A stretch of 64,000 bases of DNA from the IMG/VR virus record IMGVR_UViG_3300030620_000005, positions 8,096 through 72,095 of that record; one strand, 5' to 3'. This DNA is from a virus. Taxonomy: Duplodnaviria; Caudoviricetes. Below the pieces are notes generated by a model. That model was given only the letters and a program-made list of their open reading frames with translations, had not been told where the DNA came from and did not search any database. Made by a program: the position numbers and the translations under genes. Shown here in pieces: positions 1-64,000 of the stretch. How positions within the stretch are numbered: the stretch's first letter is position 1; each line of letters starts with the position of its first letter.

Positions 1-249
1 GAGGCTGCTGTCCGGCTGGTCGCGGCGCTCGTACGCCTCGCAGTGCTCGCGGGCAGCCTCGGCCGTGGTGTAGAGGCCGAACACGATCGAGTCGTGGGAG
101 GCCCGGAACACCGTCAGCGGGCCGGTCTGCTGCTCGGCGAGGACCTCGTCACGGAACGCATCGAGCATCGAGCCGATGCGCTCCCAGCGGGAGGACATCT
201 CATGAAGGCCCTCGCCGAGGGCGGCTTCGAGTTCATCGCGGGCGCTCAC
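1..249 (-). CDS. Early hypothetical protein (runs off the window start)
   Basis: GTG at 249 overlaps the stop of the upstream gene (GTGA); reads MSARDELEAALGEG... with no stop before base 1. Confidence 0.65.
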   Translation of the reverse strand, partial: MSARDELEAALGEGLHEMSSRWERIGSMLDAFRDEVLAEQQTGPLTVFRASHDSIVFGLYTTAEAAREHCEAYERRDQPDSSL

Positions 250-689
250 GCTGTCCGCCTCCCGTCCTGCTCCGGAAGCGGGTTCGCCTTCAGGTGACGG
301 CGGGTCGCCGCGTGCGACGGATGCTTGATCAGCGACGCGCCCTGCGACCGCTCCGGGTTGAAGCGGGACAGCGACCGCTCCACCTCGGCCAGTTCAGCGG
401 CCAGACGGTGCACGTCCCGGATCGAGACTTCGACCTGCGCCGTGTCCATCCCGGCGACGTCCTCGACCTCTTCCAGCACGGCATCCAACTCGCCCTCACG
501 GGCCACGCCCTGCACGACAGCGGCCAGTTCGTCGAGTGCGTCGAGGACCTGGTCGCGGGTGTCGGGGTCACCCCACTTGGCGACGAGGGAGACGAGGGTG
601 TCGGTACGGATGGCGTCGAACCGGGCGACGCCGTGGAGGTGGTTGGAGCCGAGGTGGAACGACTGCTGCGGCTTCGACGAGTGGTTCAT
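246..689 (-). CDS. Early hypothetical protein
   Basis: ATG at 689 (MNHSSKPQQSF...) coupled by an ATGA overlap; acidic helical sequence. Confidence 0.75.
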   Translation of the reverse strand: MNHSSKPQQSFHLGSNHLHGVARFDAIRTDTLVSLVAKWGDPDTRDQVLDALDELAAVVQGVAREGELDAVLEEVEDVAGMDTAQVEVSIRDVHRLAAELAEVERSLSRFNPERSQGASLIKHPSHAATRRHLKANPLPEQDGRRTA

Positions 690-940
690 CGGGCGCTCTC
701 CTCGGTGATGTAGTCGACGGGGCGCACCGAACGCTGCGTCCACGAGAACCGGCCGCCTCGGGCCGTCCGGCGCTGCATCAGCCGCAGCACACCGTGGTGG
801 TACTCGTCCCAGCGGTGCTCCCACTCGCCGGCCTTCTGGTGCTGGGACTCGGCGGCGAGCGCGTAGGCCTGCGCCAGTTCCAGGCTCGGCGTGGCGGCAG
901 TCGGGAATTCGCCGACCATGACGACGTAGACGGTCTTCAT
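686..940 (-). CDS. Early hypothetical protein
   Basis: ATG at 940 (MKTVYVVMVGEFP...) with upstream GGAGG; ATGA coupling. Confidence 0.7.
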   Translation of the reverse strand: MKTVYVVMVGEFPTAATPSLELAQAYALAAESQHQKAGEWEHRWDEYHHGVLRLMQRRTARGGRFSWTQRSVRPVDYITEESAR

Positions 941-1275
941 CGGGTTGCCTCCGGGCGGGTGGTGAGGAGGATGAGGAGCGCGGCCATGTCCCGGCACGCT
1001 TCGCGGGCGGTGAACAGCGCGTGCCACACCCAGGCCGCGACCGGGGCCAACTGGTGGTGGGCGGAGGCGTACGCGCGGTTCAGGTTGTTGCCCGCGCACA
1101 CGGCGCCCTCGTGCACCGTCCTGGCCGTACGGCGCACCAGCGGGCGCGGGTCGAGGTCGCAGTCCAGCAGCGGCTCGAACAGCAGCAGCCACAGCAGCCA
1201 GCCGGTGGCGGTGAGGCCGGTGCCGAGCGACAAGAACGCCGCCCACTCGGCGAGGTCGTGGGTCTGATAGCTCAC
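937..1275 (-). CDS. Small membrane protein
   Basis: Two hydrophobic stretches (WAAFLSLGTGLTATGWLLWLLLF; MAALLILLTT); coupled on both sides. Confidence 0.7.
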   Translation of the reverse strand: MSYQTHDLAEWAAFLSLGTGLTATGWLLWLLLFEPLLDCDLDPRPLVRRTARTVHEGAVCAGNNLNRAYASAHHQLAPVAAWVWHALFTAREACRDMAALLILLTTRPEATR

Positions 1276-2147
1276 GAGCCACCGCCCGTCTCGGGCAGGT
1301 CGTGCGAGACCCGGTAGTCGTGGTGCAGCAGCGAGTCGTGCGGCTCCTCACGCAGCACCTGCGTCGGCGCGATCAGCCGCGTCAGCTTGTCCGCCGACAC
1401 CTCAGCGTTCGGGCCCGGCGCCGTGTTGTGCCCGTGCTGCGACTCCGCAATCAACCGCCACGTGGCGACGGCCTTCTCCATCTCGGCCAGCGCGCGCTCC
1501 TGCGGACGGTGCGCGGTCGCGGCCACCAGGTCGGCGCGGAAGTCGTAGAAGTCCTCCTCGTCCATGAGCGCGGCCCACGGGAACACGAGCGGGTACGAGC
1601 GGCGCTCCACCAGCCCCTCAGAGGCCTTACGGACAGCGTCGACGGTGAACATGCCGCCCGACGTGATTCCTTGGGCGTCGGCCTTGTCGCACAGGTCAAG
1701 CACCGCGTCGACGCAGCGGGAGAGGTAGGCCATCTCCTCGGCAATCGTCGGTTCCTTGCCGACGTACTTCGCGCGCTCGGCCTCCAGCTCGGCGACCCGA
1801 GCCCGCAACCCACGAACCTCCGCCAGCAGCGCAGCAAGGTGCCCGCTCACGACCGCCGCCGACTTCTCCGGCATCATCGCCAGCAGGTCGAGCGCGCCGA
1901 TCGCCTGCTCGCGCTCCGACGTCAGCCCCGACGGCTCCGGCCCGACCGGCACCGGCAACGCATCCGCCTGCCCCGCAATCCCGTGCTCCGCCAGCTCGGC
2001 CAGCGTCACCATCAGATACGGCGGGCACTTGCAGGAATCCGTCACCGCATACAGGCCGCGCCCGTCCTGCGTCACCGCCCGACGCACCCACGTCACACCG
2101 TCCTTCGTGTTCACCACCAGCGGGTCATGCGACGTCGGGGCGCTCAT
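1272..2147 (-). CDS. Phage early hypothetical protein with coiled coil
   Basis: 291-aa ORF with natural composition (LRARVAELEAER); ATGA coupling. Confidence 0.8.
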   Translation of the reverse strand: MSAPTSHDPLVVNTKDGVTWVRRAVTQDGRGLYAVTDSCKCPPYLMVTLAELAEHGIAGQADALPVPVGPEPSGLTSEREQAIGALDLLAMMPEKSAAVVSGHLAALLAEVRGLRARVAELEAERAKYVGKEPTIAEEMAYLSRCVDAVLDLCDKADAQGITSGGMFTVDAVRKASEGLVERRSYPLVFPWAALMDEEDFYDFRADLVAATAHRPQERALAEMEKAVATWRLIAESQHGHNTAPGPNAEVSADKLTRLIAPTQVLREEPHDSLLHHDYRVSHDLPETGGGS

Positions 2148-2443
2148 GCCGGCACCCCCGACGCGTCCGCGTCCAGCGCCGCCAGCAACATCCGCAGCCG
2201 GATCTCCAGCGTCACCGCCGCCTGGACCATGGCCTCGCGGTCGTGGATGTTCGCGCCCTGCTGCACGGCCAAGTCCTCCCGCGCAAGGCGCAGCGCGATG
2301 TCCAGCGGCGGCGCATACGCATCGGACGGCAGCGGCTGATACAGCGCCTCCACCGGCGGGACAGCCTTCGGCCGCGCCTGCGGCTTCTGCGCCAGCGTCA
2401 TCACGGCGATCGACGCGCCGGGGAGATCAGTAGGATTACTCAA
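2144..2443 (-). CDS. Hypothetical protein
   Basis: 99-aa ORF coupled to the downstream gene. Confidence 0.65.
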   Translation of the reverse strand: MSNPTDLPGASIAVMTLAQKPQARPKAVPPVEALYQPLPSDAYAPPLDIALRLAREDLAVQQGANIHDREAMVQAAVTLEIRLRMLLAALDADASGVPA

Positions 2444-2529
2444 GGTGATCCACTTCCTTCTCTGGGTTCAGTGGGTTGCCGAGGGGCTGTCGGGACCGGG
2501 CATGGTCCGGGCGGCCCCGTCTTCTTTGG

Positions 2530-2787
2530 TCAGGCGGCCGACGTGCGCTCCCGGCGCTTGCGCGCCGACTCCAGCCCCATCCGCCTGAAGTGCGCCCGCC
2601 GCAGGTTCTCTGCGACCTTCGCGATGAACTCGTCACCGGCGTCCGGGTGCAGCTCGCGGGCCTGCTTCTCGAAGCGGGCTTCGGCGGCGCGGTTGCCGGG
2701 TGCGGTGCGGGCGGTGCGGTCGGGGGTTTTCGCCCAGCTCATCTCTGCGCCGAGTTGGGCGCGGAGCCGGCGTTCTTCGGCGTTCAT
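2530..2787 (-). CDS. Small basic phage protein directly after cro
   Basis: ATG at 2787 overlaps the cro stop; MNAEERRLRAQLGAEMSWAKTPDRTARTAP... Confidence 0.75.
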   Translation of the reverse strand: MNAEERRLRAQLGAEMSWAKTPDRTARTAPGNRAAEARFEKQARELHPDAGDEFIAKVAENLRRAHFRRMGLESARKRRERTSAA

Positions 2788-3068
2788 CTCTCTTCTTCCT
2801 CCGTGTTCGCGTTCTTGAACGTGTATGCGATGGGCGTGAAAAGCCAGCCCTGTTCGGCGTCGACTTCGTTGAGGACGGCGTGCATCTTGCTCTGAGGGAG
2901 CTTGGGCTGCCGTCCGTGGATCATGTGCCAGATTTTGCTTTTGCTGATGCCGGTTGCGTCGGCGAGGCTGCGTGCCGTGTGGCGGCGGCCGTTTTCGGTA
3001 GGGCCTCGCATGAGCCGCTTCAGGAGCGGGGCGTTTGTGAGGCGGTAGATGGGTTCGGCGTCGGGCAC
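2784..3068 (-). CDS. Cro-like XRE helix-turn-helix protein
   Basis: GTG at 3068 with GGAGG; HTH signature TARSLADATGISKSKIWHMIHG; divergent from the repressor. Confidence 0.82.
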   Translation of the reverse strand: MPDAEPIYRLTNAPLLKRLMRGPTENGRRHTARSLADATGISKSKIWHMIHGRQPKLPQSKMHAVLNEVDAEQGWLFTPIAYTFKNANTEEEER

Positions 3069-3087
3069 CAGTTCCTCCCGTGGCGTC

Positions 3088-3103
3088 CACGTTCGTGAAC
3101 ATG
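3088..3103. promoter_or_regulatory. Candidate repressor operator CACGTTC-N2-GAACATG, with related copies at 2808-2823 and 3215-3230
   Basis: Near-palindromic 16-mer present three times in the immunity region; this copy lies just downstream of a minus-strand TGGACA-N18-TAGCTT promoter (3136-3107). Confidence 0.6.
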
Positions 3104-3308
3104 AACAAGCTAAGCATGGCGTTGCTCTGCTGTCCAGTGCTGTGCGGGAATCGTCCGATCCTGTCCCCGTTTTCCGTAGCGTTCGGCTTGAACATTCGAG
3201 GCTGGGGGCGCGTGAGTGTTCTTGAACGTGGACAATGACGCTGACTCGGGCGGAGGTTCGCCCCCCACACCGACCAACCCGCCGGCCCCCGCAAGCGAGG
3301 ACACGACC

Positions 3309-3677
3309 ATGCAGACCCTCACCGAACTCGTAGCCGACCGCCTCGGCCCGGGACGCCCACTCACCTACGACAAGTTCGAAGAACAGGCCATCGACGAACG
3401 CACCGGATACCGGCCCAGCAGGGGAGTCCTGTGGAAAGTCGCCCACGGTAAAAAGGTCCACATCGATCCGCCGCTCATCCGGGCCATCGCCGCCGGCCTC
3501 CGCATCCCCGAAGCGCAGGTGCAGGCGGCTGCGGCTTACCAGTTCCTCGGCCTGGTCGTCACCCAGACCGCCGAGGGGATCGCTCTCACCATGCCCGGCA
3601 CCAAAGATCCGGACACGGACGCAGTGCTACGGCAGGCCGAGCGCGCGCGGAACGAGGGGGAGGACGACTCGAACTGA
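3309..3677 (+). CDS. Immunity repressor candidate (XRE-like HTH)
   Basis: ATG at 3309 with GAGG; SRGVLWKVAHGK...LIRAIAAGLRIP pattern; divergent from cro and upstream of the integrase. Confidence 0.75.
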   Translation: MQTLTELVADRLGPGRPLTYDKFEEQAIDERTGYRPSRGVLWKVAHGKKVHIDPPLIRAIAAGLRIPEAQVQAAAAYQFLGLVVTQTAEGIALTMPGTKDPDTDAVLRQAERARNEGEDDSN

Positions 3678-3702
3678 CTGCCTGTTTACATACAACCGAC
3701 AT

Positions 3703-4083
3703 GTGTTGAAAGGGCATGCATTTATGCATTGCGGGTTCTGTGGCGGTCGGGATGCGGCGTACAGTTCCTGGCTCGACAACGGACGTGCGTGCGGCTTTTC
3801 GGACGTTGTGCGGCCAGCACGCACGAGACAGGGGGATCCTGTGGTCGCGCTGACGCTCAATCTTGAGGCGCGCGAGCATGCGCCCGGCACGGCTGTCGCG
3901 CTTCACCCTGGCGGCCGCGGCGCGTACGCGTCGTACGACCCTGCGCAGATCAGTGAGGCGGATGCGGTTCGGGCGATCGGGCTGGTTGCCAAGGGCTGCC
4001 CGGATGCGCTGGAGGTGTGTACGGCGGGTGGCCGAGAAAGAAGTTCAGTCGAGGGTATTGCAAAGCATGGCGGCTCTTTGTGA
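3703..4083 (+). CDS. Hypothetical protein between repressor and integrase (N-terminal CxxC)
   Basis: MHCGFCGG...; start may be ATG 3724. Confidence 0.55.
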   Translation: MLKGHAFMHCGFCGGRDAAYSSWLDNGRACGFSDVVRPARTRQGDPVVALTLNLEAREHAPGTAVALHPGGRGAYASYDPAQISEADAVRAIGLVAKGCPDALEVCTAGGRERSSVEGIAKHGGSL

Positions 4084-4157
4084 CCCCCAATGACGGGCTT
4101 AAGCATGGCGTTAATCGCTGTGTAGTGCGCGACTATCTTGACTGAGTGACGTCACGG

Positions 4158-4198
4158 AAAGTGCCCCTGACCTTTACAAACATGGTCGGGGGCACTTT
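4158..4198. terminator. Hairpin AAAGTGCCCCTGACC...GGTCGGGGGCACTTT
   Basis: 15-bp inverted repeat with one G-U pair and A/T flanks, upstream of the integrase. Confidence 0.65.
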
Positions 4199-4263
4199 GC
4201 TGTCCGAAGCATGGCGCTGCCAGTGGAGATACCACATGGTAAGACCATGCGCAGGGGGCGACC

Positions 4264-5157
4264 ATGACCACCGACGACATGCGCAGACTCCTCGACTCCT
4301 GGACCCTCCACCTACGCGCCGAACGCAAAAGCCAGCAGACCGTGAAGACCTACACCGACGGCATCAAACGCTTCATCGCCTGGTGCGAGCGCACCGGCCG
4401 CGAGCCTGACCTCGCACGAGCCGTAGTGAACGCCTTCGTCGCAGATCTCCTCGACGACGGCGCAGAGGCTGCCACGGCCCGCTCTCGACAGTTGTCCCTC
4501 CGCCGGTTCTCCACATGGCTGGCCGAAGAGGGAGAGCTCGACAGCGACCCGCTGGTGGGCCTGAAGCCGCCCAAGCTCGATAGCAAAATTATCCCTGAAC
4601 TATCCGACGACCAGCTCCGCTCGTTGATCAAGGCGTGCGCCGGCAAGGACTTCTGGGAACGCCGCGACGAGGCAATCATCCGACTAATGATCGAGACCGG
4701 GGCGAGGATCGGTGAAGTCGTCGCCATGGAAGTGGACGACATCGACCTGCCCGCCGGCACTGTGATCGTGCGCCGCGGCAAGGGAGGCAAGGGCCGCAGG
4801 GTGCCTATCGGGCCGCAGACGTCTCGCGCGGTTGACCGGTATCTGCGGTTGCGGCGGGCTCACAGGCTTTCCGGGACGCCGGATCTGTGGCTCGGTGACC
4901 GGGGTAAGACGATCGGATATTCGGGTCTCTACGACAGTCTGGTGCGGCGTGCGAGGATCGCGGGTGTTGGGGACTTCCATCCGCATGTGTTGCGGCATAC
5001 GGCGGCTGGGAGGTGGCTTCAGCGGGGTGGGTCGGAGGGGGGGTTGATGGCGGTGGCTGGGTGGTCGCGGCGGGACATGATTGATCGGTATACGCGGGCG
5101 ACGGCGGCGAAGCGTGCTGCTGATGAGGCGCGGGGGCTGAATCTGGGTGATCTTTGA
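4264..5157 (+). CDS. int: Tyrosine integrase/recombinase (XerC-like length, no obvious arm-binding domain)
   Basis: TGARIGE (R), RGKGGKGR (K), HPHVLRHT (H-x-x-R), GW, RY (Tyr) catalytic motifs. Confidence 0.95.
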   Translation: MTTDDMRRLLDSWTLHLRAERKSQQTVKTYTDGIKRFIAWCERTGREPDLARAVVNAFVADLLDDGAEAATARSRQLSLRRFSTWLAEEGELDSDPLVGLKPPKLDSKIIPELSDDQLRSLIKACAGKDFWERRDEAIIRLMIETGARIGEVVAMEVDDIDLPAGTVIVRRGKGGKGRRVPIGPQTSRAVDRYLRLRRAHRLSGTPDLWLGDRGKTIGYSGLYDSLVRRARIAGVGDFHPHVLRHTAAGRWLQRGGSEGGLMAVAGWSRRDMIDRYTRATAAKRAADEARGLNLGDL

Positions 5158-5175
5158 TCGCCGTAGGCTGTCTGT

Positions 5176-5364
5176 ATGCCCTTGAACTTTCCCGCCTCTG
5201 GTTCCGTGCGGTCTGCTGCCGTGGTGAACGAGGAGATCCGTGCCCTGTGGGGAGACCGGGGAGATCCGCGCGTGCAGCTCGTCGGCGAGGCACGGGACCG
5301 GTACGAGCGGCTGTATGCGGAGTGGGCGGCAGCGGTACGGGCCGAGGTGGTGGAGGCGGCGTAG
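5176..5364 (+). CDS. Small hypothetical protein, probably leaderless
   Basis: TAGGCT -10 box 6 nt before the ATG; 62 aa. Confidence 0.6.
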   Translation: MPLNFPASGSVRSAAVVNEEIRALWGDRGDPRVQLVGEARDRYERLYAEWAAAVRAEVVEAA

Positions 5365-5458
5365 CTTTTCGTGCTGTCACGAAAAAGCCTGGTCAGCCAG
5401 GTTCCCCGCATGGGGAAGCTGAGGTCAGCGCATCACTTCGCCGTCTGGCGAAGTGATG
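5364..5458. terminator. Cluster of three hairpins between convergent genes
   Basis: GCTTTTCGTG/CACGAAAAAGC (5364-5388), TTCCCC/GGGGAA (5402-5417), perfect 12-bp CATCACTTCGCC/GGCGAAGTGATG (5431-5458). Confidence 0.75.
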
Positions 5459-5466
5459 TCCCGCCG

Positions 5467-5724
5467 TCACGACGAGCCGTCACCCGCGGACAGGTGCTCC
5501 TCGAACCGCTGCCTCAACTCACACAGTTCCCGCGCCGTCTCGTCCACCTTCCGTTCGGTGCGTGTCACGGTGTCTTTGATCGAGTGGCCGCCGTTCGGCG
5601 ACAACTCCTGCACCGCGGTCACGATCGTCACGATCCGCCGGTTGATGCGCCACACGCCGCGGGCGAGTGCGCCGATGGCGATGAGTGCGGCTGCTCCGGC
5701 GCCGAGGTAGATGAGTAGGTCCAT
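5467..5724 (-). CDS. Single-TM membrane protein with coiled coil, of the type found in actinophage lysis cassettes
   Basis: ATG 5724 with GGAGG; N-terminal TM (LLIYLGAGAAALIAIGALA) followed by ELSPNGGHSIKD motif and a coiled coil. Confidence 0.7.
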   Translation of the reverse strand: MDLLIYLGAGAAALIAIGALARGVWRINRRIVTIVTAVQELSPNGGHSIKDTVTRTERKVDETARELCELRQRFEEHLSAGDGSS

Positions 5725-5877
5725 GGGCCCCTCCGTGGTGCGGGCCCTCATGGTGGTGGGCCGTTCGAACGTGAGTGTGGCATTCGAACGCTCGGGCATA
5801 TTCCGGCAACATGGGCCACTTGCATCCCGGCTGCATAATGGTATTCAGCCCTCCGGCGAAGTGAATGCGAGGCCAGC

Positions 5878-6123
5878 ATGCAGCAAACCGCACGACGGCC
5901 CGGACGCCCCCGCGACCCCGACGTCATCGCCCGCGACGAGACCATCTACCAACTCATCGCCGACGGCCACGCCACCCGCCGAGACCTCGCCACACAGGCC
6001 GGACTGGACCGCGACGCCGTCTACCTCTCCTGCTCCCGGCTCCGTAAGCAGGGCCGTATCCGGCAGTGCCTCCAGCACGGCGTCATCGTCTGGTCCGTCG
6101 CCGACGACACCCCGTGCCCCTGA
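5878..6123 (+). CDS. Small winged-helix DNA-binding protein
   Basis: IYQLIADGHATRRDLATQAGLDRDAVYLSCSRLRKQGRI. Confidence 0.7.
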   Translation: MQQTARRPGRPRDPDVIARDETIYQLIADGHATRRDLATQAGLDRDAVYLSCSRLRKQGRIRQCLQHGVIVWSVADDTPCP

Positions 6124-6135
6124 GAGGAGACGCCA

Positions 6136-6374
6136 TGGTCGCCATCGGCCAGACCATCAACATCCTCAGCGTCACTGTGTTCCTTGCCGCCGCACTACTC
6201 GCCGCGCTCGGCAAACTGTCCGCCCGACTGTTCTTCACTACAGGCGTCGCCACCAACATCGTCGGGCTCATCGGAACCTCGATCAGCGGGAGCGTCTGGG
6301 GCGCCACGCTGCACGTGATCGCTATCGGCTGTTTCATCGCTGCCTTGGCCGTACACCGTTTGAGGTCGTCATGA
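6136..6374 (+). CDS. Small membrane protein
   Basis: ATG 6136 with AGGAG; about 3 hydrophobic helices. Confidence 0.7.
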
Positions 6375-6766
6375 GCATCGTCGAGTTCTTCTCCGCCGAT
6401 GACGTCGCCTGGCAGGCCGACGCCCCCTGCGCCACCGTCGGCTTCGACTTCGTCCCCGACGTCGAAACGGACGAAGGGCTCGCCGCCGCGCAGGAGTGGT
6501 GCAAAACCTGCGACGTCCGCACCCGCTGCCTGGCGTGGGCGATGCTCAACCGGGCCGAAGGGTATTGGGGCGGCACGACCACCTACCAGCGTGACCAGCT
6601 ACGGCGGGTGCGCACCCGCGCGAAGTGCCCGCTGTGTCTCTGCACGGCACCGGCGCTGGTGTATCAGGGCCCGCACGAACTGTGCCTCGCGTGCGGAATC
6701 TCGTGGGTGCGCGACGTGCGTGAGGAACCAATCGCCGCCACACCGCTACCATCGGCCGCAGCCTGA
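6371..6766 (+). CDS. whiB: WhiB-family Fe-S transcription factor with a C-terminal zinc ribbon
   Basis: WQADAPC...CKTCDVRTRC...GYWGG WhiB signature, then CPLC...CLAC; ATG 6371 overlaps the upstream stop. Confidence 0.88.
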   Translation: MSIVEFFSADDVAWQADAPCATVGFDFVPDVETDEGLAAAQEWCKTCDVRTRCLAWAMLNRAEGYWGGTTTYQRDQLRRVRTRAKCPLCLCTAPALVYQGPHELCLACGISWVRDVREEPIAATPLPSAAA

Positions 6767-6787
6767 ACTGCGAAGGAGCATCACCCG

Positions 6788-7345
6788 ATGCAGAAAATCC
6801 CAACCCTCTTCGTCCGTAACCCCGAAGACCGCCGCCACGTCCTGCCCGACGTCACGCCCGGCTGCGAATGGGTGATCGACGGCGAAGGCGTCGCCACCCG
6901 CAAGTGGGACGGCACCTGCGTCATGCTCGACGAGCACGGCGCCTGGTGGGCCCGCCGCGAGGTCAAGCCCGGCAAGAACATCCCGCCCGGCTACCAGATC
7001 GTCCAGCATGACGAAGCGACGGGAAAGCTCGTCGGCTGGGAGCCGATGGCGCAGTCGTCGTTCGCGAAGTTCCACGCCGAGGCTGTGGAGAACTGTGGCG
7101 GTGTTGAGGGCGCGGACACGTATGAACTCCTCGGGCCGAAGATCAACGGCAACCCCGACGGCTTCGACGTCCACGTCCTCATGCCCCACGGCTGGGCCCG
7201 GCGCTCCGACCGTATCGACTGTGAAGCCGCGCCCCGCGACTACGGCGGACTCCGGACGTGGCTGCTCGCCCGCCACTACGAGGGCCTCGTCTGGCACCAC
7301 GCCGACGGACGGATGGCGAAGCTGAAGGCGAAGGACTTCCACTAA
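6788..7345 (+). CDS. ATP-dependent RNA-ligase-like nucleotidyltransferase (DUF5565/RLIG1-like)
   Basis: Motif I ATRKWDGT, YELLGPKINGNP, motif IV EGLVW, motif V MAKLK. Confidence 0.75.
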   Translation: MQKIPTLFVRNPEDRRHVLPDVTPGCEWVIDGEGVATRKWDGTCVMLDEHGAWWARREVKPGKNIPPGYQIVQHDEATGKLVGWEPMAQSSFAKFHAEAVENCGGVEGADTYELLGPKINGNPDGFDVHVLMPHGWARRSDRIDCEAAPRDYGGLRTWLLARHYEGLVWHHADGRMAKLKAKDFH

Positions 7346-7373
7346 GCCGGGACCGCCATGCGAGGATGCCACC

Positions 7374-7607
7374 ATGGCTCGACAGGAATGGGTCCCAGAA
7401 CTCACCGACGAAGACTGGCGGATCTGGTTCGACTCACCAGACGGCTCGATGGCTTGCCCCGCCGACGGATGCGGACGAGTCTCGGCCGCCTACTGGGACG
7501 GCATCAACGAGGTGCTGAAGTGGGCCGGATGCAAGCACCGGGCGTTCGTGCCGGAGTCCCCGCTGATGTGGCCGCCGCCGGAGTCTCACGTACGACGAGG
7601 ACAGTGA
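7374..7607 (+). CDS. Small Cys-containing hypothetical protein
   Basis: 77-aa ORF, Trp/Cys-rich. Confidence 0.6.
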   Translation: MARQEWVPELTDEDWRIWFDSPDGSMACPADGCGRVSAAYWDGINEVLKWAGCKHRAFVPESPLMWPPPESHVRRGQ

Positions 7608-7648
7608 GCGCTACACCGCTACCCGCGTCGGCTGCTTAGGATGCGTTC

Positions 7649-7819
7649 ATGAGCAGCGAGGAAGAACCGGACTTCAAAGACCTCAAGGCCTACTACGAAG
7701 GCACCCCCGAAGAGCGCCGCGCCGCAGCCCGACGTCTCGACGAACGGGCGCTCCGCGAAGGGCAGATCAGCCAGGAAGACTTCGACAGGCAATGGGGTCC
7801 CGGCGCGTCGCCGAGTTAA
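7649..7819 (+). CDS. Small acidic hypothetical protein, probably leaderless (56 aa, absent from the ORF track)
   Basis: TAGGAT -10 box 6 nt before the ATG; MSSEEEPDFKDLKAYYEG...; its stop overlaps the convergent GT stop. Confidence 0.6.
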   Translation: MSSEEEPDFKDLKAYYEGTPEERRAAARRLDERALREGQISQEDFDRQWGPGASPS

Positions 7820-8901
7820 GCCGGGACCGCCGTGCGAGGCGTAGCCTGCTGCATCTCATACGCCCTCTGCCAGGCATCGGCCCAACGCCAGGCGTGATCC
7901 CGCAACCGGAGCTGCTCGGCGACCGCACGCCCCGCCTCCGACAACTCCGCCCGCAACGCAGCCGACTCCCGCAGTCGCTTCAACTCCCGATACCAAGTCC
8001 GCGGCCGATCAGCGAGGATCCCGGCGCCCATCTTGTGCAGCCGCGCATACTCCGCCCGCGGCGACGCCACCCACGGCACACCGCAGGCAGACATCTCCAT
8101 CGGCTTCAACGCCGACTTGGCCTGATTGAACTTCGTGTCCGCCAGTGGCGCGATCCCGATCCCCAACTCGGCGACGGCGCGCGGCCACTCCTCGATCGGC
8201 ACCGCGCCGCCCGGCGGATCCGCAGCGAGACCGAGCGCCTTCCCCGCGCCCGTCGGATCACCGCGCATCACGAACGACGCGCCCTCATCCACCAGCCGCG
8301 CGACCGCACCGCCGACCACCTCCGGGTCGTTCGGGTGGGAGTGGAACGAACCGGGCCAGCCGATCGTGTCCGAGTCCGTACGCGGCAGCCCGTAGTACAT
8401 GTCCGGCAGATAGTTCGGCAGCACATGCCCCCGCCCATGCCGCGCGTACACGTCCAACAGGGCAGGCGTCGACACCGTCACCAACGTCGCATCCCGACAC
8501 GCCGCCGCGAGATTCCGCCACGAATGCCGATGCACCTCCCGCCCCCCGGCCAGCCGCTTCCCCTCGTTCCCGGGATGGTGCATCGCCCACGCCGGATTGC
8601 TCGGGTGGATCGACGACAGATCGTCGTCGACATCGACGACCACCGCGACGCCCTTCGACCGCATCACCCCCACGGCCTGCGCCATGTAGGCGTGCGTCAC
8701 CCGCTGCATCACGACCACATCCACACCCGGCTCGACGAGGACGTCCTTCACAAGGTCGCCCTCCATGACCAAGCGCACCGTGCGCCGCTCCTGCGCGACC
8801 ACGGTCACGTCATGCCCGGCCGCCGCGCACGCCTCGCCGGGCCAAATCATCCTAAATGAGCCACAGCCCCAACGATCCGCAGGAAATACGACGACCTTCA
8901 C
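7816..8901 (-). CDS. GT-B fold (GT4-like) glycosyltransferase
   Basis: GCGSFR, VVVDVDDD, LVTVSTPAL, IGWPGS, IGIAPL...NQAKSALKPMEMSACGVPWVAS. Confidence 0.85.
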   Translation of the reverse strand: MKVVVFPADRWGCGSFRMIWPGEACAAAGHDVTVVAQERRTVRLVMEGDLVKDVLVEPGVDVVVMQRVTHAYMAQAVGVMRSKGVAVVVDVDDDLSSIHPSNPAWAMHHPGNEGKRLAGGREVHRHSWRNLAAACRDATLVTVSTPALLDVYARHGRGHVLPNYLPDMYYGLPRTDSDTIGWPGSFHSHPNDPEVVGGAVARLVDEGASFVMRGDPTGAGKALGLAADPPGGAVPIEEWPRAVAELGIGIAPLADTKFNQAKSALKPMEMSACGVPWVASPRAEYARLHKMGAGILADRPRTWYRELKRLRESAALRAELSEAGRAVAEQLRLRDHAWRWADAWQRAYEMQQATPRTAVPA

Positions 8902-9188
8902 TCTTCGGTGGTCTTCCGGCGTCCACGGGTCCGCGGCGCCTCCGCCGTCGCCCCCACCAGGGTGTCGGCGTTGACCGGTCCCGCCGCTGCCTCCAGTGCG
9001 TCGATCCGCTTGCCAAGCCGGTCGATCGCGGTCGCAGCGTGGTGAAGGTGCTCATGCAGGTCGGTGATCTGCTGCTGCAGCCCGGCCGTGTCGGGCGCCG
9101 CATGGTTGGGCTGTCCGACGCCGAGGAGCGCCTGCGTGGCCTCCTCGCGGGCGAGCTTGCGGATACGTCCGTCCAAGGGGCTGCTCAT
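8898..9188 (-). CDS. Coiled-coil hypothetical protein downstream of the holin
   Basis: ATG 9188 overlaps the holin stop; LQQQITDLHEHL coiled coil. Confidence 0.7.
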   Translation of the reverse strand: MSSPLDGRIRKLAREEATQALLGVGQPNHAAPDTAGLQQQITDLHEHLHHAATAIDRLGKRIDALEAAAGPVNADTLVGATAEAPRTRGRRKTTEE

Positions 9189-9385
9189 GCTTCCGTGTCC
9201 TCTCCAGCGGTGAAGGCATCCCGGTTGGGGACCGCCCAGGTGAATCCGAGCGCGGCGAGGACAGCGATGAGCGCGGCCCATCCCTCGGCGGCGGTCACGG
9301 TGTCGTCGATGACTGCGACGGACAGAGAGCCGGACCCCGCGGCGAGCGCAGAGACAACGGCTTTCCAGTACTTCGAAATCCTCAT
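9185..9385 (-). CDS. Holin
   Basis: 66 aa, KYWKAVVSAL followed by two TM helices; directly after the endolysin. Confidence 0.85.
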   Translation of the reverse strand: MRISKYWKAVVSALAAGSGSLSVAVIDDTVTAAEGWAALIAVLAALGFTWAVPNRDAFTAGEDTEA

Positions 9386-9400
9386 GGGGGATTCCTCTTC

Positions 9401-10288
9401 CTATTCAGCAAGTCGGGCGGCAAGCAGGTCTGCCACCCGCGAGGCGATGGCGTCCGCGAGCCCCGGGGCCACCGCAGCGCCGAGCGCGGCGAGCTGCGTG
9501 TCCGTCAGCTCGACTGGCTTCTGTGCCTCTACCGCGGCCTTGGTGGCGCGCACCAGGTTGTTGGTGTCGGTCTCGATCGAAGCGAGCATCCAGGTCGGGT
9601 TGGTGTCCCGCGTCGAGCTGGTCAGCGGCGCGGGCATCCGGTCGTTCCTGAGGACCGCGTCGTACACCGCGTCCTTGCCCGCCTTGGACTTGAGGGCGGT
9701 GAGTACGGCGTTCTGGATCTGGTCGGGGGTCACGTCAGCTTCCTGGGGTGGGGTGGGTTTGCCGGTGGCGCGGGCGACGATGCCCGGGAACACGACCTCG
9801 TTGAACTGGCGTACACGCGCGTCCCCAGGGCATGCGGTGCCTGAGGTCGACCACTGCGGGAACAGGCGGTGGTAGCCGTATCCGGGGTCGGCCCAGCTTC
9901 GGCAGACCCGCAACGTCACACCGTGCCGTTCGTGCATCCACACGCCGAGCCGGATGAGTTCCTCGACCTGCTGGGAGGTCCACGGATCGGACGCCTTCGT
10001 GTTCGACGCCGTCTCGACAGACACGGCGCCGGTGCCGTCCGGCCGGCGGTTCGCGGCCGCGTTGGCGTCGGCGCGTGTCTCGGTGCCGATGTACTGCGCG
10101 ATGTCCCCGTCATAACCAATGCCGAAATGCGACTCAAGCGCCGAGCTGTCCCGCCAGAACTCATAGGTACGCCGTGGCGTCCACGGGGCGACGATGCTGT
10201 GGAAGATGAGCTGCGTCGGCCGGATCGCAGGCTGCTGATCGCTCTCCGGCTGGAGTTCCATCTTGGTGGCGCCCGGGTACCAGGCCAT
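9401..10288 (-). CDS. Endolysin, N-acetylmuramoyl-L-alanine amidase (Amidase_2-like)
   Basis: IFHSIV, SHFGIG, SVET, GYHR, TACPG zinc-amidase motifs. Confidence 0.9.
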   Translation of the reverse strand: MAWYPGATKMELQPESDQQPAIRPTQLIFHSIVAPWTPRRTYEFWRDSSALESHFGIGYDGDIAQYIGTETRADANAAANRRPDGTGAVSVETASNTKASDPWTSQQVEELIRLGVWMHERHGVTLRVCRSWADPGYGYHRLFPQWSTSGTACPGDARVRQFNEVVFPGIVARATGKPTPPQEADVTPDQIQNAVLTALKSKAGKDAVYDAVLRNDRMPAPLTSSTRDTNPTWMLASIETDTNNLVRATKAAVEAQKPVELTDTQLAALGAAVAPGLADAIASRVADLLAARLAE

Positions 10289-10289
10289 C

Positions 10290-10784
10290 TCAAGCCCCCG
10301 TGTGGACGGCGAGTTTGAACTCGGCGAACACCATGCGGCGCGGCACGCTGTCGTTGTGGGAAACCCGCAGTGCTAGCGGCACCCCGGGGTGGACGAAGAT
10401 CTCGTGGGCTTTGTGCCAGCACTGCATCCCCGGCGACGGAGGCCGGTGCTCCGTCGCGGTCGTGTTCACCGGGTCGTTCGTGAGGCCGAGCGGGTCACGC
10501 ACGAACTGATCCCGCAACTCCGTATAGCCGCCCGACTCCCACTGGATTACCGCCGTCAGCGAACCCCAGCCGTCGGCGGTGGGCCAGATCAGCCCGGACC
10601 GGTCATCGGTTGGCCAGCCGGCCACGGTGTAGCCGTCGGGCTGCTCGGCCGGGTGCATGTTGTGGGCGTCGTAGGACTCTGCGGAGCCGTAGGGGAACCG
10701 CACCACGTGGTAGCCGTTTGTGGGGATTTCCTGCGGCTGATTGGTGATCAGCGAGCACACGAGGACGGGCACGGGCGTCTCCAA
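10290..10784 (-). CDS. Hypothetical protein at the end of the tail module
   Basis: 164-aa ORF co-oriented between tail and lysis genes. Confidence 0.7.
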   Translation of the reverse strand: METPVPVLVCSLITNQPQEIPTNGYHVVRFPYGSAESYDAHNMHPAEQPDGYTVAGWPTDDRSGLIWPTADGWGSLTAVIQWESGGYTELRDQFVRDPLGLTNDPVNTTATEHRPPSPGMQCWHKAHEIFVHPGVPLALRVSHNDSVPRRMVFAEFKLAVHTGA

Positions 10785-10785
10785 T

Positions 10786-11331
10786 TCAGTAGGGCAGCAC
10801 GATCAGGCGGCGGCGGCGGAAAGTCCCCGTCCCGGAGGACACCCGGTACTTCATCGTGAACGTGTTCACCCCAGGCAAAAGGTCGATGTAGAACACTGCG
10901 TGAGACGCCTGCAAGAGTGCGCCCGCGTCGACACCACTCAGGGTCAAAGCCCGGATGTCTTCGGCGGCGATACTGCTCGCGCCGGTCACCTCCACGCTGG
11001 TCCGCGTGGACCCCGTGCCGTCGTTGCTCTGCTCGCAGCCGAAAATCACCAGGGCGAGAGTGCCGGTCGTCACGGTAACGGTCGGGCCTGCGGTCGGCAG
11101 GTCATCGAACGTCGTGGACGCGGTGGTTTCCTGAGCGGCGAACGTCTGCGCGGACCCGACGCGCTCGGCGATTTGGTTGAGTGCTGTGGAGACGAAATAG
11201 CCGCCGTTAGTTGTGGCTTTCGCTGGGGCGGTCTCGTTCAAGTTGTCGCGGACGAATGTGTTGAATTGCGCAGCGGTGTATACCGATCCGGCGACCGCTG
11301 TCATTGGCGCTGTCCAAGCGATTTTGATCAC
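10786..11331 (-). CDS. Minor tail protein (paralog of 11336-11878)
   Basis: Shares APMTAVA...TAAQFN.FVRDNLNET and FTMKY.VSSGTGTF..RR.IV.P with its neighbour. Confidence 0.75.
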   Translation of the reverse strand: MIKIAWTAPMTAVAGSVYTAAQFNTFVRDNLNETAPAKATTNGGYFVSTALNQIAERVGSAQTFAAQETTASTTFDDLPTAGPTVTVTTGTLALVIFGCEQSNDGTGSTRTSVEVTGASSIAAEDIRALTLSGVDAGALLQASHAVFYIDLLPGVNTFTMKYRVSSGTGTFRRRRLIVLPY

Positions 11332-11335
11332 CCCC

Positions 11336-11878
11336 TCAGAAAGGCATCACGATGATGCGGCGGTCACCGAATGTCCCGGTCCCCGAGCTGACCAGGTACT
11401 TCATCGTGAACGTGTTGCTCCCGGGCGTGAGGACGAGGCCGCCCGCGTACAGCACGGAGGTGCCTGCGCCGATGCGAGTGTTCGCGGAGTTGAAAATGTT
11501 GATGGACCGGTTGAGGGCCGGGGCGATGCTGGTCGCGCCGGTGACTTCCACGCCTGCGTATGCGGATCCGGCGCCGCTGTTTTCTACCTGCGCGTGGGTG
11601 AGGACGAGCGCGTATGGTCCGGTGTCCACGGTGACCGTCGGGCCGACGGTGGCCAGGTCGGCGAATGTGGTGGACATGGTGGTCTGGGGGGTGAGGACGG
11701 TGTCACCGTCCAGTGCGCGTTCGGCGATGGAGTTCACGCCGTCCGCTACGAAGTGCGATCCGGCGGCGGTGGCCAGTGCGGGCGTGGTTTCGTTCAAGTT
11801 GTCGCGGACGAACTGATTGAACTGCGCGGCGGTGAATATGGTATTTGCGACCGCTGTCATTGGCGCCGACCAAGCCAT
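11336..11878 (-). CDS. Minor tail protein (paralog of 10786-11331)
   Basis: Same shared motifs; beta-rich; tail module position. Confidence 0.75.
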   Translation of the reverse strand: MAWSAPMTAVANTIFTAAQFNQFVRDNLNETTPALATAAGSHFVADGVNSIAERALDGDTVLTPQTTMSTTFADLATVGPTVTVDTGPYALVLTHAQVENSGAGSAYAGVEVTGATSIAPALNRSINIFNSANTRIGAGTSVLYAGGLVLTPGSNTFTMKYLVSSGTGTFGDRRIIVMPF

Positions 11879-12255
11879 CAGGCCACCGCCCCGGTCGGGA
11901 CGCCGTGCTCGGCGTTCTCTTCGCGCAGCTCATCGACGCTCTGCCCGTGCGGGATGTTGCACTTGACCGCCTCGTCGTGCCCGGCCGGATACCAGATACG
12001 CGTTTGCGGAACCGGGCGCAGCATCAGAACGGCGGTGATGTCGGCCAGGTTGGGGGGCCACTCGACCGGCGCGGTGAGCTGGCAGTTGGTGCAGTGGAAC
12101 TCGCTCTTCTGCACCACCCGGGGTGAGCGGGGGTTGCGGGGGTTGGACAGCGAGTAGAGGTGCTCGGCGCCCCCGCAGTCGGGGCGTGGGCAGTCCGCTA
12201 TCCAGTCCCCGCAGTAGACGCGGGCGCGTGCCGTGTGCGCGATGAGCTGGACCAT
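11878..12255 (-). CDS. Zinc-binding hypothetical protein, probably leaderless
   Basis: CPRPDC and CTNC; ATG 7 nt after a TACCGT -10 box. Confidence 0.7.
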   Translation of the reverse strand: MVQLIAHTARARVYCGDWIADCPRPDCGGAEHLYSLSNPRNPRSPRVVQKSEFHCTNCQLTAPVEWPPNLADITAVLMLRPVPQTRIWYPAGHDEAVKCNIPHGQSVDELREENAEHGVPTGAVA

Positions 12256-12259
12256 GCGG

Positions 12260-12295
12260 GTGACGGTAGAACCCGCACACCGAAGATCATTCCGG
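12260..12295 (-). promoter_or_regulatory. Late-promoter motif copy (CCGGAATGATC-N15-CTACCGTCAC)
   Basis: Both boxes identical, with identical spacing, at 19354-19389 and 31763-31798. Confidence 0.75.
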
Positions 12296-12297
12296 GG

Positions 12298-13185
12298 TCA
12301 GGTGCCGAACAGTCCCGTACCGAACTGGCCCTGCGTCGGATGGTCGAAGATGAACACCGTGTCCGGACTGTCGGCCGCAGTCGGATCGAACACCCCGTCG
12401 TCGAAACCCGCGCCCGCCTTGTCGAACGTGAACGGATTGTCCGACGCATCCGCAAGCGCCCGCTCACACCCGAACGTCGCGTAGTGCACCGGCTCCTCGC
12501 ACACCTCCCCGTCGACGGTCATACGGGTCAATGCCTGCTGGATCTGCTCAATGTAGAAGTCCGCATTCAACCCCAGCTCCCCGTTGCGGATGGTGATCCG
12601 GTCCGACAGTGCGCGGGTGAGGATTTGCAGCCAGTGCGGAATGTCGCAGGACACGATCCGCAACTGCACCGTCGGGCTGCGCTCCGCATAGTGGGCGAGC
12701 AGCAGTTGAACGATCGCCGCCGAGTCGTTGGCGTTCGGCCACGGCGGATCCTGCTGGTAAGAGCGGCGGCTGTGCCGGCTGATACTCACCGAGTCGTCTG
12801 CTGCCACCTGCACGGTGCGGGCGACCGGCACGGCACGGGCCCGCACTTGAAGGTGGGTGATGGTGAGCGCGCCGCCCGCCGCGGTGATGGTGATGGCCAG
12901 CGACTGCCCGGAGCGGCGCGACAGCAGTACGACAGGCACACCGGCGCCGGAGTAGACGATGTCGACGCCGTCCGTGAGGTCCTGTGCGTCACGGAAGGGG
13001 TCGCTGGCCTGGACGCGTACCTGTACGGACTGCCCGAGTGCGAGGGAGATGACGGTGCCGGATTCCCAGACGACGGACAGTGAGGCTTCGGGTACGCGTT
13101 CTTCGACGGCGAATGTGACGCTGTTGACGATGTCGCGCCAGCCGTTGGTGTAGCCGAAGGGTTCGATGAAGTCGAACTCGGCCAT
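12298..13185 (-). CDS. Minor tail protein (baseplate-hub C-terminal-like)
   Basis: GWRDIVNSVTF, LSDRITIRN, FYIEQI; C-terminal F-D/G repeats. Confidence 0.7.
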   Translation of the reverse strand: MAEFDFIEPFGYTNGWRDIVNSVTFAVEERVPEASLSVVWESGTVISLALGQSVQVRVQASDPFRDAQDLTDGVDIVYSGAGVPVVLLSRRSGQSLAITITAAGGALTITHLQVRARAVPVARTVQVAADDSVSISRHSRRSYQQDPPWPNANDSAAIVQLLLAHYAERSPTVQLRIVSCDIPHWLQILTRALSDRITIRNGELGLNADFYIEQIQQALTRMTVDGEVCEEPVHYATFGCERALADASDNPFTFDKAGAGFDDGVFDPTAADSPDTVFIFDHPTQGQFGTGLFGT

Positions 13186-13187
13186 GG

Positions 13188-13370
13188 CTACTCCTTGGCG
13201 GTGAGGGTGGCGCGTCCGGGTTCGACGATGAGGCGGAAGCCGTGCCGGTCGAGGACTTCTTCGATCTCTGCGCGGCAGGCGTCCATGCGGGTTTTGGTGT
13301 CTTCCTCGACGAGGCGGTATGCCTCGGCTACGGGGTCGTGTTCAGCACTGGTGCCCGTTGTGTCTGCCAT
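13188..13370 (-). CDS. Small hypothetical protein (possible fibre chaperone)
   Basis: MADTTG... after AGGAAA, directly downstream of the fibre gene. Confidence 0.6.
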   Translation of the reverse strand: MADTTGTSAEHDPVAEAYRLVEEDTKTRMDACRAEIEEVLDRHGFRLIVEPGRATLTAKE

Positions 13371-13387
13371 GACGTTGTCTCGTTTCC

Positions 13388-14455
13388 TCAAGGCCCTGCC
13401 GCCACCCACGGCCCGGCGAATCCGGTCGCGACGTTGCTGCCGGGGGTGATGGATGCGGGGAGCGCGGTCTGGCCCACGCCGTTGGTTGCGTACCGGTAGG
13501 TGCCGGAGGTGAGTCCCATGTTGACGGCTGTGGCGATCCCTGCGCTGCCGGTGGCGCGGGCGACGGTCGGTGCGGTCCCGGCGTTGAAGACCATGGCCAC
13601 CCAGTAGAAAGAGCCCGCGGTCAGGCTCTGGCTGGCGATGGTGGTGGTCTTCAGGCCGGTGCTGCTGATGTCCGCGTCAACGTTCGTGGCCGCCAGCAGT
13701 GTTCCGGCCGAGTTGTACAGTCCGACCTCGTTCTGTCCGGCCGTGGGGGTCACACCCACGGCGGTCACCCACCAGTACAGGCTGACCGCGGCGACCGCTT
13801 CCGAGATGTGGACCTTCGTCAGGTAGACGGTTCCGTTGGTGAGGAGGCTGGAGTTGAACGACAGGGTCGGGTCGAATGCCCACGCTGCTACGCCGTGGTT
13901 GACGGGCTGGAACGCCCCTAGCGCACCGACCGAGGAGTGCAGGGTGCCCGCCGCGGGGACTGTGACCAGGTTCGCGCCGCCGTTGCGGAGCGTCAGCAGA
14001 CGGCCCGTCGTGCCGCCGTCCGTGGCCGTGACGAAGATGCCCTGCGCCGCAGTGCCCGTCTCGCCGTCCCGGACCAGGTCGATGGAGATGGCTGCCGCGT
14101 TGGCGTCTCCTGTTGCGGAGCCTGAGTGGTTGCGGTGGCTGATTTTCACGGAGCCGCGCGCGTTCTCCGATGCGGTGATCTGTACGGCGGAGGTGAGCGG
14201 GTTGTCGCTGATCAGGTTCAGTGCGCTCGCGGTGTCGGTGCCGGAGGTGCCTGCCTGGTAGATCGTGACCGCGTGCTCGGTGGTGGATGTCGTCTTGAAG
14301 AACGCGGACCGCACTGCGAGATCGGTCGTGATGCCGCCCGTCAGCGCGCCGCCCGTCTTGCTGTACTTGCCGTCGATCTGCGTCTGCAAGTCGTTGAGGG
14401 CATCGTTGAGGGGCTGCCCCCAAGCCGTCTGCCCGATCGTCGGTGTCGTGACCAT
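13388..14455 (-). CDS. Tail fibre / receptor-binding protein
   Basis: WGQPLNDALNDLQTQID anchor, SKTGGALTGG, Gly/Thr/Ala beta-rich body. Confidence 0.75.
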   Translation of the reverse strand: MVTTPTIGQTAWGQPLNDALNDLQTQIDGKYSKTGGALTGGITTDLAVRSAFFKTTSTTEHAVTIYQAGTSGTDTASALNLISDNPLTSAVQITASENARGSVKISHRNHSGSATGDANAAAISIDLVRDGETGTAAQGIFVTATDGGTTGRLLTLRNGGANLVTVPAAGTLHSSVGALGAFQPVNHGVAAWAFDPTLSFNSSLLTNGTVYLTKVHISEAVAAVSLYWWVTAVGVTPTAGQNEVGLYNSAGTLLAATNVDADISSTGLKTTTIASQSLTAGSFYWVAMVFNAGTAPTVARATGSAGIATAVNMGLTSGTYRYATNGVGQTALPASITPGSNVATGFAGPWVAAGP

Positions 14456-14464
14456 GTGCGTCTC

Positions 14465-15826
14465 TTACCCTCCGTAGATGCCGAAGCCGTAGCAGCCGTC
14501 CCCATACTCGGTGACGGGGTCGCTGCACGGGTCGCACTCCCCGATCTGCCGGGAGGCGAACGTGGCCTGCGACACGATCGACGCGGTGCGCAGCAGCCGG
14601 TGATGGCGGTCCCGGTAGACGAACGTCCCACCCGGCGCCACATACGCGATGCTCGGCGGGCCCTCCGATTGCAGCAGATCCGTCAGCGCGTCGAACGCGT
14701 CTTCGTCTTCTGCCCACCACCAGGGCACGAACGTCGCCCCCAGGTCCAGATCCCTAGGGGCGGTCCAGCCGATCTCGTCGAGGATGACCCCGATCAGGGT
14801 GCCGGTGCGCTGCGCCTGGTACAGCTCGGTGGACAGGGATGTGCCGCGCAGCAGCGACAGATCATCCAAGGCGGTGATCTCAGCGGACCGGTTACTGCGG
14901 TCAGGGTGGACCACCAGATCGTCGATGCGCCCCCGGATCAGGGGATACAAGGTGTTGCTGTAGACGACCTCAGCTTTGACCGGTGCTGCGGGGCCCACGT
15001 CATCGACGATGGGAGACTCAGGGTTATCCGGCGAGTAGACACGGTCAGCGTTGCACAGCGTCATCCCCAGCGAGCCCACTCTGGGTGGGGACAGGGCGCG
15101 TTCCTGGTCGCGGCCGTACTGGAAGGTGACCACGCCACGCTGAAGAACATCGTCGGTGACGTTCTCATTGGTGTCGTCGAAGTCGCCGTCGCCGTTCCAG
15201 TCAATCGCCACGGTGTACCCGTCGGCGAGCGCAGGTGCGACGTTGAAGTCGTCGAACTCCGCGAACTCGCCCGTTGGTGCGCCGGTTACGGTCGGCGAGC
15301 AGTGCGCGAGGAGCTGCAGTTCCAGATCGGCGTCCGTGACCCATGCAGGAGAGGCATCGGTGTGCTGTGTCGTCCACTCGCGGCCGTCGGGCGACGTCTC
15401 CCAGTACAGGGTGCTGGACTCCTCGCGGACCCGCAGCCACGCGTGGTCGACCGGGTCGTAGGGGATGGTGCGGCCGCCCTCGTCGACGAATCCGACGTGG
15501 ACGGTCATCAGCAGCAGGTTCGTGACCGGGTTGATCTCGAAGACGATCTGCGTGCCCACGACGTTCGACAGGACGAGGAGTTGGCAGAATGCTTCCGCCA
15601 TTCCGGTCGCCGGTGGGGGGAATGCGCGTACGAAAGCGTACGAGTCTTGCAGGGTGTAGATGTTGTCGGAGGCGTAGGCCGCGAAGCCGGCATCGCAGGG
15701 GACGCGCGCGCGTCCGCCCGTCTCGACGGGTAGGCCGCCGGTCCCGGTGTTGTAGTTGTTGGGCCACTTGGTGGGGTCGACGGTGTTGTCGTTGAAGTCG
15801 TCGAAGAGTTCTTGTGTCAGCGGCAT
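14465..15826 (-). CDS. Minor tail protein (lectin-like N-terminus plus hub-like C-terminus)
   Basis: Immediately after the tape measure gene; FDDFND, IDWNGDGDF, YRDRHHR. Confidence 0.75.
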   Translation of the reverse strand: MPLTQELFDDFNDNTVDPTKWPNNYNTGTGGLPVETGGRARVPCDAGFAAYASDNIYTLQDSYAFVRAFPPPATGMAEAFCQLLVLSNVVGTQIVFEINPVTNLLLMTVHVGFVDEGGRTIPYDPVDHAWLRVREESSTLYWETSPDGREWTTQHTDASPAWVTDADLELQLLAHCSPTVTGAPTGEFAEFDDFNVAPALADGYTVAIDWNGDGDFDDTNENVTDDVLQRGVVTFQYGRDQERALSPPRVGSLGMTLCNADRVYSPDNPESPIVDDVGPAAPVKAEVVYSNTLYPLIRGRIDDLVVHPDRSNRSAEITALDDLSLLRGTSLSTELYQAQRTGTLIGVILDEIGWTAPRDLDLGATFVPWWWAEDEDAFDALTDLLQSEGPPSIAYVAPGGTFVYRDRHHRLLRTASIVSQATFASRQIGECDPCSDPVTEYGDGCYGFGIYGG

Positions 15827-15832
15827 CGGCGG

Positions 15833-18664
15833 TCACCGGGCCCGTGCGGTGGGAAGCCGGCCGGTGCGCTGAAGGTTTTCCATGGCCCGGGTAAGGAAAC
15901 CTTCCACCTCGAACTGCGAGCCCAGGACACCGCGGTTGGTGAGGTTGAGGCTGATGTTCACCACTGTCGGTGGAGGGGTGGCTTGCGGTGTACGCAAGGC
16001 CGACAGATTCGCGGCAACCGCAGTCGGCGACGACGGCGCCGCCTCGCCTGGCATCACCATTGAAGGGGTCAGTGCCATCTGAGTGCGCTCGGCGAGATCG
16101 AGTGCAGCACGCCGAACCATCGCCTCGCGTTGGCCGATGCCCTCCGCTAGCGCCTCGCTGATGGATCGGCCGGAGAAGAGAGTCCAGCCCTTCCCGGAGA
16201 ACGGGCCCTCCTTCGCCGGGGAGAAAGGCAGCACGTCACGGGCGCTCGACAGCACGCCGCCGACCGCGTCCTTGACGCTCCCTGCGAGTGATTTGATGCC
16301 GTTGATGAGGCCCTGGATGATTGAGCGTCCAGAGCTGTACAGCAACCTGCCGAGACTGCCCAGGGCGCCTCTGATGCGGCCGGGGATACCGCGTGCGAAG
16401 CCGATCGCGCGGGAGGCGCCGCTGGAAATGGCGGAGCGGAACCGGCCGAACGCGGCAGTGGCCAGCGAGCTGATCAGGCTACCGAGCCTGCTGAGCGCGG
16501 ATCGGATGCGGCCGGGGACGCTGCGGACAAAACCGATGGTGGCGATGGCGCCCTTTACGACGGCAGAGCGGAACCGGCTGAACGCGTCTGTCGCGATCCG
16601 GATCAGCCCGGCGGCCAGCGATGCGAGCGCGGCGAACACCTCGCCGGGCAGTCGGGCGACCCAACTGATGATTGCGTTGATGAGGTCGGGGATGATGCTG
16701 TTTCCGACCAGGACGTCGAACAAGTTTTGGAAGAACCCGATGATCCCGTCGATCAGCAAACCGATGGTGGACAGGATGTTGGTGACCGTCTCACTGATCG
16801 CGGTCCCTACCCCGCTGATGAGTTCTTTGAATGCTGCCCACGCTGCGGAGGCGTCTCCGTTGAGCAGTTCAGTGATGACGGTTAGTGCGGGGACTACGAC
16901 GTTGGTGATGACGTTCGCCAGTTGGTCGGCGAGGATCGTAGCGAGTTGCCCGACCAGCTCGATCAGCGGAGTGATGACCGGCAGGAGTGCCGTCAAACCT
17001 TCTGCAATGAGGATCCCGAGTATCTCCAGTAGCGGAGCCACCGCGACGAGGAGCTCCCCGAACGACTGGCCCAGCGATGCCAGCGCCGGGGCCAGCGCGG
17101 TCAAAAGCTGCGCCACGAGGGGCAGGATGATCGCCGTGATCTCGCTGAATGTGTCGATCAGTGGTGTGAGGATCGTGGGGAGCTCCGCGATGATCGGCGC
17201 CAGCACTGCGGTGAGGATTTCCCCGAGCTGCTGCAGGATCGGCGCGGCCCCCGCGAACGCCTCCGCGATTGCCTGAATGACCGGGACCAGTGGCGGCAGC
17301 AGCGACGCGATCAACTCGCCTACCACAGGCAGCAGCGGCGAGATCGCATCGACGAGAACACCGACGGCTTCCGCGGCCACGGCGAGGACCGGCCCGAGCG
17401 CTTCGATGATCGGCGACAGTGCAGCGCCGAGGTTCTCGATCAGCCGCTCGACAGGGGGCCCGAGTGTGGTGAAGACGGGTCCGATTGCGGCGAGCGCCTG
17501 CCCCAGCAGCGGGCCGACCGTGCTGGCCAGAGTGCTCATCACCGAGGCCAGTGCGCTGATCGCGTCCTGGAATGCTTGGGTGCCGGTGGCTTCCCGCAGC
17601 ACGCCGGTGATCTCCAGCAGGGTTCCGACCAGACCAGCGCCTTGTTCTTGGACCGGGGCCATGATGTTGCCGAGGATCGCGAACACATTGCCCGCGACCT
17701 CTGCAAGGTCACGCAGCACGCCCACTGCCGTGTTGACCGCTTCTTCCAACGCACCCGACTCGAACGCCCGACCGAGCCGCTCGCCGATACTCGTGGCCGC
17801 TCTGCCAGCTCCCGCAGTGAGGCGGTCGAACGCCGGCGCGCCCGCAGCAGCGAGTTGCCCGAGTGCGGTGACGACCTGGGCAGGTACTCCTTCAAGGTTT
17901 CGCAGCCCTAGGTTGGCGCCTTCCATAGCGCGGCCGAGTGTGCCGTTGTCGGCCAGCGCGGCGGCGGCCAGTCCGGCGGAGGCGGCCATGTTGCCGAGGC
18001 TGTTCGCGGTTGTTGTCAGGTGGTTCTGCAGCTCGGGCAGCGTGGCGGTGGCCACCGTTTTCAGGACGCTGTCCAGTTCGGTGAACAGTTCTTCCTGGAT
18101 GGTCTGCTGGAATTCGCGGAACGCGGGCGCAAGCTCTCGGACCTGCTCGGCGAACGCGCGTGCCGACGGCGACAGTTTTTCTAGCGCCTCCGCGAAAGCT
18201 TCCGCGCCTTCCTCGCTGGTGTCGAACGCGGCAGTGACCGCGTCCCCGACACCGGCCATGCCGAGCTTGATCGCCGCACTCGCCTGGACGACCGCGAACA
18301 TTCCTGTCACCGCGACCGCCCCGGCTGGCGCGATGCTCTCCAGGGTGGTGACGATCCCCGCCAGCAGAGGCGCCGCCGAGCCCGCTGCGGCGCCGGCCTT
18401 GCCGAGGACCCCGGCCACGCTGGCGAGAGCACCGCCGACGCTGCCTGCCACGCGGGTGAGACTGCGTAGTGATCCGCCGAACTGGTCGCCGCCGTCTGCC
18501 GCGTTGATGAGTGCCCGGTTGATGACGGTGCCGTCAGCGATGAAGCGGCCACGGATGTCACGGACTCGGCCTTGGGCATCGCGTGAGAAGCGGGCGAGGG
18601 CGAGGGTTGCCGCGTCGGTATTGGCGTCGACGCGGATTTCGGCGTCGCCGATGGGGGTACTCAT
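15833..18664 (-). CDS. Tape measure protein
   Basis: 943 aa, Ala/Leu/Ile-rich helical repeats, follows the tail assembly chaperones; C-terminal FSPAKEGPFSG motif. Confidence 0.93.
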   Translation of the reverse strand: MSTPIGDAEIRVDANTDAATLALARFSRDAQGRVRDIRGRFIADGTVINRALINAADGGDQFGGSLRSLTRVAGSVGGALASVAGVLGKAGAAAGSAAPLLAGIVTTLESIAPAGAVAVTGMFAVVQASAAIKLGMAGVGDAVTAAFDTSEEGAEAFAEALEKLSPSARAFAEQVRELAPAFREFQQTIQEELFTELDSVLKTVATATLPELQNHLTTTANSLGNMAASAGLAAAALADNGTLGRAMEGANLGLRNLEGVPAQVVTALGQLAAAGAPAFDRLTAGAGRAATSIGERLGRAFESGALEEAVNTAVGVLRDLAEVAGNVFAILGNIMAPVQEQGAGLVGTLLEITGVLREATGTQAFQDAISALASVMSTLASTVGPLLGQALAAIGPVFTTLGPPVERLIENLGAALSPIIEALGPVLAVAAEAVGVLVDAISPLLPVVGELIASLLPPLVPVIQAIAEAFAGAAPILQQLGEILTAVLAPIIAELPTILTPLIDTFSEITAIILPLVAQLLTALAPALASLGQSFGELLVAVAPLLEILGILIAEGLTALLPVITPLIELVGQLATILADQLANVITNVVVPALTVITELLNGDASAAWAAFKELISGVGTAISETVTNILSTIGLLIDGIIGFFQNLFDVLVGNSIIPDLINAIISWVARLPGEVFAALASLAAGLIRIATDAFSRFRSAVVKGAIATIGFVRSVPGRIRSALSRLGSLISSLATAAFGRFRSAISSGASRAIGFARGIPGRIRGALGSLGRLLYSSGRSIIQGLINGIKSLAGSVKDAVGGVLSSARDVLPFSPAKEGPFSGKGWTLFSGRSISEALAEGIGQREAMVRRAALDLAERTQMALTPSMVMPGEAAPSSPTAVAANLSALRTPQATPPPTVVNISLNLTNRGVLGSQFEVEGFLTRAMENLQRTGRLPTARAR

Positions 18665-19025
18665 GTGATCATCCCCTTCGCGCGGGCCATCTCCACGAAT
18701 ACGGCGGAGGACTGGTCTGCTTCAGCCTGGTTCCACCACCACGGCGTTGCGGCCTGTGCCGGGTCTGTCTCACGGGTTTCGCTGCCGGGTGCAGCCCACG
18801 CGGACACGCCGAGTTGCCCGTCGAACCGTCGGCGGGCGGCGTCGGGCTTTTCGTTGTCGCGGACGTTCAGGCGGGTGAGCATCTCGGCGTAGATGAAGTT
18901 CAGCCAGCGGTGGGCTGGAAAGTTGCTGGGATCGATGCCTGCTGTGGCGGCCCGTCCGTCGAGCTCGTGCCAGGTGCCGGGTTGGGCGCACCATTCGGCG
19001 AGGGCGAGGACGGCTGTGTAGGGCG
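18661..19025 (-). CDS. Tail assembly chaperone GT extension (-1 frame of the G gene; 5' boundary approximate)
   Basis: Natural-looking peptide only in the -1 frame (LAEWCAQPGTWHELDGRA...); its stop overlaps the tape measure ATG (ATGA). Confidence 0.75.
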
Positions 19026-19349
19026 TCGGCCGTAGTGCCCCATGAGCCACTGGATGACGTCGGCGGTCTGTTCCAGTTCGATGGGGTTTGCCAGGTCGGA
19101 GAGGCGTTTGGTGAAGCGTGTGTGGGATTCGGGGAGGAGGACGAGGGAGAGTGCGTCTTTCATGACGGCGAGTTGCTGGTCGAGTGGTGCGCTGCCGACG
19201 TCTGCGTAGCGTTTGGCGAATTCGGTGAGCATGTCGCCGGGGATGGCGGGGGTGGCTTCGAAGGTGTCGTCGTCGATGCGGAAGGTGAGGCGTTCGCGGG
19301 GTCGGGTGAAGTCTTTGATGGGGGGTGTTGTGGGTGTGGGCTGGGTCAT
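18900..19349 (-). CDS. Tail assembly chaperone G
   Basis: IKDFT...LTFRIDDDTFEATPAIP; WLMGHYGRRPT; ATG 7 nt after TACCGT. Confidence 0.8.
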   Translation of the reverse strand: MTQPTPTTPPIKDFTRPRERLTFRIDDDTFEATPAIPGDMLTEFAKRYADVGSAPLDQQLAVMKDALSLVLLPESHTRFTKRLSDLANPIELEQTADVIQWLMGHYGRRPTQPSSPSPNGAPNPAPGTSSTDGPPQQASIPATFQPTAG

Positions 19350-19353
19350 GGTG

Positions 19354-19389
19354 GTGACGGTAGGCACCCACTCGTCATGATCATTCCGG
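19354..19389 (-). promoter_or_regulatory. Late-promoter motif copy
   Basis: CCGGAATGATC-N15-CTACCGTCAC upstream of the chaperone gene. Confidence 0.75.
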
Positions 19390-19393
19390 AGTG

Positions 19394-19789
19394 TTAGAGG
19401 GCGGCACGCAAAGCCTCCCGGAGAAAATTGTTCGGTTTTGTGCCGGGATGGTTGACGAAACTGGCATACACGACCCGGCCTCCGACAGTGAACCGAAGCA
19501 CCCCGCCCGGCCTGCGAGGGGAGATCCTGTGCGGCCTCGTCCCGTCGATGACATACAAAGCGGCGGGATGCCGGACGTTCACCACCCCCCGGAACTCGCC
19601 GCCCGGGCCGCGCTGGATGGACGCGCGGATGGTGCGGCCCATGCTGCCGGGTGCGAGGCGGATCGCTTCCCGCTCGACACGCTCCACCCGGCGCGTCATG
19701 TTCCGGTACACCAGGCCGCCGGGCAGGCGCAGCATGCGTTCCACCCGGGAGCGGTCGAGGTTGAAGCTGGTCGAGACGCTGAACACCAT
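19394..19789 (-). CDS. HK97 gp10-like neck/tail completion protein
   Basis: HPAALYVIDGTRPH...VNHPGTKPNNFL motif. Confidence 0.7.
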   Translation of the reverse strand: MVFSVSTSFNLDRSRVERMLRLPGGLVYRNMTRRVERVEREAIRLAPGSMGRTIRASIQRGPGGEFRGVVNVRHPAALYVIDGTRPHRISPRRPGGVLRFTVGGRVVYASFVNHPGTKPNNFLREALRAAL

Positions 19790-19796
19790 GACGGCC

Positions 19797-20294
19797 TCAG
19801 TTCCGGCCCAGCGCGACGAGTGCCCGCAGCTCGTTGCCGACGCAGCCACCGGACGGTCCTTGTGGGGTGAGTGGGCGGAGGATGAAGTCGACGATGTCCC
19901 TTGCGTCGTTCATCTCGCACAGCTTCACTGACACGGCTTTCAGCAGTTCGTACGCGTCGCGGAGTACCTCTTGTGCGGACGTGTCCAGTTCGGCGGTGGT
20001 CGGTGATGTGATCTGGTCTTCGGGGTTCGGTGCGCAGCGCACGATCTGGATGATGAGTTCGCCGACTTCGTAGATGGCGTCGCAGTTGCCGGTCTTGCGT
20101 ATGGCTTGGTCGGGGAAGTTGTCGCTGAGGAAGATCGGGCCGACGGTGACGGCGAGCATGCCGCAGTCGCATTCGTCCCATGCGATCGCACCGGGGACGA
20201 CGCCGTGCCGGGACGGCTCGACCGTGAGTTCGGCGTACACCGCCTGCTCCAAAGTGGATGCGACGGTGTACCACTTCAACGGGCCCGTGATCAC
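19797..20294 (-). CDS. Tail terminator-like protein
   Basis: GTG 20294 overlapping the upstream stop; IAWDECDCGMLAV, PQGPSGGCVG. Confidence 0.7.
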   Translation of the reverse strand: MITGPLKWYTVASTLEQAVYAELTVEPSRHGVVPGAIAWDECDCGMLAVTVGPIFLSDNFPDQAIRKTGNCDAIYEVGELIIQIVRCAPNPEDQITSPTTAELDTSAQEVLRDAYELLKAVSVKLCEMNDARDIVDFILRPLTPQGPSGGCVGNELRALVALGRN

Positions 20295-21127
20295 GTCCCT
20301 GCCCTCCGCACCGTCGGCCGATCCACGCTGTACACCCGCGAGCGTTGCCGCAGCCCGTACGGATTCCACGTGCTGACGAACATGTCCACCAGATACAACC
20401 CTGTGCGCCCCTGCCGGAACAACTCGCCCACATCCGGATAGGAGATCGTCACGCCCTGCCGTACGAGCTGCTGCAACCCCGCAGGCAGCTTGCAGTCCCC
20501 ACCCGCCGCCGCCTTCGCAATCTCACACGCCAACTGGCCCACAGCCAGAGACGCGCCCTCCGGCAACGCCTCCCCATACGTAGCCGTCACCGACCACGTA
20601 CCCACCTCAGTGTCATCCAGGTTGAGATCGTTGCAGCGCGGCCACCTACCGCCGTCCGTGCGCACCAACAGCCGGTTGTTGTCGATGCGGTACGCGCCCG
20701 ACACCATCGGCGTCCCGTCGATCTTCACCTCAACGATCGTGTTCACCGGAGCAGGCAGCCGAACCTCAGACACCTGTGTGCACGAGCAGTCACCCGCACA
20801 AGAACCGCACGTCAGGTTGTACCAAAGCCCACCGATCAGCGCAGGCTGCGGATAAGAGCCCGACGCCCACGGAGGCCCGAAGTCGTCGTAGAACGAACCG
20901 GTCTGACACTCACGGGCACACGGACGCAACGTCACCTGACACACCCCGAACCGCATCCCCGTCAACGCCCACAACGTCTCGGTGGCCATGCTCACGGCCA
21001 GCCCGGTGACGGCCGGATTCAACGTGTCAACGTCGCACGTCCACGTCACAGGCCAGTCCGCACACGGGCCAGTGATATCGCCCGTGCCGCCGGGAACGGT
21101 CTGCGGGGTTGGGTTGATGACCGGCAC
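20291..21127 (-). CDS. Head-to-tail adaptor
   Basis: GTG 21127 with GGAGG; ATETLWALTGMRFG, LACEIAKA, RQGVTI, VDMFVSTWNP. Confidence 0.78.
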   Translation of the reverse strand: MPVINPTPQTVPGGTGDITGPCADWPVTWTCDVDTLNPAVTGLAVSMATETLWALTGMRFGVCQVTLRPCARECQTGSFYDDFGPPWASGSYPQPALIGGLWYNLTCGSCAGDCSCTQVSEVRLPAPVNTIVEVKIDGTPMVSGAYRIDNNRLLVRTDGGRWPRCNDLNLDDTEVGTWSVTATYGEALPEGASLAVGQLACEIAKAAAGGDCKLPAGLQQLVRQGVTISYPDVGELFRQGRTGLYLVDMFVSTWNPYGLRQRSRVYSVDRPTVRRAGT

Positions 21128-21135
21128 AAGTCCTC

Positions 21136-22314
21136 CTACGGTGCGGCGAACTTGGCGGGCGCCACGATCATGGCCTGCGTCGGGTCGGACAGGTCGGTTG
21201 CCGTACGCGTGACCGCGATCCACGCGATGAGCGCGCCGTTACCCACGATGAGCGGGTTCACGACGTGCCCGGACTGGCCGATCGCGTTCACGGCCGCCGA
21301 CAGACTGGAGTAGGTGGCCTGCCCGTACTGGAACGCCAACTGTGTGGATGCTTCGCCCGTGCCGAACAGCCACAGCCGGTGAATGCTGGACGTGTTGGCG
21401 CCTCCACCGATCGGAGTGATGACGCCCCCGTTGTCGAAGTTCGCAACGTCCACCGTGTTGACCAGTGGACCGAACACGGTTCCCGTCGCGGTGATGTACC
21501 GGAACTGTGACGGGGACTGAGACGGCACCGTGACGATGTGCGGGCTGTCGGTGAGAACGCCGCTGATGAAATGGGAGAACGCGCGGGCGAACATCTGCCC
21601 CGACGACTGGTCGATCATCAGGTTGGCGCCGTTCGCGGTGACGATGTTCCCTGAGATGGAGAACGGACCCAGCGAATCCATCAGATCAGCAAGCTGGTTC
21701 GCCGGCTGCGCCAGGATCACCGGCAGGGTCTGCACCACCACGACCGTGCCGGAGAAGAACGTCGTCACCCCGAGCGCGAGATGCGTACGCCGCTGCTCGG
21801 GCGTCGGCTTGGTCCCCTGCTGAATGACGTTCGCCGACGAGTCCATGAGCCACCACGTCACCGACCGCAGCAACGACGCCGCATCCAAAGCAACGGTCTG
21901 GTCCGCGGTCTTTATCCGCGTCACCGCAGGCTCGGACTGGTCGCCCGCGAGGTAGTCGACGATGTAGCCGTCCAGTGCGCTGATGTCGATCGCCGCAGGG
22001 TTGCCCGCGTTCGGGTTGAGTTCGCCGCCCGAGGCGATACCGGTGGACAGGTCGGCTTGCTCCTGCGTCATGCCTACGCTGACGAGGAAGCTTTCGGTGT
22101 CGAGGTGGACCCAGTAGGTTCCGGACTCGGCCCAGAAGGTGAGCACGCCTGCGCCATTGGTGGCTGTCGGGTTGGCCAGCGGGGTGGCGCCTGTCGCATC
22201 AGTGAACAGTGATGCGAACGCGGTCGAGCCCTCCGGGAACACCCGCGTCTCAATGTTCGCCGCCAGCGCCCCGGAGGGAAACCAGAACCGATCGCTGTAC
22301 CGGGCCAGAGCCAC
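21136..22314 (-). CDS. Virion structural protein (head/tail appendage-like)
   Basis: Long beta-rich ORF inside the structural operon; alternative TTG start at 22320. Confidence 0.7.
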   Translation of the reverse strand: MALARYSDRFWFPSGALAANIETRVFPEGSTAFASLFTDATGATPLANPTATNGAGVLTFWAESGTYWVHLDTESFLVSVGMTQEQADLSTGIASGGELNPNAGNPAAIDISALDGYIVDYLAGDQSEPAVTRIKTADQTVALDAASLLRSVTWWLMDSSANVIQQGTKPTPEQRRTHLALGVTTFFSGTVVVVQTLPVILAQPANQLADLMDSLGPFSISGNIVTANGANLMIDQSSGQMFARAFSHFISGVLTDSPHIVTVPSQSPSQFRYITATGTVFGPLVNTVDVANFDNGGVITPIGGGANTSSIHRLWLFGTGEASTQLAFQYGQATYSSLSAAVNAIGQSGHVVNPLIVGNGALIAWIAVTRTATDLSDPTQAMIVAPAKFAAP

Positions 22315-22332
22315 ACCCAACCCCCTTTCACA

Positions 22333-22920
22333 TCACGTGGTGGTTTCGTCGACGATCAGCCCGAGGTTCGCCAGCACAGTCAGCAGCGACGCGAGCGCAG
22401 TCCCATCAGTGCGTGACCCCGTCACCGTCTGCTGGGACACTGGTGTCACGCCGTGAAAAGCAAGCTGATCGTTGTCGGGGTCGATGACATGACGGACCGC
22501 CCCGTACAAGGCGTCAACGAACTCGCGTCGCCCCGCATGCTGCGCGTTCAGGGCGTCCGCCGAGTACCGGTCGTACGCGCGCTGCGTCCCGTCGAAACCA
22601 GTACCCGACCAGTTGGAGACGATCAGGTCGGCGCCCGTCGCCTCCAGGTCGAGGGCGCTGCCGCCGCGGCGGAACCGGTAGCCCTTCTCCGTATCGGAAA
22701 CCGTGAGATCGCCGTCGGATACCCGAGCATTCCCCGTGACGTTGAGGCCACTCAGAGACGCGCTGCCGTCCTCAATCGCAGAGACCCGCTCACCGACACC
22801 AGTGACGGTGTCAGAGAGCGTGCTCACATCCACCTGGGTGGCGAACGTTTCGTCGGCGTACGCCCGGTCACCGTGAGGGTCCGCGACGGCGACATGCGCC
22901 TGCAGCAGACTCATGGCCAT
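22333..22920 (-). CDS. Virion structural hypothetical protein
   Basis: DPHGDRAYAD motif; located in the structural operon. Confidence 0.7.
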   Translation of the reverse strand: MAMSLLQAHVAVADPHGDRAYADETFATQVDVSTLSDTVTGVGERVSAIEDGSASLSGLNVTGNARVSDGDLTVSDTEKGYRFRRGGSALDLEATGADLIVSNWSGTGFDGTQRAYDRYSADALNAQHAGRREFVDALYGAVRHVIDPDNDQLAFHGVTPVSQQTVTGSRTDGTALASLLTVLANLGLIVDETTT

Positions 22921-22929
22921 GGCGACGGC

Positions 22930-23607
22930 CTAAGCGGCGAGGGTCGTCGGGTCACACGCCACCGTCGGCGGAGCGGTGGTGGTCACGTTGAACACCCAGT
23001 GCTCATCCGTATCCACGATCTCACCGGCAGGAAGCCAGTCCGCCCCCACGAGGGTGTCCCACGACGCCGACGCGCCCCGCGTCTCCGCCGTGAACTCCAA
23101 CGCGGAGCGGCCGAGTTCGATCGTGTACCCCTGCTTCTGCACCGCGCCCACGTTCGGCCACGCGTGGTAGACGTACTGCTGCTGCCCCGACGCATCACAC
23201 GCCGCGGCGCCGGCGACTTCCTGCCACACCTCCAGGCTGAACCGGTTCGTCGGATTGCCCTCCGCCAGCGCGAAGCCGGTCCCGGTGGTCGGGGTACCGG
23301 TGACGAGCTCGCGGGCCGAAAGGATGTAGGCGACCGCAGACACGTTGATCTCACACAACTGCACCGTCAGCACGACCCGCTTCATCGTCGGGTCGTCTTT
23401 CTGATTCACGCACGGGGCGCCGGCAGCGTTGCGTTCGAAGAACTCCTCGCCGTCCTCGTACTCCTCCGCGGACTCGACGGAGACGAAGCTGTTGGTGACG
23501 GCGACGAGCCCGGAGGCGCCGGTGACGGGGATGCCGCAGGCGTCGAGGGCGACGATACGGAAGTGCGTGCCCTTGACGGGGACGACGCATGTGGAAGTGG
23601 CAGCCAT
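22930..23607 (-). CDS. Major tail (tube) protein
   Basis: RIVALDACG, EEYEDGEEFFERNAAGAPC, FSLEVWQ; Thr-rich C-terminus. Confidence 0.82.
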   Translation of the reverse strand: MAATSTCVVPVKGTHFRIVALDACGIPVTGASGLVAVTNSFVSVESAEEYEDGEEFFERNAAGAPCVNQKDDPTMKRVVLTVQLCEINVSAVAYILSARELVTGTPTTGTGFALAEGNPTNRFSLEVWQEVAGAAACDASGQQQYVYHAWPNVGAVQKQGYTIELGRSALEFTAETRGASASWDTLVGADWLPAGEIVDTDEHWVFNVTTTAPPTVACDPTTLAA

Positions 23608-23616
23608 GGTGTCTCC

Positions 23617-24498
23617 CTAGGTGGTGGGCACGCCGAGGTTGAGGTGAGCGCCGATCAGGCAACACTCGAAGCCGAGGACGTACGTGCGTTCGGCGATCAT
23701 TCGGAGAGTGTTCGCGGCGCGGTCGATGGAGTCCCGCGGCGCATGGAATGCGACGTTGCCCCGGTAGCCGAACAGGCCACCGGTGGCGTAGATCCACGCC
23801 GTTCCCGCATCCGGTGTGGTGCCGTCGGGTGCGCTGCCGGTGTAGCCGCCGCCGACGACGACACGGTTGCCTCCGGTCGTGTACAGGGCGCCGTCGCGTT
23901 CGGCGATGAGGTTCCAGGAGGCGAAGGTGGGCAGCACTTGGCGTGGGATGTGGATGACGCCTTGTCCGGCGTAGCAGTCGCCGAGGCAGTCCTCCAGGGC
24001 GCCGAGTGCGTGGGCTGCGTCGGCTCCGGTCACGCATGTTGATGCGGTCGGCTGCAACAGGATGCTCTGCGTGTCGGATACGTCCGCTGCTGCGGCGAGG
24101 TGCGGGAACACGAGGGTTTGTGCGCCTGCGGTGCCGGTCCAGAACGCTGCTTCGAGCTGCTGGTTTTCGACGCGTGCCAGTGCGTCCGCCGCGACCTCGG
24201 CCGCGTCGCCGAGGCCGACGGGTGAGCAGTCGAACTCGGTGAACACGGTGAACGGGGTAGCGCCGCGGAATGTCTGGTCGACATTGTCGGCCTTCGCGGC
24301 AGGTTCGGGGGGTGCGCCGGTGCCGGTGACGGACAGGCACTCGTCGTACGTTGTGCCGCCGGCCGGGCAGCGTTCGATCCAGGTGACACCCTGCTGCCAG
24401 TGCGGATTGTCGATGGACGGTTTCTGTACGGCGTCCCACAGGCCGTAGGGCAGTGGGGTGAACGCCGGTGGGTCGATGATTTGGCGTGCTCCGGCCAC
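23617..24498 (-). CDS. Minor capsid / decoration protein
   Basis: Directly after the capsid gene; PLPYGL, HWQQGVTW, GNRVVVGGGY. Confidence 0.7.
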   Translation of the reverse strand: MAGARQIIDPPAFTPLPYGLWDAVQKPSIDNPHWQQGVTWIERCPAGGTTYDECLSVTGTGAPPEPAAKADNVDQTFRGATPFTVFTEFDCSPVGLGDAAEVAADALARVENQQLEAAFWTGTAGAQTLVFPHLAAAADVSDTQSILLQPTASTCVTGADAAHALGALEDCLGDCYAGQGVIHIPRQVLPTFASWNLIAERDGALYTTGGNRVVVGGGYTGSAPDGTTPDAGTAWIYATGGLFGYRGNVAFHAPRDSIDRAANTLRMIAERTYVLGFECCLIGAHLNLGVPTT

Positions 24499-24537
24499 CG
24501 GCGCTCACCCCTTCCTGCTCACTCGGTTGGCTGCCGG

Positions 24538-26289
24538 TCAGACGCGGGCTTCGTCACCGAGGAGCGCACCCGTGGCGCCCTTGACGTTGAACGGCACCGT
24601 GTACCGACGGGACTCGTGGCCGACGCGGGCGATGAGGTGGCACTCTTCCGACCACAGCGCGGTGTGGTCGTTGGTCTGGTTGAGGACCGAGTCACGGACC
24701 ACGCCGAGGTCGAGGCTCATGCCTGTGCCGCGGACGAAGGTGCCGGCCGGGTAGATGAGGAAGTCGACCGTCGTCGGCCACGCGGTCAGCGCGGTCGCGT
24801 TGCCGAACTGGCTCGTGCCGCGGACCTGCCAGTCGTCGACCCACTGGACGCGCACGTTGCGGTCGGTGAAGTAGCTGGTGATCTGCTCGTTGGACACGGC
24901 CGGGAGTTCCACCCCAGCCTTCCAAGCGAGGTCAGCGCGAAGCACTTCGCGAACCCAGGACGGCAGGACGACTTCGAGGACGTCGTCGATGCACATGCCG
25001 AACCGCTCGCGGACGTCGGTCGCGGCGAGGCCCACGCTGTTGTAGATGCGGGGTGCGGCGGAGTCGTCGACCTCGCCTCCGATGGTGATTGCGGCGGTGG
25101 AGTCGGCGACCATCTGCGCGATGAAGCGGGCGTTCATGGCGTGGTCGTGGGCCGTCATCAGCAGCCTGATCATGTGCTGCGTCGCCTCGGGGTACGCCGA
25201 GTCGGTGAGGTTGCCTGCGGTGAGGCAGATACCGAAGCACTCCAGCCGTTCCTCCGAGAAGGTGGGGCACGGCACCCGGACGCACGGCTTCGTCGGCGAG
25301 CCGGTCGCGGCGGCGATGTCGTCGGCTTCGGTCCACAGCCACGGCGCGGACGCGTTGGTGAACTCGACGGCGAACCCGCCGAACGCGATGCTGCCGACGG
25401 TGTCCGCCAGCGACGGCGATACGGGGAACTGGATGCCCCCCCTTGTGACACCGAAGGTCGGCAGGTCGATCATGCCGCTGGAGCAGGCGATGTTGAAGAA
25501 GTCGTAGCGGATCTCGCTGGGTGCGCACCAGCCGCCGCCCGCGACGAGCGCATCCTGCTTGTCCTGCGAGGTCAGGAAGTCGAACAGTTCCTTGACCTGC
25601 GCGGGGCTCGACCGGTCGTCGAGGGTGTGCTCGTGCTCGTTGCGGATGCTCGCGACGAGCTGGTAATTCGGGTTGCCGTTCGTCTCGGGCATCGACTTGG
25701 CCTTGCGGTTGACCACGTCGGTGAGGCCGCTGAGGCTGCGGACTGCGTCGCCGTGGGCGACGCCGGGGATGTCGACGGAGGCAGTGACCGCGAGGCGCTG
25801 GGTGGGGACCTTGGGCTTCGGCGCGTGCGCGGCGGTCTCGGCGAGACTGGCGGTCGCGCGGCGGGCGATCTCCTCGGGGCGGACGCTGCCCCCGCGTCGG
25901 TCGGTCATGAGTGCGGCCATGCCTGCAGTGACTCCGCGGGCTGCTGCGGCGGCGATGGCTTCGACGTCGATGGGTGCGGCCGGTGTGGTGCCGGGGGTGG
26001 TGGTGTCGCCGTGGACGCGTTCCTTGAGTGCGGCGAGTTGTTCGCCGACGCGGGTGCGCTGGAGTTCGGCGTTGGCCTGGGCGCGGACTTCGCGTACGGA
26101 GAGTTCGGCGCGGATGCGGTCGAGGTCGTCGGCGAGACGCATCGCGTACTGGAGGGTTTCGGGGTCGACGTCGTCGATGGCTTCGACGCGTTCGAACTCG
26201 GTGGCGCCTCGGGTTTCGAGGTCGGTGAGGTCGTCGTCGCTGACGAGGGTGAGGTCGGGTGGGGCGTTGAACAGTTCTTCTGCGGGCAC
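24538..26289 (-). CDS. Major capsid protein (HK97 fold) with N-terminal scaffold/delta domain
   Basis: GTG 26289 after GGAGG; coiled-coil N-terminus; GGWCAPSEIRYD, LPTFGVTRGGIQF. Confidence 0.88.
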   Translation of the reverse strand: MPAEELFNAPPDLTLVSDDDLTDLETRGATEFERVEAIDDVDPETLQYAMRLADDLDRIRAELSVREVRAQANAELQRTRVGEQLAALKERVHGDTTTPGTTPAAPIDVEAIAAAAARGVTAGMAALMTDRRGGSVRPEEIARRATASLAETAAHAPKPKVPTQRLAVTASVDIPGVAHGDAVRSLSGLTDVVNRKAKSMPETNGNPNYQLVASIRNEHEHTLDDRSSPAQVKELFDFLTSQDKQDALVAGGGWCAPSEIRYDFFNIACSSGMIDLPTFGVTRGGIQFPVSPSLADTVGSIAFGGFAVEFTNASAPWLWTEADDIAAATGSPTKPCVRVPCPTFSEERLECFGICLTAGNLTDSAYPEATQHMIRLLMTAHDHAMNARFIAQMVADSTAAITIGGEVDDSAAPRIYNSVGLAATDVRERFGMCIDDVLEVVLPSWVREVLRADLAWKAGVELPAVSNEQITSYFTDRNVRVQWVDDWQVRGTSQFGNATALTAWPTTVDFLIYPAGTFVRGTGMSLDLGVVRDSVLNQTNDHTALWSEECHLIARVGHESRRYTVPFNVKGATGALLGDEARV

Positions 26290-26337
26290 GGCCGCCTCCA
26301 CGTTCGTCGGAGGGTTGTGTTTGCGTGCCCGCTTGTT

Positions 26338-26373
26338 GAGTTGCGCCGGTAGCGGGCGCATCCGGCGCAACTC
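26338..26373. promoter_or_regulatory. Perfect 12-bp hairpin GAGTTGCGCCGG/CCGGCGCAACTC upstream of the capsid gene
   Basis: Inverted repeat about 50 nt before the capsid start. Confidence 0.55.
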
Positions 26374-26515
26374 AAGGCGAAGGGTATCCGCTAGCACACT
26401 GTGCTGCAATGTTCAACTATGTTGACCGGACCAGTGAACCTAATGGTCAGGCGCTCGGAGAGGGCGGCGGAGGGGGCGCCGGACGCCGCTTCTTATTGCA
26501 ACTGCACACGCTTGC

Positions 26516-29500
26516 TCACCTCCCTCCCGGGTGGACACGACGCGACAGCATCCGCATCACAATCCGTACCGCATCACGCTCGGTCTGCTCCTGCGAGCGG
26601 CCCCACGCAACCGTCGGCCGACCAGCCGCCACCAGCGCCTGCGGCTCACCCGACGCGACACGGGCCCGCATCTTCGGCACCGGGAACCCCGGCACATTCA
26701 CCGCCAGCAACCCCACCAGCCGAAGCTGCCCCCCGATCCGCCGCCAGTCCCCACTGACCTGGCCCGCGGCCTGAAGCTCGTACACCTTCAACGGATCAGC
26801 GCCCGGACGGACCGCGCCCGCGACCCAGATCCCGTGCGCGTCGTTACCCACCGCGACATCGGCGACCGCAGCACCCGTGTTGTCGTAGTGCTCCGCCGCC
26901 GGAGACGCACCCATGTGCAGCGGCGCATGCCCCGTCCCCACAGTGATCTGACCGACCGCCACCCGGCTGCCGTCGTCGCACTTCACCTCACCGGTGCGGT
27001 AGTACGGGTGCTGCTCTTCGTGCGGCGGCTGCACACACACACCTTCCTGCCCGATGTGGCAGGACCCCCACTGCGCGGCATGCCCATAGATCCGGCCATC
27101 ATCCGTCACCGTGATCGGCGTGGGCAACGACAGGCCCGGGTCAGTGAACCAGGCAGTCGGCGGCGCCCATACCGAGCCGGAGGCGGCCAGCGCATGCACG
27201 GACCGAAACGGCTCCGGCTCCCGCCCGGCGTCCCGCAGGTGCGCGGCGACGTGGTCGTACACGCCACGCCGGTCCGCCTCCGGGATCGACGTGCCGCCGC
27301 GGGCGCCGTGCAGGGCGCCGATCGACGCAGAGCAGGCGGCCAGGTTTGCCGCGCCCACGGTGCCATCTGCGCTGATCTCGTGGTGCAGGAATTTCGCCGC
27401 GGACTTCGCCAGTTCGCCAGCCTCGACCGCGTCCCCGTCGTACCAGCCGTACGCGGCCCGCGCCTTGGCCAGCGTCAGCGGCGAGTCGATGCGCTTCTCG
27501 TTCGCGCCCGCGTCCCATGGCTCGTCGGAGGTGGCGGTGTCGTGGGTGCCGACCGCGCCCATCTCCTGCACCGCCAGCGCCAGGACAGCGGTCTCACCGA
27601 CCGGCTGGCCGCCGGCGACGATGGCACCCTGCTCGTCGAGGAGCGCGACGTACGCCTCGGCGAACGCGGGAATGTCGACCAGGGTTGCGGCCCTGATGCG
27701 GCCGCCGTGGAAAATCATCTTCTCGGGCTGCGCGAACAGCATCTCGAACAGATCGTCCTCGTCGCCTTCACCGGCGCCGGCGTTGACGTCGTCGGGCCAC
27801 ACGAACTCGACGTCGGCGTCCGCGATGGAGTCGGCGTCGATGGAGACACCGCGAAGGAACTCACCCTTGAGCTTGTCGTAGGCGCGGCGCCCGTTGTCGT
27901 CGGAGAGGTCGATGACACCAGCACCCATGATCTTGTTGTCGTCGCGCCATATCCGGTCGATGCGGCCGACGTTGACGGCTACGGTGTGGGGCTCGCCGCC
28001 GTGGGAGTCCTCGATGTTCCAGCGCAGCGGGACGGGCAGGTCAGCCCACTGCAGGGCGCCGGGGGCGAACTCGCGGCCGTCGCCGGTGACGATGCCTTCG
28101 ACGGCGAGGACGCCTTCCCACGGGGCCGTGTCGCCCGCGTAGTCGAGGCCGCGCTCGTCGTCGTCTTCGTCGTCGCGTTGCATGCGGTCGCCTTCTTCGG
28201 CGTACAGGGCGGCCTGCTGCTCCATGGCTTCCGCCTCGGTGGCGTGGCAGCCCATGAGTTCGTCGGTCATTTCCTTGATGACGGCCCACGGCGTATCGGC
28301 GCCGCAGTCCGGGTGATCCTGCTGGACGCGATACGGCATCGTGCCCTCCATGTTGGTGGTCTGGTGGGGCATTGTGTCCGCGTTCGCAGACAAGATCATT
28401 CCGGCGGCGGCTTGCTCGTCCGCCTGTGGCCACACCGTCACGAGGGTGCCGCGACAGCGGGAACCGCCGAGGCAGTTGATGTAGCCGCCCGACGGGTACG
28501 CGGTGCGCGCATCGGGCAGCGTGGTGTAGCGGGTTCCGTCGATGTCCCGGCAGGGCTTGCACGTTCGGCCCGGTTCGAGAATCTCGGTGGCTGTGTACTC
28601 GGCTGGCGGCGCGACTGCGAGGACGGCCATGCGGCCTTCGTTCTGCGCCGCGGACATGGCCGCACCCACCTGCTCCTCCACCGCAGCACCCGACAGCCCG
28701 GTGAGATGCTCGTCCACCTGGCCCGCTACCTGCGATGGCGAGCCGGAGCCCCACACGCGCATCGCCTGCCGCACCGCGGACTGCACCAGGCCGACGCCGA
28801 GGACGCTGGCTGCGGTGCGGCCGATCTGCCGCAGCCGGTCCCGGATCGCCGCGGCGGTCAGCGCCTCATCGTCGAGGGACCATTCGGGAATGTCGACGCC
28901 CTGCGCTTCGGCCTCCGCCTGCTGCTGCTCGCCTGCCTCCCGCGCGTAGGCGATCATGCGGGCGATGAGGAGGCGCGCCCCGTCCTCGGTGTCGACGGTC
29001 AGTCCGTCGAGCAGGTCCAAGTTGTCAGCCTCCGCCGCGGCTTGGATGCTGGCGGTGATCTCGGCGCGCATCGCCTCCTGCACGCTGGCCCACGCCTCGA
29101 CCGTGCCGTCTACGGCTTCGTGCCAGGCCTTGTCCATCTGCGTGAAGTCAGCGCGGGACGCGAGTTCGAGTTCGGTGGGCTGGCGGCGCAACGGACCGGC
29201 CGCCGCGGTTCGAGCGGTGGTTCGTGTGCGGCCGGTGACGCGGACGGGGACACCGAGTTCGGCAGCGAGTCCTTCGGCGGCCGTGCACATCGCGTCCAAG
29301 AGCAAGGCGCCGCCGCGGTTGGTCTCCACCTCGACATGGACGACGTCCTCGTCCCACCTCGGGGTGAGGACGCGGGCGGAGGCGGTGACGTCGCCGCCGA
29401 GGGGGATGTCAGTGTGCTCCCCGGCGAACGCCACGCGGACGCGGTCGAAGGTGACCGACCCGAGGCGCTCCTCCAACGCGATGATGAGATCCAGCTCGTC

Positions 29501-29956
29501 GGAGTACGCGGCACAGATGCGCGGCTGCCAGGGCGTGTACTGGTCGGGAAGGTTCTCCGCGTCGAGGACGTTCGCCACCGAGTAACGGGCGGCGTCGTAG
29601 GCGTTCGCCAGTGCAGGTGCTACGGCCGGGCGGCCGTCGCCGCGATCGTCGCCGACGGCCCACACCCACGACGGGGAGTCGCCGTCGGAGTTCCAGTGGT
29701 TCGCGCCGAAGATCCGCGCCTCGATGGGCTGCCCGATCCAGTTGGCGTAGTCGGCGACTTGGTCGATGAGAGCGCGCCGCTCTTCGTCGGTGAACACGCT
29801 GCCGTCGTCGCCGAGGAAGTACAGCGTGCAGTGCAGATCCTCGGCAGCCTCGCCGCCCTCGATCGCCAGCCGCGCCGCGTCCTCCGGCGTGGGCATCAGC
29901 GCAATCATCGCGCCAGAGGTGTGCGAGCCGTCAGCGGCGGCCGTGAGCGAACCCAT
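26516..29956 (-). CDS. Polyprotein: 2H-phosphoesterase-like + MuF-like minor head + two prohead protease domains
   Basis: LHCTL...PWQPRICAAY; CKPC...CLGGSRCRG; SHGG...RGVSID; TGHAP...QVSGDW. Confidence 0.85.
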   Translation of the reverse strand: MGSLTAAADGSHTSGAMIALMPTPEDAARLAIEGGEAAEDLHCTLYFLGDDGSVFTDEERRALIDQVADYANWIGQPIEARIFGANHWNSDGDSPSWVWAVGDDRGDGRPAVAPALANAYDAARYSVANVLDAENLPDQYTPWQPRICAAYSDELDLIIALEERLGSVTFDRVRVAFAGEHTDIPLGGDVTASARVLTPRWDEDVVHVEVETNRGGALLLDAMCTAAEGLAAELGVPVRVTGRTRTTARTAAAGPLRRQPTELELASRADFTQMDKAWHEAVDGTVEAWASVQEAMRAEITASIQAAAEADNLDLLDGLTVDTEDGARLLIARMIAYAREAGEQQQAEAEAQGVDIPEWSLDDEALTAAAIRDRLRQIGRTAASVLGVGLVQSAVRQAMRVWGSGSPSQVAGQVDEHLTGLSGAAVEEQVGAAMSAAQNEGRMAVLAVAPPAEYTATEILEPGRTCKPCRDIDGTRYTTLPDARTAYPSGGYINCLGGSRCRGTLVTVWPQADEQAAAGMILSANADTMPHQTTNMEGTMPYRVQQDHPDCGADTPWAVIKEMTDELMGCHATEAEAMEQQAALYAEEGDRMQRDDEDDDERGLDYAGDTAPWEGVLAVEGIVTGDGREFAPGALQWADLPVPLRWNIEDSHGGEPHTVAVNVGRIDRIWRDDNKIMGAGVIDLSDDNGRRAYDKLKGEFLRGVSIDADSIADADVEFVWPDDVNAGAGEGDEDDLFEMLFAQPEKMIFHGGRIRAATLVDIPAFAEAYVALLDEQGAIVAGGQPVGETAVLALAVQEMGAVGTHDTATSDEPWDAGANEKRIDSPLTLAKARAAYGWYDGDAVEAGELAKSAAKFLHHEISADGTVGAANLAACSASIGALHGARGGTSIPEADRRGVYDHVAAHLRDAGREPEPFRSVHALAASGSVWAPPTAWFTDPGLSLPTPITVTDDGRIYGHAAQWGSCHIGQEGVCVQPPHEEQHPYYRTGEVKCDDGSRVAVGQITVGTGHAPLHMGASPAAEHYDNTGAAVADVAVGNDAHGIWVAGAVRPGADPLKVYELQAAGQVSGDWRRIGGQLRLVGLLAVNVPGFPVPKMRARVASGEPQALVAAGRPTVAWGRSQEQTERDAVRIVMRMLSRRVHPGGR

Positions 29957-31727
29957 TGGAACTCCGGTGGGAGACGGTGGTCAGAAACCCGGTCGTATCC
30001 AGATGCGGGGACAGCCGGCCGATCGTGAGCTGCCCGAACGCAGACAGTCGCGCCTCGTACACGCCGGACGTGCCTGGTCTGGGCAGAGTCGGGAGCTTGA
30101 CCGCGGCGTGTGTGAACGGGCAGGAGTAGGCGTGTGTTGAGCACAGTGCGGGGTGGAGGAGTTCGGGCGGCCGACCGGCGGCGAATCTGACGGCGTGTAG
30201 GGCTTTTGCTTGTTGGGCCATGCGTTCGTCGCGGGCGCGTGCTGCTTCGGCGCGCGCGGCTTCGGCGGGTGGTGGTTCGCTGGGTGTGTCGGGCGGTGTC
30301 CGGTCTTCTGGCTGATCCGTCTCCGGCTCGGTGGTCTGGCCGGGGCGCGCGGCGGCGACGGGTTGGATGGTGACTTGTTCGCCGGTGAGTTCGGTGATGG
30401 CGGATGGGGCTCCGGTGGGGAGGGTGTGGATGACGATCTTGAGGGCTTGTTCCTTCAGCTCGTCGTCGCTGGGTTTGTCGGCTTCGGTGAAGCCGGTTTC
30501 GCGGCGGAGTGCGTCGCCGTTGATTTCGAGGCGGTCGTAGAGCTGGATGGCGTCTTGGCTGCGGTCGGGGCGGAGGGTGAGTTCGGACATGTCGTACCAG
30601 ACGACCCAGCTCGCCCAGTCTTCGACGCGGGAGGCTTGAAGCCGGGGCTGGAGGTAGCCGGTGGTGAGGGCTTGGGCGATGAGTTCGGCGTCGGGGGCGA
30701 CGTTGACTTTCAGGTTGGTTTCGTCACTCAGCCAGCCGTTCCAATGGTTCAAATCGGACATGCCGAGCAGCACTTCGGGTGGGATGTTGAGCTGCGAGGC
30801 GAGGCGTTTGATGGCGCTGTCGCGCTTCTCGATGATCTTGTCGTCGATGCGCAGCGTGAAGTCGAGGTGCTGGAACTTCCCGATCAGTTCTTCCGGCACC
30901 TTGATCGGGATTGGCACGATGGCTGCCGCTGTCCCTGGCGTACGGATCGCCTCAGCAGCGAGCTCGATCCACTCGGCCACGAACGGGTCCGGCGCGTCAG
31001 CGAACTCTTCTCGCACCGGGAAGGTGGCCTCGGACGGAATGAACCACACGCCAGCGCTGGCAAGTCGGCTGAGGTACTGGCTGATGATGTGCCGGTTCAC
31101 CAACTCCAGCTCGCGCATGGTGGTGCGGGCCGCGCGGGCGGGGCTGTCGGCAACATGGTGGTAGCGCTTGTTGGGGCGCCATACCCGGATGGGGGCCATG
31201 GAGTCGGGGGCGAGGGGGCGCCAGTTGTAGCCGTCGCGGGGGTTGTTTTCGTCGATGACTTCGTAGTGGCCGCGTGCTGCGCGTACTTCGTCGATGGACC
31301 GGACAGCCCACTTCTCGATGCCGCCCACGTTTTCGACGATGACGTAGCCCTCACCGGGGACTGCGAGTTGGGTGCCGAGGCCGTTCATGATTTGGGCTTG
31401 TCCGGCGACGCCTCCGGCGAAGGTGGTCATCAGCTCGACGGCGGTGCCTGCTTCGGCGCGTACGGGTTCGTCGGCTCCGGGTTCGAGTTTCGCGGCGTAG
31501 AAGCGGATGCGGGAGAGCATGTTGGCTTCCCAGTCGGCGGCGTATCGGAATTCGCCGAGGTCTGAGTAGTACTGCCAGGCTTCTTCTTGCCAGGTGTCGG
31601 GGGTGCGGATGAGTTCGGTGCGTGGGTTGGTGACGGGGGCTGCGGCGGCGGTGAGGGCGTTGGGTTGTGTGGGCGCGTGCGGGATGGGCGCGGCGCTTCG
31701 TCGGGTGAAGGCGTGCCACCAGGCCAT
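29931..31727 (-). CDS. Portal protein
   Basis: WQEEAWQYY...GEFRYAADW, IRVWRP, NHWNGW; located between terL and the head maturation gene. Confidence 0.9.
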   Translation of the reverse strand: MAWWHAFTRRSAAPIPHAPTQPNALTAAAAPVTNPRTELIRTPDTWQEEAWQYYSDLGEFRYAADWEANMLSRIRFYAAKLEPGADEPVRAEAGTAVELMTTFAGGVAGQAQIMNGLGTQLAVPGEGYVIVENVGGIEKWAVRSIDEVRAARGHYEVIDENNPRDGYNWRPLAPDSMAPIRVWRPNKRYHHVADSPARAARTTMRELELVNRHIISQYLSRLASAGVWFIPSEATFPVREEFADAPDPFVAEWIELAAEAIRTPGTAAAIVPIPIKVPEELIGKFQHLDFTLRIDDKIIEKRDSAIKRLASQLNIPPEVLLGMSDLNHWNGWLSDETNLKVNVAPDAELIAQALTTGYLQPRLQASRVEDWASWVVWYDMSELTLRPDRSQDAIQLYDRLEINGDALRRETGFTEADKPSDDELKEQALKIVIHTLPTGAPSAITELTGEQVTIQPVAAARPGQTTEPETDQPEDRTPPDTPSEPPPAEAARAEAARARDERMAQQAKALHAVRFAAGRPPELLHPALCSTHAYSCPFTHAAVKLPTLPRPGTSGVYEARLSAFGQLTIGRLSPHLDTTGFLTTVSHRSSNGFAHGRR

Positions 31728-31762
31728 TTCGTCTCCCGCGTTCCCTGTGGGTGGGTCTGCGG

Positions 31763-31798
31763 GTGACGGTAGGCACTAGCCGGGGAAGATCATTCCGG
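31763..31798 (-). promoter_or_regulatory. Late-promoter motif copy
   Basis: CCGGAATGATC-N15-CTACCGTCAC upstream of the portal gene. Confidence 0.75.
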
Positions 31799-31816
31799 GC
31801 GTGGGACGATGACCGC

Positions 31817-32275
31817 ATGGCCCACACCCAGAACTTCACCGGCGTCCTCGCCGTCCTCCACAAGGCCACATCCGACGGGCGACGCCTCGACGACCCGAAC
31901 CCGGAACTCACCTGCCCCCTGCCGATCCCTCTCATGACGGAAGACGGCAGCCCTGCTGGCCGCATCGACCGCGTGTGGCGCGACGAGGACCTGATCCGCT
32001 ACAGCGGGCGCCTTCTCTCGGAAACGGCTCAGGCACTCGTCGACGCCAAGCTTGTCGTGGGCAATCTCGACGCCTACGCAGCGCAGTGGGACAACCGATA
32101 CAAGGGCCTCGTCGTGGACGACGGTGTGCCTCTGGACGCCGACCCGTCCGACTTCGAGATGATCGCGCACGACTGGCTCATCGCAGGCGCCACGCTGGGA
32201 CCGTCGTACAGGAAGGCGTGGCCGGAAGTGTCGCTCACCTTGGACGACGCCGATCCGCAGCACGGTGAGGCATGA
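31817..32275 (+). CDS. Stand-alone paralog of the prohead protease domain lacking catalytic His/Ser
   Basis: FTGVLAV..ATSDGR..LPIPL..GRIDRVWRD..IAGATL aligns by eye with WEGVLAV..VTGDGR..LPVPL..GRIDRIWRD..IRAATL of the polyprotein. Confidence 0.75.
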   Translation: MAHTQNFTGVLAVLHKATSDGRRLDDPNPELTCPLPIPLMTEDGSPAGRIDRVWRDEDLIRYSGRLLSETAQALVDAKLVVGNLDAYAAQWDNRYKGLVVDDGVPLDADPSDFEMIAHDWLIAGATLGPSYRKAWPEVSLTLDDADPQHGEA

Positions 32276-32304
32276 CCGAGCAGGAAGCCTAACTGATCAT
32301 CCGC

Positions 32305-32514
32305 ATGGAGATGGCCTTCGCGGACGAAGGCATCGGACCGAAGCACCTTGTCGTGGACGGCGAATACGTGATGCCGGACAAGGCAGACAAGGAAGTCCGG
32401 AGCGAAGCCGTCCGGGTGGCTGGGCATCTGTTCGACGAGCACTACGACCTGTGGGACATCGGTCTCGTGCCGGACGAGGCGCACTTCCCCCGCTGCATCA
32501 AGCATCGCCACTGA
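32305..32514 (+). CDS. Small acidic hypothetical protein
   Basis: 69-aa ORF with natural composition. Confidence 0.55.
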   Translation: MEMAFADEGIGPKHLVVDGEYVMPDKADKEVRSEAVRVAGHLFDEHYDLWDIGLVPDEAHFPRCIKHRH

Positions 32515-32734
32515 GCATGTGAGGGAGCCGCCTGCGGAACGCCCGAACGCAGACGGCCCCCACCCCACCACAAGAGCCCGGGGGGAACCGGCCCTCACCG
32601 TCACCATCCCACGCCTGAGACCGCACCCATTCCGAACGCGCGAGAGCCGCCTGCCCGTACCCCTACGGCAGACGGCACCAGACGAGGCCCATGCTCTGGC
32701 GGGCGGGCCTCGTACCCATGACGCGCCCCAGACG

Positions 32735-32932
32735 CTACGCCCACGCCAACTCGGCCGGTTCCATCATCGGATCGGCATCCGCCTCGTCCAGCCAAAAATC
32801 AAGATGCGGCTGGCAGAGAAAAACACTGTGCCCGTGATAGAGCCCCAGCCTGGCGACAACCGGCCCGCAGTCAATGTGATCCGGAGCCACGCACGGGCAT
32901 CCCGTACTGGTGTGATCGTGGAGGCACTTCAC
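32735..32932 (-). CDS. Small Cys/His-rich protein
   Basis: GTG 32932 overlaps the upstream stop; CPC...C...FLCQPH. Confidence 0.55.
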   Translation of the reverse strand: MKCLHDHTSTGCPCVAPDHIDCGPVVARLGLYHGHSVFLCQPHLDFWLDEADADPMMEPAELAWA

Positions 32933-33105
32933 GCCCGCTCCTGCTCCCGCCGCGAAGAGCCCTCGGCGCCCCAACCGCGCGGCGGCCGCGCGTCAGACGT
33001 CTCGTTGAAGTCGTACTTGTAGTAGTAGCCCGCACCAGCAGTGATCAGGTGTCCCGTCTCGGGATCGATGCGCGGCGCCCGGTAGTACCGCTTCTCAATC
33101 GGCAT
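32929..33105 (-). CDS. Small hypothetical protein (58 aa, absent from the ORF track)
   Basis: MPIEKRYYRAP...; coupled to the downstream gene. Confidence 0.5.
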   Translation of the reverse strand: MPIEKRYYRAPRIDPETGHLITAGAGYYYKYDFNETSDARPPRGWGAEGSSRREQERA

Positions 33106-33114
33106 GCCCAGATC

Positions 33115-33549
33115 CTAAGCCCACTCCTGCGCCGCGAGCAGCGCCCCGACCGCCCACACCGCAGGCCACACCAGCAACGGCACCGGCAGCCCCACCGACG
33201 CCCACACACCGCCCGTCACCGCGAGAGCCACCCAGCCGGACGCGCACCACGGGCACGACAGCAACTCCGCCAACCAGAACGGCGACCGCTTCCACCGACG
33301 GGCATAGATCTGCAACTCGCCATCAACCAGGCTGAACATGCCTAGACCCCGGACGTTCTTCAGGACGCCCTCGTCGACTTCGCCTGTCGGGAACGCCTCG
33401 TGGTGCTGCTCCTTCATCGTCGGCTCACGCCAGCCGCCGACGAGCCGGTCACGCAGCCACAGCACGGGCGGAAAAGTGTCGGCCACAACGAGCCGCGTAA
33501 GCCGGTACACCGCGAGCGACATCACGAGCAGCAGCAACCAAGTCTCCAT
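33115..33549 (-). CDS. DUF1360-like membrane protein
   Basis: LAVYRLTRLVVADTFPP...LSCPWCASGW; ATG 6 nt after TACGTT. Confidence 0.78.
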   Translation of the reverse strand: METWLLLLVMSLAVYRLTRLVVADTFPPVLWLRDRLVGGWREPTMKEQHHEAFPTGEVDEGVLKNVRGLGMFSLVDGELQIYARRWKRSPFWLAELLSCPWCASGWVALAVTGGVWASVGLPVPLLVWPAVWAVGALLAAQEWA

Positions 33550-33553
33550 GCCG

Positions 33554-35953
33554 TCAACGTACGCGCCCGCCAACAATCTGCTTTCTGGCCAGATCGCCAC
33601 CCAACGAACCCTGACCACGCGACGCCGTCCCCACCAACTTCAGATGCCACGCGGTCCACACGCAGTTGTGCACGAGGATTCCGTTCGCATAGAACTCGTG
33701 CTCACCCTCGATCGTCAGGTCGTACACGGGCTGCCTTGTTTCGAGCGCGGAGATGCGCTCCACACGAGTTCGAGCACGTCGCCGGAACCGGCTGATACTT
33801 GCTCTGCATGAACTCCCCTCCGCAGATCGGGCAGTTCGCCGGCTTGCGATACCGGTCAGCGCGGTCAGCAACACGACGCATGCACGCAGGAGAGCAGTAC
33901 CGCGACTCCTTGAAGCCGCGCGTCTCGTAAGGCCTGTCACATGCTTGGCAGACCTCCGTGCGGTACTCCTGCTTGGCGTAGACATCCTTGCCGTGCTGTC
34001 GATGCCACTCGCGTCCCTCATCGCTGCTGTGCCACTCGGCAGCCATGGGGCGAATGCTCGCCAGGTGCTCCAGCCATTCCGGGCTATCGAGGTCCCGTTC
34101 GTGTTCGTGGAGCAGGGCGTGCTCCTTGCGGGTGACGCACCGGAGGTTGCTGGACTCGTTGTTGAGCGGGTTGAAGTCCACGTGGTGGATGACATGGCCG
34201 CGAGGAACTTCGTCAGCGCCGTTCGCAGCCTTCCAGACCTCGACGTGGAGCTGACCCATCCTGGGTATGCGCCGGCTGTTCGCGTAGGCAGTGAAGTAGA
34301 CCCTCGACGAGCGACTCTTCGACAGAGGGAAACGAGTGAACGTGATGCCGTTGAAAACGACCGACTCAGTCTGTTTGGGCATACGTCAATTCTATCGCCC
34401 CAGACCATCTCATCCACTCGAATGAACCCATTTTGTTCGGTCCATACCTTGTGATCTGGAGTGGCCGTGAACGCCCCGGCCGTCGTCACGACACGCATCA
34501 CCTCAGCGCTCGGACGCGTCATGCCAGACCACGTCACACGGCGCCACCCGGCCCGCGTCCACGCCAAGTCGTCCGTCGTCACCTCCTCAATCGGGATCTG
34601 CCCGCGACGGGTAGTGACCAGAGTCCCGGCAACAAGGCACGCGTCCAATCGGTCCGGTGACCAGCCCGCTTCCGGGTACCAGGTCGCCATCTGGTCCTCC
34701 AGCTTCGGGAACTCGCCGGCGTGGTGCCACCTGTTCTGTGCAGTGAGCGCCGCCACGGGCTCCGCTCGCACCGCCTTGCCCCTGGTCGCGGTGACCGTGC
34801 GGATCGGAATGTCCACGCCGAGCGCGTCGGCCGCCGTGCGCAGCGTCGCGACGGCCATGTCCCCTCCAAAATTTCGCTCTACGACCAAGTCGTCTGCTTC
34901 CCAGTCGATCGCGGCCTGCACCGCGCGCCGGCCCCATCCGTCGGGCGACAACTGGCAGGACCGGTCGTCGAGGACGTAGCCGTGATGCTGCGGCCGGCCG
35001 CCATCCCCAGGAAGTACGAGGCCGGACTTCCCGACCACGACGATGCCCTGCTCCCCGGCGCCGCCGGACGGGTCGACGCCGACGGTGATTCGTACGAGGT
35101 CGGGTACGTCGCCGGGCCGTACGCGCGCTTCGTCGATCATCGTGTGTTGCCAGAGCGCGTTCTCGTCTTCTTCGATCAGCTCGCCGTACAGTTCCTGACG
35201 GCCGAGCTGCGTGCCCGCATACCGTTCCTCGAGGGAGGCTTTGATGTCCTCGGAGATGTGCGGGTTGTCGCGGTAACTGGCGTGCGTCAGCATGACGTTC
35301 GCGACCGCTCCGGAGTGCAACTGCTTGATGAGCGGCTTCGGCTTCGGCGTGGTCGAGGCGACCCAGTGCGGGCGCGGGCCGACACGGAGGCCGAACCGCA
35401 TGTGGTCCCAGGCGTCGTCGAGGTGCCGCCACGCCGCCAACTCCTCCAGCCACGCGAGGCATCGGTTACCGCCGGACCGTAGGCGGTCGACGTCGTTGGG
35501 TCCTTCCGTGCCGAAGATCTTCGCCTCGGATCCGTTGGGCCAGCGGACGATGGTGCTGCCCTTGACGGTGGCGAGCTTCGCTTCTGGGCTGTGGACGCTC
35601 AGCCCGGATGGCCCGGAGAAGCAGGAGGTGACGGCGTCGCCTTGGGTGGGGCCGATGATGGCGATCCAGTGCGGGATCGGGCCGGGTAGGCAGGGCGGTC
35701 CGTGGACGTGCTGGTGGACGTACGCGGCACACGCGTCCGTCTTGCCCGCCATCCTGCCGGCGAGCAACAGCCACCCGTAGAAGTCGCCGGGCGGCGGCAC
35801 CTGGTGGGGAAGCGGAGTCCACCTGGGTTTCGTCAGCGCGTCGTAGAGGCTGCCCACGTCCGCAGCCGATCGGATAGCGGCCTCCGCGAATTCGGCGCGC
35901 GTGTTCCCCCGCTCCTGCTGGAGTGGGAAGAAGCTTTCCCAGTCGACGCCCAT
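33554..35953 (-). CDS. terL: Terminase large subunit (intein-containing; start uncertain, the frame stays open to 36094)
   Basis: AGRMAGKT (Walker A), WLEEL (Walker B), STTPKP, VGVDPS, ERNFGG, RGKAVRAEP, SPDRLDA|CVW. Confidence 0.93.
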   Translation of the reverse strand: MGVDWESFFPLQQERGNTRAEFAEAAIRSAADVGSLYDALTKPRWTPLPHQVPPPGDFYGWLLLAGRMAGKTDACAAYVHQHVHGPPCLPGPIPHWIAIIGPTQGDAVTSCFSGPSGLSVHSPEAKLATVKGSTIVRWPNGSEAKIFGTEGPNDVDRLRSGGNRCLAWLEELAAWRHLDDAWDHMRFGLRVGPRPHWVASTTPKPKPLIKQLHSGAVANVMLTHASYRDNPHISEDIKASLEERYAGTQLGRQELYGELIEEDENALWQHTMIDEARVRPGDVPDLVRITVGVDPSGGAGEQGIVVVGKSGLVLPGDGGRPQHHGYVLDDRSCQLSPDGWGRRAVQAAIDWEADDLVVERNFGGDMAVATLRTAADALGVDIPIRTVTATRGKAVRAEPVAALTAQNRWHHAGEFPKLEDQMATWYPEAGWSPDRLDACLVAGTLVTTRRGQIPIEEVTTDDLAWTRAGWRRVTWSGMTRPSAEVMRVVTTAGAFTATPDHKVWTEQNGFIRVDEMVWGDRIDVCPNRLSRSFSTASRSLVSLCRRVARRGSTSLPTRTAGAYPGWVSSTSRSGRLRTALTKFLAAMSSTTWTSTRSTTSPATSGASPARSTPCSTNTNGTSIARNGWSTWRAFAPWLPSGTAAMRDASGIDSTARMSTPSRSTARRSAKHVTGLTRRAASRSRGTALLRACVVLLTALTGIASRRTARSAEGSSCRASISRFRRRARTRVERISALETRQPVYDLTIEGEHEFYANGILVHNCVWTAWHLKLVGTASRGQGSLGGDLARKQIVGGRVR
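33665..34639 (-). mobile_element. Intein (325 aa) in the TerL nuclease domain
   Basis: Begins CLVAGT, block B ATPDHKVW, ends PVYDLTIEGEHEFYANGILVHN followed by Cys+1; removal restores DRLDACVW. Confidence 0.95.
33702..34382 (-). CDS. HNH homing endonuclease encoded in an alternative frame inside the intein
   Basis: LHVEVW...IHHVDFNPLNNESSNLRCVTRKEH; two CxxC...C zinc repeats; own ATG 6 nt after TAGAAT. Confidence 0.9.
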   Translation of the reverse strand: MPKQTESVVFNGITFTRFPLSKSRSSRVYFTAYANSRRIPRMGQLHVEVWKAANGADEVPRGHVIHHVDFNPLNNESSNLRCVTRKEHALLHEHERDLDSPEWLEHLASIRPMAAEWHSSDEGREWHRQHGKDVYAKQEYRTEVCQACDRPYETRGFKESRYCSPACMRRVADRADRYRKPANCPICGGEFMQSKYQPVPATCSNSCGAHLRARNKAARVRPDDRG

Positions 35954-36104
35954 GGTCGGATTGTGGCTGCTGTTCGAGGGTGTGCTGTCCGGAGCGGGGG
36001 TTGGTTGTTGTCTCGTACGCTGGCCGTGCGCCAGGGCCTCATGTCCCTCATTGACCCGTGGGCGCCCCCGGGAAGAAGCGCAAAGGGGCGCCACTCAGCG
36101 GCGG

Positions 36105-36677
36105 CTACCAGCGGTCGGGCAGACCCGAGGTGTGCTCGCCATGCCAGTGCCACAGCCACGTGCGTGCGGGGGCGTGGTGGAAGCGGGCTCCGGCTGCGAG
36201 GAGTTTGCGCCACAGGCCCCAGTCGTCGCAGGCGCTCTCCTGCTGGTCGCCGTACGGTTCGAAGCCGCCGACATCGCGTACGAGTTCGGTGCGGGCAAGG
36301 ACCGTGACGGGGATGTAGTTCCGCTGGCGGAGGTCATCCGGGTCGAAGGGACGGCCGAATACGCCGGGCCACGGATCGAACGCGCGGGACGAGACCACAT
36401 CGAACCACGGATAGACCACGTCCGCGCCGGTCTCCGCGGCGCCCTTGACCAGGGTCAGGATGTGCTCGGGGCGCCACTCGTCATCGTCGTCGAGGAACGC
36501 CGAGTACTCGGTGTCGACTGCGGCGAGCGCCCGGTTGCGGGCTGCGGCTGCGCCGATGTGCTGGTGGTCGACGTAGATGCTGGCGCCGGTGACGGGGCGG
36601 GTTTGGGCGTGGATGCTGTCGAGGGCACGGCGGAGGTAGTCGGCGCGGGGCGGGATGGTGGGGATGACGGCGGTCAC
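36105..36677 (-). CDS. GT2-family glycosyltransferase
   Basis: AVIPT, GAAAARN, FLDDDD (DxD), DDWGLW; GTG 36677 coupled to the upstream stop. Confidence 0.88.
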   Translation of the reverse strand: MTAVIPTIPPRADYLRRALDSIHAQTRPVTGASIYVDHQHIGAAAARNRALAAVDTEYSAFLDDDDEWRPEHILTLVKGAAETGADVVYPWFDVVSSRAFDPWPGVFGRPFDPDDLRQRNYIPVTVLARTELVRDVGGFEPYGDQQESACDDWGLWRKLLAAGARFHHAPARTWLWHWHGEHTSGLPDRW

Positions 36678-36991
36678 GCCTGGGTGGAGTGCCAAGGTTC
36701 GTCTCCGTCCTCTCGCTTGCGCCGTTCGCAGATGTCACAGACCGTTCCGCTGAGTGCGTAGTGAGTCCATTTCGGCTTGTGCGTGCGTCGCTTCCGGTCG
36801 GCGCGGTCGGCGAGGACGTTGATCATTCCTACGGTCTTAGGGGCCTCGCCGCTCAGTACTCGGTAGGCGTCTGCTGCGCCTTCGATGTAGGCCCGTTCTT
36901 CTTCGCCGAGGGAGTCTGACTCGTCGTCGTTGTCCAGGTCGGGGAGGCGTGCAATGAACTGCTTGAGCGCTTCCTCGTCGGGCGCGGCCAT
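36674..36991 (-). CDS. Hypothetical protein
   Basis: ATG 36991 after GGAGG; C-terminal CDIC. Confidence 0.65.
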   Translation of the reverse strand: MAAPDEEALKQFIARLPDLDNDDESDSLGEEERAYIEGAADAYRVLSGEAPKTVGMINVLADRADRKRRTHKPKWTHYALSGTVCDICERRKREDGDEPWHSTQA

Positions 36992-37055
36992 GGGGTTCCT
37001 CCGGGTTTCTGGCGAACGCTCCAGGATACATTGGCCGGTCCGGCGAATGCTCGGT

Positions 37056-37628
37056 TTAGCGGTGTCGGGCGTCGCCGCGGTCGGGTCGACCGGAGGTGTT
37101 CCCGCCGCCGTGATGGTGCCAGGTCCAGCTACGCACCGGTAGGTGGACGATCTTTGCTCCGGCGATGATGCAGTCCTTCGTGAACGTGAAGTCCTCCCCG
37201 GCCACGTTGCGGAAGCCGACCTGCTGCGCCAGTTCGGTGCGGACGAGGATGGTGATCGTCGTGGAGTGGGGGTGGGCGTTGTCCCAAGGCTTGCCGAAGA
37301 ACATGGGGAACGGGTCGCGGCCACCGCGTACGCGGAACCATGGGTAGACGTAGTCCGCGCCCGTCTCGGTGGCGCAGGCGAGGAGCTGCGCTAGGTGGGT
37401 GGGGTCGAGTTCGTCGTCGCTGTCGAGGAACGCCACCCATTCGGTGGTGACTTGGTCGAGGCCGCGTTGCCGGGTCGCGGCGGCGCCCTGGTGCTGGGTG
37501 TCCTCGACGGTGATCAGCAGGTGGGGGATGGTCTGTGCGTTGACGGAGTTGATGGCGCGTTGCAGCATGCCGTTCCGCTTGCGGGCCGCGTGGTACGGGA
37601 CCACGACGGACACGAGCGGCTCGCTCAC
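37056..37628 (-). CDS. GT2-family glycosyltransferase
   Basis: VSVVVP, GAAATRQ, FLDSDD, GEDF; paralog of 36105-36677. Confidence 0.88.
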   Translation of the reverse strand: MSEPLVSVVVPYHAARKRNGMLQRAINSVNAQTIPHLLITVEDTQHQGAAATRQRGLDQVTTEWVAFLDSDDELDPTHLAQLLACATETGADYVYPWFRVRGGRDPFPMFFGKPWDNAHPHSTTITILVRTELAQQVGFRNVAGEDFTFTKDCIIAGAKIVHLPVRSWTWHHHGGGNTSGRPDRGDARHR

Positions 37629-37948
37629 TGCGGCTCTCCCCCTGGGCAGTACCACAGCCCAGTGACAGCCCCAGCGTCGCCTTCGGCGGTCTCCCATAGG
37701 TGCACCCCGTGAGGCCGCTTCTGCTGGCCGCAGTGGCGCGCAGCGGGCTCCGTGCGGATTTCTGCCATCAGCTTCGCGGCATTCGCTTCTCCGACCAAGC
37801 GAATCAGAGTTGGTACCAGGCCGTCTCGTAGCGCATCGCGTCCGATCTCCAGTGCCACTTCGTCGCGGTGTGCGTCGATGAGGGCGTTCTTCTCCGTCGC
37901 CGATCGCATGTCCCAGATGTCGTCGAACAGCCTGTCGCGCGCGCTCAC
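37625..37948 (-). CDS. Hypothetical protein
   Basis: GTGA-coupled; MSARD...IDAHRDEV motif shared with the gene at 1-249. Confidence 0.65.
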   Translation of the reverse strand: MSARDRLFDDIWDMRSATEKNALIDAHRDEVALEIGRDALRDGLVPTLIRLVGEANAAKLMAEIRTEPAARHCGQQKRPHGVHLWETAEGDAGAVTGLWYCPGGEPQ

Positions 37949-38382
37949 CGTGGCGTCCCCTTCCACAAGATCTCGTTGTCGCCCTGAATACGGAGCTCCA
38001 GCGTCTTCCAGGGGCGGAGTCCGTAGTCGGCGTGGGCGGCTTTCGTCCCGTCGAGGTAGTGGAAGCTCTCGACGCACCAGAAGCTGACGTGGGTGGGGTC
38101 GGCGAACGCGTGCCACGTCCCAGACAGGGCGTTGGGTACACGGATCTCGAACACGCCGCCGGGGCGGAGGACGCGGTGCGCTTCGTTCATCACCGCGATC
38201 CGGGCGTCTCCGGCGGGGATGTGTTCCATGACGTGGGAGGCGCGCATGGCCTCCACGGTGTGGTCGCCGGTGGGCCATGGCGTGTCTTGTGCGAGGCGCC
38301 GCCATGGGCCGGTGCCGTGGTTGGGGTCGAGGTTGGTCCAGCCTGCTGGCAGGAGCTTCCCGCCACCGATCTCCAGTCTCAT
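37945..38382 (-). CDS. Class I SAM-dependent methyltransferase
   Basis: LEIGGG, SHVMEHI, HRVLRPGG, DPTH. Confidence 0.88.
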   Translation of the reverse strand: MRLEIGGGKLLPAGWTNLDPNHGTGPWRRLAQDTPWPTGDHTVEAMRASHVMEHIPAGDARIAVMNEAHRVLRPGGVFEIRVPNALSGTWHAFADPTHVSFWCVESFHYLDGTKAAHADYGLRPWKTLELRIQGDNEILWKGTPR

Positions 38383-38657
38383 CCGACACGCTCCGGCCAG
38401 TGCCACGTGCCGCCCTGCTTGCGCAGCTCGTCGTGGCACGCGTCGTTGAAGAACATGCCGCTCGGGTTCAGCACCGCAAGCGCCACCCACTCGGCTCCTT
38501 CGGCCTCGGTGTGTACCTCGGGGTCTGGGTGCGGGTTGTCGAGGCTGTAGACGGCGGCGACGATGGCTGCCCGGCACTGGGAGGTGTACTCGCCGCCCGG
38601 GGTGCCGTAGCTCTGATAGTGCACGATCCTGCCAACGCTCGGTACCTGCTCGCTCAT
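38379..38657 (-). CDS. Small phage hypothetical protein
   Basis: PSVGRIVHY...RAAIV...GTWHWPERV. Confidence 0.72.
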   Translation of the reverse strand: MSEQVPSVGRIVHYQSYGTPGGEYTSQCRAAIVAAVYSLDNPHPDPEVHTEAEGAEWVALAVLNPSGMFFNDACHDELRKQGGTWHWPERVG

Positions 38658-38664
38658 CAGTGCC

Positions 38665-38919
38665 TCACTTGTAGTCGTCGAGGTCGTAGTGCCCGCACTG
38701 CAAGCACTGGTACTTGTGGTCTGCCGGGCGCGGGTGCGGCTTGTACCAGTCGTGGCCGTCGCCCTTCGGGCACACGCTGTGGTTCGCCGGGTCCGGGCAG
38801 TCGTCCAGCACCGAGCCGGGGCCGGGTGACCGCGCTGGTCTCCACGGTGACGGGGGCTGCTGTCCTTTCCAGTCCCGTGCACGGCGCCTGCGCTCCGCCT
38901 CCCCAGCAGCCCTGCTCAC
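38665..38919 (-). CDS. Small Cys/His-rich protein
   Basis: GTG 38919 coupled; C...C...H...CLQC. Confidence 0.5.
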   Translation of the reverse strand: MSRAAGEAERRRRARDWKGQQPPSPWRPARSPGPGSVLDDCPDPANHSVCPKGDGHDWYKPHPRPADHKYQCLQCGHYDLDDYK

Positions 38920-39098
38920 AGCAGTTCGACCGTCCACACCGTGTCCGCCGCGTCCGGAGGCAGCACGTGACCGACGTAGCCGTTCGCTTCTGTGCTCAGG
39001 CACAGGACGCCGAACTCGCCCGCCTCGACGCTGATCCCTTCGGCGCCCAGCTCGTTGAGGAGGGCCGCCAGCCGCTGCGTTGCTTCCTGCGGGGTCAA
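38916..39098 (-). CDS. Small hypothetical protein
   Basis: Coupled ORF; start approximate. Confidence 0.5.
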   Translation of the reverse strand: MTPQEATQRLAALLNELGAEGISVEAGEFGVLCLSTEANGYVGHVLPPDAADTVWTVELL

Positions 39099-39748
39099 TG
39101 CCGTCCGCTCCCCTCGTACTTCAGCCACGCGTTCGCCAAATGCTTCCCCGGCAGACTCGCGGGCTTCAGCTTCGCCTGCCGCAGCACGAACGGCTGCGAC
39201 ACCTGATCCCGCGCCGACCCGCTCTCGACCTCACGCGCCCACGCTGCGCCCATCCGCCGCACTGCCGTCGTATGCCGGCGGGCGATCACACCCGACGCCC
39301 ACAGCCCCCAGCCGGTGGGGTGCCCGGCCTCGCGGTAGCGCTTCGTCTGCCACGCCGCCACGCCGTCCGGGTCCTTGCCGAGTGCGGCGATCTCGATCGC
39401 CTCGTCGTACAGGCACGACCGCCACGGGTGCTCGAACTGCGCGATCGGCTTCGCCAGAGCGAGCGCCTCAACCGCAAAGTCCGAGGAGACGACACGGAAC
39501 GACGCGTCGATCCAGACCGAAGCCGCAGCGTCCGTGTACTTCCACGGCTCGAACTTCGCCACCTTCGCCGCACGCACCGGCAGCACATCCGGCTGAGGCT
39601 CCACCACCACACGCCAGCCCTTGGCGTCCACAGGCTCCGCGTCGGTGACGAACACCCAGTCCACCTCGACGCCAGCCTGCGCCAGCACCGGCTTCACCGG
39701 GTCGTAGGCGTCGTAGCACGCGGTCACAATCGCGATATCAGCGGGCAT
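39095..39748 (-). CDS. DUF616/MUCI70-like glycosyltransferase
   Basis: TACYDAYD, VFVTD, AKVAK, VWIDAS, HPWRSCLYDE, RDQVS. Confidence 0.78.
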   Translation of the reverse strand: MPADIAIVTACYDAYDPVKPVLAQAGVEVDWVFVTDAEPVDAKGWRVVVEPQPDVLPVRAAKVAKFEPWKYTDAAASVWIDASFRVVSSDFAVEALALAKPIAQFEHPWRSCLYDEAIEIAALGKDPDGVAAWQTKRYREAGHPTGWGLWASGVIARRHTTAVRRMGAAWAREVESGSARDQVSQPFVLRQAKLKPASLPGKHLANAWLKYEGSGRH

Positions 39749-40574
39749 CGCGGTACCACCTCACAGTCTCGGCAATCCGGTCCCAGTCCAACTCCGGCTT
39801 CCAGTCCAGCCGGTCCCAGCCCTCACCGCCTGCGGTGATCTGCACCGGCACCTCACCCGCACGCATCGGCAGATGCTCCACACCCGCGCGGCTGCCGGTT
39901 TCCCTCAGGACGAACTCCGCGAGCTCGTTCACGGTGACCGCAGTCCCGGTGCCCGCGTCGAACGTCTCGTCATCCCCGAACGCCGTGGCCTCAACGAGCA
40001 TGCGCCCGACGTCGTCGGCGTGGACGAGGTCCATGGCCTGCTCGCCGTCACCCCAGATCGGCAGCGGCCGGTTCTCCCACGCGGCGCGGGCGAAGGTGGG
40101 GAGGATCTTCTGCGGATGGCCCGGCCCGTAGTGCTGGTAGGGGCCGTAGCCGTTGAACGCGCGGACCGTCGACACCGGGAGCCCGTACGCGTGGTGCCAG
40201 GCGGTGGTCAGCCTGCGGGCGGCGACCTTCGTCGCGGTGTACACGCTCGGGAACGGATCCGGCATGCTGATGCCGACGTAGCGGGCGTCATGATCCCGGC
40301 ACCACTCCAACACCCGGAGGGTGCCGATGACGTTGACGTGGATGGCGGTCTCCGCCATGTCGAACAACTCGCTGGTGCCGAGGACGCCGGCGAGGTGAAT
40401 CACCGTGTCCGCGTCGCCGAGCGCGTCCAGCGAGCCGAGGACGTCCAGGCCCTGCGTACGGTCGAACGCCCACACCTCATGCCCCGCGGCTTCGGCGGCT
40501 TGAATGGTGGCGCGGCCGAAGAAGCCTGCACCACCTGTTACTGCGATCTTCAACGGTTTCTCCTTGCTGGTCAC
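39738..40574 (-). CDS. NAD-dependent sugar epimerase/dehydratase
   Basis: TGGAGFFG, IHLAG, YTATK (YxxxK), FNGYGP. Confidence 0.92.
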   Translation of the reverse strand: MTSKEKPLKIAVTGGAGFFGRATIQAAEAAGHEVWAFDRTQGLDVLGSLDALGDADTVIHLAGVLGTSELFDMAETAIHVNVIGTLRVLEWCRDHDARYVGISMPDPFPSVYTATKVAARRLTTAWHHAYGLPVSTVRAFNGYGPYQHYGPGHPQKILPTFARAAWENRPLPIWGDGEQAMDLVHADDVGRMLVEATAFGDDETFDAGTGTAVTVNELAEFVLRETGSRAGVEHLPMRAGEVPVQITAGGEGWDRLDWKPELDWDRIAETVRWYRDAR

Positions 40575-41248
40575 CACGGCCTCTTCCCCCACTTCTTGCC
40601 GAACGTCTCCATGTCGCGTCCGGCTTGCGTCTGAAGCTCGGGGCGCTCGTACATCGAGCCGTTGGGGCACCGGTGCTCAACCGCCAGGCCCGGGACGAGG
40701 AGCGCACCGCCCCGCTCGCGTGCAACCCAGTCGATGTCGTCGTCACTCGCCCACCAGGCCATCGACTCGTCGAGACGGAGCCCGGCCTCACCGCGGAGCA
40801 GGTAGGCGTAGCCGGTGATCCGTGTCCGCAGGTCCACCGGTTCGGCCTTCGTGTGGAGGATCTGCCGTCGGCCGCCGTGCTGGTCTGGGTAGGCGAGCAC
40901 CGCGGTGGTGGAGCGCATCGCCGTGGACAGGCCGTCGATCCAACCAGCGGGGACGGTGACGTCGGAGTTGAGGACGGCGATGTCCCACCGGTCGGCGCCG
41001 TGGCTGTATGCGGTCAGGTCTGAGTTGGCGAGCCCGATGTTCCACAGCAGGCTGATGTTCGGTGGGTCGATTGGCGCCCACACCACATGCACCTTGCCGT
41101 GCCACGGCTCGGGGTCGATGCGCGGGTCGGAGAGGTTGTCGATGACGGTGACCTGGTCGACCTGGTCGACGACGGAGTTGATGCAGTCGGCGAGCATGTC
41201 GTGCCGGTTCCGCGTCGGGATCACCGCGGCCCGGAACAGGTCACCCAT
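40571..41248 (-). CDS. GT2-like glycosyltransferase
   Basis: AVIPTRNR, VIDN, LWNIG, LNSDV, WWASDDDI. Confidence 0.82.
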   Translation of the reverse strand: MGDLFRAAVIPTRNRHDMLADCINSVVDQVDQVTVIDNLSDPRIDPEPWHGKVHVVWAPIDPPNISLLWNIGLANSDLTAYSHGADRWDIAVLNSDVTVPAGWIDGLSTAMRSTTAVLAYPDQHGGRRQILHTKAEPVDLRTRITGYAYLLRGEAGLRLDESMAWWASDDDIDWVARERGGALLVPGLAVEHRCPNGSMYERPELQTQAGRDMETFGKKWGKRPW

Positions 41249-41468
41249 CGGTCGACTCCCGCAAGGATGCGCGCAGTACGTCGCCGATCTCCAGCAGGGC
41301 GTGTACAACGGCAGCGGTGGCGATGGCTTGGGCTTTCGCCGAGTGCGCCAGCATGACGTCGGTCCTGACTTCGCCAATGGGGATCTCGTTGAGGGCGGAA
41401 GCGACGCCGTCTAGGCATCCCTTGGCGGACTTCCGGTGGGGCCCCTCTCCGGGGGCTGAGGCGCTCAC
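41241..41468 (-). CDS. Small hypothetical protein
   Basis: GTGA-coupled 75-aa ORF. Confidence 0.5.
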   Translation of the reverse strand: MSASAPGEGPHRKSAKGCLDGVASALNEIPIGEVRTDVMLAHSAKAQAIATAAVVHALLEIGDVLRASLRESTDG

Positions 41469-42487
41469 GCGGCGAGCCACTGCGGGTTGTCGGCGTACCA
41501 CTTCACGATGTCCGTCAGCGTGTCGTCCAGCGGCCGCGGACCAGGCCACCCAAGCCCGGCGAGCTTCGACCCGTCGAGCGCGTAACGGTGGTCGTGTCCC
41601 GGCCGTTGCCCGTGGTAATCGACGAGCTCGTAGTCGAGGGTGCGGCCAGCCGCGGCGGCCATGCGCTGGGCGACGTCGAGGTTGGTCGCCTCCTCACCGA
41701 CGATGTTGTAGCGCAGCGGGCCGGTGGGCATCGTCGGGTAGTACGTCAGCCGCTCGTCGCCGTCGAAGTGCTCGGTGAGCCACAGCCACGCGTTGGCGAA
41801 GTCGCGGGCGTCGACCCAGCAGCGGGAGCCTGAGACGCCGTCGGGGCTGGCGTGGACAGTGAGCTTCTCCCCGCGGTAGATGGCGCGGGCGATCTTCGGA
41901 ATGAACTTCTCCGCAGCCTGCGGGGCAGGGGAAAGGAGATTCATAGTGTTGGTGACCAGCAAAGGAATCCCGAGTGCGCGCCAGTACGAGTAGGCGATTG
42001 CCTCCTGCGCCGCCTTCGACGCGGCGTACGGATTGGAGGGGCGGATGCTGTCCCACTCGTGATGCCGGTAGCCCTCGGCAGCCGGCCCGAACACCTCGTC
42101 GGTCGACATCTGCAGGAACATCCGCGGCTTCGCCACGCGCGCGTACTCCAGCATGTTCAGCATGAGCTCGACGTTGTTCCGCACGAACGACACCGGGTCG
42201 GTGAGGGAGCGGTCGACGTGGGACTCGGAGGCGATGTTCCACACGTAGTCGATCGGGCCGATCTGCTCGGCGAGGATCGGCGTGATCGGAAGCGCCAGGT
42301 CGTGGGCGATGACGTCGACCCGGTTGCGGGCGTCGGGCTGTGCGTCGAGGACGGCGTTGATGCGGGCGCCGTCGCCGTGGTGCCGGTACGACACCGGACA
42401 CGTCACATGCCAGTCCGTGTTCGCGAGGACGTGGGCGAGGACGGTCGAGCCGACGAACCCGGACGCCCCGCTCAGAAGAATGCGCAT
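41465..42487 (-). CDS. dTDP-glucose 4,6-dehydratase-like (RmlB-type) enzyme
   Basis: GASGFVG, ASESHVDRS, STDEVFG, PSNPYAASK, RPGHDHRYALD. Confidence 0.92.
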   Translation of the reverse strand: MRILLSGASGFVGSTVLAHVLANTDWHVTCPVSYRHHGDGARINAVLDAQPDARNRVDVIAHDLALPITPILAEQIGPIDYVWNIASESHVDRSLTDPVSFVRNNVELMLNMLEYARVAKPRMFLQMSTDEVFGPAAEGYRHHEWDSIRPSNPYAASKAAQEAIAYSYWRALGIPLLVTNTMNLLSPAPQAAEKFIPKIARAIYRGEKLTVHASPDGVSGSRCWVDARDFANAWLWLTEHFDGDERLTYYPTMPTGPLRYNIVGEEATNLDVAQRMAAAAGRTLDYELVDYHGQRPGHDHRYALDGSKLAGLGWPGPRPLDDTLTDIVKWYADNPQWLAA

Positions 42488-42568
42488 GCGCGGGATGGTG
42501 CCAGCGGATCCGCGATGGTCATTCCGGACGTCGGCGAAGGGCAGCAGGGCTGGCGCCCCGAGGTGCCG

Positions 42569-43108
42569 TCAGCCCGCCTCCAGCAGGCGCCCTTGCGCCG
42601 CCTCCAGTGCTGCAACGCGCTGCTCGTGCGGCAAGTCGAGAGCATCGAGGGCAGCGCCGAGCGCGTTCGCCACCAACTCGCCTTCGAGATCCAGGCGTCG
42701 TTCCAAGGCCACCATCACTCCAGCGTCTACAGCCTGTTTCGCCGTGCTCGCGGCGAGCTTGCGTTCCTCACGGGACTGGGCGAGCCACGGCTGTAGCGCC
42801 TTGGGCGGCTGAAGCGGATCCCCGCCGCCGGCAACATGCTCGCGCAACTGCTGAAAAATGATGTTGTCGGTCCATGCCGCGCGGGCTGCGGCCGCGCGTA
42901 CAAGGCCGAGCAGCGCCTCATGCGGGGTGACGTTCCGTTCGGCTGCGAGTTCTTGTGCCATGGCCCATGCCTCCTCAACGTGCTTCTGCCCGCCGCGGTG
43001 CCAGATGCAGGTTCCGTACCCGGGATGCGTGGTTCCTTGTCCGGCGGGTTTGTCGCACATGCGGCCGTTCAGGTTGCGGGCGGGGCACCGCGCCGGGTAG
43101 GCGGTCAT
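42569..43108 (-). CDS. terS: Probable terminase small subunit
   Basis: C..C..C.WHRGG N-terminus with helical body; first gene of the late region; late-promoter variant upstream. Confidence 0.65.
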   Translation of the reverse strand: MTAYPARCPARNLNGRMCDKPAGQGTTHPGYGTCIWHRGGQKHVEEAWAMAQELAAERNVTPHEALLGLVRAAAARAAWTDNIIFQQLREHVAGGGDPLQPPKALQPWLAQSREERKLAASTAKQAVDAGVMVALERRLDLEGELVANALGAALDALDLPHEQRVAALEAAQGRLLEAG

Positions 43109-43212
43109 AGGGGTGATTGTGGCCCGGCGCGCGGTGGTGATCTTCCGGGCGCATACGGAGGCCCGGCCACGCACGGGGCGTGAGCCGGGCCAGTCGGCGG
43201 TTGCGGGGCTGG

Positions 43213-43854
43213 TCAGGACACGGCGACGCGCACCGAGTCACCGAGCCAACTGTCCGTGTAGGTCACGTACTCCGGCGTGAATTTGCCTTCGCCTGTGATG
43301 CTGCCGGAGACGTTCTCGCCCGGGGCCAGCTTCACGGTGTCGATCTGGTTCTCGTCGGCCGCGAGCTTGTGGGAGTGCTTCGTTCCCTTGCTGTCGGTGA
43401 TTGCGAAGTACAGCGGGTTGACGCTGATCGTGTCGTCGCTGTTGTTCGTGACGGTCACCTTGACGCTGGTGTAGTTGCTGCCGTCGGCGAGGATGCTCGG
43501 GGCGAACGCCGTCTCCTTCGCGGTGACCTTGACGGGCGGGTCTGGCTCGGGCTCCTCTTCGGCGGGCTCCTCCTGCTCCGCCTCAGCCTCAGCCTCAGTG
43601 TCCTCGTCGGCGCCGTTGTCCTTGGCGGTGGCGCCGGAGCTGACCGTGCTGCCCTTACTGCTGCTGTCGTCGGAGCCGCCGCCGAGGGCAGCACCGATGA
43701 TGCCGATGATGACGAGCAGTGCGAAGACGCCGGCGCAGCCGAGGCCGATGGTCTTCCCGGTGCTGTTCTTCTTCGGCGGGGGTGGTGGGGGTGTGCCCCA
43801 TCCGGGTTGTTGTGGTCCGCCCCATCCGGGTTGCTGCGGGTATTGCTGGCTCAA
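43213..43854 (-). CDS. DUF4352-like membrane-anchored protein
   Basis: Pro/Gln N-terminus, one TM helix, VKVTVTNNSDDTISVNPLYFAITDSKG Ig-like domain. Confidence 0.8.
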   Translation of the reverse strand: MSQQYPQQPGWGGPQQPGWGTPPPPPPKKNSTGKTIGLGCAGVFALLVIIGIIGAALGGGSDDSSSKGSTVSSGATAKDNGADEDTEAEAEAEQEEPAEEEPEPDPPVKVTAKETAFAPSILADGSNYTSVKVTVTNNSDDTISVNPLYFAITDSKGTKHSHKLAADENQIDTVKLAPGENVSGSITGEGKFTPEYVTYTDSWLGDSVRVAVS

Positions 43855-43965
43855 GGTTCCCCCCTTGTAGCGGTGTGCGTGAGATGGGGGACGTTATCCG
43901 ATGTAGGTGGGGTGTGAAGGGGTGGGGTGTTTCTGTTACCGGGCTGGAGCGAATCGGTGAAGACG

Positions 43966-43998
43966 AAAGGGCCCGCTCCCGGGTGGGGGCGGGCCTTC
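43966..43998 (-). terminator. Intrinsic terminator
   Basis: AAGGCCCGCCCCC/GGGAGCGGGCCCTTT stem followed by TTTCGT on the minus strand. Confidence 0.7.
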
Positions 43999-44011
43999 GG
44001 CGTGCGCGGGG

Positions 44012-44293
44012 TCAGGCGTCGTAGACGCATCCCTCGTGCGGGAAGTTGCACGGCCTGGGGTGCGACTTGGAGGCGTCGCGGACGGCGATGATGGCGCCGA
44101 TCTCGTCCATGCTGAGGCCCTTGACGAGGCGGTAGCTCTCGCGCCAGTAGTCGGCCTCCATGTACTGGGCGTCGTTGTCGGCGAGGAGGGTTGTGGCGAT
44201 CTCGCGGAGTTCGTCCATGTCGAGGCCTGGTGTGGTGAGGCGGGCGCGGATCGCGTCGATCTGCTCGTTCGTCATGGGGCTGCTGCTGGGCAT
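44012..44293 (-). CDS. Hypothetical protein
   Basis: Natural 93-aa ORF. Confidence 0.65.
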   Translation of the reverse strand: MPSSSPMTNEQIDAIRARLTTPGLDMDELREIATTLLADNDAQYMEADYWRESYRLVKGLSMDEIGAIIAVRDASKSHPRPCNFPHEGCVYDA

Positions 44294-44376
44294 CAGGGGC
44301 TCCTGTCGGCGGCGGGTTGGGCGTATGGCGGGGGTCAGGCGGGGCGCCCCGTCTCGGGCGCCCCGCGGAGTCCTGG

Positions 44377-44811
44377 TCAGCTCTCCCAGCCTCGGGCGAC
44401 GTCCCGGGCGCGGCGGAGCGCGGACGCGAGCGGCATGCGCTGCGCCTCCGGGATGTGCATGCTCACGGTGACGTCCCGGACTGCCGAGTCGTAGCGGACA
44501 TCAGTAACGGTCAGGACCATGCCGCCTTCGACTGGGGCCACGGTGAGCTCGTCGTCCAACGCGGTGGCGTGCTCCCATACGGTGCGGGTGTCGAGGGCGT
44601 GGAGCAGGCTGACCATGTAGGTCGTGGTGATGCCGATCTCCGCAGTCTGCGCGTGGCTTGCGGTGATGCGGACCATGATCTCGGCGTAGCCGCGGGCTTC
44701 GCGGAGGCCGGCGGGGATGACGCGCAGGGTGGTGGCGTCGGGGGTGGTGTGCTCCCAGGGTTGGGGGGTGAGTTCGGCGATGACCTGGTTGAGGGCGGTG
44801 TGGAAGTCCAC
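44377..44811 (-). CDS. Hypothetical protein
   Basis: GTG start after AAGGAG; 144 aa. Confidence 0.7.
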   Translation of the reverse strand: MDFHTALNQVIAELTPQPWEHTTPDATTLRVIPAGLREARGYAEIMVRITASHAQTAEIGITTTYMVSLLHALDTRTVWEHATALDDELTVAPVEGGMVLTVTDVRYDSAVRDVTVSMHIPEAQRMPLASALRRARDVARGWES

Positions 44812-44829
44812 GGGGGTTCTCCTTCGGGT

Positions 44830-45039
44830 TCAGGCGGGTGTGATGGAGTGGGCGCGGACGCAGGACGCGACGGTCCGCCCGGTGTCGTCTGCGAGTTGGA
44901 AGCGGACGGCGCCGTCGCCGAGGTTGCCGCAGTTCAGGCACGTGCAGGGGTAGGTGCGGTGGGTGCCGTGGAGATCAGTGAGGGTGCCGTGGTAGCGGAC
45001 GCGGGTGCCGGGTTCCCAGCGGATCAGCGGGTTCAGCAT
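44830..45039 (-). CDS. Small protein (paralog of 45058-45261)
   Basis: GTRVRYHGTL..CTC..RFQL.D.TGR..VR..SITP. Confidence 0.65.
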   Translation of the reverse strand: MLNPLIRWEPGTRVRYHGTLTDLHGTHRTYPCTCLNCGNLGDGAVRFQLADDTGRTVASCVRAHSITPA

Positions 45040-45057
45040 GGCGGCGTTCCGATCCGG

Positions 45058-45261
45058 TCAGGTAGGGGTGAGTGAGGTGGGTCGGACGTGCCATGCCGCG
45101 GTGCGGCCGGTGTCGGGGTCGGTGAGTTTGAAGCGTGGCTGGTCGATGGCGTGGGCGCGGCGGCAGGAGCAGAGCCACGCGCGGTAGGTGCGGCCGCGCT
45201 GGTGGGTGATGCTGCCGTGGTAGGTGACGGGCTGGCCCTCGGTGTACGGGTAGGTGAGCAC
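45058..45261 (-). CDS. Small protein (paralog of 44830-45039)
   Basis: GQPVTYHGSI..CSC..RFKL.D.TGR..VR..SLTP. Confidence 0.65.
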   Translation of the reverse strand: MLTYPYTEGQPVTYHGSITHQRGRTYRAWLCSCRRAHAIDQPRFKLTDPDTGRTAAWHVRPTSLTPT

Positions 45262-45273
45262 GAGCGGGGCTCC

Positions 45274-45660
45274 TCAGGCGGCGAGTGCGGTGGCGAGCCA
45301 GAGGACGGCGATGAGGACCGGCTGTCCGCTGGCGTAGGCCGCTGCGGTGAGCTCGCGCACGGGGGCATCGATCGTGGCGAGGACGGCGCGGGCGGTGTCG
45401 GGCAGGTGCTCGTCGGCGGGGTGGCAGGCGATACCGAGCATGCGGGCGAAGGTGTCGCCCTGGCGCATGCGGTAGGCGTCGGCGTGGTTGGCGCGGTCGT
45501 CGATGATCGGCTGGTTGTAGCCGACGGGGAGGCGGCGGCGGTCGATCTGGGAGAGGTAGTTGTCGGCGGCGGCCTGGATGATGCGGCGGCGGCCTGGGGT
45601 GGTGTGGGTGAGGGCGGTGAGGGCGTGGCGGGTTTGGCGGGTTTGGGTGGGGGTGGTCAT
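45274..45660 (-). CDS. Hypothetical protein
   Basis: 128-aa ORF after AAGGAG. Confidence 0.65.
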   Translation of the reverse strand: MTTPTQTRQTRHALTALTHTTPGRRRIIQAAADNYLSQIDRRRLPVGYNQPIIDDRANHADAYRMRQGDTFARMLGIACHPADEHLPDTARAVLATIDAPVRELTAAAYASGQPVLIAVLWLATALAA

Positions 45661-45718
45661 CGGGGTCTCCTTGCGGGCCGTGCTGGCCTGGGTCGTCTGC
45701 TGCGCCGTGGAGTTGGTC

Positions 45719-46102
45719 TCAGGCGGCCTCCGCGTAGCGGGAGGCGAGCAGGTGCTGCGTGCCCTTGTAGCTGTAGAGGCCCTCGTACAGCGCCTCGTCG
45801 ACGACCCCGTAGGCGTAGACGTGAATCCAACGGCCGGTGGTGCGGTGCTGCGTCCAGACCTTGACGGTGTCGCCGCCGTTCGCCGCGCGGTAGGCCTTCG
45901 CCACGTGCCGGCCGAACCAGCTCTTCACGCCGTCCTTCAGATCTCCGCCGCCGACCCGCTCCAGGAAGTCGCCGGTCCGCACGAGCCGGCCGGCTTCGAC
46001 GGCTGCGGCGATGTGGCCGGAGAGGGTGCGGTAGCCGAGGGCCTTGGTGGTGCGGACCGCGGTGCGGAGGGTGTTGCGGCGGGTGCGGGTCTTGGCGTTC
46101 AT
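45719..46102 (-). CDS. Basic hypothetical protein
   Basis: 127 aa; first gene after a consensus promoter. Confidence 0.7.
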   Translation of the reverse strand: MNAKTRTRRNTLRTAVRTTKALGYRTLSGHIAAAVEAGRLVRTGDFLERVGGGDLKDGVKSWFGRHVAKAYRAANGGDTVKVWTQHRTTGRWIHVYAYGVVDEALYEGLYSYKGTQHLLASRYAEAA

Positions 46103-46133
46103 CTCGGGGTCCCCTCGTTGCGGTGATACCTAC

Positions 46134-46177
46134 ATGGTAGGCCTACCGCATTACGCATGTCAACTAGACTAGGCCTA
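46134..46177 (-). promoter_or_regulatory. TTGACA-N18-TACCAT promoter overlapped by palindrome GGTAGGCCTACC (46136-46147), with a second TAGGCCTA at 46170-46177
   Basis: Consensus -35 (46163-46158) and -10 (46139-46134) read directly from the sequence. Confidence 0.72.
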
Positions 46178-46198
46178 TCCAATGAGGCAAACTGGGGG

Positions 46199-46433
46199 TA
46201 TGCCCACCACCGCCGAACTCACAGCCATCCGTACCCGCTACGAGGAAGCCGTCGCCGCCGCCGAAGCCGAACGCACCGCCGCCGTGAAGGCGGCCCTCGC
46301 CGCTGGCACCCCGCAGAAGGACCTCGTCGACGCCACCGGCTACACGCGCGAAACTCTGCGCCGGATCGCCAACCCCGAGGCAGCCGAGGCCATCCGCAAC
46401 GCCCGCCGGACGAAGAAGGAGCAGACCGCATGA
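46199..46433 (+). CDS. Small HTH regulator, probably leaderless
   Basis: TPQKDLVDATGYTRETLRRI; ATG 6 nt after CAAACT. Confidence 0.75.
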
Positions 46434-49352
46434 GCTACCGCCCGTACCCCAACCCGACCCGCGCCCGTCACCAGATCGAGCGCCACGACGACGAGACCCC
46501 TCCGCTGCCGGACGGTTCGGGGCGTCCGCTCTCGCCGTTCGAGCAGCACGTCATGGCGGGCGTGGAGGGTATGGGTGAAGCGCTGCGCCCGCAGTTGGAA
46601 GCGATGGGCAGGTCCCTGCTCGCCGCGTTCCGGCCGCGCCCGGCGAGCAGCGAGGAGAAGACCGCATGAGCACCGTCTACACCGTCGACGAACTCTCGAC
46701 CATGCACAGATGCCCAGGACGAAGCGACTTCTCCACCGAAGAGGCATACCAACTGACCGCAGGAACGTACTTCGCGTTGATGCGTGAACGCGTACTCACC
46801 AAGGCCGAGACGACTGCCCGCCGTGAGGCATTGGCCGACATCTACGCCGGCAACGGACACGTGATCGCGTTCGACTATTGCGGGACTCCCATCAAGCGCG
46901 GCGACACGGTCCGGGCGTGGCGGCACGGGAAAGGCTTCGGCTGCGTCGTGCGGTTGGTGGACAGTCACCGCCTCTCTGATGATGTGAACAGCCCGTTCAG
47001 GGTCGAGCTTGTGCGCTGTGATGACGGCGTTGAGGTGGAGCGTTGGTCGGACCAGGTTCAGAGTGAGGAGACGAGCACATGAGCGACAACGCCACCCCCG
47101 AGCCCGAGCCGCAGCCCCTCTCCGGGAAAGACATGGAACGCCTGCTGCTCCTCGCCGACTGGAGTGGACCGGCCCCTGCCGAGGCGCTGGGCTGGACGGA
47201 ACGGACGTTGGACGAGGCGTTTGAGCGGAACAACGCGGAGTTGAGGCGAGCAGCCGAGCGGCTCAGTGAGCGCCCGACGACCGGCGAGGAGCAGACCGGA
47301 TGAGCGCAGCGACGCCCGTACCAGGCACGACCCGCTACCTGTGCCCCCTCGAATGCGGCTGGCACCACGACGTCCCGCCAGTCAGCCTTGAGCGGCTCGC
47401 CGAACTGGGCGCCGCCATCGACCCGGCCGTGGACGTCAGCGACGTGACCTCGTTTGCGCGCCAGGCGTACCTCGCGGAGGCGCGGCAGACGGATGCCGTG
47501 GCGCGGGAGCATCTGGCCACGCACACGACGGAGCAGTTCGTACGGACGATCCAGGTCCTGCGTGCCGAGGTGGCCGCGCTTCGGGACCGCCCGACCAGCA
47601 GCGAGGATGCGACCGAGTGAGCGCCCTACGCCCCGCCACGCTCGACGAATACCTGACCTGGCTACGCGCCTGGCTCACGCCCTGCCGGCCACCCACGCAC
47701 GCCTACGACTACCCGTGGTCCCGGTGGACGTGGCTCACCGCCACCCGCGACTTCACGCTCGGCGGGGAGTGCGGGGCGAACGCTGTGCACATCCTCGTGC
47801 CTGACGGAATCGACTACGCGCGCGGCGACATCGGACACAACGAGCTGTACTTCATGAACGGCCCCGTGCAGTGCGGCGGCCTGGTGCCGGTGTTCTCCGA
47901 CCCGGTGTTCCAGTCGCTGCCTGGTGTGCCGGAGTTCATCGCGGCTGAGCGGCTGAAGGAGGCCGCGTGGATGCGGGAGCAGGATGAGGCCGAAGAGCAG
48001 CGGCGACGGATGGCGGCAGACAGCGACGTGCCCCGGTGCGCCTGGTGAGCGGCGAGGAGACGAGCAGGCGAGAGTGGAAGCCGGGCGAGACGATCGGCCC
48101 GCAGGACTTCGGGACCACCCCCGCCGGCCCCAACCCGATCGGTGATGCGATGAAGCGGGATCTGGCGCGCCGGGCTGACGAGATGCTCGCGCAGCGAGGA
48201 GGCAAACGGATGAGCCGCGAGCACGTCCTCTCCCACCTCTACGTCATCTTCTACGACAACCAGCAAGGCCTCGGCCTCTGCGGCTGCGGCAACCCCGAAG
48301 CCGCCTACGACCTCATCCGAGACCTCCTCAGCCTCGCCCCCTTCTACGAAGACTCCCGCTGGAAGACCGCCGAATCCCTGACCGGGAACATCCCCGGCGC
48401 GCACCACATCGTCCTCGGTGCCATGGACCGAGCCGGGCTGATCGAGCACGGATCGAGCCAGAACGGGGCGTGGCTCACGGACAAGGGCGAGTGGTGCCTG
48501 GCCGCTATGCGGACGGCGGAATTCGACGACCTCGATCAGCACGGCTATCCGCACGATGGTGAGGCGTGCACGGACGCCTGCTGGCGCCTACCCGCTGAGG
48601 AGCGCACATGACCGACACGATCCGTCGCCGTAGCCTCCCCGACAGCCTCCGATGGCTCGCCGACAAACTCGACTCCGGCACCCTCACCGACGCCGAGACA
48701 GCCGGGGTCGCGCTGACGCTGCACTCCCTCGCCGAAGAAGTCGTGAGCGTCAACCGATGCGTGTCCGTCGGCGGGCACGACCGAAGGTGCGAACTCGGAA
48801 GCGGCCACGGCGGCTTGCACGAGAACAACGAGTTCTTCGGACTGAAGTGGGCCAACCATCCCGGAGACCCGGCAGACGCGGGCCCGGTGCGCCCGGGCGA
48901 GGAGACCACCACATGAGCTGGTCGAAGCCCTACTACACCCCGGCCGAGGGCGTGCAGGACCGGGAAGCCTTCCGCGCGATGCTCGCCCGTCTCAACATCG
49001 ACAGCCACATCACGGTCAACGGGACGATCGCCATCGACCAGGCCGGGATGGAGCAGTTGGCCGCCTGGTTCGCCGAGCATGGCGACATGGTCCAGGCCGA
49101 CGCGATTCAGCGGGCAATCGACGAGGAGCCCACACTATGAGCGACCCACTCAACTTCCTGATCAAGCTCCGGAAGTGCCTCAAGCCAGACTGCATGCGCA
49201 AGGTCAAGGAAAACGTGGCGTACTGCTGCTCACCCTGCGCCACGGCCGCAGACGGCAAATACGAGATCCACGAACACAGCGAGTGGTGCGACAAGCGCAA
49301 CGACGAGCGTGGAGAGTGCGACGAGTACGAAGCGCTCCTGCTGAGGCAGTAA
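46430..49352 (+). other. Translationally coupled run of about 9-10 small hypothetical genes (46430-46669, 46666-47082, 47079-47303, 47300-47620, 47617-48048, 48045-48611, 48608-48916, 48913-49140, 49137-49352)
   Basis: Successive ATGA/GTGA overlaps, most preceded by GAGGAG-like Shine-Dalgarno sequences. Confidence 0.75.
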
Positions 49353-49370
49353 CCGGACCACCGCATGACG

Positions 49371-49400
49371 AAGGCCCCGCCGGGAAACCAGCGGGGCCTT
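49371..49400. terminator. Bidirectional terminator AAGGCCCCGC/GCGGGGCCTT
   Basis: Perfect 10-bp stem between convergent genes. Confidence 0.8.
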
Positions 49401-49410
49401 TCCGTGCCGC

Positions 49411-49983
49411 CTACTTGCCGACCAGCCACTCCACCGGCTCATCCAAATCCTGCGGCGAATACAGAACCCGCTCCGCACGCCCGAACCCATCCGGCACCTC
49501 GAAGAAGACGTTCCCCCGCACGCAGTCCCCACCCCGCACCTTCGCATCCATCGGATACACCGGCTGCGGCAACTCGGGCGCACTCATATGGAACGGCTCC
49601 ATCCGCGCCCCGTCCTCGTAGGCCAGAGACCACACGAACGGGCTCACCGTCACCGGCTCATCGTCCTTGTTGCACACCTTCACCTCGACCAGGGCCAGCT
49701 TCAGCCCAGCTTGCAGCATTCCCGGCGGACTGGTGACGCCCTTGTCCTTGTAGGCGAACGCGGCGGCGGAGAAGTCGTAGCCGCCCGCGTTGACGTTGAC
49801 GGTGTCCCCGAGGCGCAGCGTCTCCTTGCTGGGTGACGGGCTCGGACTCGGGGTCGGCTTCGTGGCGGTGGCCGACGGCGTGTCGGTGGCTTTCGACACG
49901 GTGGGCTTATCGGAGCCGTTGGAGCAGCCGGCGGTGAGTCCGGCGAGCAGCAGGGCAGCGGTGATCACAGTGGTGTTGCGCAT
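49411..49983 (-). CDS. DUF4352-like lipoprotein
   Basis: Lipobox LTAGC; LVEVKVCNKDDEPVTVSPFVWSLAYEDG; GDCVRGNVFFEVP. Confidence 0.82.
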   Translation of the reverse strand: MRNTTVITAALLLAGLTAGCSNGSDKPTVSKATDTPSATATKPTPSPSPSPSKETLRLGDTVNVNAGGYDFSAAAFAYKDKGVTSPPGMLQAGLKLALVEVKVCNKDDEPVTVSPFVWSLAYEDGARMEPFHMSAPELPQPVYPMDAKVRGGDCVRGNVFFEVPDGFGRAERVLYSPQDLDEPVEWLVGK

Positions 49984-50052
49984 GGTCCCCCCAAGGACGT
50001 TGTGGTGGGCGGGATCGTAGCGGCCAGTACCGACACAGCGTGCGGGAACGGC

Positions 50053-50094
50053 GAAGGCCTCACCGCCCGGGGGGAATTCAGCGGTGAGGCCTTC
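50053..50094. terminator. Terminator after traB
   Basis: Perfect 14-bp stem GAAGGCCTCACCGC/GCGGTGAGGCCTTC. Confidence 0.8.
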
Positions 50095-50109
50095 AGAGGT
50101 GCCGGGCGT

Positions 50110-50254
50110 GACCCGGCGCGTAGCTGCCAGTGTGGCAGGAACGGCAACTGGTCAGGGGTCGGAACGCGGGGCGAGCGGCGGCCAGCGGGCCCGACCCGTA
50201 GGCCGTCGAAGTCCGACCCCGTATCCGACCCGCCCACCACCGCGTTGACCTGCG
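50110..50254. repeat. Candidate clt locus: co-oriented 8-mers GACCCGGC, GACCCGTA, GACCCCGT, GACCCGCC, GACCTGCG
   Basis: At 50110, 50193, 50215, 50227 and 50247, directly downstream of traB. Confidence 0.55.
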
Positions 50255-50257
50255 CGT

Positions 50258-52018
50258 TCACTGCGTCGCTATGGCCTGCGCCTCCCACGCCTCCGCTGGC
50301 AGGATCCGCCACGTCTGGGTGTCGGCGCAGCGCTCCACTTCCGGGCCGAGCGCACGGGCCGCATCGAGGACCTGCTTCTCCGTGAGCCCGGTCGCGGCCT
50401 CCAGTTCGCGGCGTGTGCAGTTCCCGTACTTCGCCAGCGCGGCCCTCACCTTGTCCTGATTCGTCCCCCCGCTGACGGGCAGGACCAGCCGCTTCCCCAC
50501 CGGGGCCTTCACCGTATCCGCGCCGATCCGGGCGACCTCCGCCGTGAACTCGTCCTTCGTCAGCCACATGCCCTTGTACGGGGCCGGCTGCTGGTGGTCC
50601 GGGGACTGGAGGAGGAACTTTCCGGGCGCGTCGAGGTCGCCGGGTTCCCATCCGGGGGTGGTGCCGAAGATGAACCGGCGGTGGTCGCGGTCCGCCATGC
50701 GCGTGCTGATGCGGACGCTGTAGTTGCCGCGGGCGTCGGTGGTCCCGCCGAAGACTTTCCGGGACGGCTGCTGGGTGGCGGCGATCAGATGAATGCCCGC
50801 GAACCGGGCCAAAGCGAGCAGAGATTCCAGCTTCCTCGTTGCCGGATCCTTCTTCCACGGGCCGACATCGGCCTGCCGGACCAGCTCGCCCAGCTCGTCG
50901 AACACCGCCCACAGTGCAGGCCGGCCGTGCTTGACCGGGTCCCACTCCTGGTCGCCAGCATCCGCGAGGATCTGTCCGCGCTCGCCGAGCTCCTGCTTCA
51001 GCCAGTCGAGGAAGGCGTGCGCCTGCTCCGGGGTCTGCGCGAGGTCTTGGAGGATCGGCAGCATCGGCGTCATCTCCGGCGCTCCCGGTTTGAGGTCGCA
51101 GCCGTAGACCACGATGTCCGGGCGGTCCGCGAGCTGGAGAACGATGGACCGAACCAGCGTGGACTTACCGAATTTACTGGACCCGGCTACGAGAGCATGC
51201 GCGTAGGCGAGGTCGATCCACACGGGGTTCAGGAACCGGTCGACGCCGAGAAGGACCGGGTCGCAGAACCGGCCGGCCGTCTGCCGCTGGTAGGGAATCA
51301 CCGTGCTGAGCGGATCGCCGTCAATGAACTTCGCGATCAACTGGCTCGTCAGCGCCCCGTCCTCCAGGACGAACTCCCCGGCCACGCCGAGCCCGCCGGC
51401 CACCTTGGGCCAGGCGCCCCGGAGCTTCGTCCGGTCGAGAGTGACAGGCAGGTCCAGGACGGCCGTCCACCCTGTCCGGGTCCGCTCGACCGCGCATCCG
51501 GGCAGTTCAGCGCCGAACAGCTCGTGCATAACGGTCCTGATCCGGGTCTCCTCCACCGTCCGTCCGGACAGATCCGGACCTGTCCGGACGGGCTCCGGAG
51601 CCGTCATCTTGGCGAGGTGCTGGAGCTTGATCTGCTGGCCGATGCGGGCGGTCTCCAGCCGTACCGACTCCTGCTCGACCTTCAGATCGTCGTGCCGGGT
51701 GTGGTGCCGGTACACCACCCGGCAGCCCGCCGCCGCGGCAACAGCGACGAGCCACGCGTAGACGCCGGCCGCTCCATCCAGCGCGCCGGTGGCCCACGCC
51801 TGCCCGAACGCCCCGGCCGCCGCGGTGGAGCCCCAGGCCAGGGCGGGCGGCCACTTCTTCGAGAACACAGTCCAGGCGAGACTCCCGGTCGCGATTGCGG
51901 CACCGAACTCGACCGCGGCGGCGGTGGTGCCGTACTGCCAGTCCGCGACCAGGGCGGTGGCGGAGACGAGGGTGGGCGCGGCGAGGGCGGCGGCCAAGTC
52001 GGTGCGGGTGAGCTTCAC
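50258..52018 (-). CDS. traB: FtsK/SpoIIIE-family conjugative DNA translocase (Streptomyces TraB-like)
   Basis: N-terminal TM helices; Walker A GSSKFGKS; Walker B AVFDE; ARFAGIHLIAATQQP; C-terminal winged helix CTRRELEAATGLTEKQV. Confidence 0.88.
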   Translation of the reverse strand: MKLTRTDLAAALAAPTLVSATALVADWQYGTTAAAVEFGAAIATGSLAWTVFSKKWPPALAWGSTAAAGAFGQAWATGALDGAAGVYAWLVAVAAAAGCRVVYRHHTRHDDLKVEQESVRLETARIGQQIKLQHLAKMTAPEPVRTGPDLSGRTVEETRIRTVMHELFGAELPGCAVERTRTGWTAVLDLPVTLDRTKLRGAWPKVAGGLGVAGEFVLEDGALTSQLIAKFIDGDPLSTVIPYQRQTAGRFCDPVLLGVDRFLNPVWIDLAYAHALVAGSSKFGKSTLVRSIVLQLADRPDIVVYGCDLKPGAPEMTPMLPILQDLAQTPEQAHAFLDWLKQELGERGQILADAGDQEWDPVKHGRPALWAVFDELGELVRQADVGPWKKDPATRKLESLLALARFAGIHLIAATQQPSRKVFGGTTDARGNYSVRISTRMADRDHRRFIFGTTPGWEPGDLDAPGKFLLQSPDHQQPAPYKGMWLTKDEFTAEVARIGADTVKAPVGKRLVLPVSGGTNQDKVRAALAKYGNCTRRELEAATGLTEKQVLDAARALGPEVERCADTQTWRILPAEAWEAQAIATQ

Positions 52019-52073
52019 GGCGGCTCCGTAAACGGTGCGGCCCCCGCGGTCAGGCGGGGGCCAGGGCGGGCGG

Positions 52074-52784
52074 CTACAGGTACAGGCCAGTGCCGTCGTC
52101 CAGGCGATCGCGGGCTTCCTTCAGACGGCGGTACGCCGTCGACAGAGAGACCCCGAGGATCTCGGCGGCGCCCGTTTTGGTGATCTGCTCACCGCGGTGG
52201 ACACGCCGTGCCAACTCGGTGATCTGCTCCTCGGCCTCGCCGCTCGGGGCCGGGTGAAACGGCAGGTCGGACTGTCCGGACGCAGTCGCGGATGACCGTC
52301 CGGACGCGTACCTGAAGATCTCCGGAGACAGTTCGAACCACTCGGTGTTCCCGTTGCGGTACTGCGTGAACCGGGCATGCAGTGCCCGCTCCAACTCCGG
52401 TCCGCCGTGCAGGGCGAGGAGGACGCTGTCGCTGCGTAGTGCGAGCGCGCCCAGCCGGCTCTTCAGGTTCGTGGTGTACCCGATCTTCACCCGGCCGCCG
52501 TTGGCGATGAAGTAGACGACGCTGTCGTGGACGCCGCTCAACAGGCTCTCTACGGAAACCGGCATGGCGGAGGTGGTCAGTTCCTCGCGGGCGACGAGGC
52601 TGGTCGGCCCGCTGGTCAGGGCGGTCTCCAGCCCGCTGCGGAGCAGCTCGGGCACGACGGTGAGGGCGACCTCGATGCGGTGGGCGTGGCAGAGCGGGAC
52701 CGGGCGCAGGGCGTCGGCCTCGCGGGTGCAGCGGCGTCCCTCGTCATCGGCGATGCAGTCGAGGGTGTCGGCTGGGGTGCTCAC
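52074..52784 (-). CDS. GIY-YIG (T5orf172-like) nuclease domain with C-terminal HTH
   Basis: GTG 52784 after GGAGGA; VVYFI..VKIGYTTNLKSRL..ERALHARF..EWF; KTGAAEILGVSLSTAYRRL. Confidence 0.8.
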   Translation of the reverse strand: MSTPADTLDCIADDEGRRCTREADALRPVPLCHAHRIEVALTVVPELLRSGLETALTSGPTSLVAREELTTSAMPVSVESLLSGVHDSVVYFIANGGRVKIGYTTNLKSRLGALALRSDSVLLALHGGPELERALHARFTQYRNGNTEWFELSPEIFRYASGRSSATASGQSDLPFHPAPSGEAEEQITELARRVHRGEQITKTGAAEILGVSLSTAYRRLKEARDRLDDGTGLYL

Positions 52785-52800
52785 TGGTCCTCCAGAAGGG

Positions 52801-53724
52801 CTACAGGTACGTGTTGCCGAGGCGCTTGGCGGTGCGGCGGATGCTGTCGGCGTTGAGGTCCGGGCGCAGGCGGACGGCGGTCTTGACAAGGTCGTCGTTG
52901 CGGACGCCGTGTCCGGCCAGCGTCCGGACGAGATCGGACGGCCCGGACGCCTCGTCCGCGATCTTCCGGAGTGGATCCGGACGGGTGTCCTCGCTGGTGA
53001 TCGGCTGCGGTGCAGACGTCCCGAGGACAACGTCCGGAGAGGCGGACGGACGTCCGGACTTCTCGTCCGGACTGTCCTGGACAACGGACGGGACATCCGG
53101 CCGACGGGACTCCAGCGCCAGGCGCAGCTTCACTGTCCGGTCCTTCGTGAGGAGCCGGTCTCGTTCACCGAGCGCGAGGGCCTGTTCGGTGCCGGCCTGC
53201 TGCTGCAGGGTGCGCAGGTAGGCCTCGTACTTAGGGTCGAGCTTGATGCGGATGGTGTGCATGCCGATCGCCCACACGCCCTTGGCGGCGACGGAGACGA
53301 GCGCGCCGACGATGCCGACGAGGAGAGCGTCGTCGCGGTGGCCGTGCAGGACGATCGCGGCGACGGACACGGCGAGCATGGCGATGCCTGCTTTCCGTGG
53401 GAGTTCGGCGCGCTTGCTGTCGTAGCGCAGTAGCCATTCGGCGATGAGGCAGGCGGCCCATCCGGCGTCGAAGACTCCGGCGACGAGGTAGGCCGCCCAG
53501 CTGGGGGCGAGGAGGGTGAGCATGCTGCCGATGGCGACGGTGCCCCAGACGATGGCGCCGATGGTCATGAGGCAGGCGACGGCGAAGAGGCCGCGTCGGA
53601 GGGTGGCGTCGAGGTTGAAGGGGAGTCGGATGACGGGGGTGTTGTCGGGGATGTCGTAGGTGACGTCGACGCCGTGGACGGTCTCGGTGATGGGTCGGCT
53701 GGGGTGGCGGAACGGGGCGCGCAT
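52801..53724 (-). CDS. Spread (SpdB-like) multi-pass membrane protein
   Basis: Four TM helices, coiled coil, repeat-encoded Ser/Pro/Asp linker, basic C-terminus. Confidence 0.7.
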   Translation of the reverse strand: MRAPFRHPSRPITETVHGVDVTYDIPDNTPVIRLPFNLDATLRRGLFAVACLMTIGAIVWGTVAIGSMLTLLAPSWAAYLVAGVFDAGWAACLIAEWLLRYDSKRAELPRKAGIAMLAVSVAAIVLHGHRDDALLVGIVGALVSVAAKGVWAIGMHTIRIKLDPKYEAYLRTLQQQAGTEQALALGERDRLLTKDRTVKLRLALESRRPDVPSVVQDSPDEKSGRPSASPDVVLGTSAPQPITSEDTRPDPLRKIADEASGPSDLVRTLAGHGVRNDDLVKTAVRLRPDLNADSIRRTAKRLGNTYL

Positions 53725-53753
53725 GGCGGGGCCTCCGGGGCGGGGGTCGGCGG

Positions 53754-53993
53754 TCAGGGGTGGGCGCGGGCGGTGCGGGGGCGGTGGGTGCGGATCTGGT
53801 GGGCGATGTAGCAGGCGCCGGCGGTGAGGAGCGCGGCCTCGGGCTGGTGGGCGGCGGCTTCGGCGATGCCGGTGACGATGGCGAGGACCATCCCGGCGGC
53901 GAGTTGCGCGATGGTGTTGGCGGTTTCGGGGTGCATGGCGGCGAGGATGAGGAGGGCGCCGATGAGGAGGTTGCGGAGCAGGTGGCTTCGCAT
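53754..53993 (-). CDS. Small membrane protein (Spd-like)
   Basis: Hydrophobic 79-aa ORF in the tra operon. Confidence 0.65.
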   Translation of the reverse strand: MRSHLLRNLLIGALLILAAMHPETANTIAQLAAGMVLAIVTGIAEAAAHQPEAALLTAGACYIAHQIRTHRPRTARAHP

Positions 53994-54083
53994 TGCGGTC
54001 TCCGGGTGTGGTCGGGGCGGATGGGTCTGGCCGGATTTCCAGGGCGCGCGTACCGGGTGGGGACGCGCGCCGTGGGCTACCGG

Positions 54084-54257
54084 TCAGCGGCGGCAGTCGA
54101 GCGTTTCCAGTTCGGTGTTGATCTGCTCGTGGAGTTTGTTGGCGAGGTCGCGTTGCTGCGGGGTGGACATGTGGTCGTCTTCGATCTGGCGGGCGAGGGT
54201 GGCCTCGGCGGTGATGGCGTTTTGGATTTGTTCGGTGGTGCGGGTGTCACGGCACAT
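54084..54257 (-). CDS. Small hypothetical protein in the tra operon
   Basis: MCRDTRTTEQ... after GGAG. Confidence 0.55.
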   Translation of the reverse strand: MCRDTRTTEQIQNAITAEATLARQIEDDHMSTPQQRDLANKLHEQINTELETLDCRR

Positions 54258-54327
54258 GGGGTGCTCCATTGGAGGTGGGGCCGCGCCCCGGCTGGGGGTG
54301 GTGCCGGGGCGCGGCGGTGTGTGGGGG

Positions 54328-54498
54328 TCAGCGGCGTTGGGTGGCCTGTTGGTCCATGACGCGGCGTACGTCCTCGGCGGCCTGGTAGTCGGCTTGGCAT
54401 TGCTCGACGGTGGCGGGGGTGGCGAGGATCTGGTTCGGGCGTGGCGCGAGAGGCGCGGGGGTGGGCTGGCCAGATGGTTGGCCGTTACGCTCTTGCAC
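54328..54498 (-). CDS. Small hypothetical protein, first gene of the tra operon (56 aa, absent from the ORF track)
   Basis: GTG after AGGAAGG; MQERNGQPSG... Confidence 0.5.
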   Translation of the reverse strand: MQERNGQPSGQPTPAPLAPRPNQILATPATVEQCQADYQAAEDVRRVMDQQATQRR

Positions 54499-54603
54499 GG
54501 CTGTCCTTCCTGTACACGGCAGGTGGATGGCTGGCCCGGCGGGAAGGTGAGATTTCCCGCCGGGCCGTTTTCATTGGCGAGCAGCGTGGGCTGCGCAGTA
54601 CCG

Positions 54604-54632
54604 ACTGTACGGGATACCCCGTACACTGGCAA
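54604..54632 (-). promoter_or_regulatory. tra operon promoter TTGCCA-N17-TACAGT overlapped by inverted repeat TGTACGGG-ATAC-CCCGTACA (54606-54625)
   Basis: The inverted repeat also covers the plus-strand -10 box TACACT (54622-54627) of the divergent HTH gene. Confidence 0.68.
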
Positions 54633-54660
54633 CGCGGCCTGCCCACGGAAGGGACAGGGC

Positions 54661-54957
54661 ATGGAAGAGGAGGTGCAGCGCGTGTTCGACGCTCTCGCAG
54701 GTCTTGCCGACATCGAGGACCCGAAGGTACGCGCGCTCGCTGTGGCGAGGGTGCTCAAGGAGTGGCCCGACCACAGCAAGGCACTCCGCGAGATCAGGCG
54801 TCAGGCCGTACTCGAACTCCTCGCCCCGGAGGGAGCCACCTTCCGAGGAATCGCGAAGGAGTTGGGCGTGAAGCCGAGCACGTTGCAGGACATCGCTTCG
54901 GAGTACTCGCGGTGGGCGAAGCGCCCGAAGAAGGACCCTGAACAGCAGGCCGAATGA
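54661..54957 (+). CDS. Small HTH regulator divergent from the tra operon (Kor/TraR-like role inferred)
   Basis: ATFRGIAKELGVKPSTLQDI. Confidence 0.75.
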   Translation: MEEEVQRVFDALAGLADIEDPKVRALAVARVLKEWPDHSKALREIRRQAVLELLAPEGATFRGIAKELGVKPSTLQDIASEYSRWAKRPKKDPEQQAE

Positions 54958-55029
54958 GAGAAGCCCGAGCGGCGTGAGAGGCCACTCGGGCTGAGAAGCA
55001 CCCGACCCAAGCAAGAGAGAGGCGCTCCG

Positions 55030-55680
55030 TTGAGCGTACAGAACCAGACCTGTGGCGACGAGCAATGGGTGGCCATACCCGGATTCGAGGGTCACTACCT
55101 CGTATCGCCTGAGGGGCGCGTGCGAAGCATGAAGCGGCGCAATCACGACGGCAGCCCGATCTTCGTGAACTGGCGAAAGAACACACACGGATATGCGGCG
55201 GTGGAGTTGTGGCGCGACGGCAAGCCCAAGAAGCGCCCCGTCCACGCCCTCGTTGCGGCGGCCTTCCTCGGTCCACGCCCAATCGGCCAAGAGGTGAGGC
55301 ACCTCGACGGGAACCGCATGAACCCACATCTGGCCAACCTGGCGTACGGAACCCGTAGCGAGAACAATCTCGACAAGCGGGCGCACGGGACGGACCACAA
55401 CGCATCCAAGACGCACTGCCCGCAGGGCCACCCGTATGACGCTGCGAATACGCGGGTCATTGCATCCCGCCCGGGAGCGCGGTACTGCCGTGCCTGTGAC
55501 GTGCTTCGCGGCAAGGGCAACCCGGACCGCGATTGGACTCGGTGCCCGCAAGGTCACGTGTTCGACGAGGCCAACACGTATGTAGACAGCAAGAACAAGC
55601 GGCACTGCCGAACATGCCACCGAGAGCGGCAGCGCAACCGCTACTGGGAGCGTAAGGGCGTCAACGCGCCGTCCGAGTAG
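55030..55680 (+). CDS. Free-standing NUMOD4-HNH homing endonuclease
   Basis: EQWVAIPGFEGHYLVSPEGRVRS; VHALVAAAF..VRHLDGNRMN..NL; two CPQGH repeats. Confidence 0.9.
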   Translation: MSVQNQTCGDEQWVAIPGFEGHYLVSPEGRVRSMKRRNHDGSPIFVNWRKNTHGYAAVELWRDGKPKKRPVHALVAAAFLGPRPIGQEVRHLDGNRMNPHLANLAYGTRSENNLDKRAHGTDHNASKTHCPQGHPYDAANTRVIASRPGARYCRACDVLRGKGNPDRDWTRCPQGHVFDEANTYVDSKNKRHCRTCHRERQRNRYWERKGVNAPSE

Positions 55681-55695
55681 CCCCGGCGTGTAGCG

Positions 55696-55729
55696 AGGCC
55701 CCGTCGACCTGGACGACGGGGCCTTCGCC
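55696..55729. terminator. Hairpin after the HNH gene
   Basis: AGGCCCCGTCG/CGACGGGGCCT stem; coordinates approximate. Confidence 0.65.
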
Positions 55730-56223
55730 ATGCCCGGTCCGAGCCAGCGGGGTCGACCGGGGCAACGCCCAGCGTACGACGCGGGTACGACAACGGGCGC
55801 CTGCTCTGGGGGAGCAGGCGCCCGGTCTCCGGGGGCCTCTCACCCGCGCGGCGTGATCCCCCGGTGTGGGGCGCCGCTCGGCGGGAGGGTCCAGTCACCT
55901 GGTCCCGGCCTTGTCCCGGCAGACGGTGCTGGTGGCCGGGGTTGTGTTCACGCTCCTGTGCCCCGGCCCTTACCGGCGTGCCGACCAGCCCACCCAGGAT
56001 GGCAGACCCCGTCAAGCCAGACGCGAGGCTCCGCGTGGGCCGGGGTGACGGCGGCCGCAGCGACAGACGGGGCGCCGAAGTCTGGCCTTGTCGGACCGGT
56101 AGTGGACTCGCAGGCGTTCCAGCAGGAACGACAGCATGGGCGCCTCCGGGTAGTTGGTGTGGGGCGGCGGCCGTCACCGCCGGGTGTTCGGGGAGTCTCC
56201 CCGAGATCGTTGCCGCCCCGGGT

Positions 56224-56487
56224 TCAGGATGCCAGACCCGGGCGCTGCTCCTCGAGGATGTCGCGGGCGGCGGCGAGTACGACATCGCGGGGCACGATGA
56301 CGGCCTGTTCGTCGGGGCCGATGCCCGCTCCGTGCTGGGCGAGTTCGCGTGCCGAGATGTTCGGTACGCCGGGCGCCTTGCCGATGATGAGGTAGTCGCC
56401 GTTGTCGAGGGCGAGGACGGCCGGGCAACTGCTCTGTCCGGTGCAGCGGTCGGTGGGGCTGCTGCCGTAGCGGCGGGCGATCTTCAC
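56224..56487 (-). CDS. Small hypothetical protein
   Basis: GTG coupled; C...CPAVLALDNGDYLIIG...VIVPRDVV. Confidence 0.6.
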   Translation of the reverse strand: MKIARRYGSSPTDRCTGQSSCPAVLALDNGDYLIIGKAPGVPNISARELAQHGAGIGPDEQAVIVPRDVVLAAARDILEEQRPGLAS

Positions 56488-57413
56488 GACTGTTCCTTGG
56501 CCGGGTTGAGGATCGCGGTGTGGAGTTCGGCGAGCCGCATGTCCCACCAGCGGGCCAAGCTCGCGCCGAGGGGTGGCGGTCCGGCTTTGACCCAGCGTTC
56601 GTACAGGTCGATGACGCGGGACACGTCGGCTTCGGCGCTGCGGTGGAGCGCGGCGAGGACTGCGGCGGTCTGCCGGTCCACGGTGGGCGCGGGCTGCTCG
56701 CGTAGTCCGGCCGGGGTGGGCGCGGGCGTGCCCGCGTCGCCGTATAGCAGCCAGTCCACCGACACGTCTGCCGCTTCGGCGATGAGCGCCATGTCGAGGC
56801 TGGTGGGGCGGTGGCCGAGATGGAGGATCCCGGGCAGTCGGCGGCTGATGTGTGGGGCGAGTTGGCGGCCTGGTGCGGGCAGTGTGAGGCTGCGGATGCG
56901 GGCGGTTCGCGCGGCCGTGGTGTCGGTCGCTTGGGTCGTGGCCGGGCCGGACACGGGCTCGTCGGTGAGGCGCCGCTGCTCGCATGCGTCTTCTTCATCG
57001 ATCGTCTGGTGCGGGAGTTCGCAGATCTCCGGCGAGGACACGGGCTCGTCGAGGGCTGCGCGCACGGCTGCGATGACGTCGGCCGCGTCCTCGTATGTCT
57101 CGGCGTCGCAGGCGACAGCACGGACGCGTTCGATGGCGGCCTCGGCCCCGTTGGGCCAGCCGCAGCCGTCGTGCGCCTCATGGTCACTGCGGTGGTCGGC
57201 GGCCAGCCAGCAGGTGTGTGCGTCACCCCACGGGCCGGGCGCACCGCACGCGGGTGCGCCGTGCAGTAGTGCGTCTGCGGCTTCGGGCTTCGGGCAGTCC
57301 ATCAGCACGCACACGAGGTGTCCGCCGTCGCCGACTTGCAGGGTGGGGTGGGTGCAGGCGGGGCAGAAGCCTGCGATGTCGTTCGCGTTGATCGACGGGA
57401 GATGGTCGGTCAC
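56484..57413 (-). CDS. Mosaic early protein with zinc-finger-like and HTH-like segments
   Basis: CPAC..C..C; repeated DEPVS; LIAEAADVSVDWLLYG. Confidence 0.65.
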   Translation of the reverse strand: MTDHLPSINANDIAGFCPACTHPTLQVGDGGHLVCVLMDCPKPEAADALLHGAPACGAPGPWGDAHTCWLAADHRSDHEAHDGCGWPNGAEAAIERVRAVACDAETYEDAADVIAAVRAALDEPVSSPEICELPHQTIDEEDACEQRRLTDEPVSGPATTQATDTTAARTARIRSLTLPAPGRQLAPHISRRLPGILHLGHRPTSLDMALIAEAADVSVDWLLYGDAGTPAPTPAGLREQPAPTVDRQTAAVLAALHRSAEADVSRVIDLYERWVKAGPPPLGASLARWWDMRLAELHTAILNPAKEQS

Positions 57414-59526
57414 TTGGTCCTCCGTGCTGCGCGCTTCATGGCGCGCCGGGTCTTGCGGTTGGGCGGGGGCGGGTCGGGGGTGTCGTCGTCGACGAGCTGC
57501 TCGACGCGGACGAGTTCGGTGTCCCAGAGGGCGCCGGGCCGGGGTGTGTGCTCCGGCCTCGGCGCGGACGACGGGCCGCTCATGCGGGTTGCTCCGGTTC
57601 GTCCCATGCGACGGCTCCGCACTCGCGGCCGTCGATGATGAGCGGCGCAGCGTGCGGGCCGGTGTGGCCGGCGGGCTGGGTGCAGGTGGATTCGGGGTAG
57701 TCGTAGTGCGGGAGGCCGCACAGACGGCCGGTCACGGCTTGGCCTCGGGGTCGATCAGGTCGGCGGCGCTGGTCACGCCCTGGCAGAAGTCGCAGTCGGG
57801 GTCGCAGTGCGCCCTCACTACTGGTGCGTCACCGACGCCGAAGTGGGTGCGCTGCTCCTCGGCGAGTTGGTGGGCGTGCTGGTTGAGGACGAGGTCGGCG
57901 AAGGTGTGGGAGAGGCCGGTGCGGATGAGGCGCTGGCGGGCGGTCGGTTCGGGCTGGTCGGTCAACGGGTCTCCCGGGGGATGCCGGTGTACGGGCAGAG
58001 GGTGTCGATGCTCTGGTGTCGGGCTCCGCAGTGGCAGCGCCAGGGCCGCCATCGTGGGGGGAGGAGACGTGTCACGGCTGGCCTCCGAGGATTGCGCGGG
58101 CTACGGCGAGGGCGTGCGGGTTGGTCTTGGACTGGCCGTCGGCGTCGGGGAAGAGGCTGTGCAGGCTGACGGAGTTGGCGCGGCATTCGTCCAGCCAGGT
58201 GGCGAGGGGTTCGCGTGCCCGGACGAGTGCGGCGACGGCGGGGGTGGCGGTCATCGCACCCCGGAAGGTGGCGCCCCGCAACGTCTCGGCTGCGGCCTTG
58301 AGTTCGTCGCTCGGACTGGTCATCGCTGCTTCTCCGGGTCGATGAGGTCGGCGGCGAAGTCCATGACCTTCGTCGCCTGTACGGCACCGCGCGTCTCGTC
58401 TCGGCTCGCTCGGATCTGTTCGGCGAGCTGGTGGGCGTAGGCGTCGGCCAGGGCTTCGGGCGCGGGGCACGCGGGGCCTCCGCACATGCAGAGTTCGTCG
58501 TCGGTGAGGGCGCGGAGGAGACGTTCGCGGGCGGTCTTGGTGTGCTTGCGGTAGGGCTCGGCGAGTCCGCAGAGGAGGCAGCCGCCGGTCTCGTCGTCGC
58601 GGATGAAGCGGTGCCGGATGTCTTGGGCGTCGCCTGCGGTGCCGTCGATGCCTTGGGCTTGGCGGGCGGTGTCGCCTCGGTCTTGGAAGGCGTGGATGTC
58701 GGTCATCGAGTGCTCCGGGTGTGGGTGCGTGTGCGGTAGAGGGCGCGGGCTGGCGGGCGGCGGGGCTTGGTCATCGCTGCTCGTCGCCGTCCGTGTCGTT
58801 GTGGCAGATGCAGGGGCAGTCGGTTTCGCCGGTCTCGCAGCAGTCGATGACGCGGCCGGAGACGGAGTGGATGGCGTTGCGGCGCCCTTGCTCGGCGTCG
58901 GGGTTCTGCTTCGGCACGGTCATCGTGTGCTCCGGGTGCGTGCGGTGTGGTAGAGGGTGCGGGCTGCCCAGCGGAGGGCGAGCAGGATGGCGGAGATGAA
59001 CGGGGCGCAGACGATGCCGACGCCTAGCGCGTAGCCGGGGTTCACGCGGCCTCCTCGAAGTCCGGAGGCTCTGAGGGCTCCTGTGGGGCCTGTGAGCCTC
59101 TGGCGCGGGTACGGGCAAGGATCCGGGCCCGGAGCCACCCTCGGGCCCACAGAGGGCGCCTGAGCCGCTTCCTGACGGCACGCCACGCCCACGCGACGGC
59201 AGCCGCTGCGCCGAGGAGCAGCAGCGTGCCCACGACCGCGAAGACGGCAATCCAGGCGAGGAGCGCCCACAGCATGCGGTCGATCGCCTCGTACAGGTCG
59301 ACGATCACGGCGACCGCCTGCTCGGGTCCGTCTCGACGGCGAACGTGGTCGTGACTCGCACGAGCCGGTACCGGCACTTCGGGCTGGCGCCCCGGCGCTC
59401 GGCCATGAACTCGGCCGCGCGGCTGAGCGGGAACAGGTTGCTGGTGTGGTCGCTCCAGGCGCCGCCGGGCTTGTACTGGATCTGGAGCATCCACGACGTC
59501 TGAGGCGGGCGTTCGTGTCGCGCCAT
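57410..59526 (-). other. Run of small early genes (57410-57583, 57732-57965, 58072-58323, 58320-58706, 58771-58923, 58920-59045, 59042-59308, 59305-59526)
   Basis: Short natural-looking ORFs, many coupled; two are membrane proteins. Confidence 0.65.
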
Positions 59527-59528
59527 GG

Positions 59529-60302
59529 TCAGGCCTCCCCGTCGGGCTGCGCCACAACAGCGGGCGCGGCTTCGGCAAGTGCTGCACCCAGGGCGTCACG
59601 GAGCTGGCCAGCGGCCTGGACCTGGAGAATCAACTGCCCGGCAGGAGCGAACTCGGCGAGGTTGACGGCCTTGTTGATCCACACGGCTACCCGTCCGTCG
59701 TGGTGGACGGCACCGGCGGACTCGTCCCAGAACAGCAGCGGCGGCTCGGTCTCGGGCTGTGGCGTCTCGTCGGCCATGCGGTCGAAGGTGTCGGCGAAGG
59801 CTCCGCGCCTCACCGCTACGGCAGCTTCACGGAATGCCTCGGCGCGGACGGCGGCCTGGTCGATGCTCGCGGGCAGCACGGACAGGACCGCGTCGGCGAT
59901 CTCGTAACTACGGGCCCTCGCAATGACCTTCGGCAGCGTGTCGAGCAGGATCGGCACCGCCACATCGGCGATGTGGTCGCGGAGGTCGGCCCGGTCTGTG
60001 GCAGGCGCAGGCCCGGCAGACACGACGGCAGGCTCGTAGGTCTCCGCGAGCACGTCCTCAGCGACCGGATAAAACTCGCCCTTCACACCACACACGACGT
60101 GCTGCCCGGTGTACACGCCGACCCACGTGGAGTGCAGGACGTCGAAGACCTGCGCGGTGATCTCCGGGTCCTCGGCGCGGTCCTCCGGCGGGACGGCCTC
60201 GAAGCGGTGGTTGGTGAAGGCGATCAGCTCGGCTTCGTTGCTGCCAGTCCACTGGACGGTGTCGACCTCGATGGGGCGTTTGCGGTAGCGGGTGATGGTC
60301 AC
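59529..60302 (-). CDS. Phage hypothetical protein
   Basis: YRKRPIEVDTVQWTG...GVKGEFYPV...TYEP N-terminal domain, which I recognise from other phage genomes. Confidence 0.72.
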   Translation of the reverse strand: MTITRYRKRPIEVDTVQWTGSNEAELIAFTNHRFEAVPPEDRAEDPEITAQVFDVLHSTWVGVYTGQHVVCGVKGEFYPVAEDVLAETYEPAVVSAGPAPATDRADLRDHIADVAVPILLDTLPKVIARARSYEIADAVLSVLPASIDQAAVRAEAFREAAVAVRRGAFADTFDRMADETPQPETEPPLLFWDESAGAVHHDGRVAVWINKAVNLAEFAPAGQLILQVQAAGQLRDALGAALAEAAPAVVAQPDGEA

Positions 60303-60341
60303 GGTGTGGCTCCTCCGGTGTGGGTGTGCGGGGGCGGACGA

Positions 60342-60695
60342 TCAGACGGCGGCGGGCGGGTTGCGGCGGTAGACGTCGAGTGCGGTGCGCCCGTTGACGA
60401 TCAGGTGCGGGGCGGCCTGCTTGGCGAGCTGCTGCGCAGTGCTGAGGCCGAAGCGATGCGTGGCGATCCACGCGTCATCGCGCTCCGAGGGCCGCGGCTC
60501 GTACTCCCACACGCCATCAGCGCCGAGACAGAACGGCCGGTCGAGGACCGCCCACGAGTCGGGGCCGCGCCACTCGATGCTGATCGTGAAGTGGCGGCGG
60601 GGCTCGGCGTCGGCGGGGAAGATCGACACCTCATAGCGGGTGGCTTCGACGAACGGGATGGGCGGCTGGTCGTGGTGTTGGGGTGTGGTGGGCAC
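60342..60695 (-). CDS. Hypothetical protein
   Basis: 117 aa after GAGGAG. Confidence 0.7.
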   Translation of the reverse strand: MPTTPQHHDQPPIPFVEATRYEVSIFPADAEPRRHFTISIEWRGPDSWAVLDRPFCLGADGVWEYEPRPSERDDAWIATHRFGLSTAQQLAKQAAPHLIVNGRTALDVYRRNPPAAV

Positions 60696-60926
60696 GGCGT
60701 GGCTCCTCGCGCGAGGTAGTGATCGACTTGCGGGTTTAGGCGGCTTCGGGCTGGTCGACGAGGTGGAGGTGCGGCCGGCGGTCGCGGTGGTAGGTCCAGT
60801 CGTCGAGGGCTTCTAGGAGGGCGGCGACGTGGGCGGCTTGCTGGTCGGGCGTCCATGTGGGGCGACGGTCTGCGGGTGCGGGCCTGGTCGGGATCGCCTC
60901 ACTCATCAGCCGCTCGTACGGGCTCG

Positions 60927-61190
60927 TCATGCGACGGCCTCGGCTTCCTGGTAGCGGCGGTGGTGGACGGCACGCAGCGGCATGGGGTGGCCGCTGGCGG
61001 TGCGGCAAGCAATGCCGGGGGTGACTTGGCATTGGGGGCAGCAGGCGGTTTCGCGGGCCCATTGGGCGGCGCGGCGGGGGTGCGGCTGGTTGAGGGGGCG
61101 GCCGAGGAGGGTTTTGCAGGGTTGGCCGGTGGGGGCGTGGCAGCCGGGGCAGGGGATGGTGTGGGCGTGGTGGGTGGTGTGGGTGGTCAT
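60927..61190 (-). CDS. Double zinc-finger protein
   Basis: CPGC..C..H and CPQC..C..H; start approximate. Confidence 0.65.
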   Translation of the reverse strand: MTTHTTHHAHTIPCPGCHAPTGQPCKTLLGRPLNQPHPRRAAQWARETACCPQCQVTPGIACRTASGHPMPLRAVHHRRYQEAEAVA

Positions 61191-61338
61191 TCGGGTTCTC
61201 CGGTCTGCTGTTCGCGGGCGGCGGCGGTGTGGGCGGTGTGTGCGGTTTTGCGTGCGTCGTGGCTGGCGACCTGGAGTCGGCGGCCGCGGGGGCTGGTGCA
61301 GCGGCTGCCGGGCGGGGCCCCGCACCAGGGGCAGCGAG

Positions 61339-62007
61339 TTACGGCGTCTCGCCGTGCTCGAAGCGGGCGCAGCGGCCGAGGGTGTAGGCGGCCTCAAGGT
61401 GCGGGCCGACGGCTATGCCGGGGTGAAGCATCGGCTTCGTCAGGTCCCCTTTCAGGGGTGTGGTCGACGGCCGGCCGACGGGAATGGGCATGGCTCCCAG
61501 GCGCTGCCAGGCGACTAGCTCGCCGGCCTGGATGCTGTTCAGGTCGGCGCCGAGGCGTTCCAGGTCGGCTATGGCGAGAAATACGTGGAGGCCGTACAGG
61601 GCCGGCGGGAACTCGCACTCCTCGGAGCAGCGGTGGGGCTGCCCGCAGTAGGCGCCGCGGGTGACGCTGTGGTGGAGGGGAGCGGCGCCGTTGGTGTCGG
61701 GGATCTGCCCGAGGATGATCAGGTTGGTGCTGCCGCCGTTGGGGCCTATTCCTTTGGTGGGGTGGACTGCGTCGGCGAGGAGGTTCATGTCGAGCCAGTC
61801 TTGGCTTCCTTTGACTTCGACCCACCATCCGATGTCGGGAAGGTGGAAGTCGGGCAGGTACGGGCGGCGCTGCTCGCCGACGAGGTAGCCCTGGGGTTCG
61901 TATTCCCAGCGGATGCCGAGGTCGTTGAAGACGTTGGCCCAGCGGGCTTCGAGGCGGCTACGGAAGTGGTGTCCGGCGTAGTAGGTCTCGATTGCCTGGA
62001 TGGTCAC
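61339..62007 (-). CDS. PD-(D/E)xK nuclease-like protein
   Basis: FRSRLEARWA..WEYEP..YLPDF..VEVKG. Confidence 0.75.
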   Translation of the reverse strand: MTIQAIETYYAGHHFRSRLEARWANVFNDLGIRWEYEPQGYLVGEQRRPYLPDFHLPDIGWWVEVKGSQDWLDMNLLADAVHPTKGIGPNGGSTNLIILGQIPDTNGAAPLHHSVTRGAYCGQPHRCSEECEFPPALYGLHVFLAIADLERLGADLNSIQAGELVAWQRLGAMPIPVGRPSTTPLKGDLTKPMLHPGIAVGPHLEAAYTLGRCARFEHGETP

Positions 62008-63362
62008 AGCTTTGGTCCCATCGAGCGGAGTCGGGCGTAATGGCCTTGGAGGATGAGCGGGACGATCCGACCGGCGGGCCCGTTGCGGTTCTTCGCGACG
62101 ATCAGGTCGATCTCTCCGCTGCGGTCCGGGATGCCCATCTCGGGGTCGGCGACCGGCGGCTTGTGCATGAGGACGATCACGTTGGAGTCCTGCTCGATCG
62201 CCGAGGAGTCCTTGAAGTCGGACACGGTGGGCTCGCGGCCGACGGCGCCTCGGTTGAACTGGGCGAGGGCGACGACGGGGATCTCGAACTCCATGGCGAG
62301 GAGCTTGAGGTTGCGGCTGATCTCGGCGACTTCGTTGGCCCGGTTGCGGTCTTTCTTGCTGGGCTCGGGTGTGACGAGCTGGAGGTAGTCGGCGACGACG
62401 ATGGCCGGGGTGCGGCCGGTGCCTGCCATCCAGCGGACGCGGGTGCGGATCTTGCTGACGGTCAGGTTGGGGCTGTCGTCGAGGATGAAGTTGTGGGCGT
62501 TCTGGAGCTTGGGGGCGGCGCGGAAAACTCGCTCCCAGTCGGTGGGGCTGAGGTTGCGGCGGATGAGCTTCTCAACGTTGACGCCGGCTTCGGCGGCGGT
62601 GAGGCGGGCCATGAGTTCGCCGCCGCCCATTTCCATGGAGGCGACGAGCGCGGGGCGGCTGCGGGTGAGGGCGACGTGGGCGGCGAGGTTGACGCCGAAC
62701 AGGGACTTGCCGCCTCCGGTGGCTGCGCCGACGGTGATGAGTTGGCCGGGCTTGAGTTCGATGACGTCGTTGAGGTCGTGCCAGGGGGTGTCGAGGGCGC
62801 GGGGGTCGTGTCCGGCTTCGAGTTCGTCGATGAAGCCCATCCACCGGTCGGCGACGGAGAGTTTCTCGTCGGCGGTGGTGACGCCTTTGGCGGCGGCTTG
62901 GAGGTCGGACATGACGGCTTCGAGGACTTCGGCGGCGGCTTGGGTGGCGGCGAGGACGCGGCTGGTGCCGGAGCGGGTGGCGCGGAGGATGGCTCGGAGT
63001 TGGGCGTGTTCGCGGATGATCTCGGCGTATCCGGCGGCGTTGCCGACGATGGGTACGGATTGGGCGAGTTCGTGGATGTAGGGGGCTCCGCCGACTTTGG
63101 TGAGTTCGCCGGTGGCGAGGAGTTCGGCGGCGACGGTGATGGGGTCGATCTTGGGTTTCCGGTCGCGGCAGGCCATGTCGATGATCGTTCGGTAGACGAT
63201 CTGGTGGCGGGGCTCGTGGAAGTCTTCGGGGCCGGTGAGGATGCGGTCGATGGTGTCGATCGCGGCGGGGTCGTAGAAGGTGGAGCCGAGGGCGGCTTTC
63301 TCGGCTTCGAGGTTGTGGGGTTCGGCGGTGGTGGCGGCTGCGTCCCAGAGTGGTTCGGTCAT
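62004..63362 (-). CDS. dnaB: Replicative DnaB-like helicase
   Basis: HNLEAEKAALG; GAATGGGKS; SMEM; ADYLQL; ISRNLKLLA; SSAIEQDS; AKNRNGP. Confidence 0.95.
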   Translation of the reverse strand: MTEPLWDAAATTAEPHNLEAEKAALGSTFYDPAAIDTIDRILTGPEDFHEPRHQIVYRTIIDMACRDRKPKIDPITVAAELLATGELTKVGGAPYIHELAQSVPIVGNAAGYAEIIREHAQLRAILRATRSGTSRVLAATQAAAEVLEAVMSDLQAAAKGVTTADEKLSVADRWMGFIDELEAGHDPRALDTPWHDLNDVIELKPGQLITVGAATGGGKSLFGVNLAAHVALTRSRPALVASMEMGGGELMARLTAAEAGVNVEKLIRRNLSPTDWERVFRAAPKLQNAHNFILDDSPNLTVSKIRTRVRWMAGTGRTPAIVVADYLQLVTPEPSKKDRNRANEVAEISRNLKLLAMEFEIPVVALAQFNRGAVGREPTVSDFKDSSAIEQDSNVIVLMHKPPVADPEMGIPDRSGEIDLIVAKNRNGPAGRIVPLILQGHYARLRSMGPKL

Positions 63363-64000
63363 GCTGCGTGGCCTTTCGCTTTGGGGTTGCAGGCGGGGCA
63401 GTGGGTGAGGCTGCGGATGCCTTTGCCGTCTTCGGTTTCTCGGGTGCGGGTGACGGGGTCGCAGTCGGGGTCGCCGCAGTGCGGAGGCTTGGGGCCGTGG
63501 CTGCCCTTGGGCGGCTGCGGGTCGACGGCAGGGGCGAGGCCGAGCCAGCCGGACTTGAGGAAGAACGTGGCGAAGCTGATCGGCTCGCCGTTTCGGGTCT
63601 TCAGTCCGCGGGCGAAGGTGACCATCTGCTGGACGCCTGCGCGCTGCTGGACTCTGGCGATGGCCTGTACGTCCTCGGGTTGCATCTGCCAGGAGACGCG
63701 GATGCCGGCTTCGCTCATGGCTTTGATGAGCGGCTGGATGTAGTCGAAGGCCTTGGGGATCCGGCTCTCGCTGCTGTCCTGCGTGCCCCGTTCGGCGGCG
63801 GGGGGAGGGGAGGGGTAGTTGGTGTTTGTGTTACTACCGTTATGGGGTCCGGATTTCGGACCCCCAGGGGTCCGGATTTCGGACCCCCCCGGTCCGGATT
63901 CTGTACCGGTCCGGATTTCGGACCGGTCCGGATTCTGTACCGGTCCGGATTTCGGACCCCCTTCATGGCCTGACCTGCTGCGATGCTGTGATTTCGAGGA
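63359..64000 (-). CDS. Replication initiator (5' end beyond the window)
   Basis: The frame of ORF 63359-63718 is open to base 64000 by manual translation; contains the iterons; coupled to dnaB. Confidence 0.75.
   Translation of the reverse strand, partial: SSKSQHRSRSGHEGGPKSGPVQNPDRSEIRTGTESGPGGSEIRTPGGPKSGPHNGSNTNTNYPSPPPAAERGTQDSSESRIPKAFDYIQPLIKAMSEAGIRVSWQMQPEDVQAIARVQQRAGVQQMVTFARGLKTRNGEPISFATFFLKSGWLGLAPAVDPQPPKGSHGPKPPHCGDPDCDPVTRTRETEDGKGIRSLTHCPACNPKAKGHAA
63846..63958. repeat. Six 17-bp iterons GGTCCGGATT(TCGG/CTGT)ACC (candidate origin)
   Basis: Copies at 63846, 63869, 63891, 63908, 63925 and 63942; the last four are perfectly tandem; an A/T-richer tract lies at about 63815-63843. 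Confidence 0.85.

What the first reader, a model, noticed from the sequence alone, without database searches (positions are those of the whole stretch)
31817..32275. Antisense-encoded, catalytically dead copy of the phage's own prohead protease domain
Seen: this plus-strand gene between terL and portal aligns by eye with protease domain 1 of the polyprotein, but the SHGG His loop is replaced by TEDGSP and RGVSID by VVGNLD. It is transcribed divergently from the portal late promoter, with the two promoter regions back to back. Inference: a decoy or dominant-negative inhibitor of head maturation, made in lysogeny against related phages or used to time assembly. I know of no described system of this kind.
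Basis: partly seen in the sequence, partly recalled or inferred. Interest (0 to 1): 0.72.

Follow-up and report, generated by a model that had tools for sequence, protein, structure and literature searches.

The report
Dead head-protease look-alike, accessory phage gene
A temperate Streptomyces-type phage carries a small, well-conserved gene whose product has the fold of the phage head-maturation protease but lacks the catalytic serine and histidine; relatives fuse this dead domain to DNA-binding domains, so it is probably a binding or regulatory module, though its job is unknown.

Summary
31817-32275(+) is a real 152-aa gene, supported by its codon-position GC pattern, 54 homologue clusters, and a dN/dS like that of the portal gene. 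It is homologous over the whole domain to protease domain 1 of the phage's MuF/protease polyprotein: BLASTP E 3e-7, and profile hits to long actinophage proteases down to 5e-12. The AF2 model (pLDDT 86) matches VZV protease (Z 9.4), T4 gp21 (Z 9.1) and HK97-type prohead proteases. The Ser kept in 100/101 active relatives and the His kept in 87/101 are both absent.

Three points need correcting.
- It is not a recent copy of the phage's own protease. It belongs to an old clade of small dead proteases, also found in an integrase-less Microbacterium phage.
- It overlaps no gene, so it is divergent rather than antisense.
- Truncated "cryptic" prohead-protease paralogues were already reported in giant phages in 2017, and this scan noted similar genes in other genomes.

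One result is new here. Several relatives fuse the dead domain behind HTH, antitoxin-type HTH, RHH-like or zinc-ribbon modules. In the two fusions whose DNA was examined, the gene heads an operon next to operator-like repeats.

The decoy-in-lysogeny idea remains untested. A non-catalytic binding or regulatory role fits better.

The parts
31817..32275 (+). P0001: 152-aa stand-alone prohead-protease-fold protein that lacks the catalytic Ser and His
31728..31816 (.). 89-bp divergent intergenic region between the portal ATG (31727, minus strand) and the P0001 ATG. Its core, GGTAGG...AAGATCATTCCGG, is conserved in three related loci
31788..31798 (-). Copy of the minus-strand motif CCGGAATGATC, the putative late promoter element in front of the portal gene
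   Evidence: 4 exact copies plus one with one mismatch, all on the minus strand, about 1 expected
32272..32514 (+). Partner gene 'ORF69'. Its ATG at 32272 overlaps the P0001 stop codon (ATGA). An in-frame TAA lies at 32290-32292, and a 69-aa ORF runs from ATG 32305. Relatives are 77-84 aa
32515..32734 (.). Convergent intergenic region with predicted hairpins (about 32527-32557 and 32646-32676). The + cassette and the minus-strand genes downstream of terL presumably end here
   Evidence: z-score -1.6, not significant on its own; no T-tract terminator found
27587..28150 (-). Protease domain 1 of the LigT-MuF-protease polyprotein (residues about 603-790), the active homologue with candidate His H652/H657 and Ser705
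29931..31727 (-). Portal gene, divergent neighbour of P0001
   Evidence: phrog_776, E 1e-121
46182..46433 (+). Unfused 83-aa HTH-like first gene of the main + strand operon. Its family is fused N-terminally to the dead protease domain in P0045. Operator-like TAGGCCTA repeats lie just upstream (about 46130-46185)

Best explanation
P0001 is a stand-alone pseudo-protease. It has a complete HK97/assemblin-type prohead-protease fold and is related to the protease domain of actinophage MuF-protease polyproteins. It has lost the serine nucleophile and the histidine base, and it has no capsid-targeting tail. This part is shown.

It is an accessory, movable gene of a temperate Streptomyces-type phage lineage. 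It always sits in short operons read against the late genes. This part is also shown.

Inferred: it acts by binding rather than cutting. It keeps the other near-invariant residues of the active enzymes: the DGR motif, the Asp after the lost Ser, Thr758 and Gly680. The likeliest partners are therefore what the real protease binds, namely itself or its head-protein substrates. In several relatives the domain is fused behind DNA-binding modules; the two fusion loci whose DNA was read head an early operon beside operator-like repeats. Its most likely role is therefore a protein-binding sensor, adaptor or oligomerisation module in the phage's regulatory circuitry, not a head component.
For: Real gene under selection:
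- Codon-position GC pattern.
- 54 homologue clusters with 31 invariant columns.
- dN/dS of 0.26-0.35 in close pairs, against 0.22-0.34 for portal and polyprotein by the same method.

Fold and homology:
- AF2 model with pLDDT 86.
- VIA-align: VZV protease Z 9.4, T4 gp21 Z 9.1, HCMV protease Z 7.1; unrelated chains score <=5.
- Foldseek against PDB: the top hits are all herpesvirus proteases.
- BFVD: 108 hits at E<=1e-3, mostly prohead proteases.
- ESM Atlas: TM 0.68-0.78 to Peptidase_S78 and MuF-fusion clusters.
- Profile search: long proteases down to E 5e-12.

Loss of catalysis with the rest kept.

Old separate clade.

Context: nine loci, each a short island read against the flanking genes, in at least four different genome positions.

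Fusions to DNA-binding modules:
- P0033 N-terminus matches phrog_686 'HTH DNA binding protein', E 1.9e-6.
- P0045 matches HTH_23 at 3.9e-5 and phrog_7061.
- P0303 matches phrog_1381 'antitoxin with HTH domain', E 2.9e-5.
- P0047 has a zinc-ribbon N-terminus, phrog_15307.
- P0028, P0029 and P0053 have an RHH-like N-terminus.
- P0029 was found on two independent contigs.
- In the two fusion loci fetched (P0029 and P0045) the fused gene is first in its operon, next to repeated palindromic motifs.
- The same HTH family is a separate gene upstream of the dead protease in L021 and heads the window's own + operon.
Against: - No binding partner, expression datum or phenotype is available.
- All HTH matches are below Pfam's curated cut-offs, and the RHH assignment rests on topology only.
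- The window's own copy is not fused and sits far from the HTH gene.
- Fusion of neighbouring genes can arise without functional coupling.
- The conserved placement beside the portal promoter in four loci would also fit an assembly-related or lysogeny-expressed role.
Confidence: 0.45

Rival explanations
1. The prophage makes a dominant-negative decoy that poisons head maturation of superinfecting related phages, by heterodimerising with their protease or by occupying their cleavage sites.
For: - The phage is temperate. It has a tyrosine integrase at 4264-5157, and homologous elements lie inside 749-kb, 183-kb and 284-kb Streptomyces contigs.
- The gene is read against the late operon, like many genes expressed from prophages (general knowledge).
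- The gene is accessory: 54 clusters against at least 848 clusters for the polyprotein's protease domain.
- The target protease domain is 80-100% conserved across the lineage, so one decoy could hit many relatives.
Against: - A decoy would also poison the phage's own, nearly identical protease on induction.
- Related dead proteases sit in the early or middle gene run of a complete Microbacterium phage genome with no tyrosine integrase.
- In other relatives the gene lies in, or is fused to the first gene of, an early-type operon.
- There are no expression data.
Confidence: 0.2
2. Anti-defence mimic. The dead protease imitates the real prohead protease and traps a host immune sensor that recognises that protein or its activity. 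This would parallel DSAD1, which mimics the tail-tube protein to block DSR2.
For: - Precedent for a virion-protein mimic: PMC10973363.
- Prohead-protease mutations let phages escape Type I CBASS (10.1101/2023.05.21.541620).
- The location in early or accessory operons, and faster divergence between sublineages (dN/dS up to 0.7), fit an arms-race gene.
Against: - No defence system sensing S78-type proteases is known in actinobacteria.
- Fusion to DNA-binding domains is not expected for a simple decoy.
- Nothing here tests it.
Confidence: 0.12
3. Self-directed assembly modulator. It binds the polyprotein's protease domain or its cleavage sites, to delay activation until proheads are built.
For: - It retains the non-catalytic conserved residues of the active enzymes.
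- It sits next to the portal promoter in four related loci.
Against: - Most relatives of this phage lineage lack the gene, so it is not needed for assembly.
- It has no capsid-targeting extension.
- It is not in the late transcription direction and has no late-promoter motif on its strand.
Confidence: 0.1
4. It has no function (a decaying duplicate), or it is still a hydrolase that uses other residues.
For: His15 is invariant within the close subfamily.
Against: - Purifying selection is comparable to that on essential genes, and there are 31 invariant columns across sequences down to 42% identity.
- No Ser or Cys is invariant.
- His15 is not conserved in the wider set of small proteins, where it is His in 11/51.
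Confidence: 0.05

Closest known systems
HK97 gp4-type prohead serine proteases (MEROPS S78, Pfam PF04586), specifically the protease domain of actinophage 'capsid maturation protease and MuF-like fusion' proteins
   Same: Same fold, with sequence homology over the whole domain. Shared motifs include W/F-x-G-V-L-A, DGR, LP-x-PL, G-R-I-D-R-x-W and a C-terminal A-T-L...A-F/W-P-E.
   Different: No Ser nucleophile and no His. The His loop is shortened. There is no MuF, scaffold or capsid-targeting part. It is encoded outside and against the head operon. It does not match the Pfam model.
'Cryptic' prohead-protease paralogues of giant phages (SPN3US gp117, 201phi2-1 gp206, PhiPA3 gp143; PMC5694885)
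   Same: A second, short (about 136-145 aa), strongly diverged paralogue of the prohead protease in the same genome. It is presumed inactive and its function is unknown.
   Different: Those are of the T4 gp21 lineage, in lytic jumbo myoviruses. gp117 keeps the aligned Ser and Asp, with no aligned His (a His lies seven residues upstream). No fusions to DNA-binding domains are reported. Sequence relatedness to P0001 was not tested here.
Herpesvirus assemblin and T4 gp21 (PDB 1vzv, 5jbl)
   Same: Best structural matches: Z 9.4 and 9.1, with 108-113 aligned residues at rmsd 2.6-2.8.
   Different: 7-16% identity. P0001 lacks the catalytic residues and most of the helices of the herpes enzymes.
LexA / lambda CI architecture (HTH plus S24 peptidase domain). 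This is an analogy for the fused relatives only
   Same: An N-terminal DNA-binding domain followed by a protease-fold domain, in a phage regulator at a divergent promoter.
   Different: A different, unrelated peptidase fold. The S24 domain is catalytically active (self-cleaving), while this one is dead. The window's own copy is unfused.
DSAD1, the tail-tube mimic that blocks DSR2 (PMC10973363)
   Same: A phage accessory protein that resembles one of the phage's own virion proteins.
   Different: For P0001 no host target is known and no evidence of anti-defence activity exists.

Membership tests
HK97-type prohead protease (S78 / PF04586, assemblin fold) | Assemblin / prohead-protease fold | tested here: met
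   VIA-align Z 9.4 (VZV protease) and 9.1 (T4 gp21), with unrelated chains <=5. BFVD prohead proteases at E down to 4e-9. ESM Atlas PF04586 clusters at TM 0.68-0.70.
HK97-type prohead protease (S78 / PF04586, assemblin fold) | Match to the curated family model PF04586 | tested here: not met
   No Pfam family even at E<=10, for P0001 or for the polyprotein's domain 1. The link rests on a profile search against long proteases and on structure.
HK97-type prohead protease (S78 / PF04586, assemblin fold) | Catalytic serine nucleophile | tested here: not met
   The column holds Ser in 100/101 long homologues. P0001 and its family have a gap, Asn or Leu there.
HK97-type prohead protease (S78 / PF04586, assemblin fold) | Catalytic histidine | tested here: not met
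   His is present in 87/101 long homologues (the column of H657). P0001's loop is shortened and contains no His.
HK97-type prohead protease (S78 / PF04586, assemblin fold) | Capsid-targeting or scaffold extension (or fusion to MuF or capsid protein), and a place in the head operon | tested here: not met
   The protein ends about 10 residues after the domain. It is encoded on the opposite strand to the portal, polyprotein and capsid genes.
Cryptic prohead-protease paralogues of giant phages (SPN3US gp117 type) | A second, short, diverged paralogue of the prohead protease in a genome that also has the active enzyme | tested here: met
   Definition taken from PMC5694885.
Cryptic prohead-protease paralogues of giant phages (SPN3US gp117 type) | Descent from the T4 gp21-type (S77/S80) protease of jumbo phages | tested here: inconclusive
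   The nearest sequence relatives are actinophage MuF-protease fusions, not gp21-type enzymes. gp117 itself was not compared.
Prophage-expressed superinfection-exclusion gene | Transcribed in the lysogen and protective against incoming phages | not testable with these tools
   Only indirect evidence: an integrase is present, the gene is on the opposite strand, and it is accessory. No sigma-70-like promoter was found.
Transcription regulator with a protease-fold C-terminal domain | A DNA-binding domain in the same polypeptide | tested here: not met
   P0001 has no such domain. Relatives P0033, P0045, P0303, P0028/29/53 and P0047 do. The window's HTH gene is separate, at 46182-46433.

The most novel reading that the evidence does not exclude
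The dead prohead-protease domain is a sensor of head proteins that is wired to gene control. On its own, or fused to HTH or RHH modules at the phage's divergent early promoter, it would detect build-up of the protease or its capsid and scaffold substrates, from its own or an incoming phage. It would then switch transcription (timing, immunity or abortive defence). This would be a capsid-sensing regulator built from the capsid protease itself.
Probability: 0.15. Interest if true: 0.8.

Novelty: new variant of a known kind. Interest (0 to 1): 0.5.

Why it matters
Inactive copies of the head-maturation protease turn up in very different phages: jumbo phages in a 2017 paper, several other windows of this scan, and here a Streptomyces-type temperate siphovirus and a Microbacterium phage. 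Nobody knows what they do. This lineage offers three handles on the question.
- The family is small and conserved.
- The host group is tractable in the laboratory.
- Natural fusions to DNA-binding domains beside operator-like repeats predict a testable activity.

If the domain senses or blocks head proteins, it would be a new way for phages to regulate themselves, compete with relatives or evade immunity.

Tried and rejected
Searches that gave nothing:
- Pfam on P0001 and on both C-terminal polyprotein domains: no hit even at E<=10.
- PDB sequence searches with the family profile and with domain 1: chance hits only.
- Megablast of the 6.2-kb region against phage records: no match.
- tblastn of P0001 against phages: only weak hits to Arthrobacter phage proteases.
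- tblastn of P0189 against phages: nothing.
- Sigma-70 promoter and T-tract terminator scan of 31400-33700: no promoter, and no + strand terminator.
- Inverted-repeat finder in the divergent intergenic region: none.
- Genus-wide search centred on the Streptomyces loci: those genomes are not held.
- Pattern scan of 185,579 species genomes: only two loci. IMG/VR: two small homologues.
- Literature searches for pseudo-protease, inactive paralogue or dominant-negative protease in phages: nothing direct. The SPN3US paper surfaced, and earlier scan notes pointed to it.

Readings rejected:
- Recent duplication of the phage's own protease: rejected by the tree and by distances that do not track the polyprotein's.
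- Decaying pseudogene: rejected by conservation and dN/dS.
- An alternative catalytic site: no invariant Ser or Cys, and His15 is specific to the subfamily.
- ORF69 as an informative partner: it has 16 unnamed homologue clusters and no domain.

Full report
WHAT IS THERE

The window is part of a 72-kb IMG/VR virus record with 65-72% GC. Most genes run on the minus strand. Around the finding the order is as follows.
- terL with an intein, 36094-33554 (Terminase_6N, Intein_splicing).
- A DUF1360 gene, 33618-33115.
- Two small minus-strand ORFs.
- Two plus-strand ORFs: 31817-32275 (P0001, 152 aa) and 32305-32514 (ORF69).
- Portal, 31727-29931 (phrog_776, E 1e-121).
- A 1146-aa polyprotein, 29956-26516.
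- The major capsid protein, 26409-24538 (phrog_777).

The polyprotein has an N-terminal LigT-like part, a MuF-like part, and two C-terminal regions that PHROGs label head maturation protease.

A tyrosine integrase lies at 4264-5157. Homologous elements lie inside 749-kb, 183-kb and 284-kb Streptomyces contigs. The phage is therefore temperate and Streptomyces-associated.

IS THE GENE REAL?

Yes.
- GC at codon positions 3/1/2 is about 0.85/0.68/0.45 across the ORF. That is the pattern of a plus-strand gene, not of a minus-strand shadow.
- 54 clusters of homologues (126-258 aa) were found. Most begin at the same M-x-T-x-x-F-T-G-V-L-A-V-L-H motif. A 24-sequence alignment reaching down to 42% identity has 31 invariant columns.
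- A crude Nei-Gojobori dN/dS is 0.26-0.35 for the closer pairs. The essential portal and polyprotein genes give 0.22-0.34 between the same phages. Between sublineages it rises to 0.5-0.7.

IS IT A PROTEASE HOMOLOGUE?

Yes, over the whole domain.

Sequence evidence:
- BLASTP against the polyprotein gives E 3e-7, 38% identity over 72 aa, P0001 4-64 against polyprotein 610-680.
- Both proteins hit phrog_21470.
- tblastn finds only 'capsid maturation protease (and MuF-like fusion)' genes of Arthrobacter phages.
- A profile of the family, searched against 1.84 billion representatives, gives 213 hits. These are small stand-alone proteins plus many 450-2000-aa proteins, matched over profile positions about 5-148 with whole-library E down to 5e-12.

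Structure evidence:
- The AlphaFold2 model has pLDDT 86 and pTM 0.77.
- Its best solved matches are VZV protease (Z 9.4), T4 gp21 (Z 9.1) and HCMV protease (Z 7.1). Unrelated chains score 5 or less.
- Foldseek's top PDB hits are all herpesvirus proteases.
- In BFVD, 108 matches reach E<=1e-3, mostly HK97-type prohead proteases and MuF fusions.
- The ESM Atlas gives TM 0.68-0.78 to Peptidase_S78 and MuF-fusion clusters.

Pfam itself recognises neither P0001 nor the polyprotein domain, so the lineage is remote from the curated S78 model.

IS IT DEAD?

I aligned 152 domains from the profile hits.
- The 101 long proteins keep Ser at polyprotein position 705 in 100 cases.
- They keep a His in the column of H657 in 87 cases.
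- The 51 small proteins mostly lack both, and P0001 lacks both.

From memory, the HK97 spacing of His65 to Ser114 is 49 residues. That fits H657 to S705 (48 residues) better than H652. The loop alignment is uncertain, but P0001 has no His anywhere in the shortened loop.

No Ser or Cys is invariant in the family. His15 is invariant only in the close subfamily, and is His in 11/51 of the wider set.

The other near-invariant residues of the active enzymes are kept: D626 and R628 (101/101), G680 (101/101), D707 (93/101) and T758 (95/101). So the scaffold around the active site is preserved while the chemistry is gone. This is usual for pseudoenzymes that still bind something.

NOT A RECENT COPY

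In a maximum-likelihood tree P0001 sits in a clade of 21 small proteins (SH-aLRT 96), inside a set of 40 of which 39 are small (SH-aLRT 97). The window's own protease clusters with other long proteases.

Distances among dead paralogues do not track those of the polyproteins in the same phages.

Some small proteins nest among active proteases. Independent origins or long-branch effects therefore cannot be separated; well-supported branches force at least 5 changes.

P0036 (locus L007) shares its first 24 residues exactly with P0001 and then diverges. This suggests mosaic recombination.

CONTEXT

Nine loci of the close family were inspected. In every one the gene lies in a short island read against the flanking genes. 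It is usually the last or next-to-last gene of that island (first of two in the window), and the position varies.
- Between portal and DUF1360/terL: the window, S. canus L001 and L007; probably also L020, whose contig ends just past the gene.
- In a three-gene cassette with an HTH-like gene and an XRE-type HTH gene: L005.
- At the end of an eight-gene operon that includes an Endonuclease VII gene: L002.
- Next to the capsid gene: L009.
- After an HTH gene and a Cys-rich gene: L021.

The upstream neighbours in L002 and L009 are homologues of window genes at 47.3-48.0 kb, in the window's main plus-strand operon.

The family is rare. It has 54 clusters, against at least 848 for the polyprotein's protease domain. 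Only two loci were found in 185,579 species genomes.

More distant small dead proteases occur in Microbacterium phages, for example Cressida gp73, which was the top BFVD hit. There the gene lies in the right-arm run of small genes, on the same strand as everything else. That complete genome has no tyrosine integrase.

FUSIONS, THE MAIN NEW LEAD

Several relatives carry N-terminal extensions that are recognisable modules.
- P0033 matches phrog_686 'HTH DNA binding protein' (E 1.9e-6).
- P0045 matches HTH_23 (3.9e-5) and phrog_7061.
- P0303 matches phrog_1381 'antitoxin with HTH domain' (2.9e-5).
- P0047 has a zinc-ribbon module (phrog_15307, 2e-7).
- P0028, P0029 and P0053 share an extension with ribbon-helix-helix-like topology. 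The AF2 model shows a disordered stretch at 1-16, two helices, a long helix, and then the protease-like domain at 78-229, with pLDDT 75.

All Pfam HTH scores are below the curated cut-offs.

P0029 is found on two independent contigs. In both fused loci examined, the fused gene is the first gene of an operon. It diverges from a minus-strand gene; in L023 that gene is a homologue of window 45719-46102, in L025 of a gene in L021. The intergenic region has repeated palindromic motifs.

The window has the same arrangement, with an unfused 83-aa HTH-like gene at 46182-46433 and TAGGCCTA repeats upstream. In L021 this HTH family is a separate gene upstream of the dead protease.

At least four different DNA-binding-type modules joined to the same dead domain argue that the domain works together with DNA-binding proteins.

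PROMOTER CLAIM

The motif CCGGAATGATC occurs 4 times exactly and once with one mismatch, always on the minus strand, against about 1 expected. One copy is at 31788-31798, 19 nt from the P0001 ATG.

The motif and a GGTAGG element are invariant in the equivalent intergenic regions of L001, L007 and L020. So the back-to-back arrangement with the portal promoter is real and conserved.

No plus-strand promoter could be shown. When P0001 is expressed is unknown.

INTERPRETATION

Shown: a conserved, selected, catalytically dead, stand-alone prohead-protease-fold protein. It is accessory and mobile, and it belongs to an old actinophage family.

Inferred: it works by binding. The best-supported role is a protein-binding or oligomerising module tied to the phage's regulatory genes. 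Head proteins, meaning the protease or its substrates, are the natural candidate ligands.

The rivals remain open.
It would also hit the phage's own nearly identical protease, and it does not explain the integrase-less phage or the fused relatives.
- An anti-defence mimic has precedents: DSAD1 (PMC10973363), and the link between prohead protease and CBASS escape (10.1101/2023.05.21.541620).
- A self-directed timing factor is unlikely, because most relatives lack the gene.

PRIOR KNOWLEDGE

Ali et al. 2017 (PMC5694885) reported a truncated, diverged, 'presumably no longer active' paralogue of the prohead protease in SPN3US (gp117) and other giant phages. Its function is unknown.

Earlier notes of this scan report comparable dead mini-proteases in other genomes, including what looks like the same 152-aa family in another phage.

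The kind is therefore known, though obscure. The S78-like actinophage lineage, its conserved seat beside the portal promoter, and the fusions to DNA-binding modules are the new elements.

Noticed in passing
window 32272-32514: ORF69's relatives are 77-84 aa. In the window the conserved reading frame starts at ATG 32272, overlapping the P0001 stop codon (ATGA). It hits an in-frame TAA at 32290-32292, and a 69-aa ORF resumes at ATG 32305. This is either a nonsense mutation with possible re-initiation, or a sequencing error. The gene order is swapped relative to L007 and L011, where ORF69 comes first.
   Followed up: partly
window 28394-28404 (minus strand): An exact copy of the late-promoter-like motif CCGGAATGATC lies inside the polyprotein gene, at about codon 518, upstream of the protease domains. 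It could be an internal promoter that yields a shorter protease-only product.
   Followed up: no
window 26516-27196 (polyprotein residues about 921-1146): The second C-terminal domain gives the best PHROG 'head maturation protease' match (phrog_18402). It shows only weak language-model similarity (0.87) to T4-type Peptidase_S77/S80 clusters. The dead-protease profile does not match it. Whether the polyprotein has two proteases is open.
   Followed up: partly
window 32735-33105 (minus strand): Two small unannotated minus-strand ORFs lie between DUF1360 and the plus-strand cassette. One (about 65 aa) is rich in Cys and His and looks metal-binding.
   Followed up: no
window 32527-32557 and 32646-32676: Two similar GC-rich hairpins, both starting GCCGCCTGC and ending GCAGACGGC, lie in the convergent intergenic region. 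Neither has a T-tract. The fold z-score of the region is only -1.6.
   Followed up: partly
window 46103-46199: Operator-like repeats (CCTACATGGTAGG, and TAGGCCTA twice) lie in the divergent region ahead of the HTH-like gene at 46182-46433. Similar CTAGACTAGGCC repeats precede the HTH-dead-protease fusion in L025.
   Followed up: partly
window 46182-49352 (plus strand): Genes of the plus-strand operon mostly overlap by ATGA. Many products end in an acidic E-E-x-T-x tail, which encodes the next gene's ribosome-binding site. P0001 and many of its relatives end the same way, which suggests translational coupling.
   Followed up: no
L007 8001-8414 versus window 31817-31888: P0036 shares its first 24 residues exactly with P0001, but the rest is only about 50% identical. 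This is a recombination mosaic within the gene.
   Followed up: no
window 33554-36094 (minus strand): The large terminase carries an intein (Intein_splicing and Hint_2 matches). Its homologues in L001, L005 and L007 are 454-469 aa and appear to lack an intein.
   Followed up: no

What the first reader, a model, noticed from the sequence alone, without database searches (positions are those of the whole stretch)
33665..34639. TerL intein whose homing endonuclease is overprinted in another reading frame with its own promoter
Seen: the intein frame is stop-free for 325 aa, but its central region of about 200 aa is Ser/Thr/Arg-rich filler. A 226-aa HNH plus zinc-repeat ORF (34382-33702) occupies a shifted frame on the same strand, starts 6 nt after a TAGAAT -10 box, has an in-frame TGA two codons upstream, and overlaps the block F splicing codons at its end. 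Established: intein endonucleases are normally in-frame domains. Inference: a free-standing HNH gene invaded a mini-intein, the filler frame is kept open so TerL still splices, and nuclease expression is uncoupled from terL. From memory, a recent actinophage intein survey mentions such out-of-frame cases, so novelty needs checking.
Basis: partly seen in the sequence, partly recalled or inferred. Interest (0 to 1): 0.85.

Follow-up and report, generated by a model that had tools for sequence, protein, structure and literature searches.

The report
Terminase intein with overprinted HNH gene
A phage DNA-packaging gene carries a self-splicing intein, and a complete HNH homing-endonuclease gene is written inside it one base out of step; this is real and kept by selection, but it is a widespread variant of a layout first described in 2025.

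Summary
Observation confirmed at every coordinate. terL (33554-36094, minus strand) holds a 325-aa class-1 intein (33665-34639). A 226-aa HNH_3 plus two-zinc-ribbon ORF (33702-34382) lies in the -1 (+2) frame.

Openness of the intein frame in this 66% GC window alone is only marginal (P 0.14 to 0.05). Comparison settles it. In 91 of 111 related loci (GC 29-70%) the homologous HNH ORF is nested at the same frame offset, with 0 stops in the host frame against 1699 in the third frame.

Among five close relatives, dN/dS over the overlap is 0.17 in the HNH frame and 1.9 in the intein frame. AlphaFold gives pLDDT 94 for the HNH protein. In the intein frame it gives 96-98 for the two Hint parts and 40-55 for the 200-aa filler.

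The TAGAAT hexamer 6 nt before the ATG is built from rare codons. It is invariant in close relatives, and TANNNT sits at that position in 10 of 16 high-GC relatives (P about 1e-22). Transcription from it was not tested.

The closest extein (90% identical) has no intein, so the element moves horizontally.

The general kind is published (preprints of 2025 and 2026), and this scan has noted this layout in at least 34 other genomes. Verdict: new variant of a known kind.

The parts
33554..36094 (-). terL ORF, the large terminase precursor (846 codons from the GTG). The probable true start is the ATG at 35953.
   Evidence: Terminase_6N at E 5e-15, plus Terminase_6C. The inteinless homolog P0005 aligns from about residue 48.
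34640..36094 (-). N-extein, ending ...PDRLDA
   Evidence: The Terminase_6C match ends at the insertion point.
33665..34639 (-). Class-1 intein, 325 aa, from Cys1 to Asn325
34373..34639 (-). Hint N-terminal part (intein residues 1-89, blocks A and B, with TPDH at 60-63)
   Evidence: pLDDT 96-98. C1, T60 and H63 are conserved.
33773..34372 (-). Filler: intein residues 90-289, kept open but unstructured, rich in Ser, Arg, Thr and Ala
   Evidence: pLDDT 40-55. Composition. Apparent dN/dS is 1.9 in this frame.
33665..33772 (-). Hint C-terminal part (intein residues 290-325, blocks F and G, ending ILVHN)
   Evidence: pLDDT 96-98. The motif is conserved in about 89 of 91 loci.
33554..33664 (-). C-extein (36 aa, starting CVWTAW) plus the stop codon
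33702..34382 (-). Nested HNH endonuclease ORF, 226 aa, in the +2 (-1) frame of terL
   Evidence: Mean pLDDT 94. dN/dS 0.17.
34116..34250 (-). HNH_3 catalytic motif (HNH residues 45-89; H66, H67, N75, N79 and H88 invariant)
   Evidence: I-HmuI (1u3e) matches at Z 5.9 and HMM E 1.4e-3.
33882..33950 (-). Zinc ribbon 1 (C145, C148, C163, C167)
33762..33833 (-). Zinc ribbon 2 (C184, C187, C203, C207)
   Evidence: A YacG-type zinc finger matches at Z 3.9 over residues 180-226.
34389..34394 (-). TAGAAT, a -10-like hexamer at -12 to -7 of the HNH ATG. It is made of the host-frame codons GAT-AGA-ATT.
34386..34388 (-). TGA that closes the HNH frame two codons before its ATG
   Evidence: The position is kept as TAA in L134.
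33702..33772 (-). Stretch where both frames encode folded or conserved protein: the HNH C-terminal helix and tail against intein block F
   Evidence: Divergence falls in both frames here (HNH-frame dS 0.19 against 0.73 elsewhere).

Best explanation
This is a mobile intein with a separately encoded homing endonuclease overprinted on it.

1. Translation of terL in its own frame gives a TerL precursor. A class-1 intein sits in it 36 residues before the C-terminus, at the end of the RNase H-like nuclease domain (inferred to be next to a catalytic Asp).
2. The Hint fold forms from intein residues 1-89 and 290-325. The 200-residue linker is a disordered loop whose only requirement is to have no stop codon. 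The intein then splices out and restores TerL (inferred).
3. The same DNA, read one base back, encodes a 226-aa I-HmuI-like HNH nuclease with two C-terminal zinc ribbons.
4. The nuclease is made as a separate protein. The most likely route is a leaderless transcript started by the TAGAAT -10 element 6 nt before its ATG. Internal initiation on terL mRNA is the alternative route.
5. The nuclease is inferred to cut intein-less terL alleles of co-infecting relatives near the insertion site. Repair then copies intein and nuclease gene together (homing).

Shown here: both frames are under selection, the HNH frame is under purifying selection, the two frames give folded versus unfolded predictions, the -10 hexamer is conserved, and intein and extein histories disagree.

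Inferred: splicing, transcription start, cleavage and homing.
For: Architecture.

Same frame offset in 91 of 111 loci, over GC 29-70%. There are 0 host-frame stops against 1699 in the third frame, and un-nested homologs have 2-12 stops in the equivalent frame.

About 89 of 91 nested loci have block F/G and HN|C 8-30 codons after the HNH stop. About 88 have the CxxxGT block A.

Substitutions concentrate at HNH codon position 3. At about 90% nt identity, amino-acid identity is 0.906 for HNH against 0.758 for the filler.

In five close relatives, dN/dS over the overlap is 0.17 in the HNH frame and 1.90 in the host frame. Hint-N gives 0.13.

AlphaFold: HNH pLDDT 94. The intein gives 96-98, then 40-55, then 96-98.

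Closest solved relative: I-HmuI at Z 5.9 and E 1.4e-3.

The -10 element:
- TANNNT lies at -12 to -7 in 10 of 16 high-GC loci against a background of 0.26% (P 1e-22).
- GAT is used for Asp in 8 of 10 loci against 14% expected (P 5e-6).
- In the window, GAT, AGA and ATT make up 10%, 2% and 6.5% of their codon families.
- GATAGAAT is invariant in WIN, L134, L140, L141 and L142 while the 6-nt spacer varies.
- Firmicute-type relatives instead carry AAGGAG or GGAGG 5-9 nt before the start.

Mobility: the inteinless L136 extein is 90% identical and syntenic. L134 has an extein 64% identical but Hint and HNH each 81% identical.
Against: - No expression, splicing or cleavage data exist.
- The sigma-70 scan, which needs both -35 and -10, finds nothing in 33400-36400.
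- Part of the hexamer's conservation could come from the conserved host-frame G-D-(I/R)-(I/L) residues, although the rare codons argue against that.
- In this window alone the open frame is only marginally unlikely (P 0.14 to 0.05).
- The 90%-identical inteinless allele has Ala, not Cys, at +1 and shares only 72 of 90 nt around the site, so it is unknown whether it is a target.
- The fold match to I-HmuI is moderate (Z 5.9, rmsd 3.6 A over 80 residues).
Confidence: 0.8

Rival explanations
1. The HNH protein is translated by internal initiation on the long terL (late) mRNA and not from its own promoter. Its expression would then be coupled to terL transcription. The TAGAAT conservation would reflect something else, such as the Hint G-D-x-(I/L) residues or an unstructured AT-rich ribosome landing site.
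For: The -35/-10 scan finds no promoter. Low-GC relatives clearly use Shine-Dalgarno sites inside terL, so internal initiation is the rule in part of the family. The hexamer overlaps conserved Hint residues.
Against: There is no Shine-Dalgarno sequence before the window's ATG. Three rare codons in a row build the hexamer, and GAT is used in 8 of 10 loci against 14% expected. The hexamer sits at exactly -12 to -7 in 10 of 16 high-GC loci. That is the geometry of leaderless actinobacterial genes (my knowledge of the published transcription-start maps; not checked here).
Confidence: 0.3
2. The HNH frame is a relic. The endonuclease is no longer made or active, and the intein persists only because it must splice for TerL to work.
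For: Nothing shows expression. The homing-cycle model predicts endonuclease decay after fixation (established model, cited in 10.1101/2025.01.02.630785).
Against: The ORF is intact, with dN/dS 0.17 among close relatives. All catalytic and zinc ligands are kept. pLDDT is 94. The start signal is conserved. The closest extein lacks the intein, so the intein is not fixed.
Confidence: 0.06
3. The HNH domain is joined to the N-terminal part of the precursor by programmed -1 ribosomal frameshifting at the heptamer CCCAAAC (HNH codons 2-3).
For: C-CCA-AAC is in the right phase and lies just after the TGA that closes the HNH frame.
Against: L134 has CCCAAGC at that place. In-phase slippery heptamers occur in 5 of 75 loci, about the 6 expected by chance. 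The HNH frame is closed 0-16 codons before its start in most loci, and each lineage has its own start signal.
Confidence: 0.03
4. The nuclease serves DNA packaging, as a terminase-associated HNH like HK97 gp74, and does not serve homing.
For: Un-nested relatives sit beside terminase and portal genes. HNH proteins next to terminase genes are known packaging factors (PMC3592412).
Against: The syntenic relative with a 90% identical TerL has neither an intein nor an HNH gene between the glycosyltransferase and portal genes. The nuclease is of the HNH_3/I-HmuI homing type with modular zinc-ribbon DNA binders. Intein and extein histories disagree.
Confidence: 0.06
5. Assembly or sequencing artefact: an in-frame HNH intein put out of frame by two compensating indels.
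For: None beyond the fact that this is a metagenomic viral contig.
Against: About 90 independent loci, including isolate phages TJE1, phiCDHM19 and Highwayman, show the same offset and the same boundaries. The HNH frame has its own start and is closed two codons upstream.
Confidence: 0.01

Closest known systems
[quoted passage not shown]
   Same: A same-strand nuclease ORF lies between the splicing blocks of a TerL intein, in 'frame 3' (+2). The intein frame stays open and is predicted to be unstructured. The authors propose an origin from free-standing endonuclease genes. I checked Vivi2 and Vincenzo myself and found the same offset.
   Different: - The nuclease family and domain order differ. 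There, an Endo VII-type DHDH..N motif is C-terminal. Here, HNH_3 is N-terminal and followed by two zinc ribbons. tblastn of the window's HNH finds none of those phages.
- The insertion site differs: residue 478 of 798 in Vivi2, against 36 residues before the C-terminus here.
- This family reaches far beyond actinophages, over GC 29-70% and many phyla.
Cyanobacterial dnaX intein with an out-of-frame LAGLIDADG endonuclease (Phillips, DeSimone and Gogarten, bioRxiv 10.64898/2026.09.14.751524; first noted by Gorbalenya 1998 as cited there)
   Same: The two functions lie in overlapping frames. The intein linker is disordered and the other frame folds with high confidence. dN/dS is low in the endonuclease frame and inflated in the extein frame. 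The distribution is sporadic.
   Different: The host gene is cellular (dnaX), the nuclease is LAGLIDADG, and the paper does not mention a terminase or a promoter.
Hidden out-of-frame HNH in a phage DNA methylase (the ShiLan domain; Arsenault et al. 2025, PMC11855218)
   Same: An HNH ORF is overprinted in a host gene whose own frame stays open. The authors propose leaderless initiation.
   Different: That element has no intein, so the insert stays in the protein. Here a complete Hint domain removes it.
Fractured genes: split inteins with a free-standing endonuclease gene between the halves (Dassa et al. 2009, PMC2677866)
   Same: The endonuclease is a separate gene inside an intein. Its 3' end overlaps the C-terminal intein coding part. 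Relatives of the window's element appear to have exactly this layout (L070, L097, L099, L101, L104, L109).
   Different: In the window the host frame is continuous, so the intein is contiguous and not split. Dassa's nucleases are of the GIY-YIG and Vsr types.
[quoted passage not shown]
   Same: A Hint domain combined with an HNH_3 nuclease.
   Different: That nuclease is an in-frame domain of the intein polypeptide. L121 among my loci is such a case, in an RNR-like gene.
I-HmuI, the intron-encoded HNH homing endonuclease of phage SPO1 (PDB 1u3e)
   Same: It is the best solved relative of the nuclease part: E 1.4e-3 and Z 5.9 with rmsd 3.6 A over 80 residues.
   Different: I-HmuI is intron-encoded and has a different C-terminal DNA-binding part, not zinc ribbons.

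Membership tests
Class-1 intein (Hint fold) | Cys/Ser nucleophile as first residue (block A) | tested here: met
   The intein starts CLVAGTLVTT after PDRLDA. C1 is invariant in alignment A3.
Class-1 intein (Hint fold) | Block B TxxH | tested here: met
   TPDH lies at intein residues 60-63. H63 is invariant and T60 is at least 90% conserved.
Class-1 intein (Hint fold) | C-terminal His-Asn followed by Cys/Ser/Thr at +1 (blocks F and G) | tested here: met
   The sequence reads ...YANGILVHN|CVW. The same motif occurs in about 89 of 91 loci.
Class-1 intein (Hint fold) | Hint fold formed by the N- and C-terminal parts | tested here: met
   AF2 gives pLDDT 96-98 for residues 1-89 and 290-325. Pfam Intein_splicing scores 35.9 bits against a cut-off of 35.8. 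Hint_2 scores 25.1, below its cut-off of 28.4.
Class-1 intein (Hint fold) | Protein splicing activity | not testable with these tools
   Inferred from the intact catalytic residues and from TerL being needed by a phage that has a full head and tail module.
HNH_3 / I-HmuI-like homing endonuclease | HNH (beta-beta-alpha-metal) motif with conserved His and Asn | tested here: met
   Pfam HNH_3 at 47.7 bits against a cut-off of 24.8. H66, H67, N75, N79 and H88 are invariant in 71 sequences. PHROG 15471 'HNH endonuclease' at E 1e-28.
HNH_3 / I-HmuI-like homing endonuclease | Fold like a solved HNH homing endonuclease | tested here: met
   1u3e is the top hit at Z 5.9, rmsd 3.6 A over 80 residues. 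The next hit is I-PpoI at Z 4.3. This is moderate support only. Foldseek gave no hit at E <= 0.001.
HNH_3 / I-HmuI-like homing endonuclease | Sporadic distribution and a history that disagrees with the host gene | tested here: met
   The inteinless allele is 90% identical in the extein. The intein-bearing L134 is 64% identical in the extein but 81% in Hint and HNH.
HNH_3 / I-HmuI-like homing endonuclease | Site-specific cleavage of the empty allele | not testable with these tools
   This needs a biochemical assay.
Non-canonical inteins with a same-strand out-of-frame endonuclease (Gosselin et al. 2025) | Endonuclease ORF between the splicing blocks, same strand, other frame, with the intein frame open | tested here: met
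Non-canonical inteins with a same-strand out-of-frame endonuclease (Gosselin et al. 2025) | Endonuclease of the endonuclease VII-like type (IPR004211) | tested here: not met
   The window's ORF is HNH_3 with no Endonuclease_7 hit. The Vivi2 and Vincenzo ORFs differ in motif and domain order. This is therefore a variant and not a member of that cluster.
Fractured gene with split intein (Dassa et al. 2009) | Host gene broken into two ORFs around the endonuclease gene | tested here: not met
   The terL frame is continuous over 846 codons.
Packaging-associated HNH (HK97 gp74-like) | Required partner of terminase in all related phages | tested here: inconclusive
   The syntenic relative L136 lacks any HNH gene between the glycosyltransferase and portal genes. 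Its whole contig could not be searched.

The most novel reading that the evidence does not exclude
The HNH_3/zinc-ribbon gene nested in the TerL nuclease-domain intein may be one old dual-coding mobile element. It would have spread among tailed viruses of many bacterial phyla, and perhaps of archaea, while keeping a fixed frame relation.

It appears to re-tool its expression signal to each host: a leaderless -10 element built from rare codons in high-GC hosts, and Shine-Dalgarno sites in low-GC hosts.

Its relatives seem to preserve the whole series, which has not been described for one family:
- a free-standing gene between terL and the portal gene;
- a fractured terL with a split intein;
- the contiguous overprinted intein.

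This would be a natural record of how inteins gain endonucleases and how split inteins arise.
Probability: 0.45. Interest if true: 0.7.

Novelty: new variant of a known kind. Interest (0 to 1): 0.5.

Why it matters
Gene callers report only terL, so the nuclease gene goes unannotated. In TJE1, phiCDHM19 and Highwayman the HNH match lies under a feature annotated only as the terminase large subunit.

The family gives a clean, large natural sample of long same-strand dual coding, about 200 codons. One frame carries function. The other is constrained only to avoid stops.

The published open question 'how are hidden endonucleases translated?' (PMC11855218) becomes testable here. The hexamer can be recoded without changing either protein.

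The relatives with split and free-standing forms bear on the origin of intein endonucleases and of split inteins.

Tried and rejected
- megablast and blastn of 33554-34760 against the phage collection found no match. Only protein-level searches found relatives.
- The sigma-70 -35/-10 scan found no promoter in 33400-36400.
- Foldseek against PDB gave no hit at E <= 0.001. VIA-align gave the moderate I-HmuI match.
- The genome search on the records behind L134 and L136 failed because they are not held.
- The ungapped N-extein dN/dS values for pairs that include WIN or L142 are misaligned (dN about 0.9). I discarded them. Only the L134/L140/L141 pairs (0.06-0.07) are usable.
- L143 (P0007, 790 aa) showed no junction with my pattern and was left out.
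- Two of my motif patterns missed the C-intein halves at first. A looser pattern found them.
- -1 frameshifting at CCCAAAC was considered and rejected.
- The compensating-indel artefact was rejected.
Full report
**1. What is there**

The window is part of a 72-kb IMG/VR viral record (CheckV completeness 77%). It carries a full head and tail module, as PHROG hits show: portal, major head protein, tape measure and tail fibre.

terL is the ORF 33554-36094 on the minus strand. It matches Terminase_6N and Terminase_6C, followed by Hint_2 and Intein_splicing.

The intein runs from Cys (34639) to Asn (33665) and is 325 aa. It has:
- block A, CLVAGT;
- block B, TPDH;
- blocks F and G...VYDLTIEGEHEFYANGILVHN|C.

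A 226-aa ORF (33702-34382) lies on the same strand, offset +2 (-1) from terL. It is an HNH_3 nuclease (E 1.2e-12) followed by two CxxC...CxxxC zinc ribbons.

- TAGAAT lies at 34394-34389, 6 nt before the ATG.
- A TGA lies two codons upstream in the HNH frame.
- The HNH stop falls inside block F.
- The filler is rich in Ser, Arg, Thr and Ala: 65% against 28% in the exteins.

**2. Is it more than chance?**

Not in this 66% GC window taken alone. Permuting synonymous codons of the HNH ORF leaves the intein frame open in 14% of trials, and in 4.8% with extein codon usage.

Relatives decide the question. tblastn of the HNH protein hit inside the annotated terL of three phages: Tetrasphaera phage TJE1, Clostridium phage phiCDHM19 and Acinetobacter phage Highwayman. 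In all three the match is at the same +2 offset and terL is open across it.

Scans of IMG/VR and of GTDB genomes with an HNH alignment gave 129 loci. Of 111 with a near-full match, 91 have the HNH ORF nested in a long (mostly 700-900 aa) ORF whose frame is HNH+1. None uses the other offset. GC ranges from 29 to 70%.

Those 91 loci have 0 stops in the host frame and 1699 in the third frame. Homologs that are not nested carry 2-12 stops in the equivalent frame. For AT-rich loci P(open) is 0.005-0.04 each.

About 89 of the 91 have block F/G and HN|C (or S/T) 8-30 codons after the HNH stop, and about 88 have block A. The resequencing or compensating-indel explanation is therefore excluded.

**3. 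Which frame carries function?**

Across the family, substitutions pile up at HNH codon position 3, which is host codon position 2. HNH amino-acid identity exceeds filler identity in every divergence class, for example 0.906 against 0.758 at about 90% nt identity.

Four close relatives were fetched: L134, L140, L141 and L142. All have a 325-aa intein and a 226-aa HNH ORF. Nei-Gojobori dN/dS values among these and the window:

| Region | Frame | dN/dS |
|---|---|---|
| Overlap | HNH | 0.17 |
| Overlap, same bases | intein | 1.90 |
| Hint-N | intein | 0.13 |

In the 22 codons where the HNH tail overlaps block F, divergence drops in both frames.

AlphaFold with family alignments agrees. The HNH protein has mean pLDDT 94. 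The intein read in the terL frame gives 96-98 for residues 1-89 and 290-325, and 40-55 for residues 90-289.

The nuclease part is closest to the homing endonuclease I-HmuI. The profile search gives E 1.4e-3. VIA-align gives Z 5.9, rmsd 3.6 A over 80 residues, as top hit. The last ribbon resembles the YacG zinc finger (Z 3.9).

**4. How is the nuclease made?**

The HNH frame is closed 0-16 codons before its start in most loci, so a long fusion with the N-terminal intein part is not possible.

The window has an in-phase slippery heptamer, C-CCA-AAC, at HNH codons 2-3. L134 has CCCAAGC there, and such heptamers occur at chance level: 5 of 75 loci against about 6 expected. Frameshifting is therefore unlikely.

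Start signals follow the host type. Low-GC relatives have AAGGAG or GGAGG 5-9 nt before the start. The window and its nearest relatives have no Shine-Dalgarno site but have a -10-like hexamer.

- TANNNT occupies exactly -12 to -7 in 10 of 16 non-redundant loci with GC of at least 58%, against a background of 0.26% per position (P about 1e-22).
- The hexamer is made of host-frame codons for D-(R/I/M/K)-(I/L), using codons that are rare in these genomes.
- GAT is used in 8 of 10 loci against 14% expected (P 5e-6).
- In the window, GAT, AGA and ATT make up 10%, 2% and 6.5% of their codon families.
- In the five close relatives GATAGAAT is invariant while the 6-nt spacer differs in each.

This geometry is that of leaderless genes of high-GC Gram-positives (from my knowledge of published transcription-start maps; not checked here).

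Against this, a scan needing both -35 and -10 finds nothing, and I could obtain no RNA data. I put the own-promoter step at about 0.55 and internal initiation on terL mRNA at about 0.3.

**5. Mobility**

The best TerL match outside the intein is P0005 on locus L136. It is 90% identical, lies in the same gene order (glycosyltransferase, terL, DUF1360, portal), and has no intein. Its junction reads DRLDA|AVWGAW, with Ala where the window has the splice-essential Cys.

L134 carries the intein. Its extein is only 64% identical, while its Hint parts and its HNH are each 81% identical, and the filler 63.5%. Intein and host gene thus have different histories, as expected for homing.

The site is 36 residues before the TerL C-terminus, at the end of the Terminase_6C match. 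All seven mycobacteriophage TerL intein sites described in PMC5050341 lie in the ATPase domain, so this is a different site.

**6. Comparison with what is known**

The kind is published.
- Gosselin et al. [quoted passage not shown]
- Phillips et al. (10.64898/2026.09.14.751524) report an out-of-frame LAGLIDADG in the cyanobacterial dnaX intein, with the same frame-dependent selection.
- Arsenault et al. (PMC11855218) report a hidden HNH in a methylase that has no intein.

I fetched Vivi2 and Vincenzo. Their nested ORFs share the +2 offset, but the nuclease has a different motif and domain order, and the intein sits at a different TerL site.

The shared offset has a simple cause. In un-nested homologs the frame that a host would read at this offset has about 6 stops, while the other frame has about 18. 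This offset is therefore the cheaper one to open.

The HNH_3 plus zinc-ribbon family seen here is absent from the actinophage survey's categories, and I found no paper that describes it.

This scan has already noted the layout in at least 34 other genomes (34 notes match the words; I read eight, each with a follow-up that confirmed the observation). For the project it is therefore a repeat, and it lowers neither the evidence nor the class.

**7. Origin**

The HNH tree needs at least 5 changes between nested and un-nested states, of which at least 2 are forced by well-supported branches. No direction can be read from it.

Un-nested relatives are of two kinds:
- genes lying between an intact terL and the portal gene (L028, L092, L105; L039 has only the upstream terL tested);
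- loci where terL stops after the N-terminal intein part, and a separate open stretch in the host frame carries the C-terminal intein part and C-extein (L070, L097, L099, L101, L104, L109).

The second kind is the 'fractured gene' layout of PMC2677866.

**8. Verdict**

This is a real dual-coding element of a terL intein and a nested HNH homing-endonuclease gene. It is under selection in both frames and is probably still mobile. It has good comparative evidence for its own -10 element. It is a new and widespread variant of a recently described kind.

Noticed in passing
L070:1506-3748, L097:48-1549, L099:3-2017, L101:1341-3676, L104:201-990, L109:2-1358: Relatives in which the host frame has 4-12 stops inside the HNH region. 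Where the upstream sequence is held (all but L104), terL ends after the N-terminal intein part. In all six a separate open stretch in the same +1 frame encodes the C-terminal intein part (VYNMEV...HN|C) plus a C-extein of 20-34 aa. Some of these stretches have plausible Shine-Dalgarno sites and starts. This looks like a split-intein 'fractured' terL with an HNH gene between the halves. Decay or assembly errors are not excluded.
   Followed up: partly
L028:1716-6026, L092:1491-3606, L105:1743-5066, L039:622-2418; L004:2501-4960: Truly free-standing homologs sit directly after an intact, intein-less terL. In L028 and L105 the portal gene follows (downstream not tested in L092 and L039). In Acinetobacter phage BP10 the homolog sits just before terS. 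All are within about 100-200 nt of the place where the intein sits in the nested forms.
   Followed up: partly
L138:514-2907 (Gordonia phage Vivi2), L139:3145-5796 (Mycobacterium phage Vincenzo): The published, unrelated endonuclease VII-type nested ORFs use the same +2 offset as this family. The likely reason is that this offset needs far fewer stops removed: about 6 against about 18 in un-nested homologs.
   Followed up: partly
L121:2-3940: An Armatimonadota MAG carries a related HNH domain in frame inside an intein of a ribonucleotide-reductase-like gene. A second intein junction (VVIHN|S) lies upstream.
   Followed up: no
L136:1501-2934: The closest intein-less terL allele (90% identical extein) has Ala (GCC) where the intein-bearing alleles have the +1 Cys. 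It shares 72 of 90 nt around the site. It may be an uninvaded or a resistant target.
   Followed up: partly
L088, L090, L098, L100: The nested layout also occurs on contigs binned into archaeal MAGs (Woesearchaeota, Thorarchaeota and an unnamed archaeon), at 29-34% GC. These could be archaeal viruses or binning errors.
   Followed up: no
window 34374-34380 (minus strand): An in-phase -1 slippery heptamer, C-CCA-AAC, lies at HNH codons 2-3. It is not conserved in L134 and occurs at chance frequency in the family.
   Followed up: yes
window 26516-29956 (minus strand): A 1146-aa ORF directly after the portal gene combines PHROG hits to an RNA-ligase family (residues 4-188) with portal, MuF-like and head-maturation-protease families (residues 572-1135). 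This is an unusual fusion in the head module.
   Followed up: no
window 36105-36695 (minus strand): A glycosyltransferase gene lies immediately upstream of terL. This order is conserved in the relatives L134, L136 and L142, where a small terminase gene would be expected.
   Followed up: no

What the first reader, a model, noticed from the sequence alone, without database searches (positions are those of the whole stretch)
50053..54957. Complete plasmid-type conjugation module inside a tailed temperate phage
Seen: a divergent HTH gene with an operator over a TTGCCA-N17-TACAGT promoter; an operon of small genes, an SpdB-like membrane protein, a GIY-YIG/HTH protein and TraB with intact Walker motifs and winged helix; then repeats and a terminator. 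Established: in Streptomyces, TraB plus a clt site is sufficient to move circular dsDNA between hyphae, Spd proteins spread it, and Kor/TraR represses tra. Inference: the excised phage circle can travel by conjugation and intramycelial spread, bypassing receptors and adsorption barriers. From memory, the plasmid-phage pZL12 is a precedent, but here the element encodes an integrase and I found no partition genes in the window.
Basis: partly seen in the sequence, partly recalled or inferred. Interest (0 to 1): 0.82.

Follow-up and report, generated by a model that had tools for sequence, protein, structure and literature searches.

The report
TraB DNA pump module in Streptomyces phage
A temperate tailed phage of Streptomyces carries, as a conserved part of its own genome, the DNA pump, membrane helper and matching DNA docking repeats that Streptomyces plasmids use to push double-stranded DNA between hyphae. 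The phage may therefore also spread without virus particles, but this has not been tested.

Summary
The operon lies on the minus strand of a tailed-phage contig that carries a tape measure gene, major capsid, portal, DnaB and an intact tyrosine integrase.

- **Operon content.** Three small ORFs, a four-TM DUF2637 protein remotely homologous to pIJ101 SpdB, and a 586-aa FtsK/SpoIIIE translocase built like TraB (membrane anchor, motor, C-terminal winged helix).
- **Regulation.** A divergent HTH gene and a conserved palindrome inside the only sigma-70-like promoter.
- **T5orf172/HTH gene.** It is an insertion specific to this window, not part of the module.
- **Docking repeats.** Just after traB lies an array of 8-mers (GGGTCGGA, direct and inverted). 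In 31 related loci the 8-mer falls into four classes that match the TraB winged helix perfectly. In 16 aligned loci, seven of the ten class-discriminating residues of the whole protein lie on predicted recognition helix 3.
- **Spread and selection.** The module is under purifying selection, is found in many Streptomyces prophages, and sits in two different capsid backbones.

Transfer itself remains inference, with no expression or mating data. The plasmid-phage pZL12 is a published precedent. This scan has noted analogous modules in at least 36 other genomes, none close in sequence.

The parts
54661..54957 (+). Divergent 98-aa HTH regulator (HTH_23), the candidate repressor of the operon
   Evidence: Pfam HTH_23, E 1.3e-6. 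Homologues with the same upstream palindrome occur in L015, L017, L018 and L027.
54604..54632 (-). Operon promoter TTGCCA-N17-TACAGT, with the 18-bp palindrome GTACGGGATACCCCGTAC (54607-54624) in and over the spacer and -10
   Evidence: It is the only sigma-70-like hit in 49900-55100. The palindrome and -35 are conserved in relatives that carry the regulator.
54532..54567 (.). Strong hairpin in the operon leader. On the + strand it reads as a terminator-like site upstream of the regulator gene.
   Evidence: -31.2 kcal/mol, z -5.65. The structure is kept with different sequences in L015 and L017.
54328..54498 (-). Small ORF of 56 aa with an AGGAAGGA ribosome-binding site
   Evidence: GC3 0.77 and the start context. 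No family match.
54084..54269 (-). Small ORF of 61 aa
   Evidence: GC3 0.84. It is 88-93 % identical in L004 and L018.
53754..53993 (-). 79-aa membrane protein directly upstream of the SpdB-like gene
   Evidence: GC3 0.94 and a hydrophobic segment at residues 25-49. Conserved at 48-99 % in 10 relatives.
52801..53724 (-). SpdB-like polytopic membrane protein (DUF2637) with a degenerate C-terminal HTH
   Evidence: Pfam DUF2637, E 2.4e-4. About four TM segments. BLASTP to pIJ101 SpdB gives E 2e-5; hhalign gives 86.7 %, E 4e-6 over 143 columns.
52074..52784 (-). MUG113/T5orf172 (GIY-YIG-like) + HTH gene, a window-specific insertion that carries a second copy of the SpdB C-terminal HTH
   Evidence: Pfam. 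In relatives only its last ~50 residues match, and they are the C-terminus of the one-piece DUF2637-HTH protein.
50258..52018 (-). TraB-like FtsK/SpoIIIE dsDNA translocase, 586 aa: N-terminal helical membrane anchor, motor domain, C-terminal winged helix (helices 520-531, 536-543, 547-556, then a wing)
   Evidence: Pfam FtsK_SpoIIIE, E 8e-13. The AF2 model has pLDDT 94.8. Foldseek top hits are TcpA of pCW3 (E 1e-19) and FtsK (E ~3e-18). The PDB profile search gives FtsK at E 6e-47. dN/dS is 0.24-0.38.
50156..50253 (-). clt-like array: conserved GCAGGTCA box (50246-50253); direct GGGTCGGA at 50224-50231 and 50212-50219; GGGTCGG at 50191-50197; inverted copy at 50156-50163
   Evidence: Four of the window's 27 7-mer sites fall within 76 bp. 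The same architecture occurs in 31 loci, with the 8-mer class matching the TraB helix-3 class.
50102..50138 (-). Conserved box CTGCCACACTGGCAG (50124-50138) and hairpin CCGGGTCACGCCCGG (50102-50116). Function unknown.
   Evidence: The box recurs downstream of the repeats in most relatives. The hairpin folds at -13.8 kcal/mol, z -2.9.
50053..50094 (-). Operon terminator hairpin with a 16-bp stem and no U-tract
   Evidence: -31.4 kcal/mol, z -5.13.

Best explanation
This is a TraB/clt/SpdB-type double-stranded-DNA translocation module that belongs to a family of temperate Streptomyces siphophages.

Proposed mechanism (inferred):
1. The divergent HTH protein binds the palindrome inside the promoter and keeps the operon off, in the manner of kil/kor control.
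2. When the operon is derepressed, membrane-anchored TraB assembles as a ring.
3. TraB docks through helix 3 of its C-terminal winged helix onto the 8-mer array just downstream of its own gene.
4. TraB pumps the excised or replicating phage DNA across a hyphal cross-wall or into an adjoining mycelium.
5. The SpdB-like protein, which in relatives carries its own HTH, and the 79-aa membrane protein form the accessory spreading channel.

Shown here: the domain architecture, remote homology to pIJ101 Tra and SpdB, the repeat array, co-variation between repeat class and recognition helix, purifying selection, and residence inside complete phage genomes.

Inferred: DNA binding, pumping, and any capsid-independent transfer or spread.
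For: - **Architecture and fold.**
- **Homology to pIJ101.** Collinear alignment with pIJ101 Tra, including the winged helix. SpdB homology.
- **Best named family.** plasmid_TraB is the top NCBIfam match.
- **Repeat array.** It starts a few bases after the traB stop codon. This is where pWTY27's clt lies, which is 16 bp inside traA plus the adjacent 159 bp (PMC3583192).
- **Four repeat classes.** Across 31 loci the 8-mers are GGGTCGGA, GGGGTGGA, GGGGTCCC-like or GGGGGCGAA. All copies within a locus change together, and each class pairs with one helix-3 sequence: QVLDAARAL, QVRDAAGAL, QVLKAIEGL or QVRDAAR.
- **Where the discriminating residues lie.** In the 16-locus alignment (three classes) only 10 columns of the 586-aa protein separate the classes. 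Seven of them are in residues 547-556, which is predicted helix 3. pSVH1 TraB uses the same helix to read its 8-bp repeats (Vogelmann 2011, as cited in PMC3583192).
- **The other HTH is not the specificity partner.** The SpdB C-terminal HTH keeps an invariant recognition helix across classes.
- **Selection and spread.** dN/dS is 0.24-0.38. The listed 120 homologue clusters are all at 72 % identity or more and include many Streptomyces genomes.
- **Native to phages.** The module sits in complete phage genomes with two different capsid types.
Against: - There is no functional or expression evidence.
- TraB lies far below the NCBIfam TraB cut-off (33 bits against 800) and is only 27 % identical to pIJ101 Tra.
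- The winged-helix coding region and the repeats are less than 100 bp apart. Part of the co-variation could therefore be linkage within a recombining cassette.
- FtsK-like genes are also annotated in Streptomyces phages that include Woodruffvirus-type genomes, with no known function (PMC11536984; bioRxiv 10.1101/2024.02.16.580700).
- The regulator is not a Kor/TraR homologue.
- Induction of a phage normally kills the donor, which limits the window for mating.
Confidence: 0.6

Rival explanations
1. Spread within one mycelium only. The module moves replicating phage DNA across the cross-walls of an already infected mycelium, raising yield or lysogenisation. It does not mediate mating between separate mycelia.
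For: - In pSVH1, the Spd proteins and TraB act in intramycelial spreading (PMC4447253).
- The same paper suggests phage SpdB2 homologues spread phage DNA.
- FtsK-like genes occur in many Streptomyces phages (PMC11536984; bioRxiv 10.1101/2024.02.16.580700).
Against: The machinery is the same as for mating, so sequence cannot separate the two roles. The tight repressor/operator layout looks like kil/kor control of a transfer function held silent in lysogens.
Confidence: 0.2
2. Segregation device. The pump and its docking repeats clear excised or replicating phage DNA from closing vegetative or sporulation septa, in the manner of FtsK/SpoIIIE with KOPS/SRS. This secures inheritance rather than transfer.
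For: The motor resembles FtsK in sequence and fold. No ParA/ParB was found.
Against: - An integrated prophage needs no segregation system of its own, and the integrase is intact.
- The 8-mer is not enriched or oriented across the genome (8 found against 6.3 expected). It is clustered at one site, like clt and unlike KOPS.
- The gene is linked to an SpdB homologue.
Confidence: 0.08
3. Replication or packaging site. The repeats are iterons of an origin, or a pac-like site, read by some other phage protein. The FtsK-like ATPase has a role in replication or DNA processing.
For: Direct plus inverted short repeats also typify origins. The module sits next to the replication genes: DnaB at 62004-63362 and a resolvase-like gene.
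Against: The repeat class follows TraB helix 3 even where the rest of TraB and the flanks are mosaic. TraB has a membrane anchor, and the SpdB-like partner is a membrane protein.
Confidence: 0.06
4. Exclusion or interference. The module blocks or hijacks incoming plasmids, AICEs or superinfecting phage DNA.
For: Prophage accessory genes are often defensive. A window-specific lipoprotein gene (DUF4352) and homing-type nucleases lie beside the module.
Against: A cis site matched to the element's own pump argues that the element's own DNA is the substrate. No PADLOC scan was run, so this is not excluded.
Confidence: 0.04
5. Decaying relic of a captured AICE or plasmid, with no current function.
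For: The T5orf172 insertion and the degenerate HTH at the end of the window's SpdB-like protein show some local erosion.
Against: Full-length intact ORFs are found in all 31 loci. dN/dS is 0.24-0.38, the Walker motifs are invariant, and the repeats have evolved in concert.
Confidence: 0.02

Closest known systems
tra/spd/clt systems of Streptomyces conjugative plasmids (pIJ101 Tra-SpdA-SpdB-KorA; pSVH1 TraB-clt-SpdB2; pWTY27 TraA-clt)
   Same: - A single FtsK-like translocase with a membrane anchor and a C-terminal winged helix.
- A cis array of short direct and inverted repeats beside or overlapping the 3' end of the tra gene.
- An SpdB-type polytopic membrane protein in the same operon.
- A divergent repressor with an operator at the promoter.

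PMC3583192; PMC4447253.
   Different: - Identity to pIJ101 Tra is only 27 %, and the NCBIfam TraB score is 33 bits against a cut-off of 800.
- The repressor is HTH_23, not GntR.
- The SpdB-like gene lies upstream of traB.
- In relatives SpdB is fused to an HTH.
- The host replicon is a ~70-kb tailed phage, not a plasmid or AICE.
Streptomyces plasmid-phage pZL12 / phiZL12 (Zhong et al. 2010, J Bacteriol 192:3747; paper not held, known here through PMC3583192, PMC4487206 and PMC7157519)
   Same: One replicon combines virion genes with a conjugal transfer locus. [quoted passage not shown]
   Different: - pZL12 is an extrachromosomal plasmid-prophage with ParA/ParB (PMC4487206).
- This element has a tyrosine integrase, and no ParA/ParB was found.
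- Relatives are integrated proviruses.
- pZL12 was not among the phage or plasmid hits listed for this TraB (only the best 30 rows of each were shown).
FtsK-like DNA translocases annotated in isolated Streptomyces phages (Gilgamesh gp10, Mischief19 gp79; Geonosis, Mandalore, Naboo)
   Same: FtsK/SpoIIIE motor in a Streptomyces phage. Gilgamesh gp10 is the best match in the phage database (32 % over 377 residues). It has an FtsK domain and a winged-helix-like tail, and is followed by a membrane protein.
   Different: The relationship is distant. No repeat array lies downstream in Gilgamesh, there is no adjacent SpdB/DUF2637 gene, and the function is unstudied.
Actinomycete integrative and conjugative elements (pSAM2, SLP1, pMEA300)
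   Same: Tyrosine integrase plus a TraB-type translocase plus Spd-type membrane proteins on an integrating element (PMC2440964, PMC3218068).
   Different: AICEs are 9-24 kb, carry RepSA/RepAM/Prim-Pol replication genes and have no virion genes. Here the module sits among phage replication and structural genes.

Membership tests
Streptomyces TraB/Tra conjugative translocase | FtsK/SpoIIIE motor with Walker A and B | tested here: met
   Pfam, E 8e-13. GSSKFGKST and DE are invariant. The fold matches TcpA and FtsK.
Streptomyces TraB/Tra conjugative translocase | N-terminal membrane association | tested here: met
   Hydrophobic segments at residues 7-26 and 79-103. Four long N-terminal helices in the model. 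This is prediction only.
Streptomyces TraB/Tra conjugative translocase | [quoted passage not shown] | tested here: met
   Model helices 520-531, 536-543 and 547-556 plus two strands, pLDDT >90. The profile hits ArsR-type winged helices. The region aligns in register with the pIJ101 Tra C-terminus.
Streptomyces TraB/Tra conjugative translocase | Helix 3 reads short repeats of a clt next to the tra gene | tested here: inconclusive
   The array is present and placed correctly. Repeat class and helix-3 class associate perfectly in 31 loci, and 7 of 10 discriminating residues are on helix 3 in the 16-locus alignment. Binding was not measured, and linkage is a caveat.
Streptomyces TraB/Tra conjugative translocase | Scores as an equivalog of NCBIfam NF041214 plasmid_TraB | tested here: not met
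   33 bits against a cut-off of 800. It is nevertheless the best NCBIfam hit.
Streptomyces TraB/Tra conjugative translocase | tra plus clt is sufficient for plasmid transfer; pock formation | not testable with these tools
   Needs mating assays.
SpdB / SpdB2 spreading protein | Polytopic (about four TM) membrane protein homologous to plasmid SpdB, encoded in the transfer operon | tested here: met
   About four TM segments. BLASTP E 2e-5 and hhalign 86.7 %, E 4e-6, to pIJ101 SpdB. Synteny with traB in all relatives. The homology is remote, and Pfam DUF2637 is just under its cut-off (21.5 against 22.8 bits).
Kor/TraR (GntR-type) transfer repressor | GntR-family HTH with a UTRA-type effector domain | tested here: not met
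   The 98-aa protein matches HTH_23 only. The position (divergent) and the operator in the promoter are analogous.
Phage-plasmid of the pZL12 type | Autonomous plasmid maintenance genes (ParA/ParB, RepA) | tested here: not met
   No PF13614 or PF02195 match in the 72-kb record. An integrase is present. The record is 77 % complete, so absence is not proven.
AICE | Int + Tra + RepSA/RepAM/Prim-Pol on a small element without virion genes | tested here: not met
   Int and Tra are present, but the element carries tape measure, capsid, portal and DnaB genes. AICE-type Rep genes were not searched for specifically.

The most novel reading that the evidence does not exclude
A large family of integrating Streptomyces siphophages are dual-mode elements. 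They spread as virions and, through a native TraB/clt/SpdB apparatus, as naked dsDNA between hyphae. Their TraB winged-helix/clt cassettes have diversified into at least four swappable specificity classes, which keeps co-resident elements from mobilising one another. This would be a conjugation analogue of phage immunity groups.
Probability: 0.35. Interest if true: 0.82.

Novelty: new variant of a known kind. Interest (0 to 1): 0.62.

Why it matters
If the module works, these phages can enter hosts without a receptor and cross hyphal compartments without lysis. That would blur the line between prophage and conjugative element. It would also change how host range, lysogen spread and gene flow in soil Streptomyces are modelled.

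The co-varying recognition helix and 8-mer classes form a natural specificity-swap series for FtsK-family DNA recognition. They can be tested directly by EMSA and helix exchange.

Relatives lie in culture-collection strains (S. yokosukanensis DSM 40224, S. ossamyceticus NRRL B-3822), so mating tests are feasible.

Tried and rejected
- **RNA evidence:** no RNA holder was listed for the module. Only soil and sediment metagenome DNA runs hold it. Read laying was not used, because contigs cannot show transcripts.
- **First AF2 model,** built on 20 close homologues, was poor (pLDDT 42). It was replaced by the 85-sequence model.
- **Window-wide enrichment or strand bias of GGGTCGGA:** none found (8 against 6.3 expected).
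- **Repeats downstream of the FtsK-like genes** of Gilgamesh and of a 131-kb Streptomyces plasmid: none obvious.
- **SF3 and TurkishDelight,** the only isolated phages with a DUF2637 relative: no FtsK domain was detected in the neighbouring genes tested.
- **Small plasmids with DUF2637 relatives**: the neighbouring large proteins gave only weak P-loop hits, so they were uninformative.
rejected, because its recognition helix is invariant across repeat classes.
- **Contexts of distant TraB relatives P0122 and P0126:** the contigs were too short to classify.
- **Primary papers** on pZL12 (PMC2897331) and on TraB/TRS (PMC3117642) are not held. Their content is cited second-hand. The pSVH1 TRS sequence GACCCGGA is from memory and from a first-reader note.
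- **The genome-contig scan** gave only 5 loci.
- **One literature search** returned only irrelevant papers.

Full report
**Context.** The window is bases 8096-72095 of a 72,095-bp IMG/VR virus record that CheckV rates 77 % complete. It is about 68 % G+C. I called genes by third-position GC and checked the calls against profile libraries.

The element is a tailed phage. PHROGs finds:
- a tape measure protein (15833-18664);
- a tail fibre protein;
- a major head protein (24538-26409, E 9e-133);
- a portal (29931-31727);
- a large head polyprotein (26516-29956);
- a DnaB helicase (62004-63362);
- a tyrosine integrase (4264-5157).

The integrase has a complete catalytic domain and a SAM-like core-binding domain. 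The 8 kb of the record to the left of the window encode WhiB, RecT, an exonuclease and a vWA protein. These look like phage early genes rather than host flank. No ParA or ParB domain is found in the record.

- The 98-aa HTH_23 gene runs 54661-54957 (+).
- The only sigma-70-like promoter in 5.2 kb is TTGCCA-N17-TACAGT at 54632-54604 (-).
- An 18-bp palindrome (54607-54624) lies across its spacer and -10.
- In relatives that carry the same regulator, the palindrome and the -35 are conserved. So is a strong leader hairpin, which keeps its structure with different sequences.
- The operon then has small ORFs of 56, 61 and 79 aa, the last a membrane protein.
- Next comes a DUF2637 protein with about four TM segments (52801-53724).
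- Then a MUG113/T5orf172 + HTH protein (52074-52784).
- Last is a 586-aa FtsK/SpoIIIE protein (50258-52018).
- A hairpin of -31.4 kcal/mol ends the unit at 50053-50094.

**The translocase.**

*Fold.* With an 85-sequence alignment the AF2 model reaches pLDDT 94.8. It shows four long N-terminal helices with hydrophobic segments at 7-26 and 79-103. These are followed by an alpha/beta motor and a C-terminal winged helix: helices 520-531, 536-543 and 547-556, then two strands. Foldseek ranks the pCW3 conjugation coupling protein TcpA first (E 1e-19), followed by FtsK motor domains.

*Sequence.* A profile search of PDB sequences gives FtsK at E 6e-47 and ArsR-type winged helices for the tail. The protein aligns collinearly with pIJ101 Tra from the Walker A motif through the winged helix (27 %, E 1e-11).

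*Limits.* Its best NCBIfam match is plasmid_TraB, at 33 bits against a cut-off of 800. It is therefore TraB-like in architecture but not an equivalog of the curated family.

**The membrane partner.** The DUF2637 protein matches pIJ101 SpdB by BLASTP (E 2e-5). A profile comparison gives 86.7 % probability, E 4e-6, over 143 columns spanning the TM core.

In relatives the protein is about 310 aa and ends in an HTH. In this window that HTH is degenerate. A second, better copy forms the C-terminus of the extra T5orf172 gene. The GIY-YIG-like gene is therefore an insertion specific to this window, not a module component.

**The cis site.**

*The array in this window.* A few bases after the traB stop codon lies a conserved GCAGGTCA box. 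It is followed by GGGTCGGA twice, GGGTCGG once, and one inverted copy (50156-50231). The 8-mer is not enriched window-wide (8 found against 6.3 expected). However, three of the eight 8-mer sites, and four of the 27 7-mer sites, fall within 76 bp. A Poisson estimate puts this near 4e-5 after correcting for position.

*Repeat classes in relatives.* I collected 31 loci, about 27 of them non-redundant, from IMG/VR, GTDB genomes and metagenomes. All share the architecture, but the 8-mer falls into four classes:

| Class | 8-mer | TraB helix-3 sequence |
|---|---|---|
| 1 | GGGTCGGA | QVLDAARAL |
| 2 | GGGGTGGA | QVRDAAGAL |
| 3 | GGGGTCCC-like | QVLKAIEGL and close variants |
| 4 | GGGGGCGAA | QVRDAAR |

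Within a locus all copies, direct and inverted, belong to one class, and no locus breaks the pairing.

*Where the specificity residues lie.* In the 16-locus alignment, which holds three of the classes, only ten columns of the 586-aa protein are class-invariant and class-discriminating. Seven of them lie in residues 547-556, which is the predicted third helix of the winged helix, and two lie in the wing. The rest of TraB groups differently, in a mosaic pattern. For example, L010 and L015-L017 combine a class-3-like body with a class-1 tail. The recognition helix of the SpdB C-terminal HTH does not vary with class.

*Comparison with plasmids and a caveat.* This is the pattern expected if TraB reads the repeats through helix 3. 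That mechanism is reported for pSVH1 TraB (Vogelmann 2011, as summarised in PMC3583192). The position also matches the experimentally defined pWTY27 clt (PMC3583192). The caveat is that the tail coding region and the repeats are less than 100 bp apart, so cassette linkage contributes to the association. Even within the last 40 residues, though, the concentration on helix 3 is unlikely by chance (hypergeometric P about 6e-4, my calculation).

**Conservation and distribution.**
- traB is full-length in all loci, with dN/dS of 0.24-0.38 and invariant Walker motifs.
- The listed 120 homologue clusters are all at 72 % identity or more (295 proteins in all at E ≤ 0.001). They include many named Streptomyces species and many 60-78-kb contigs.
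- The library of 50 %-identity representatives holds 242 relatives at E ≤ 1e-10.
- The module sits in complete viral records with direct terminal repeats, in IMG/VR proviruses, and in at least two capsid backbones. One backbone has the window's PHROG-777 type capsid, which is also found in a contig of Streptomyces sp. A012304. The other has an HK97 Phage_capsid type. All three main repeat classes occur across these backbones.
- No isolated phage in the phage database carries this TraB family. The best match is Gilgamesh gp10 at 32 %.

**What is known.**
- FtsK-like genes are routinely annotated in Streptomyces phages, with no function assigned (PMC11536984; bioRxiv 10.1101/2024.02.16.580700).
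[quoted passage not shown] It has ParA/ParB (PMC4487206).
- I found no paper that describes integrating tailed phages with a TraB, a matched clt-like array and SpdB.
- This scan has noted analogous modules in at least 36 other genomes. None is close in sequence to this TraB.
- A first-reader note on this genome had already flagged the repeats. I reached them independently and added the comparative test.

**Verdict.** The module's identity as a TraB/clt/SpdB-type DNA translocation system native to these phages is well supported. Its use for capsid-independent transfer or spread is a reasonable inference that remains untested. I class it as a new variant of a known kind, of moderate to high interest.

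Noticed in passing
window 51563-53071 and 63848-63949: TCCGGA palindromes cluster here. Thirteen of the window's 35 lie in 1.5 kb of the tra operon, four of them at ~10-bp spacing inside traB codons 140-152. Six more sit at 17-23-bp spacing in the apparently non-coding right end of the window, which could be an iteron-like array. The enrichment in the module is absent from 15 relatives, so it is specific to this window.
   Followed up: partly
window 52074-52784: The T5orf172/MUG113 (GIY-YIG-like) gene looks like a mobile insertion. It split or duplicated the C-terminal HTH of the SpdB-like protein. Relatives have a single DUF2637-HTH protein.
   Followed up: yes
window 55030-55680 (+): A NUMOD4 + HNH_3 homing-type endonuclease lies directly after the regulator gene. 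It is 100 % identical in L018 (regulator also in L027) and only 40 % identical in L005, where it lies far from the module; no match in the other relatives. Those two loci are otherwise only 81 % identical in TraB, and the record holding L018 has a different capsid type.
   Followed up: partly
window 50124-50138: The box CTGCCACACTGGCAG, which contains the inverted repeat TGCCA-N3-TGGCA, recurs downstream of the repeats in most relatives. On the other strand it resembles the -35 side of the operon promoter (TTGCCAGTGT). Its function is unexplained.
   Followed up: partly
window 54532-54567: A 13-15-bp-stem hairpin lies in the operon leader. On the + strand, where it has a T-run, it reads as terminator-like. 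Relatives keep the structure with different sequences, so it may be an attenuator or an insulator between the divergent genes.
   Followed up: partly
L003 (record 1-8200) and window 1-2443: The left end of the record encodes WhiB, RecT, an RNase_T-type exonuclease and a vWA-TerF-like protein on the minus strand. These continue the early-gene block seen at the right end of the window. The record therefore looks like a permuted phage genome without host flank.
   Followed up: partly
window 26516-29956: A 1146-aa head polyprotein combines an RNA-ligase/2H-like N-terminus, a portal/MuF-like region and prohead protease matches.
   Followed up: no
window 7816-8901 and 39738-42487: A glycosyltransferase and two nucleotide-sugar epimerase/dehydratase-like genes lie within the phage. 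They may serve virion glycosylation.
   Followed up: no
window 49411-49983: A DUF4352 lipoprotein gene lies just after the operon terminator. No relative carries it, so it is window-specific cargo.
   Followed up: partly
H31-H35 (plasmid records of ~130 kb): The best plasmid-database matches to this TraB (36 %) are five linear Streptomyces 'plasmids' of 129-133 kb. That is the size of phage Gilgamesh (129 kb), so they may be Gilgamesh-like phage-plasmids or prophages.
   Followed up: no
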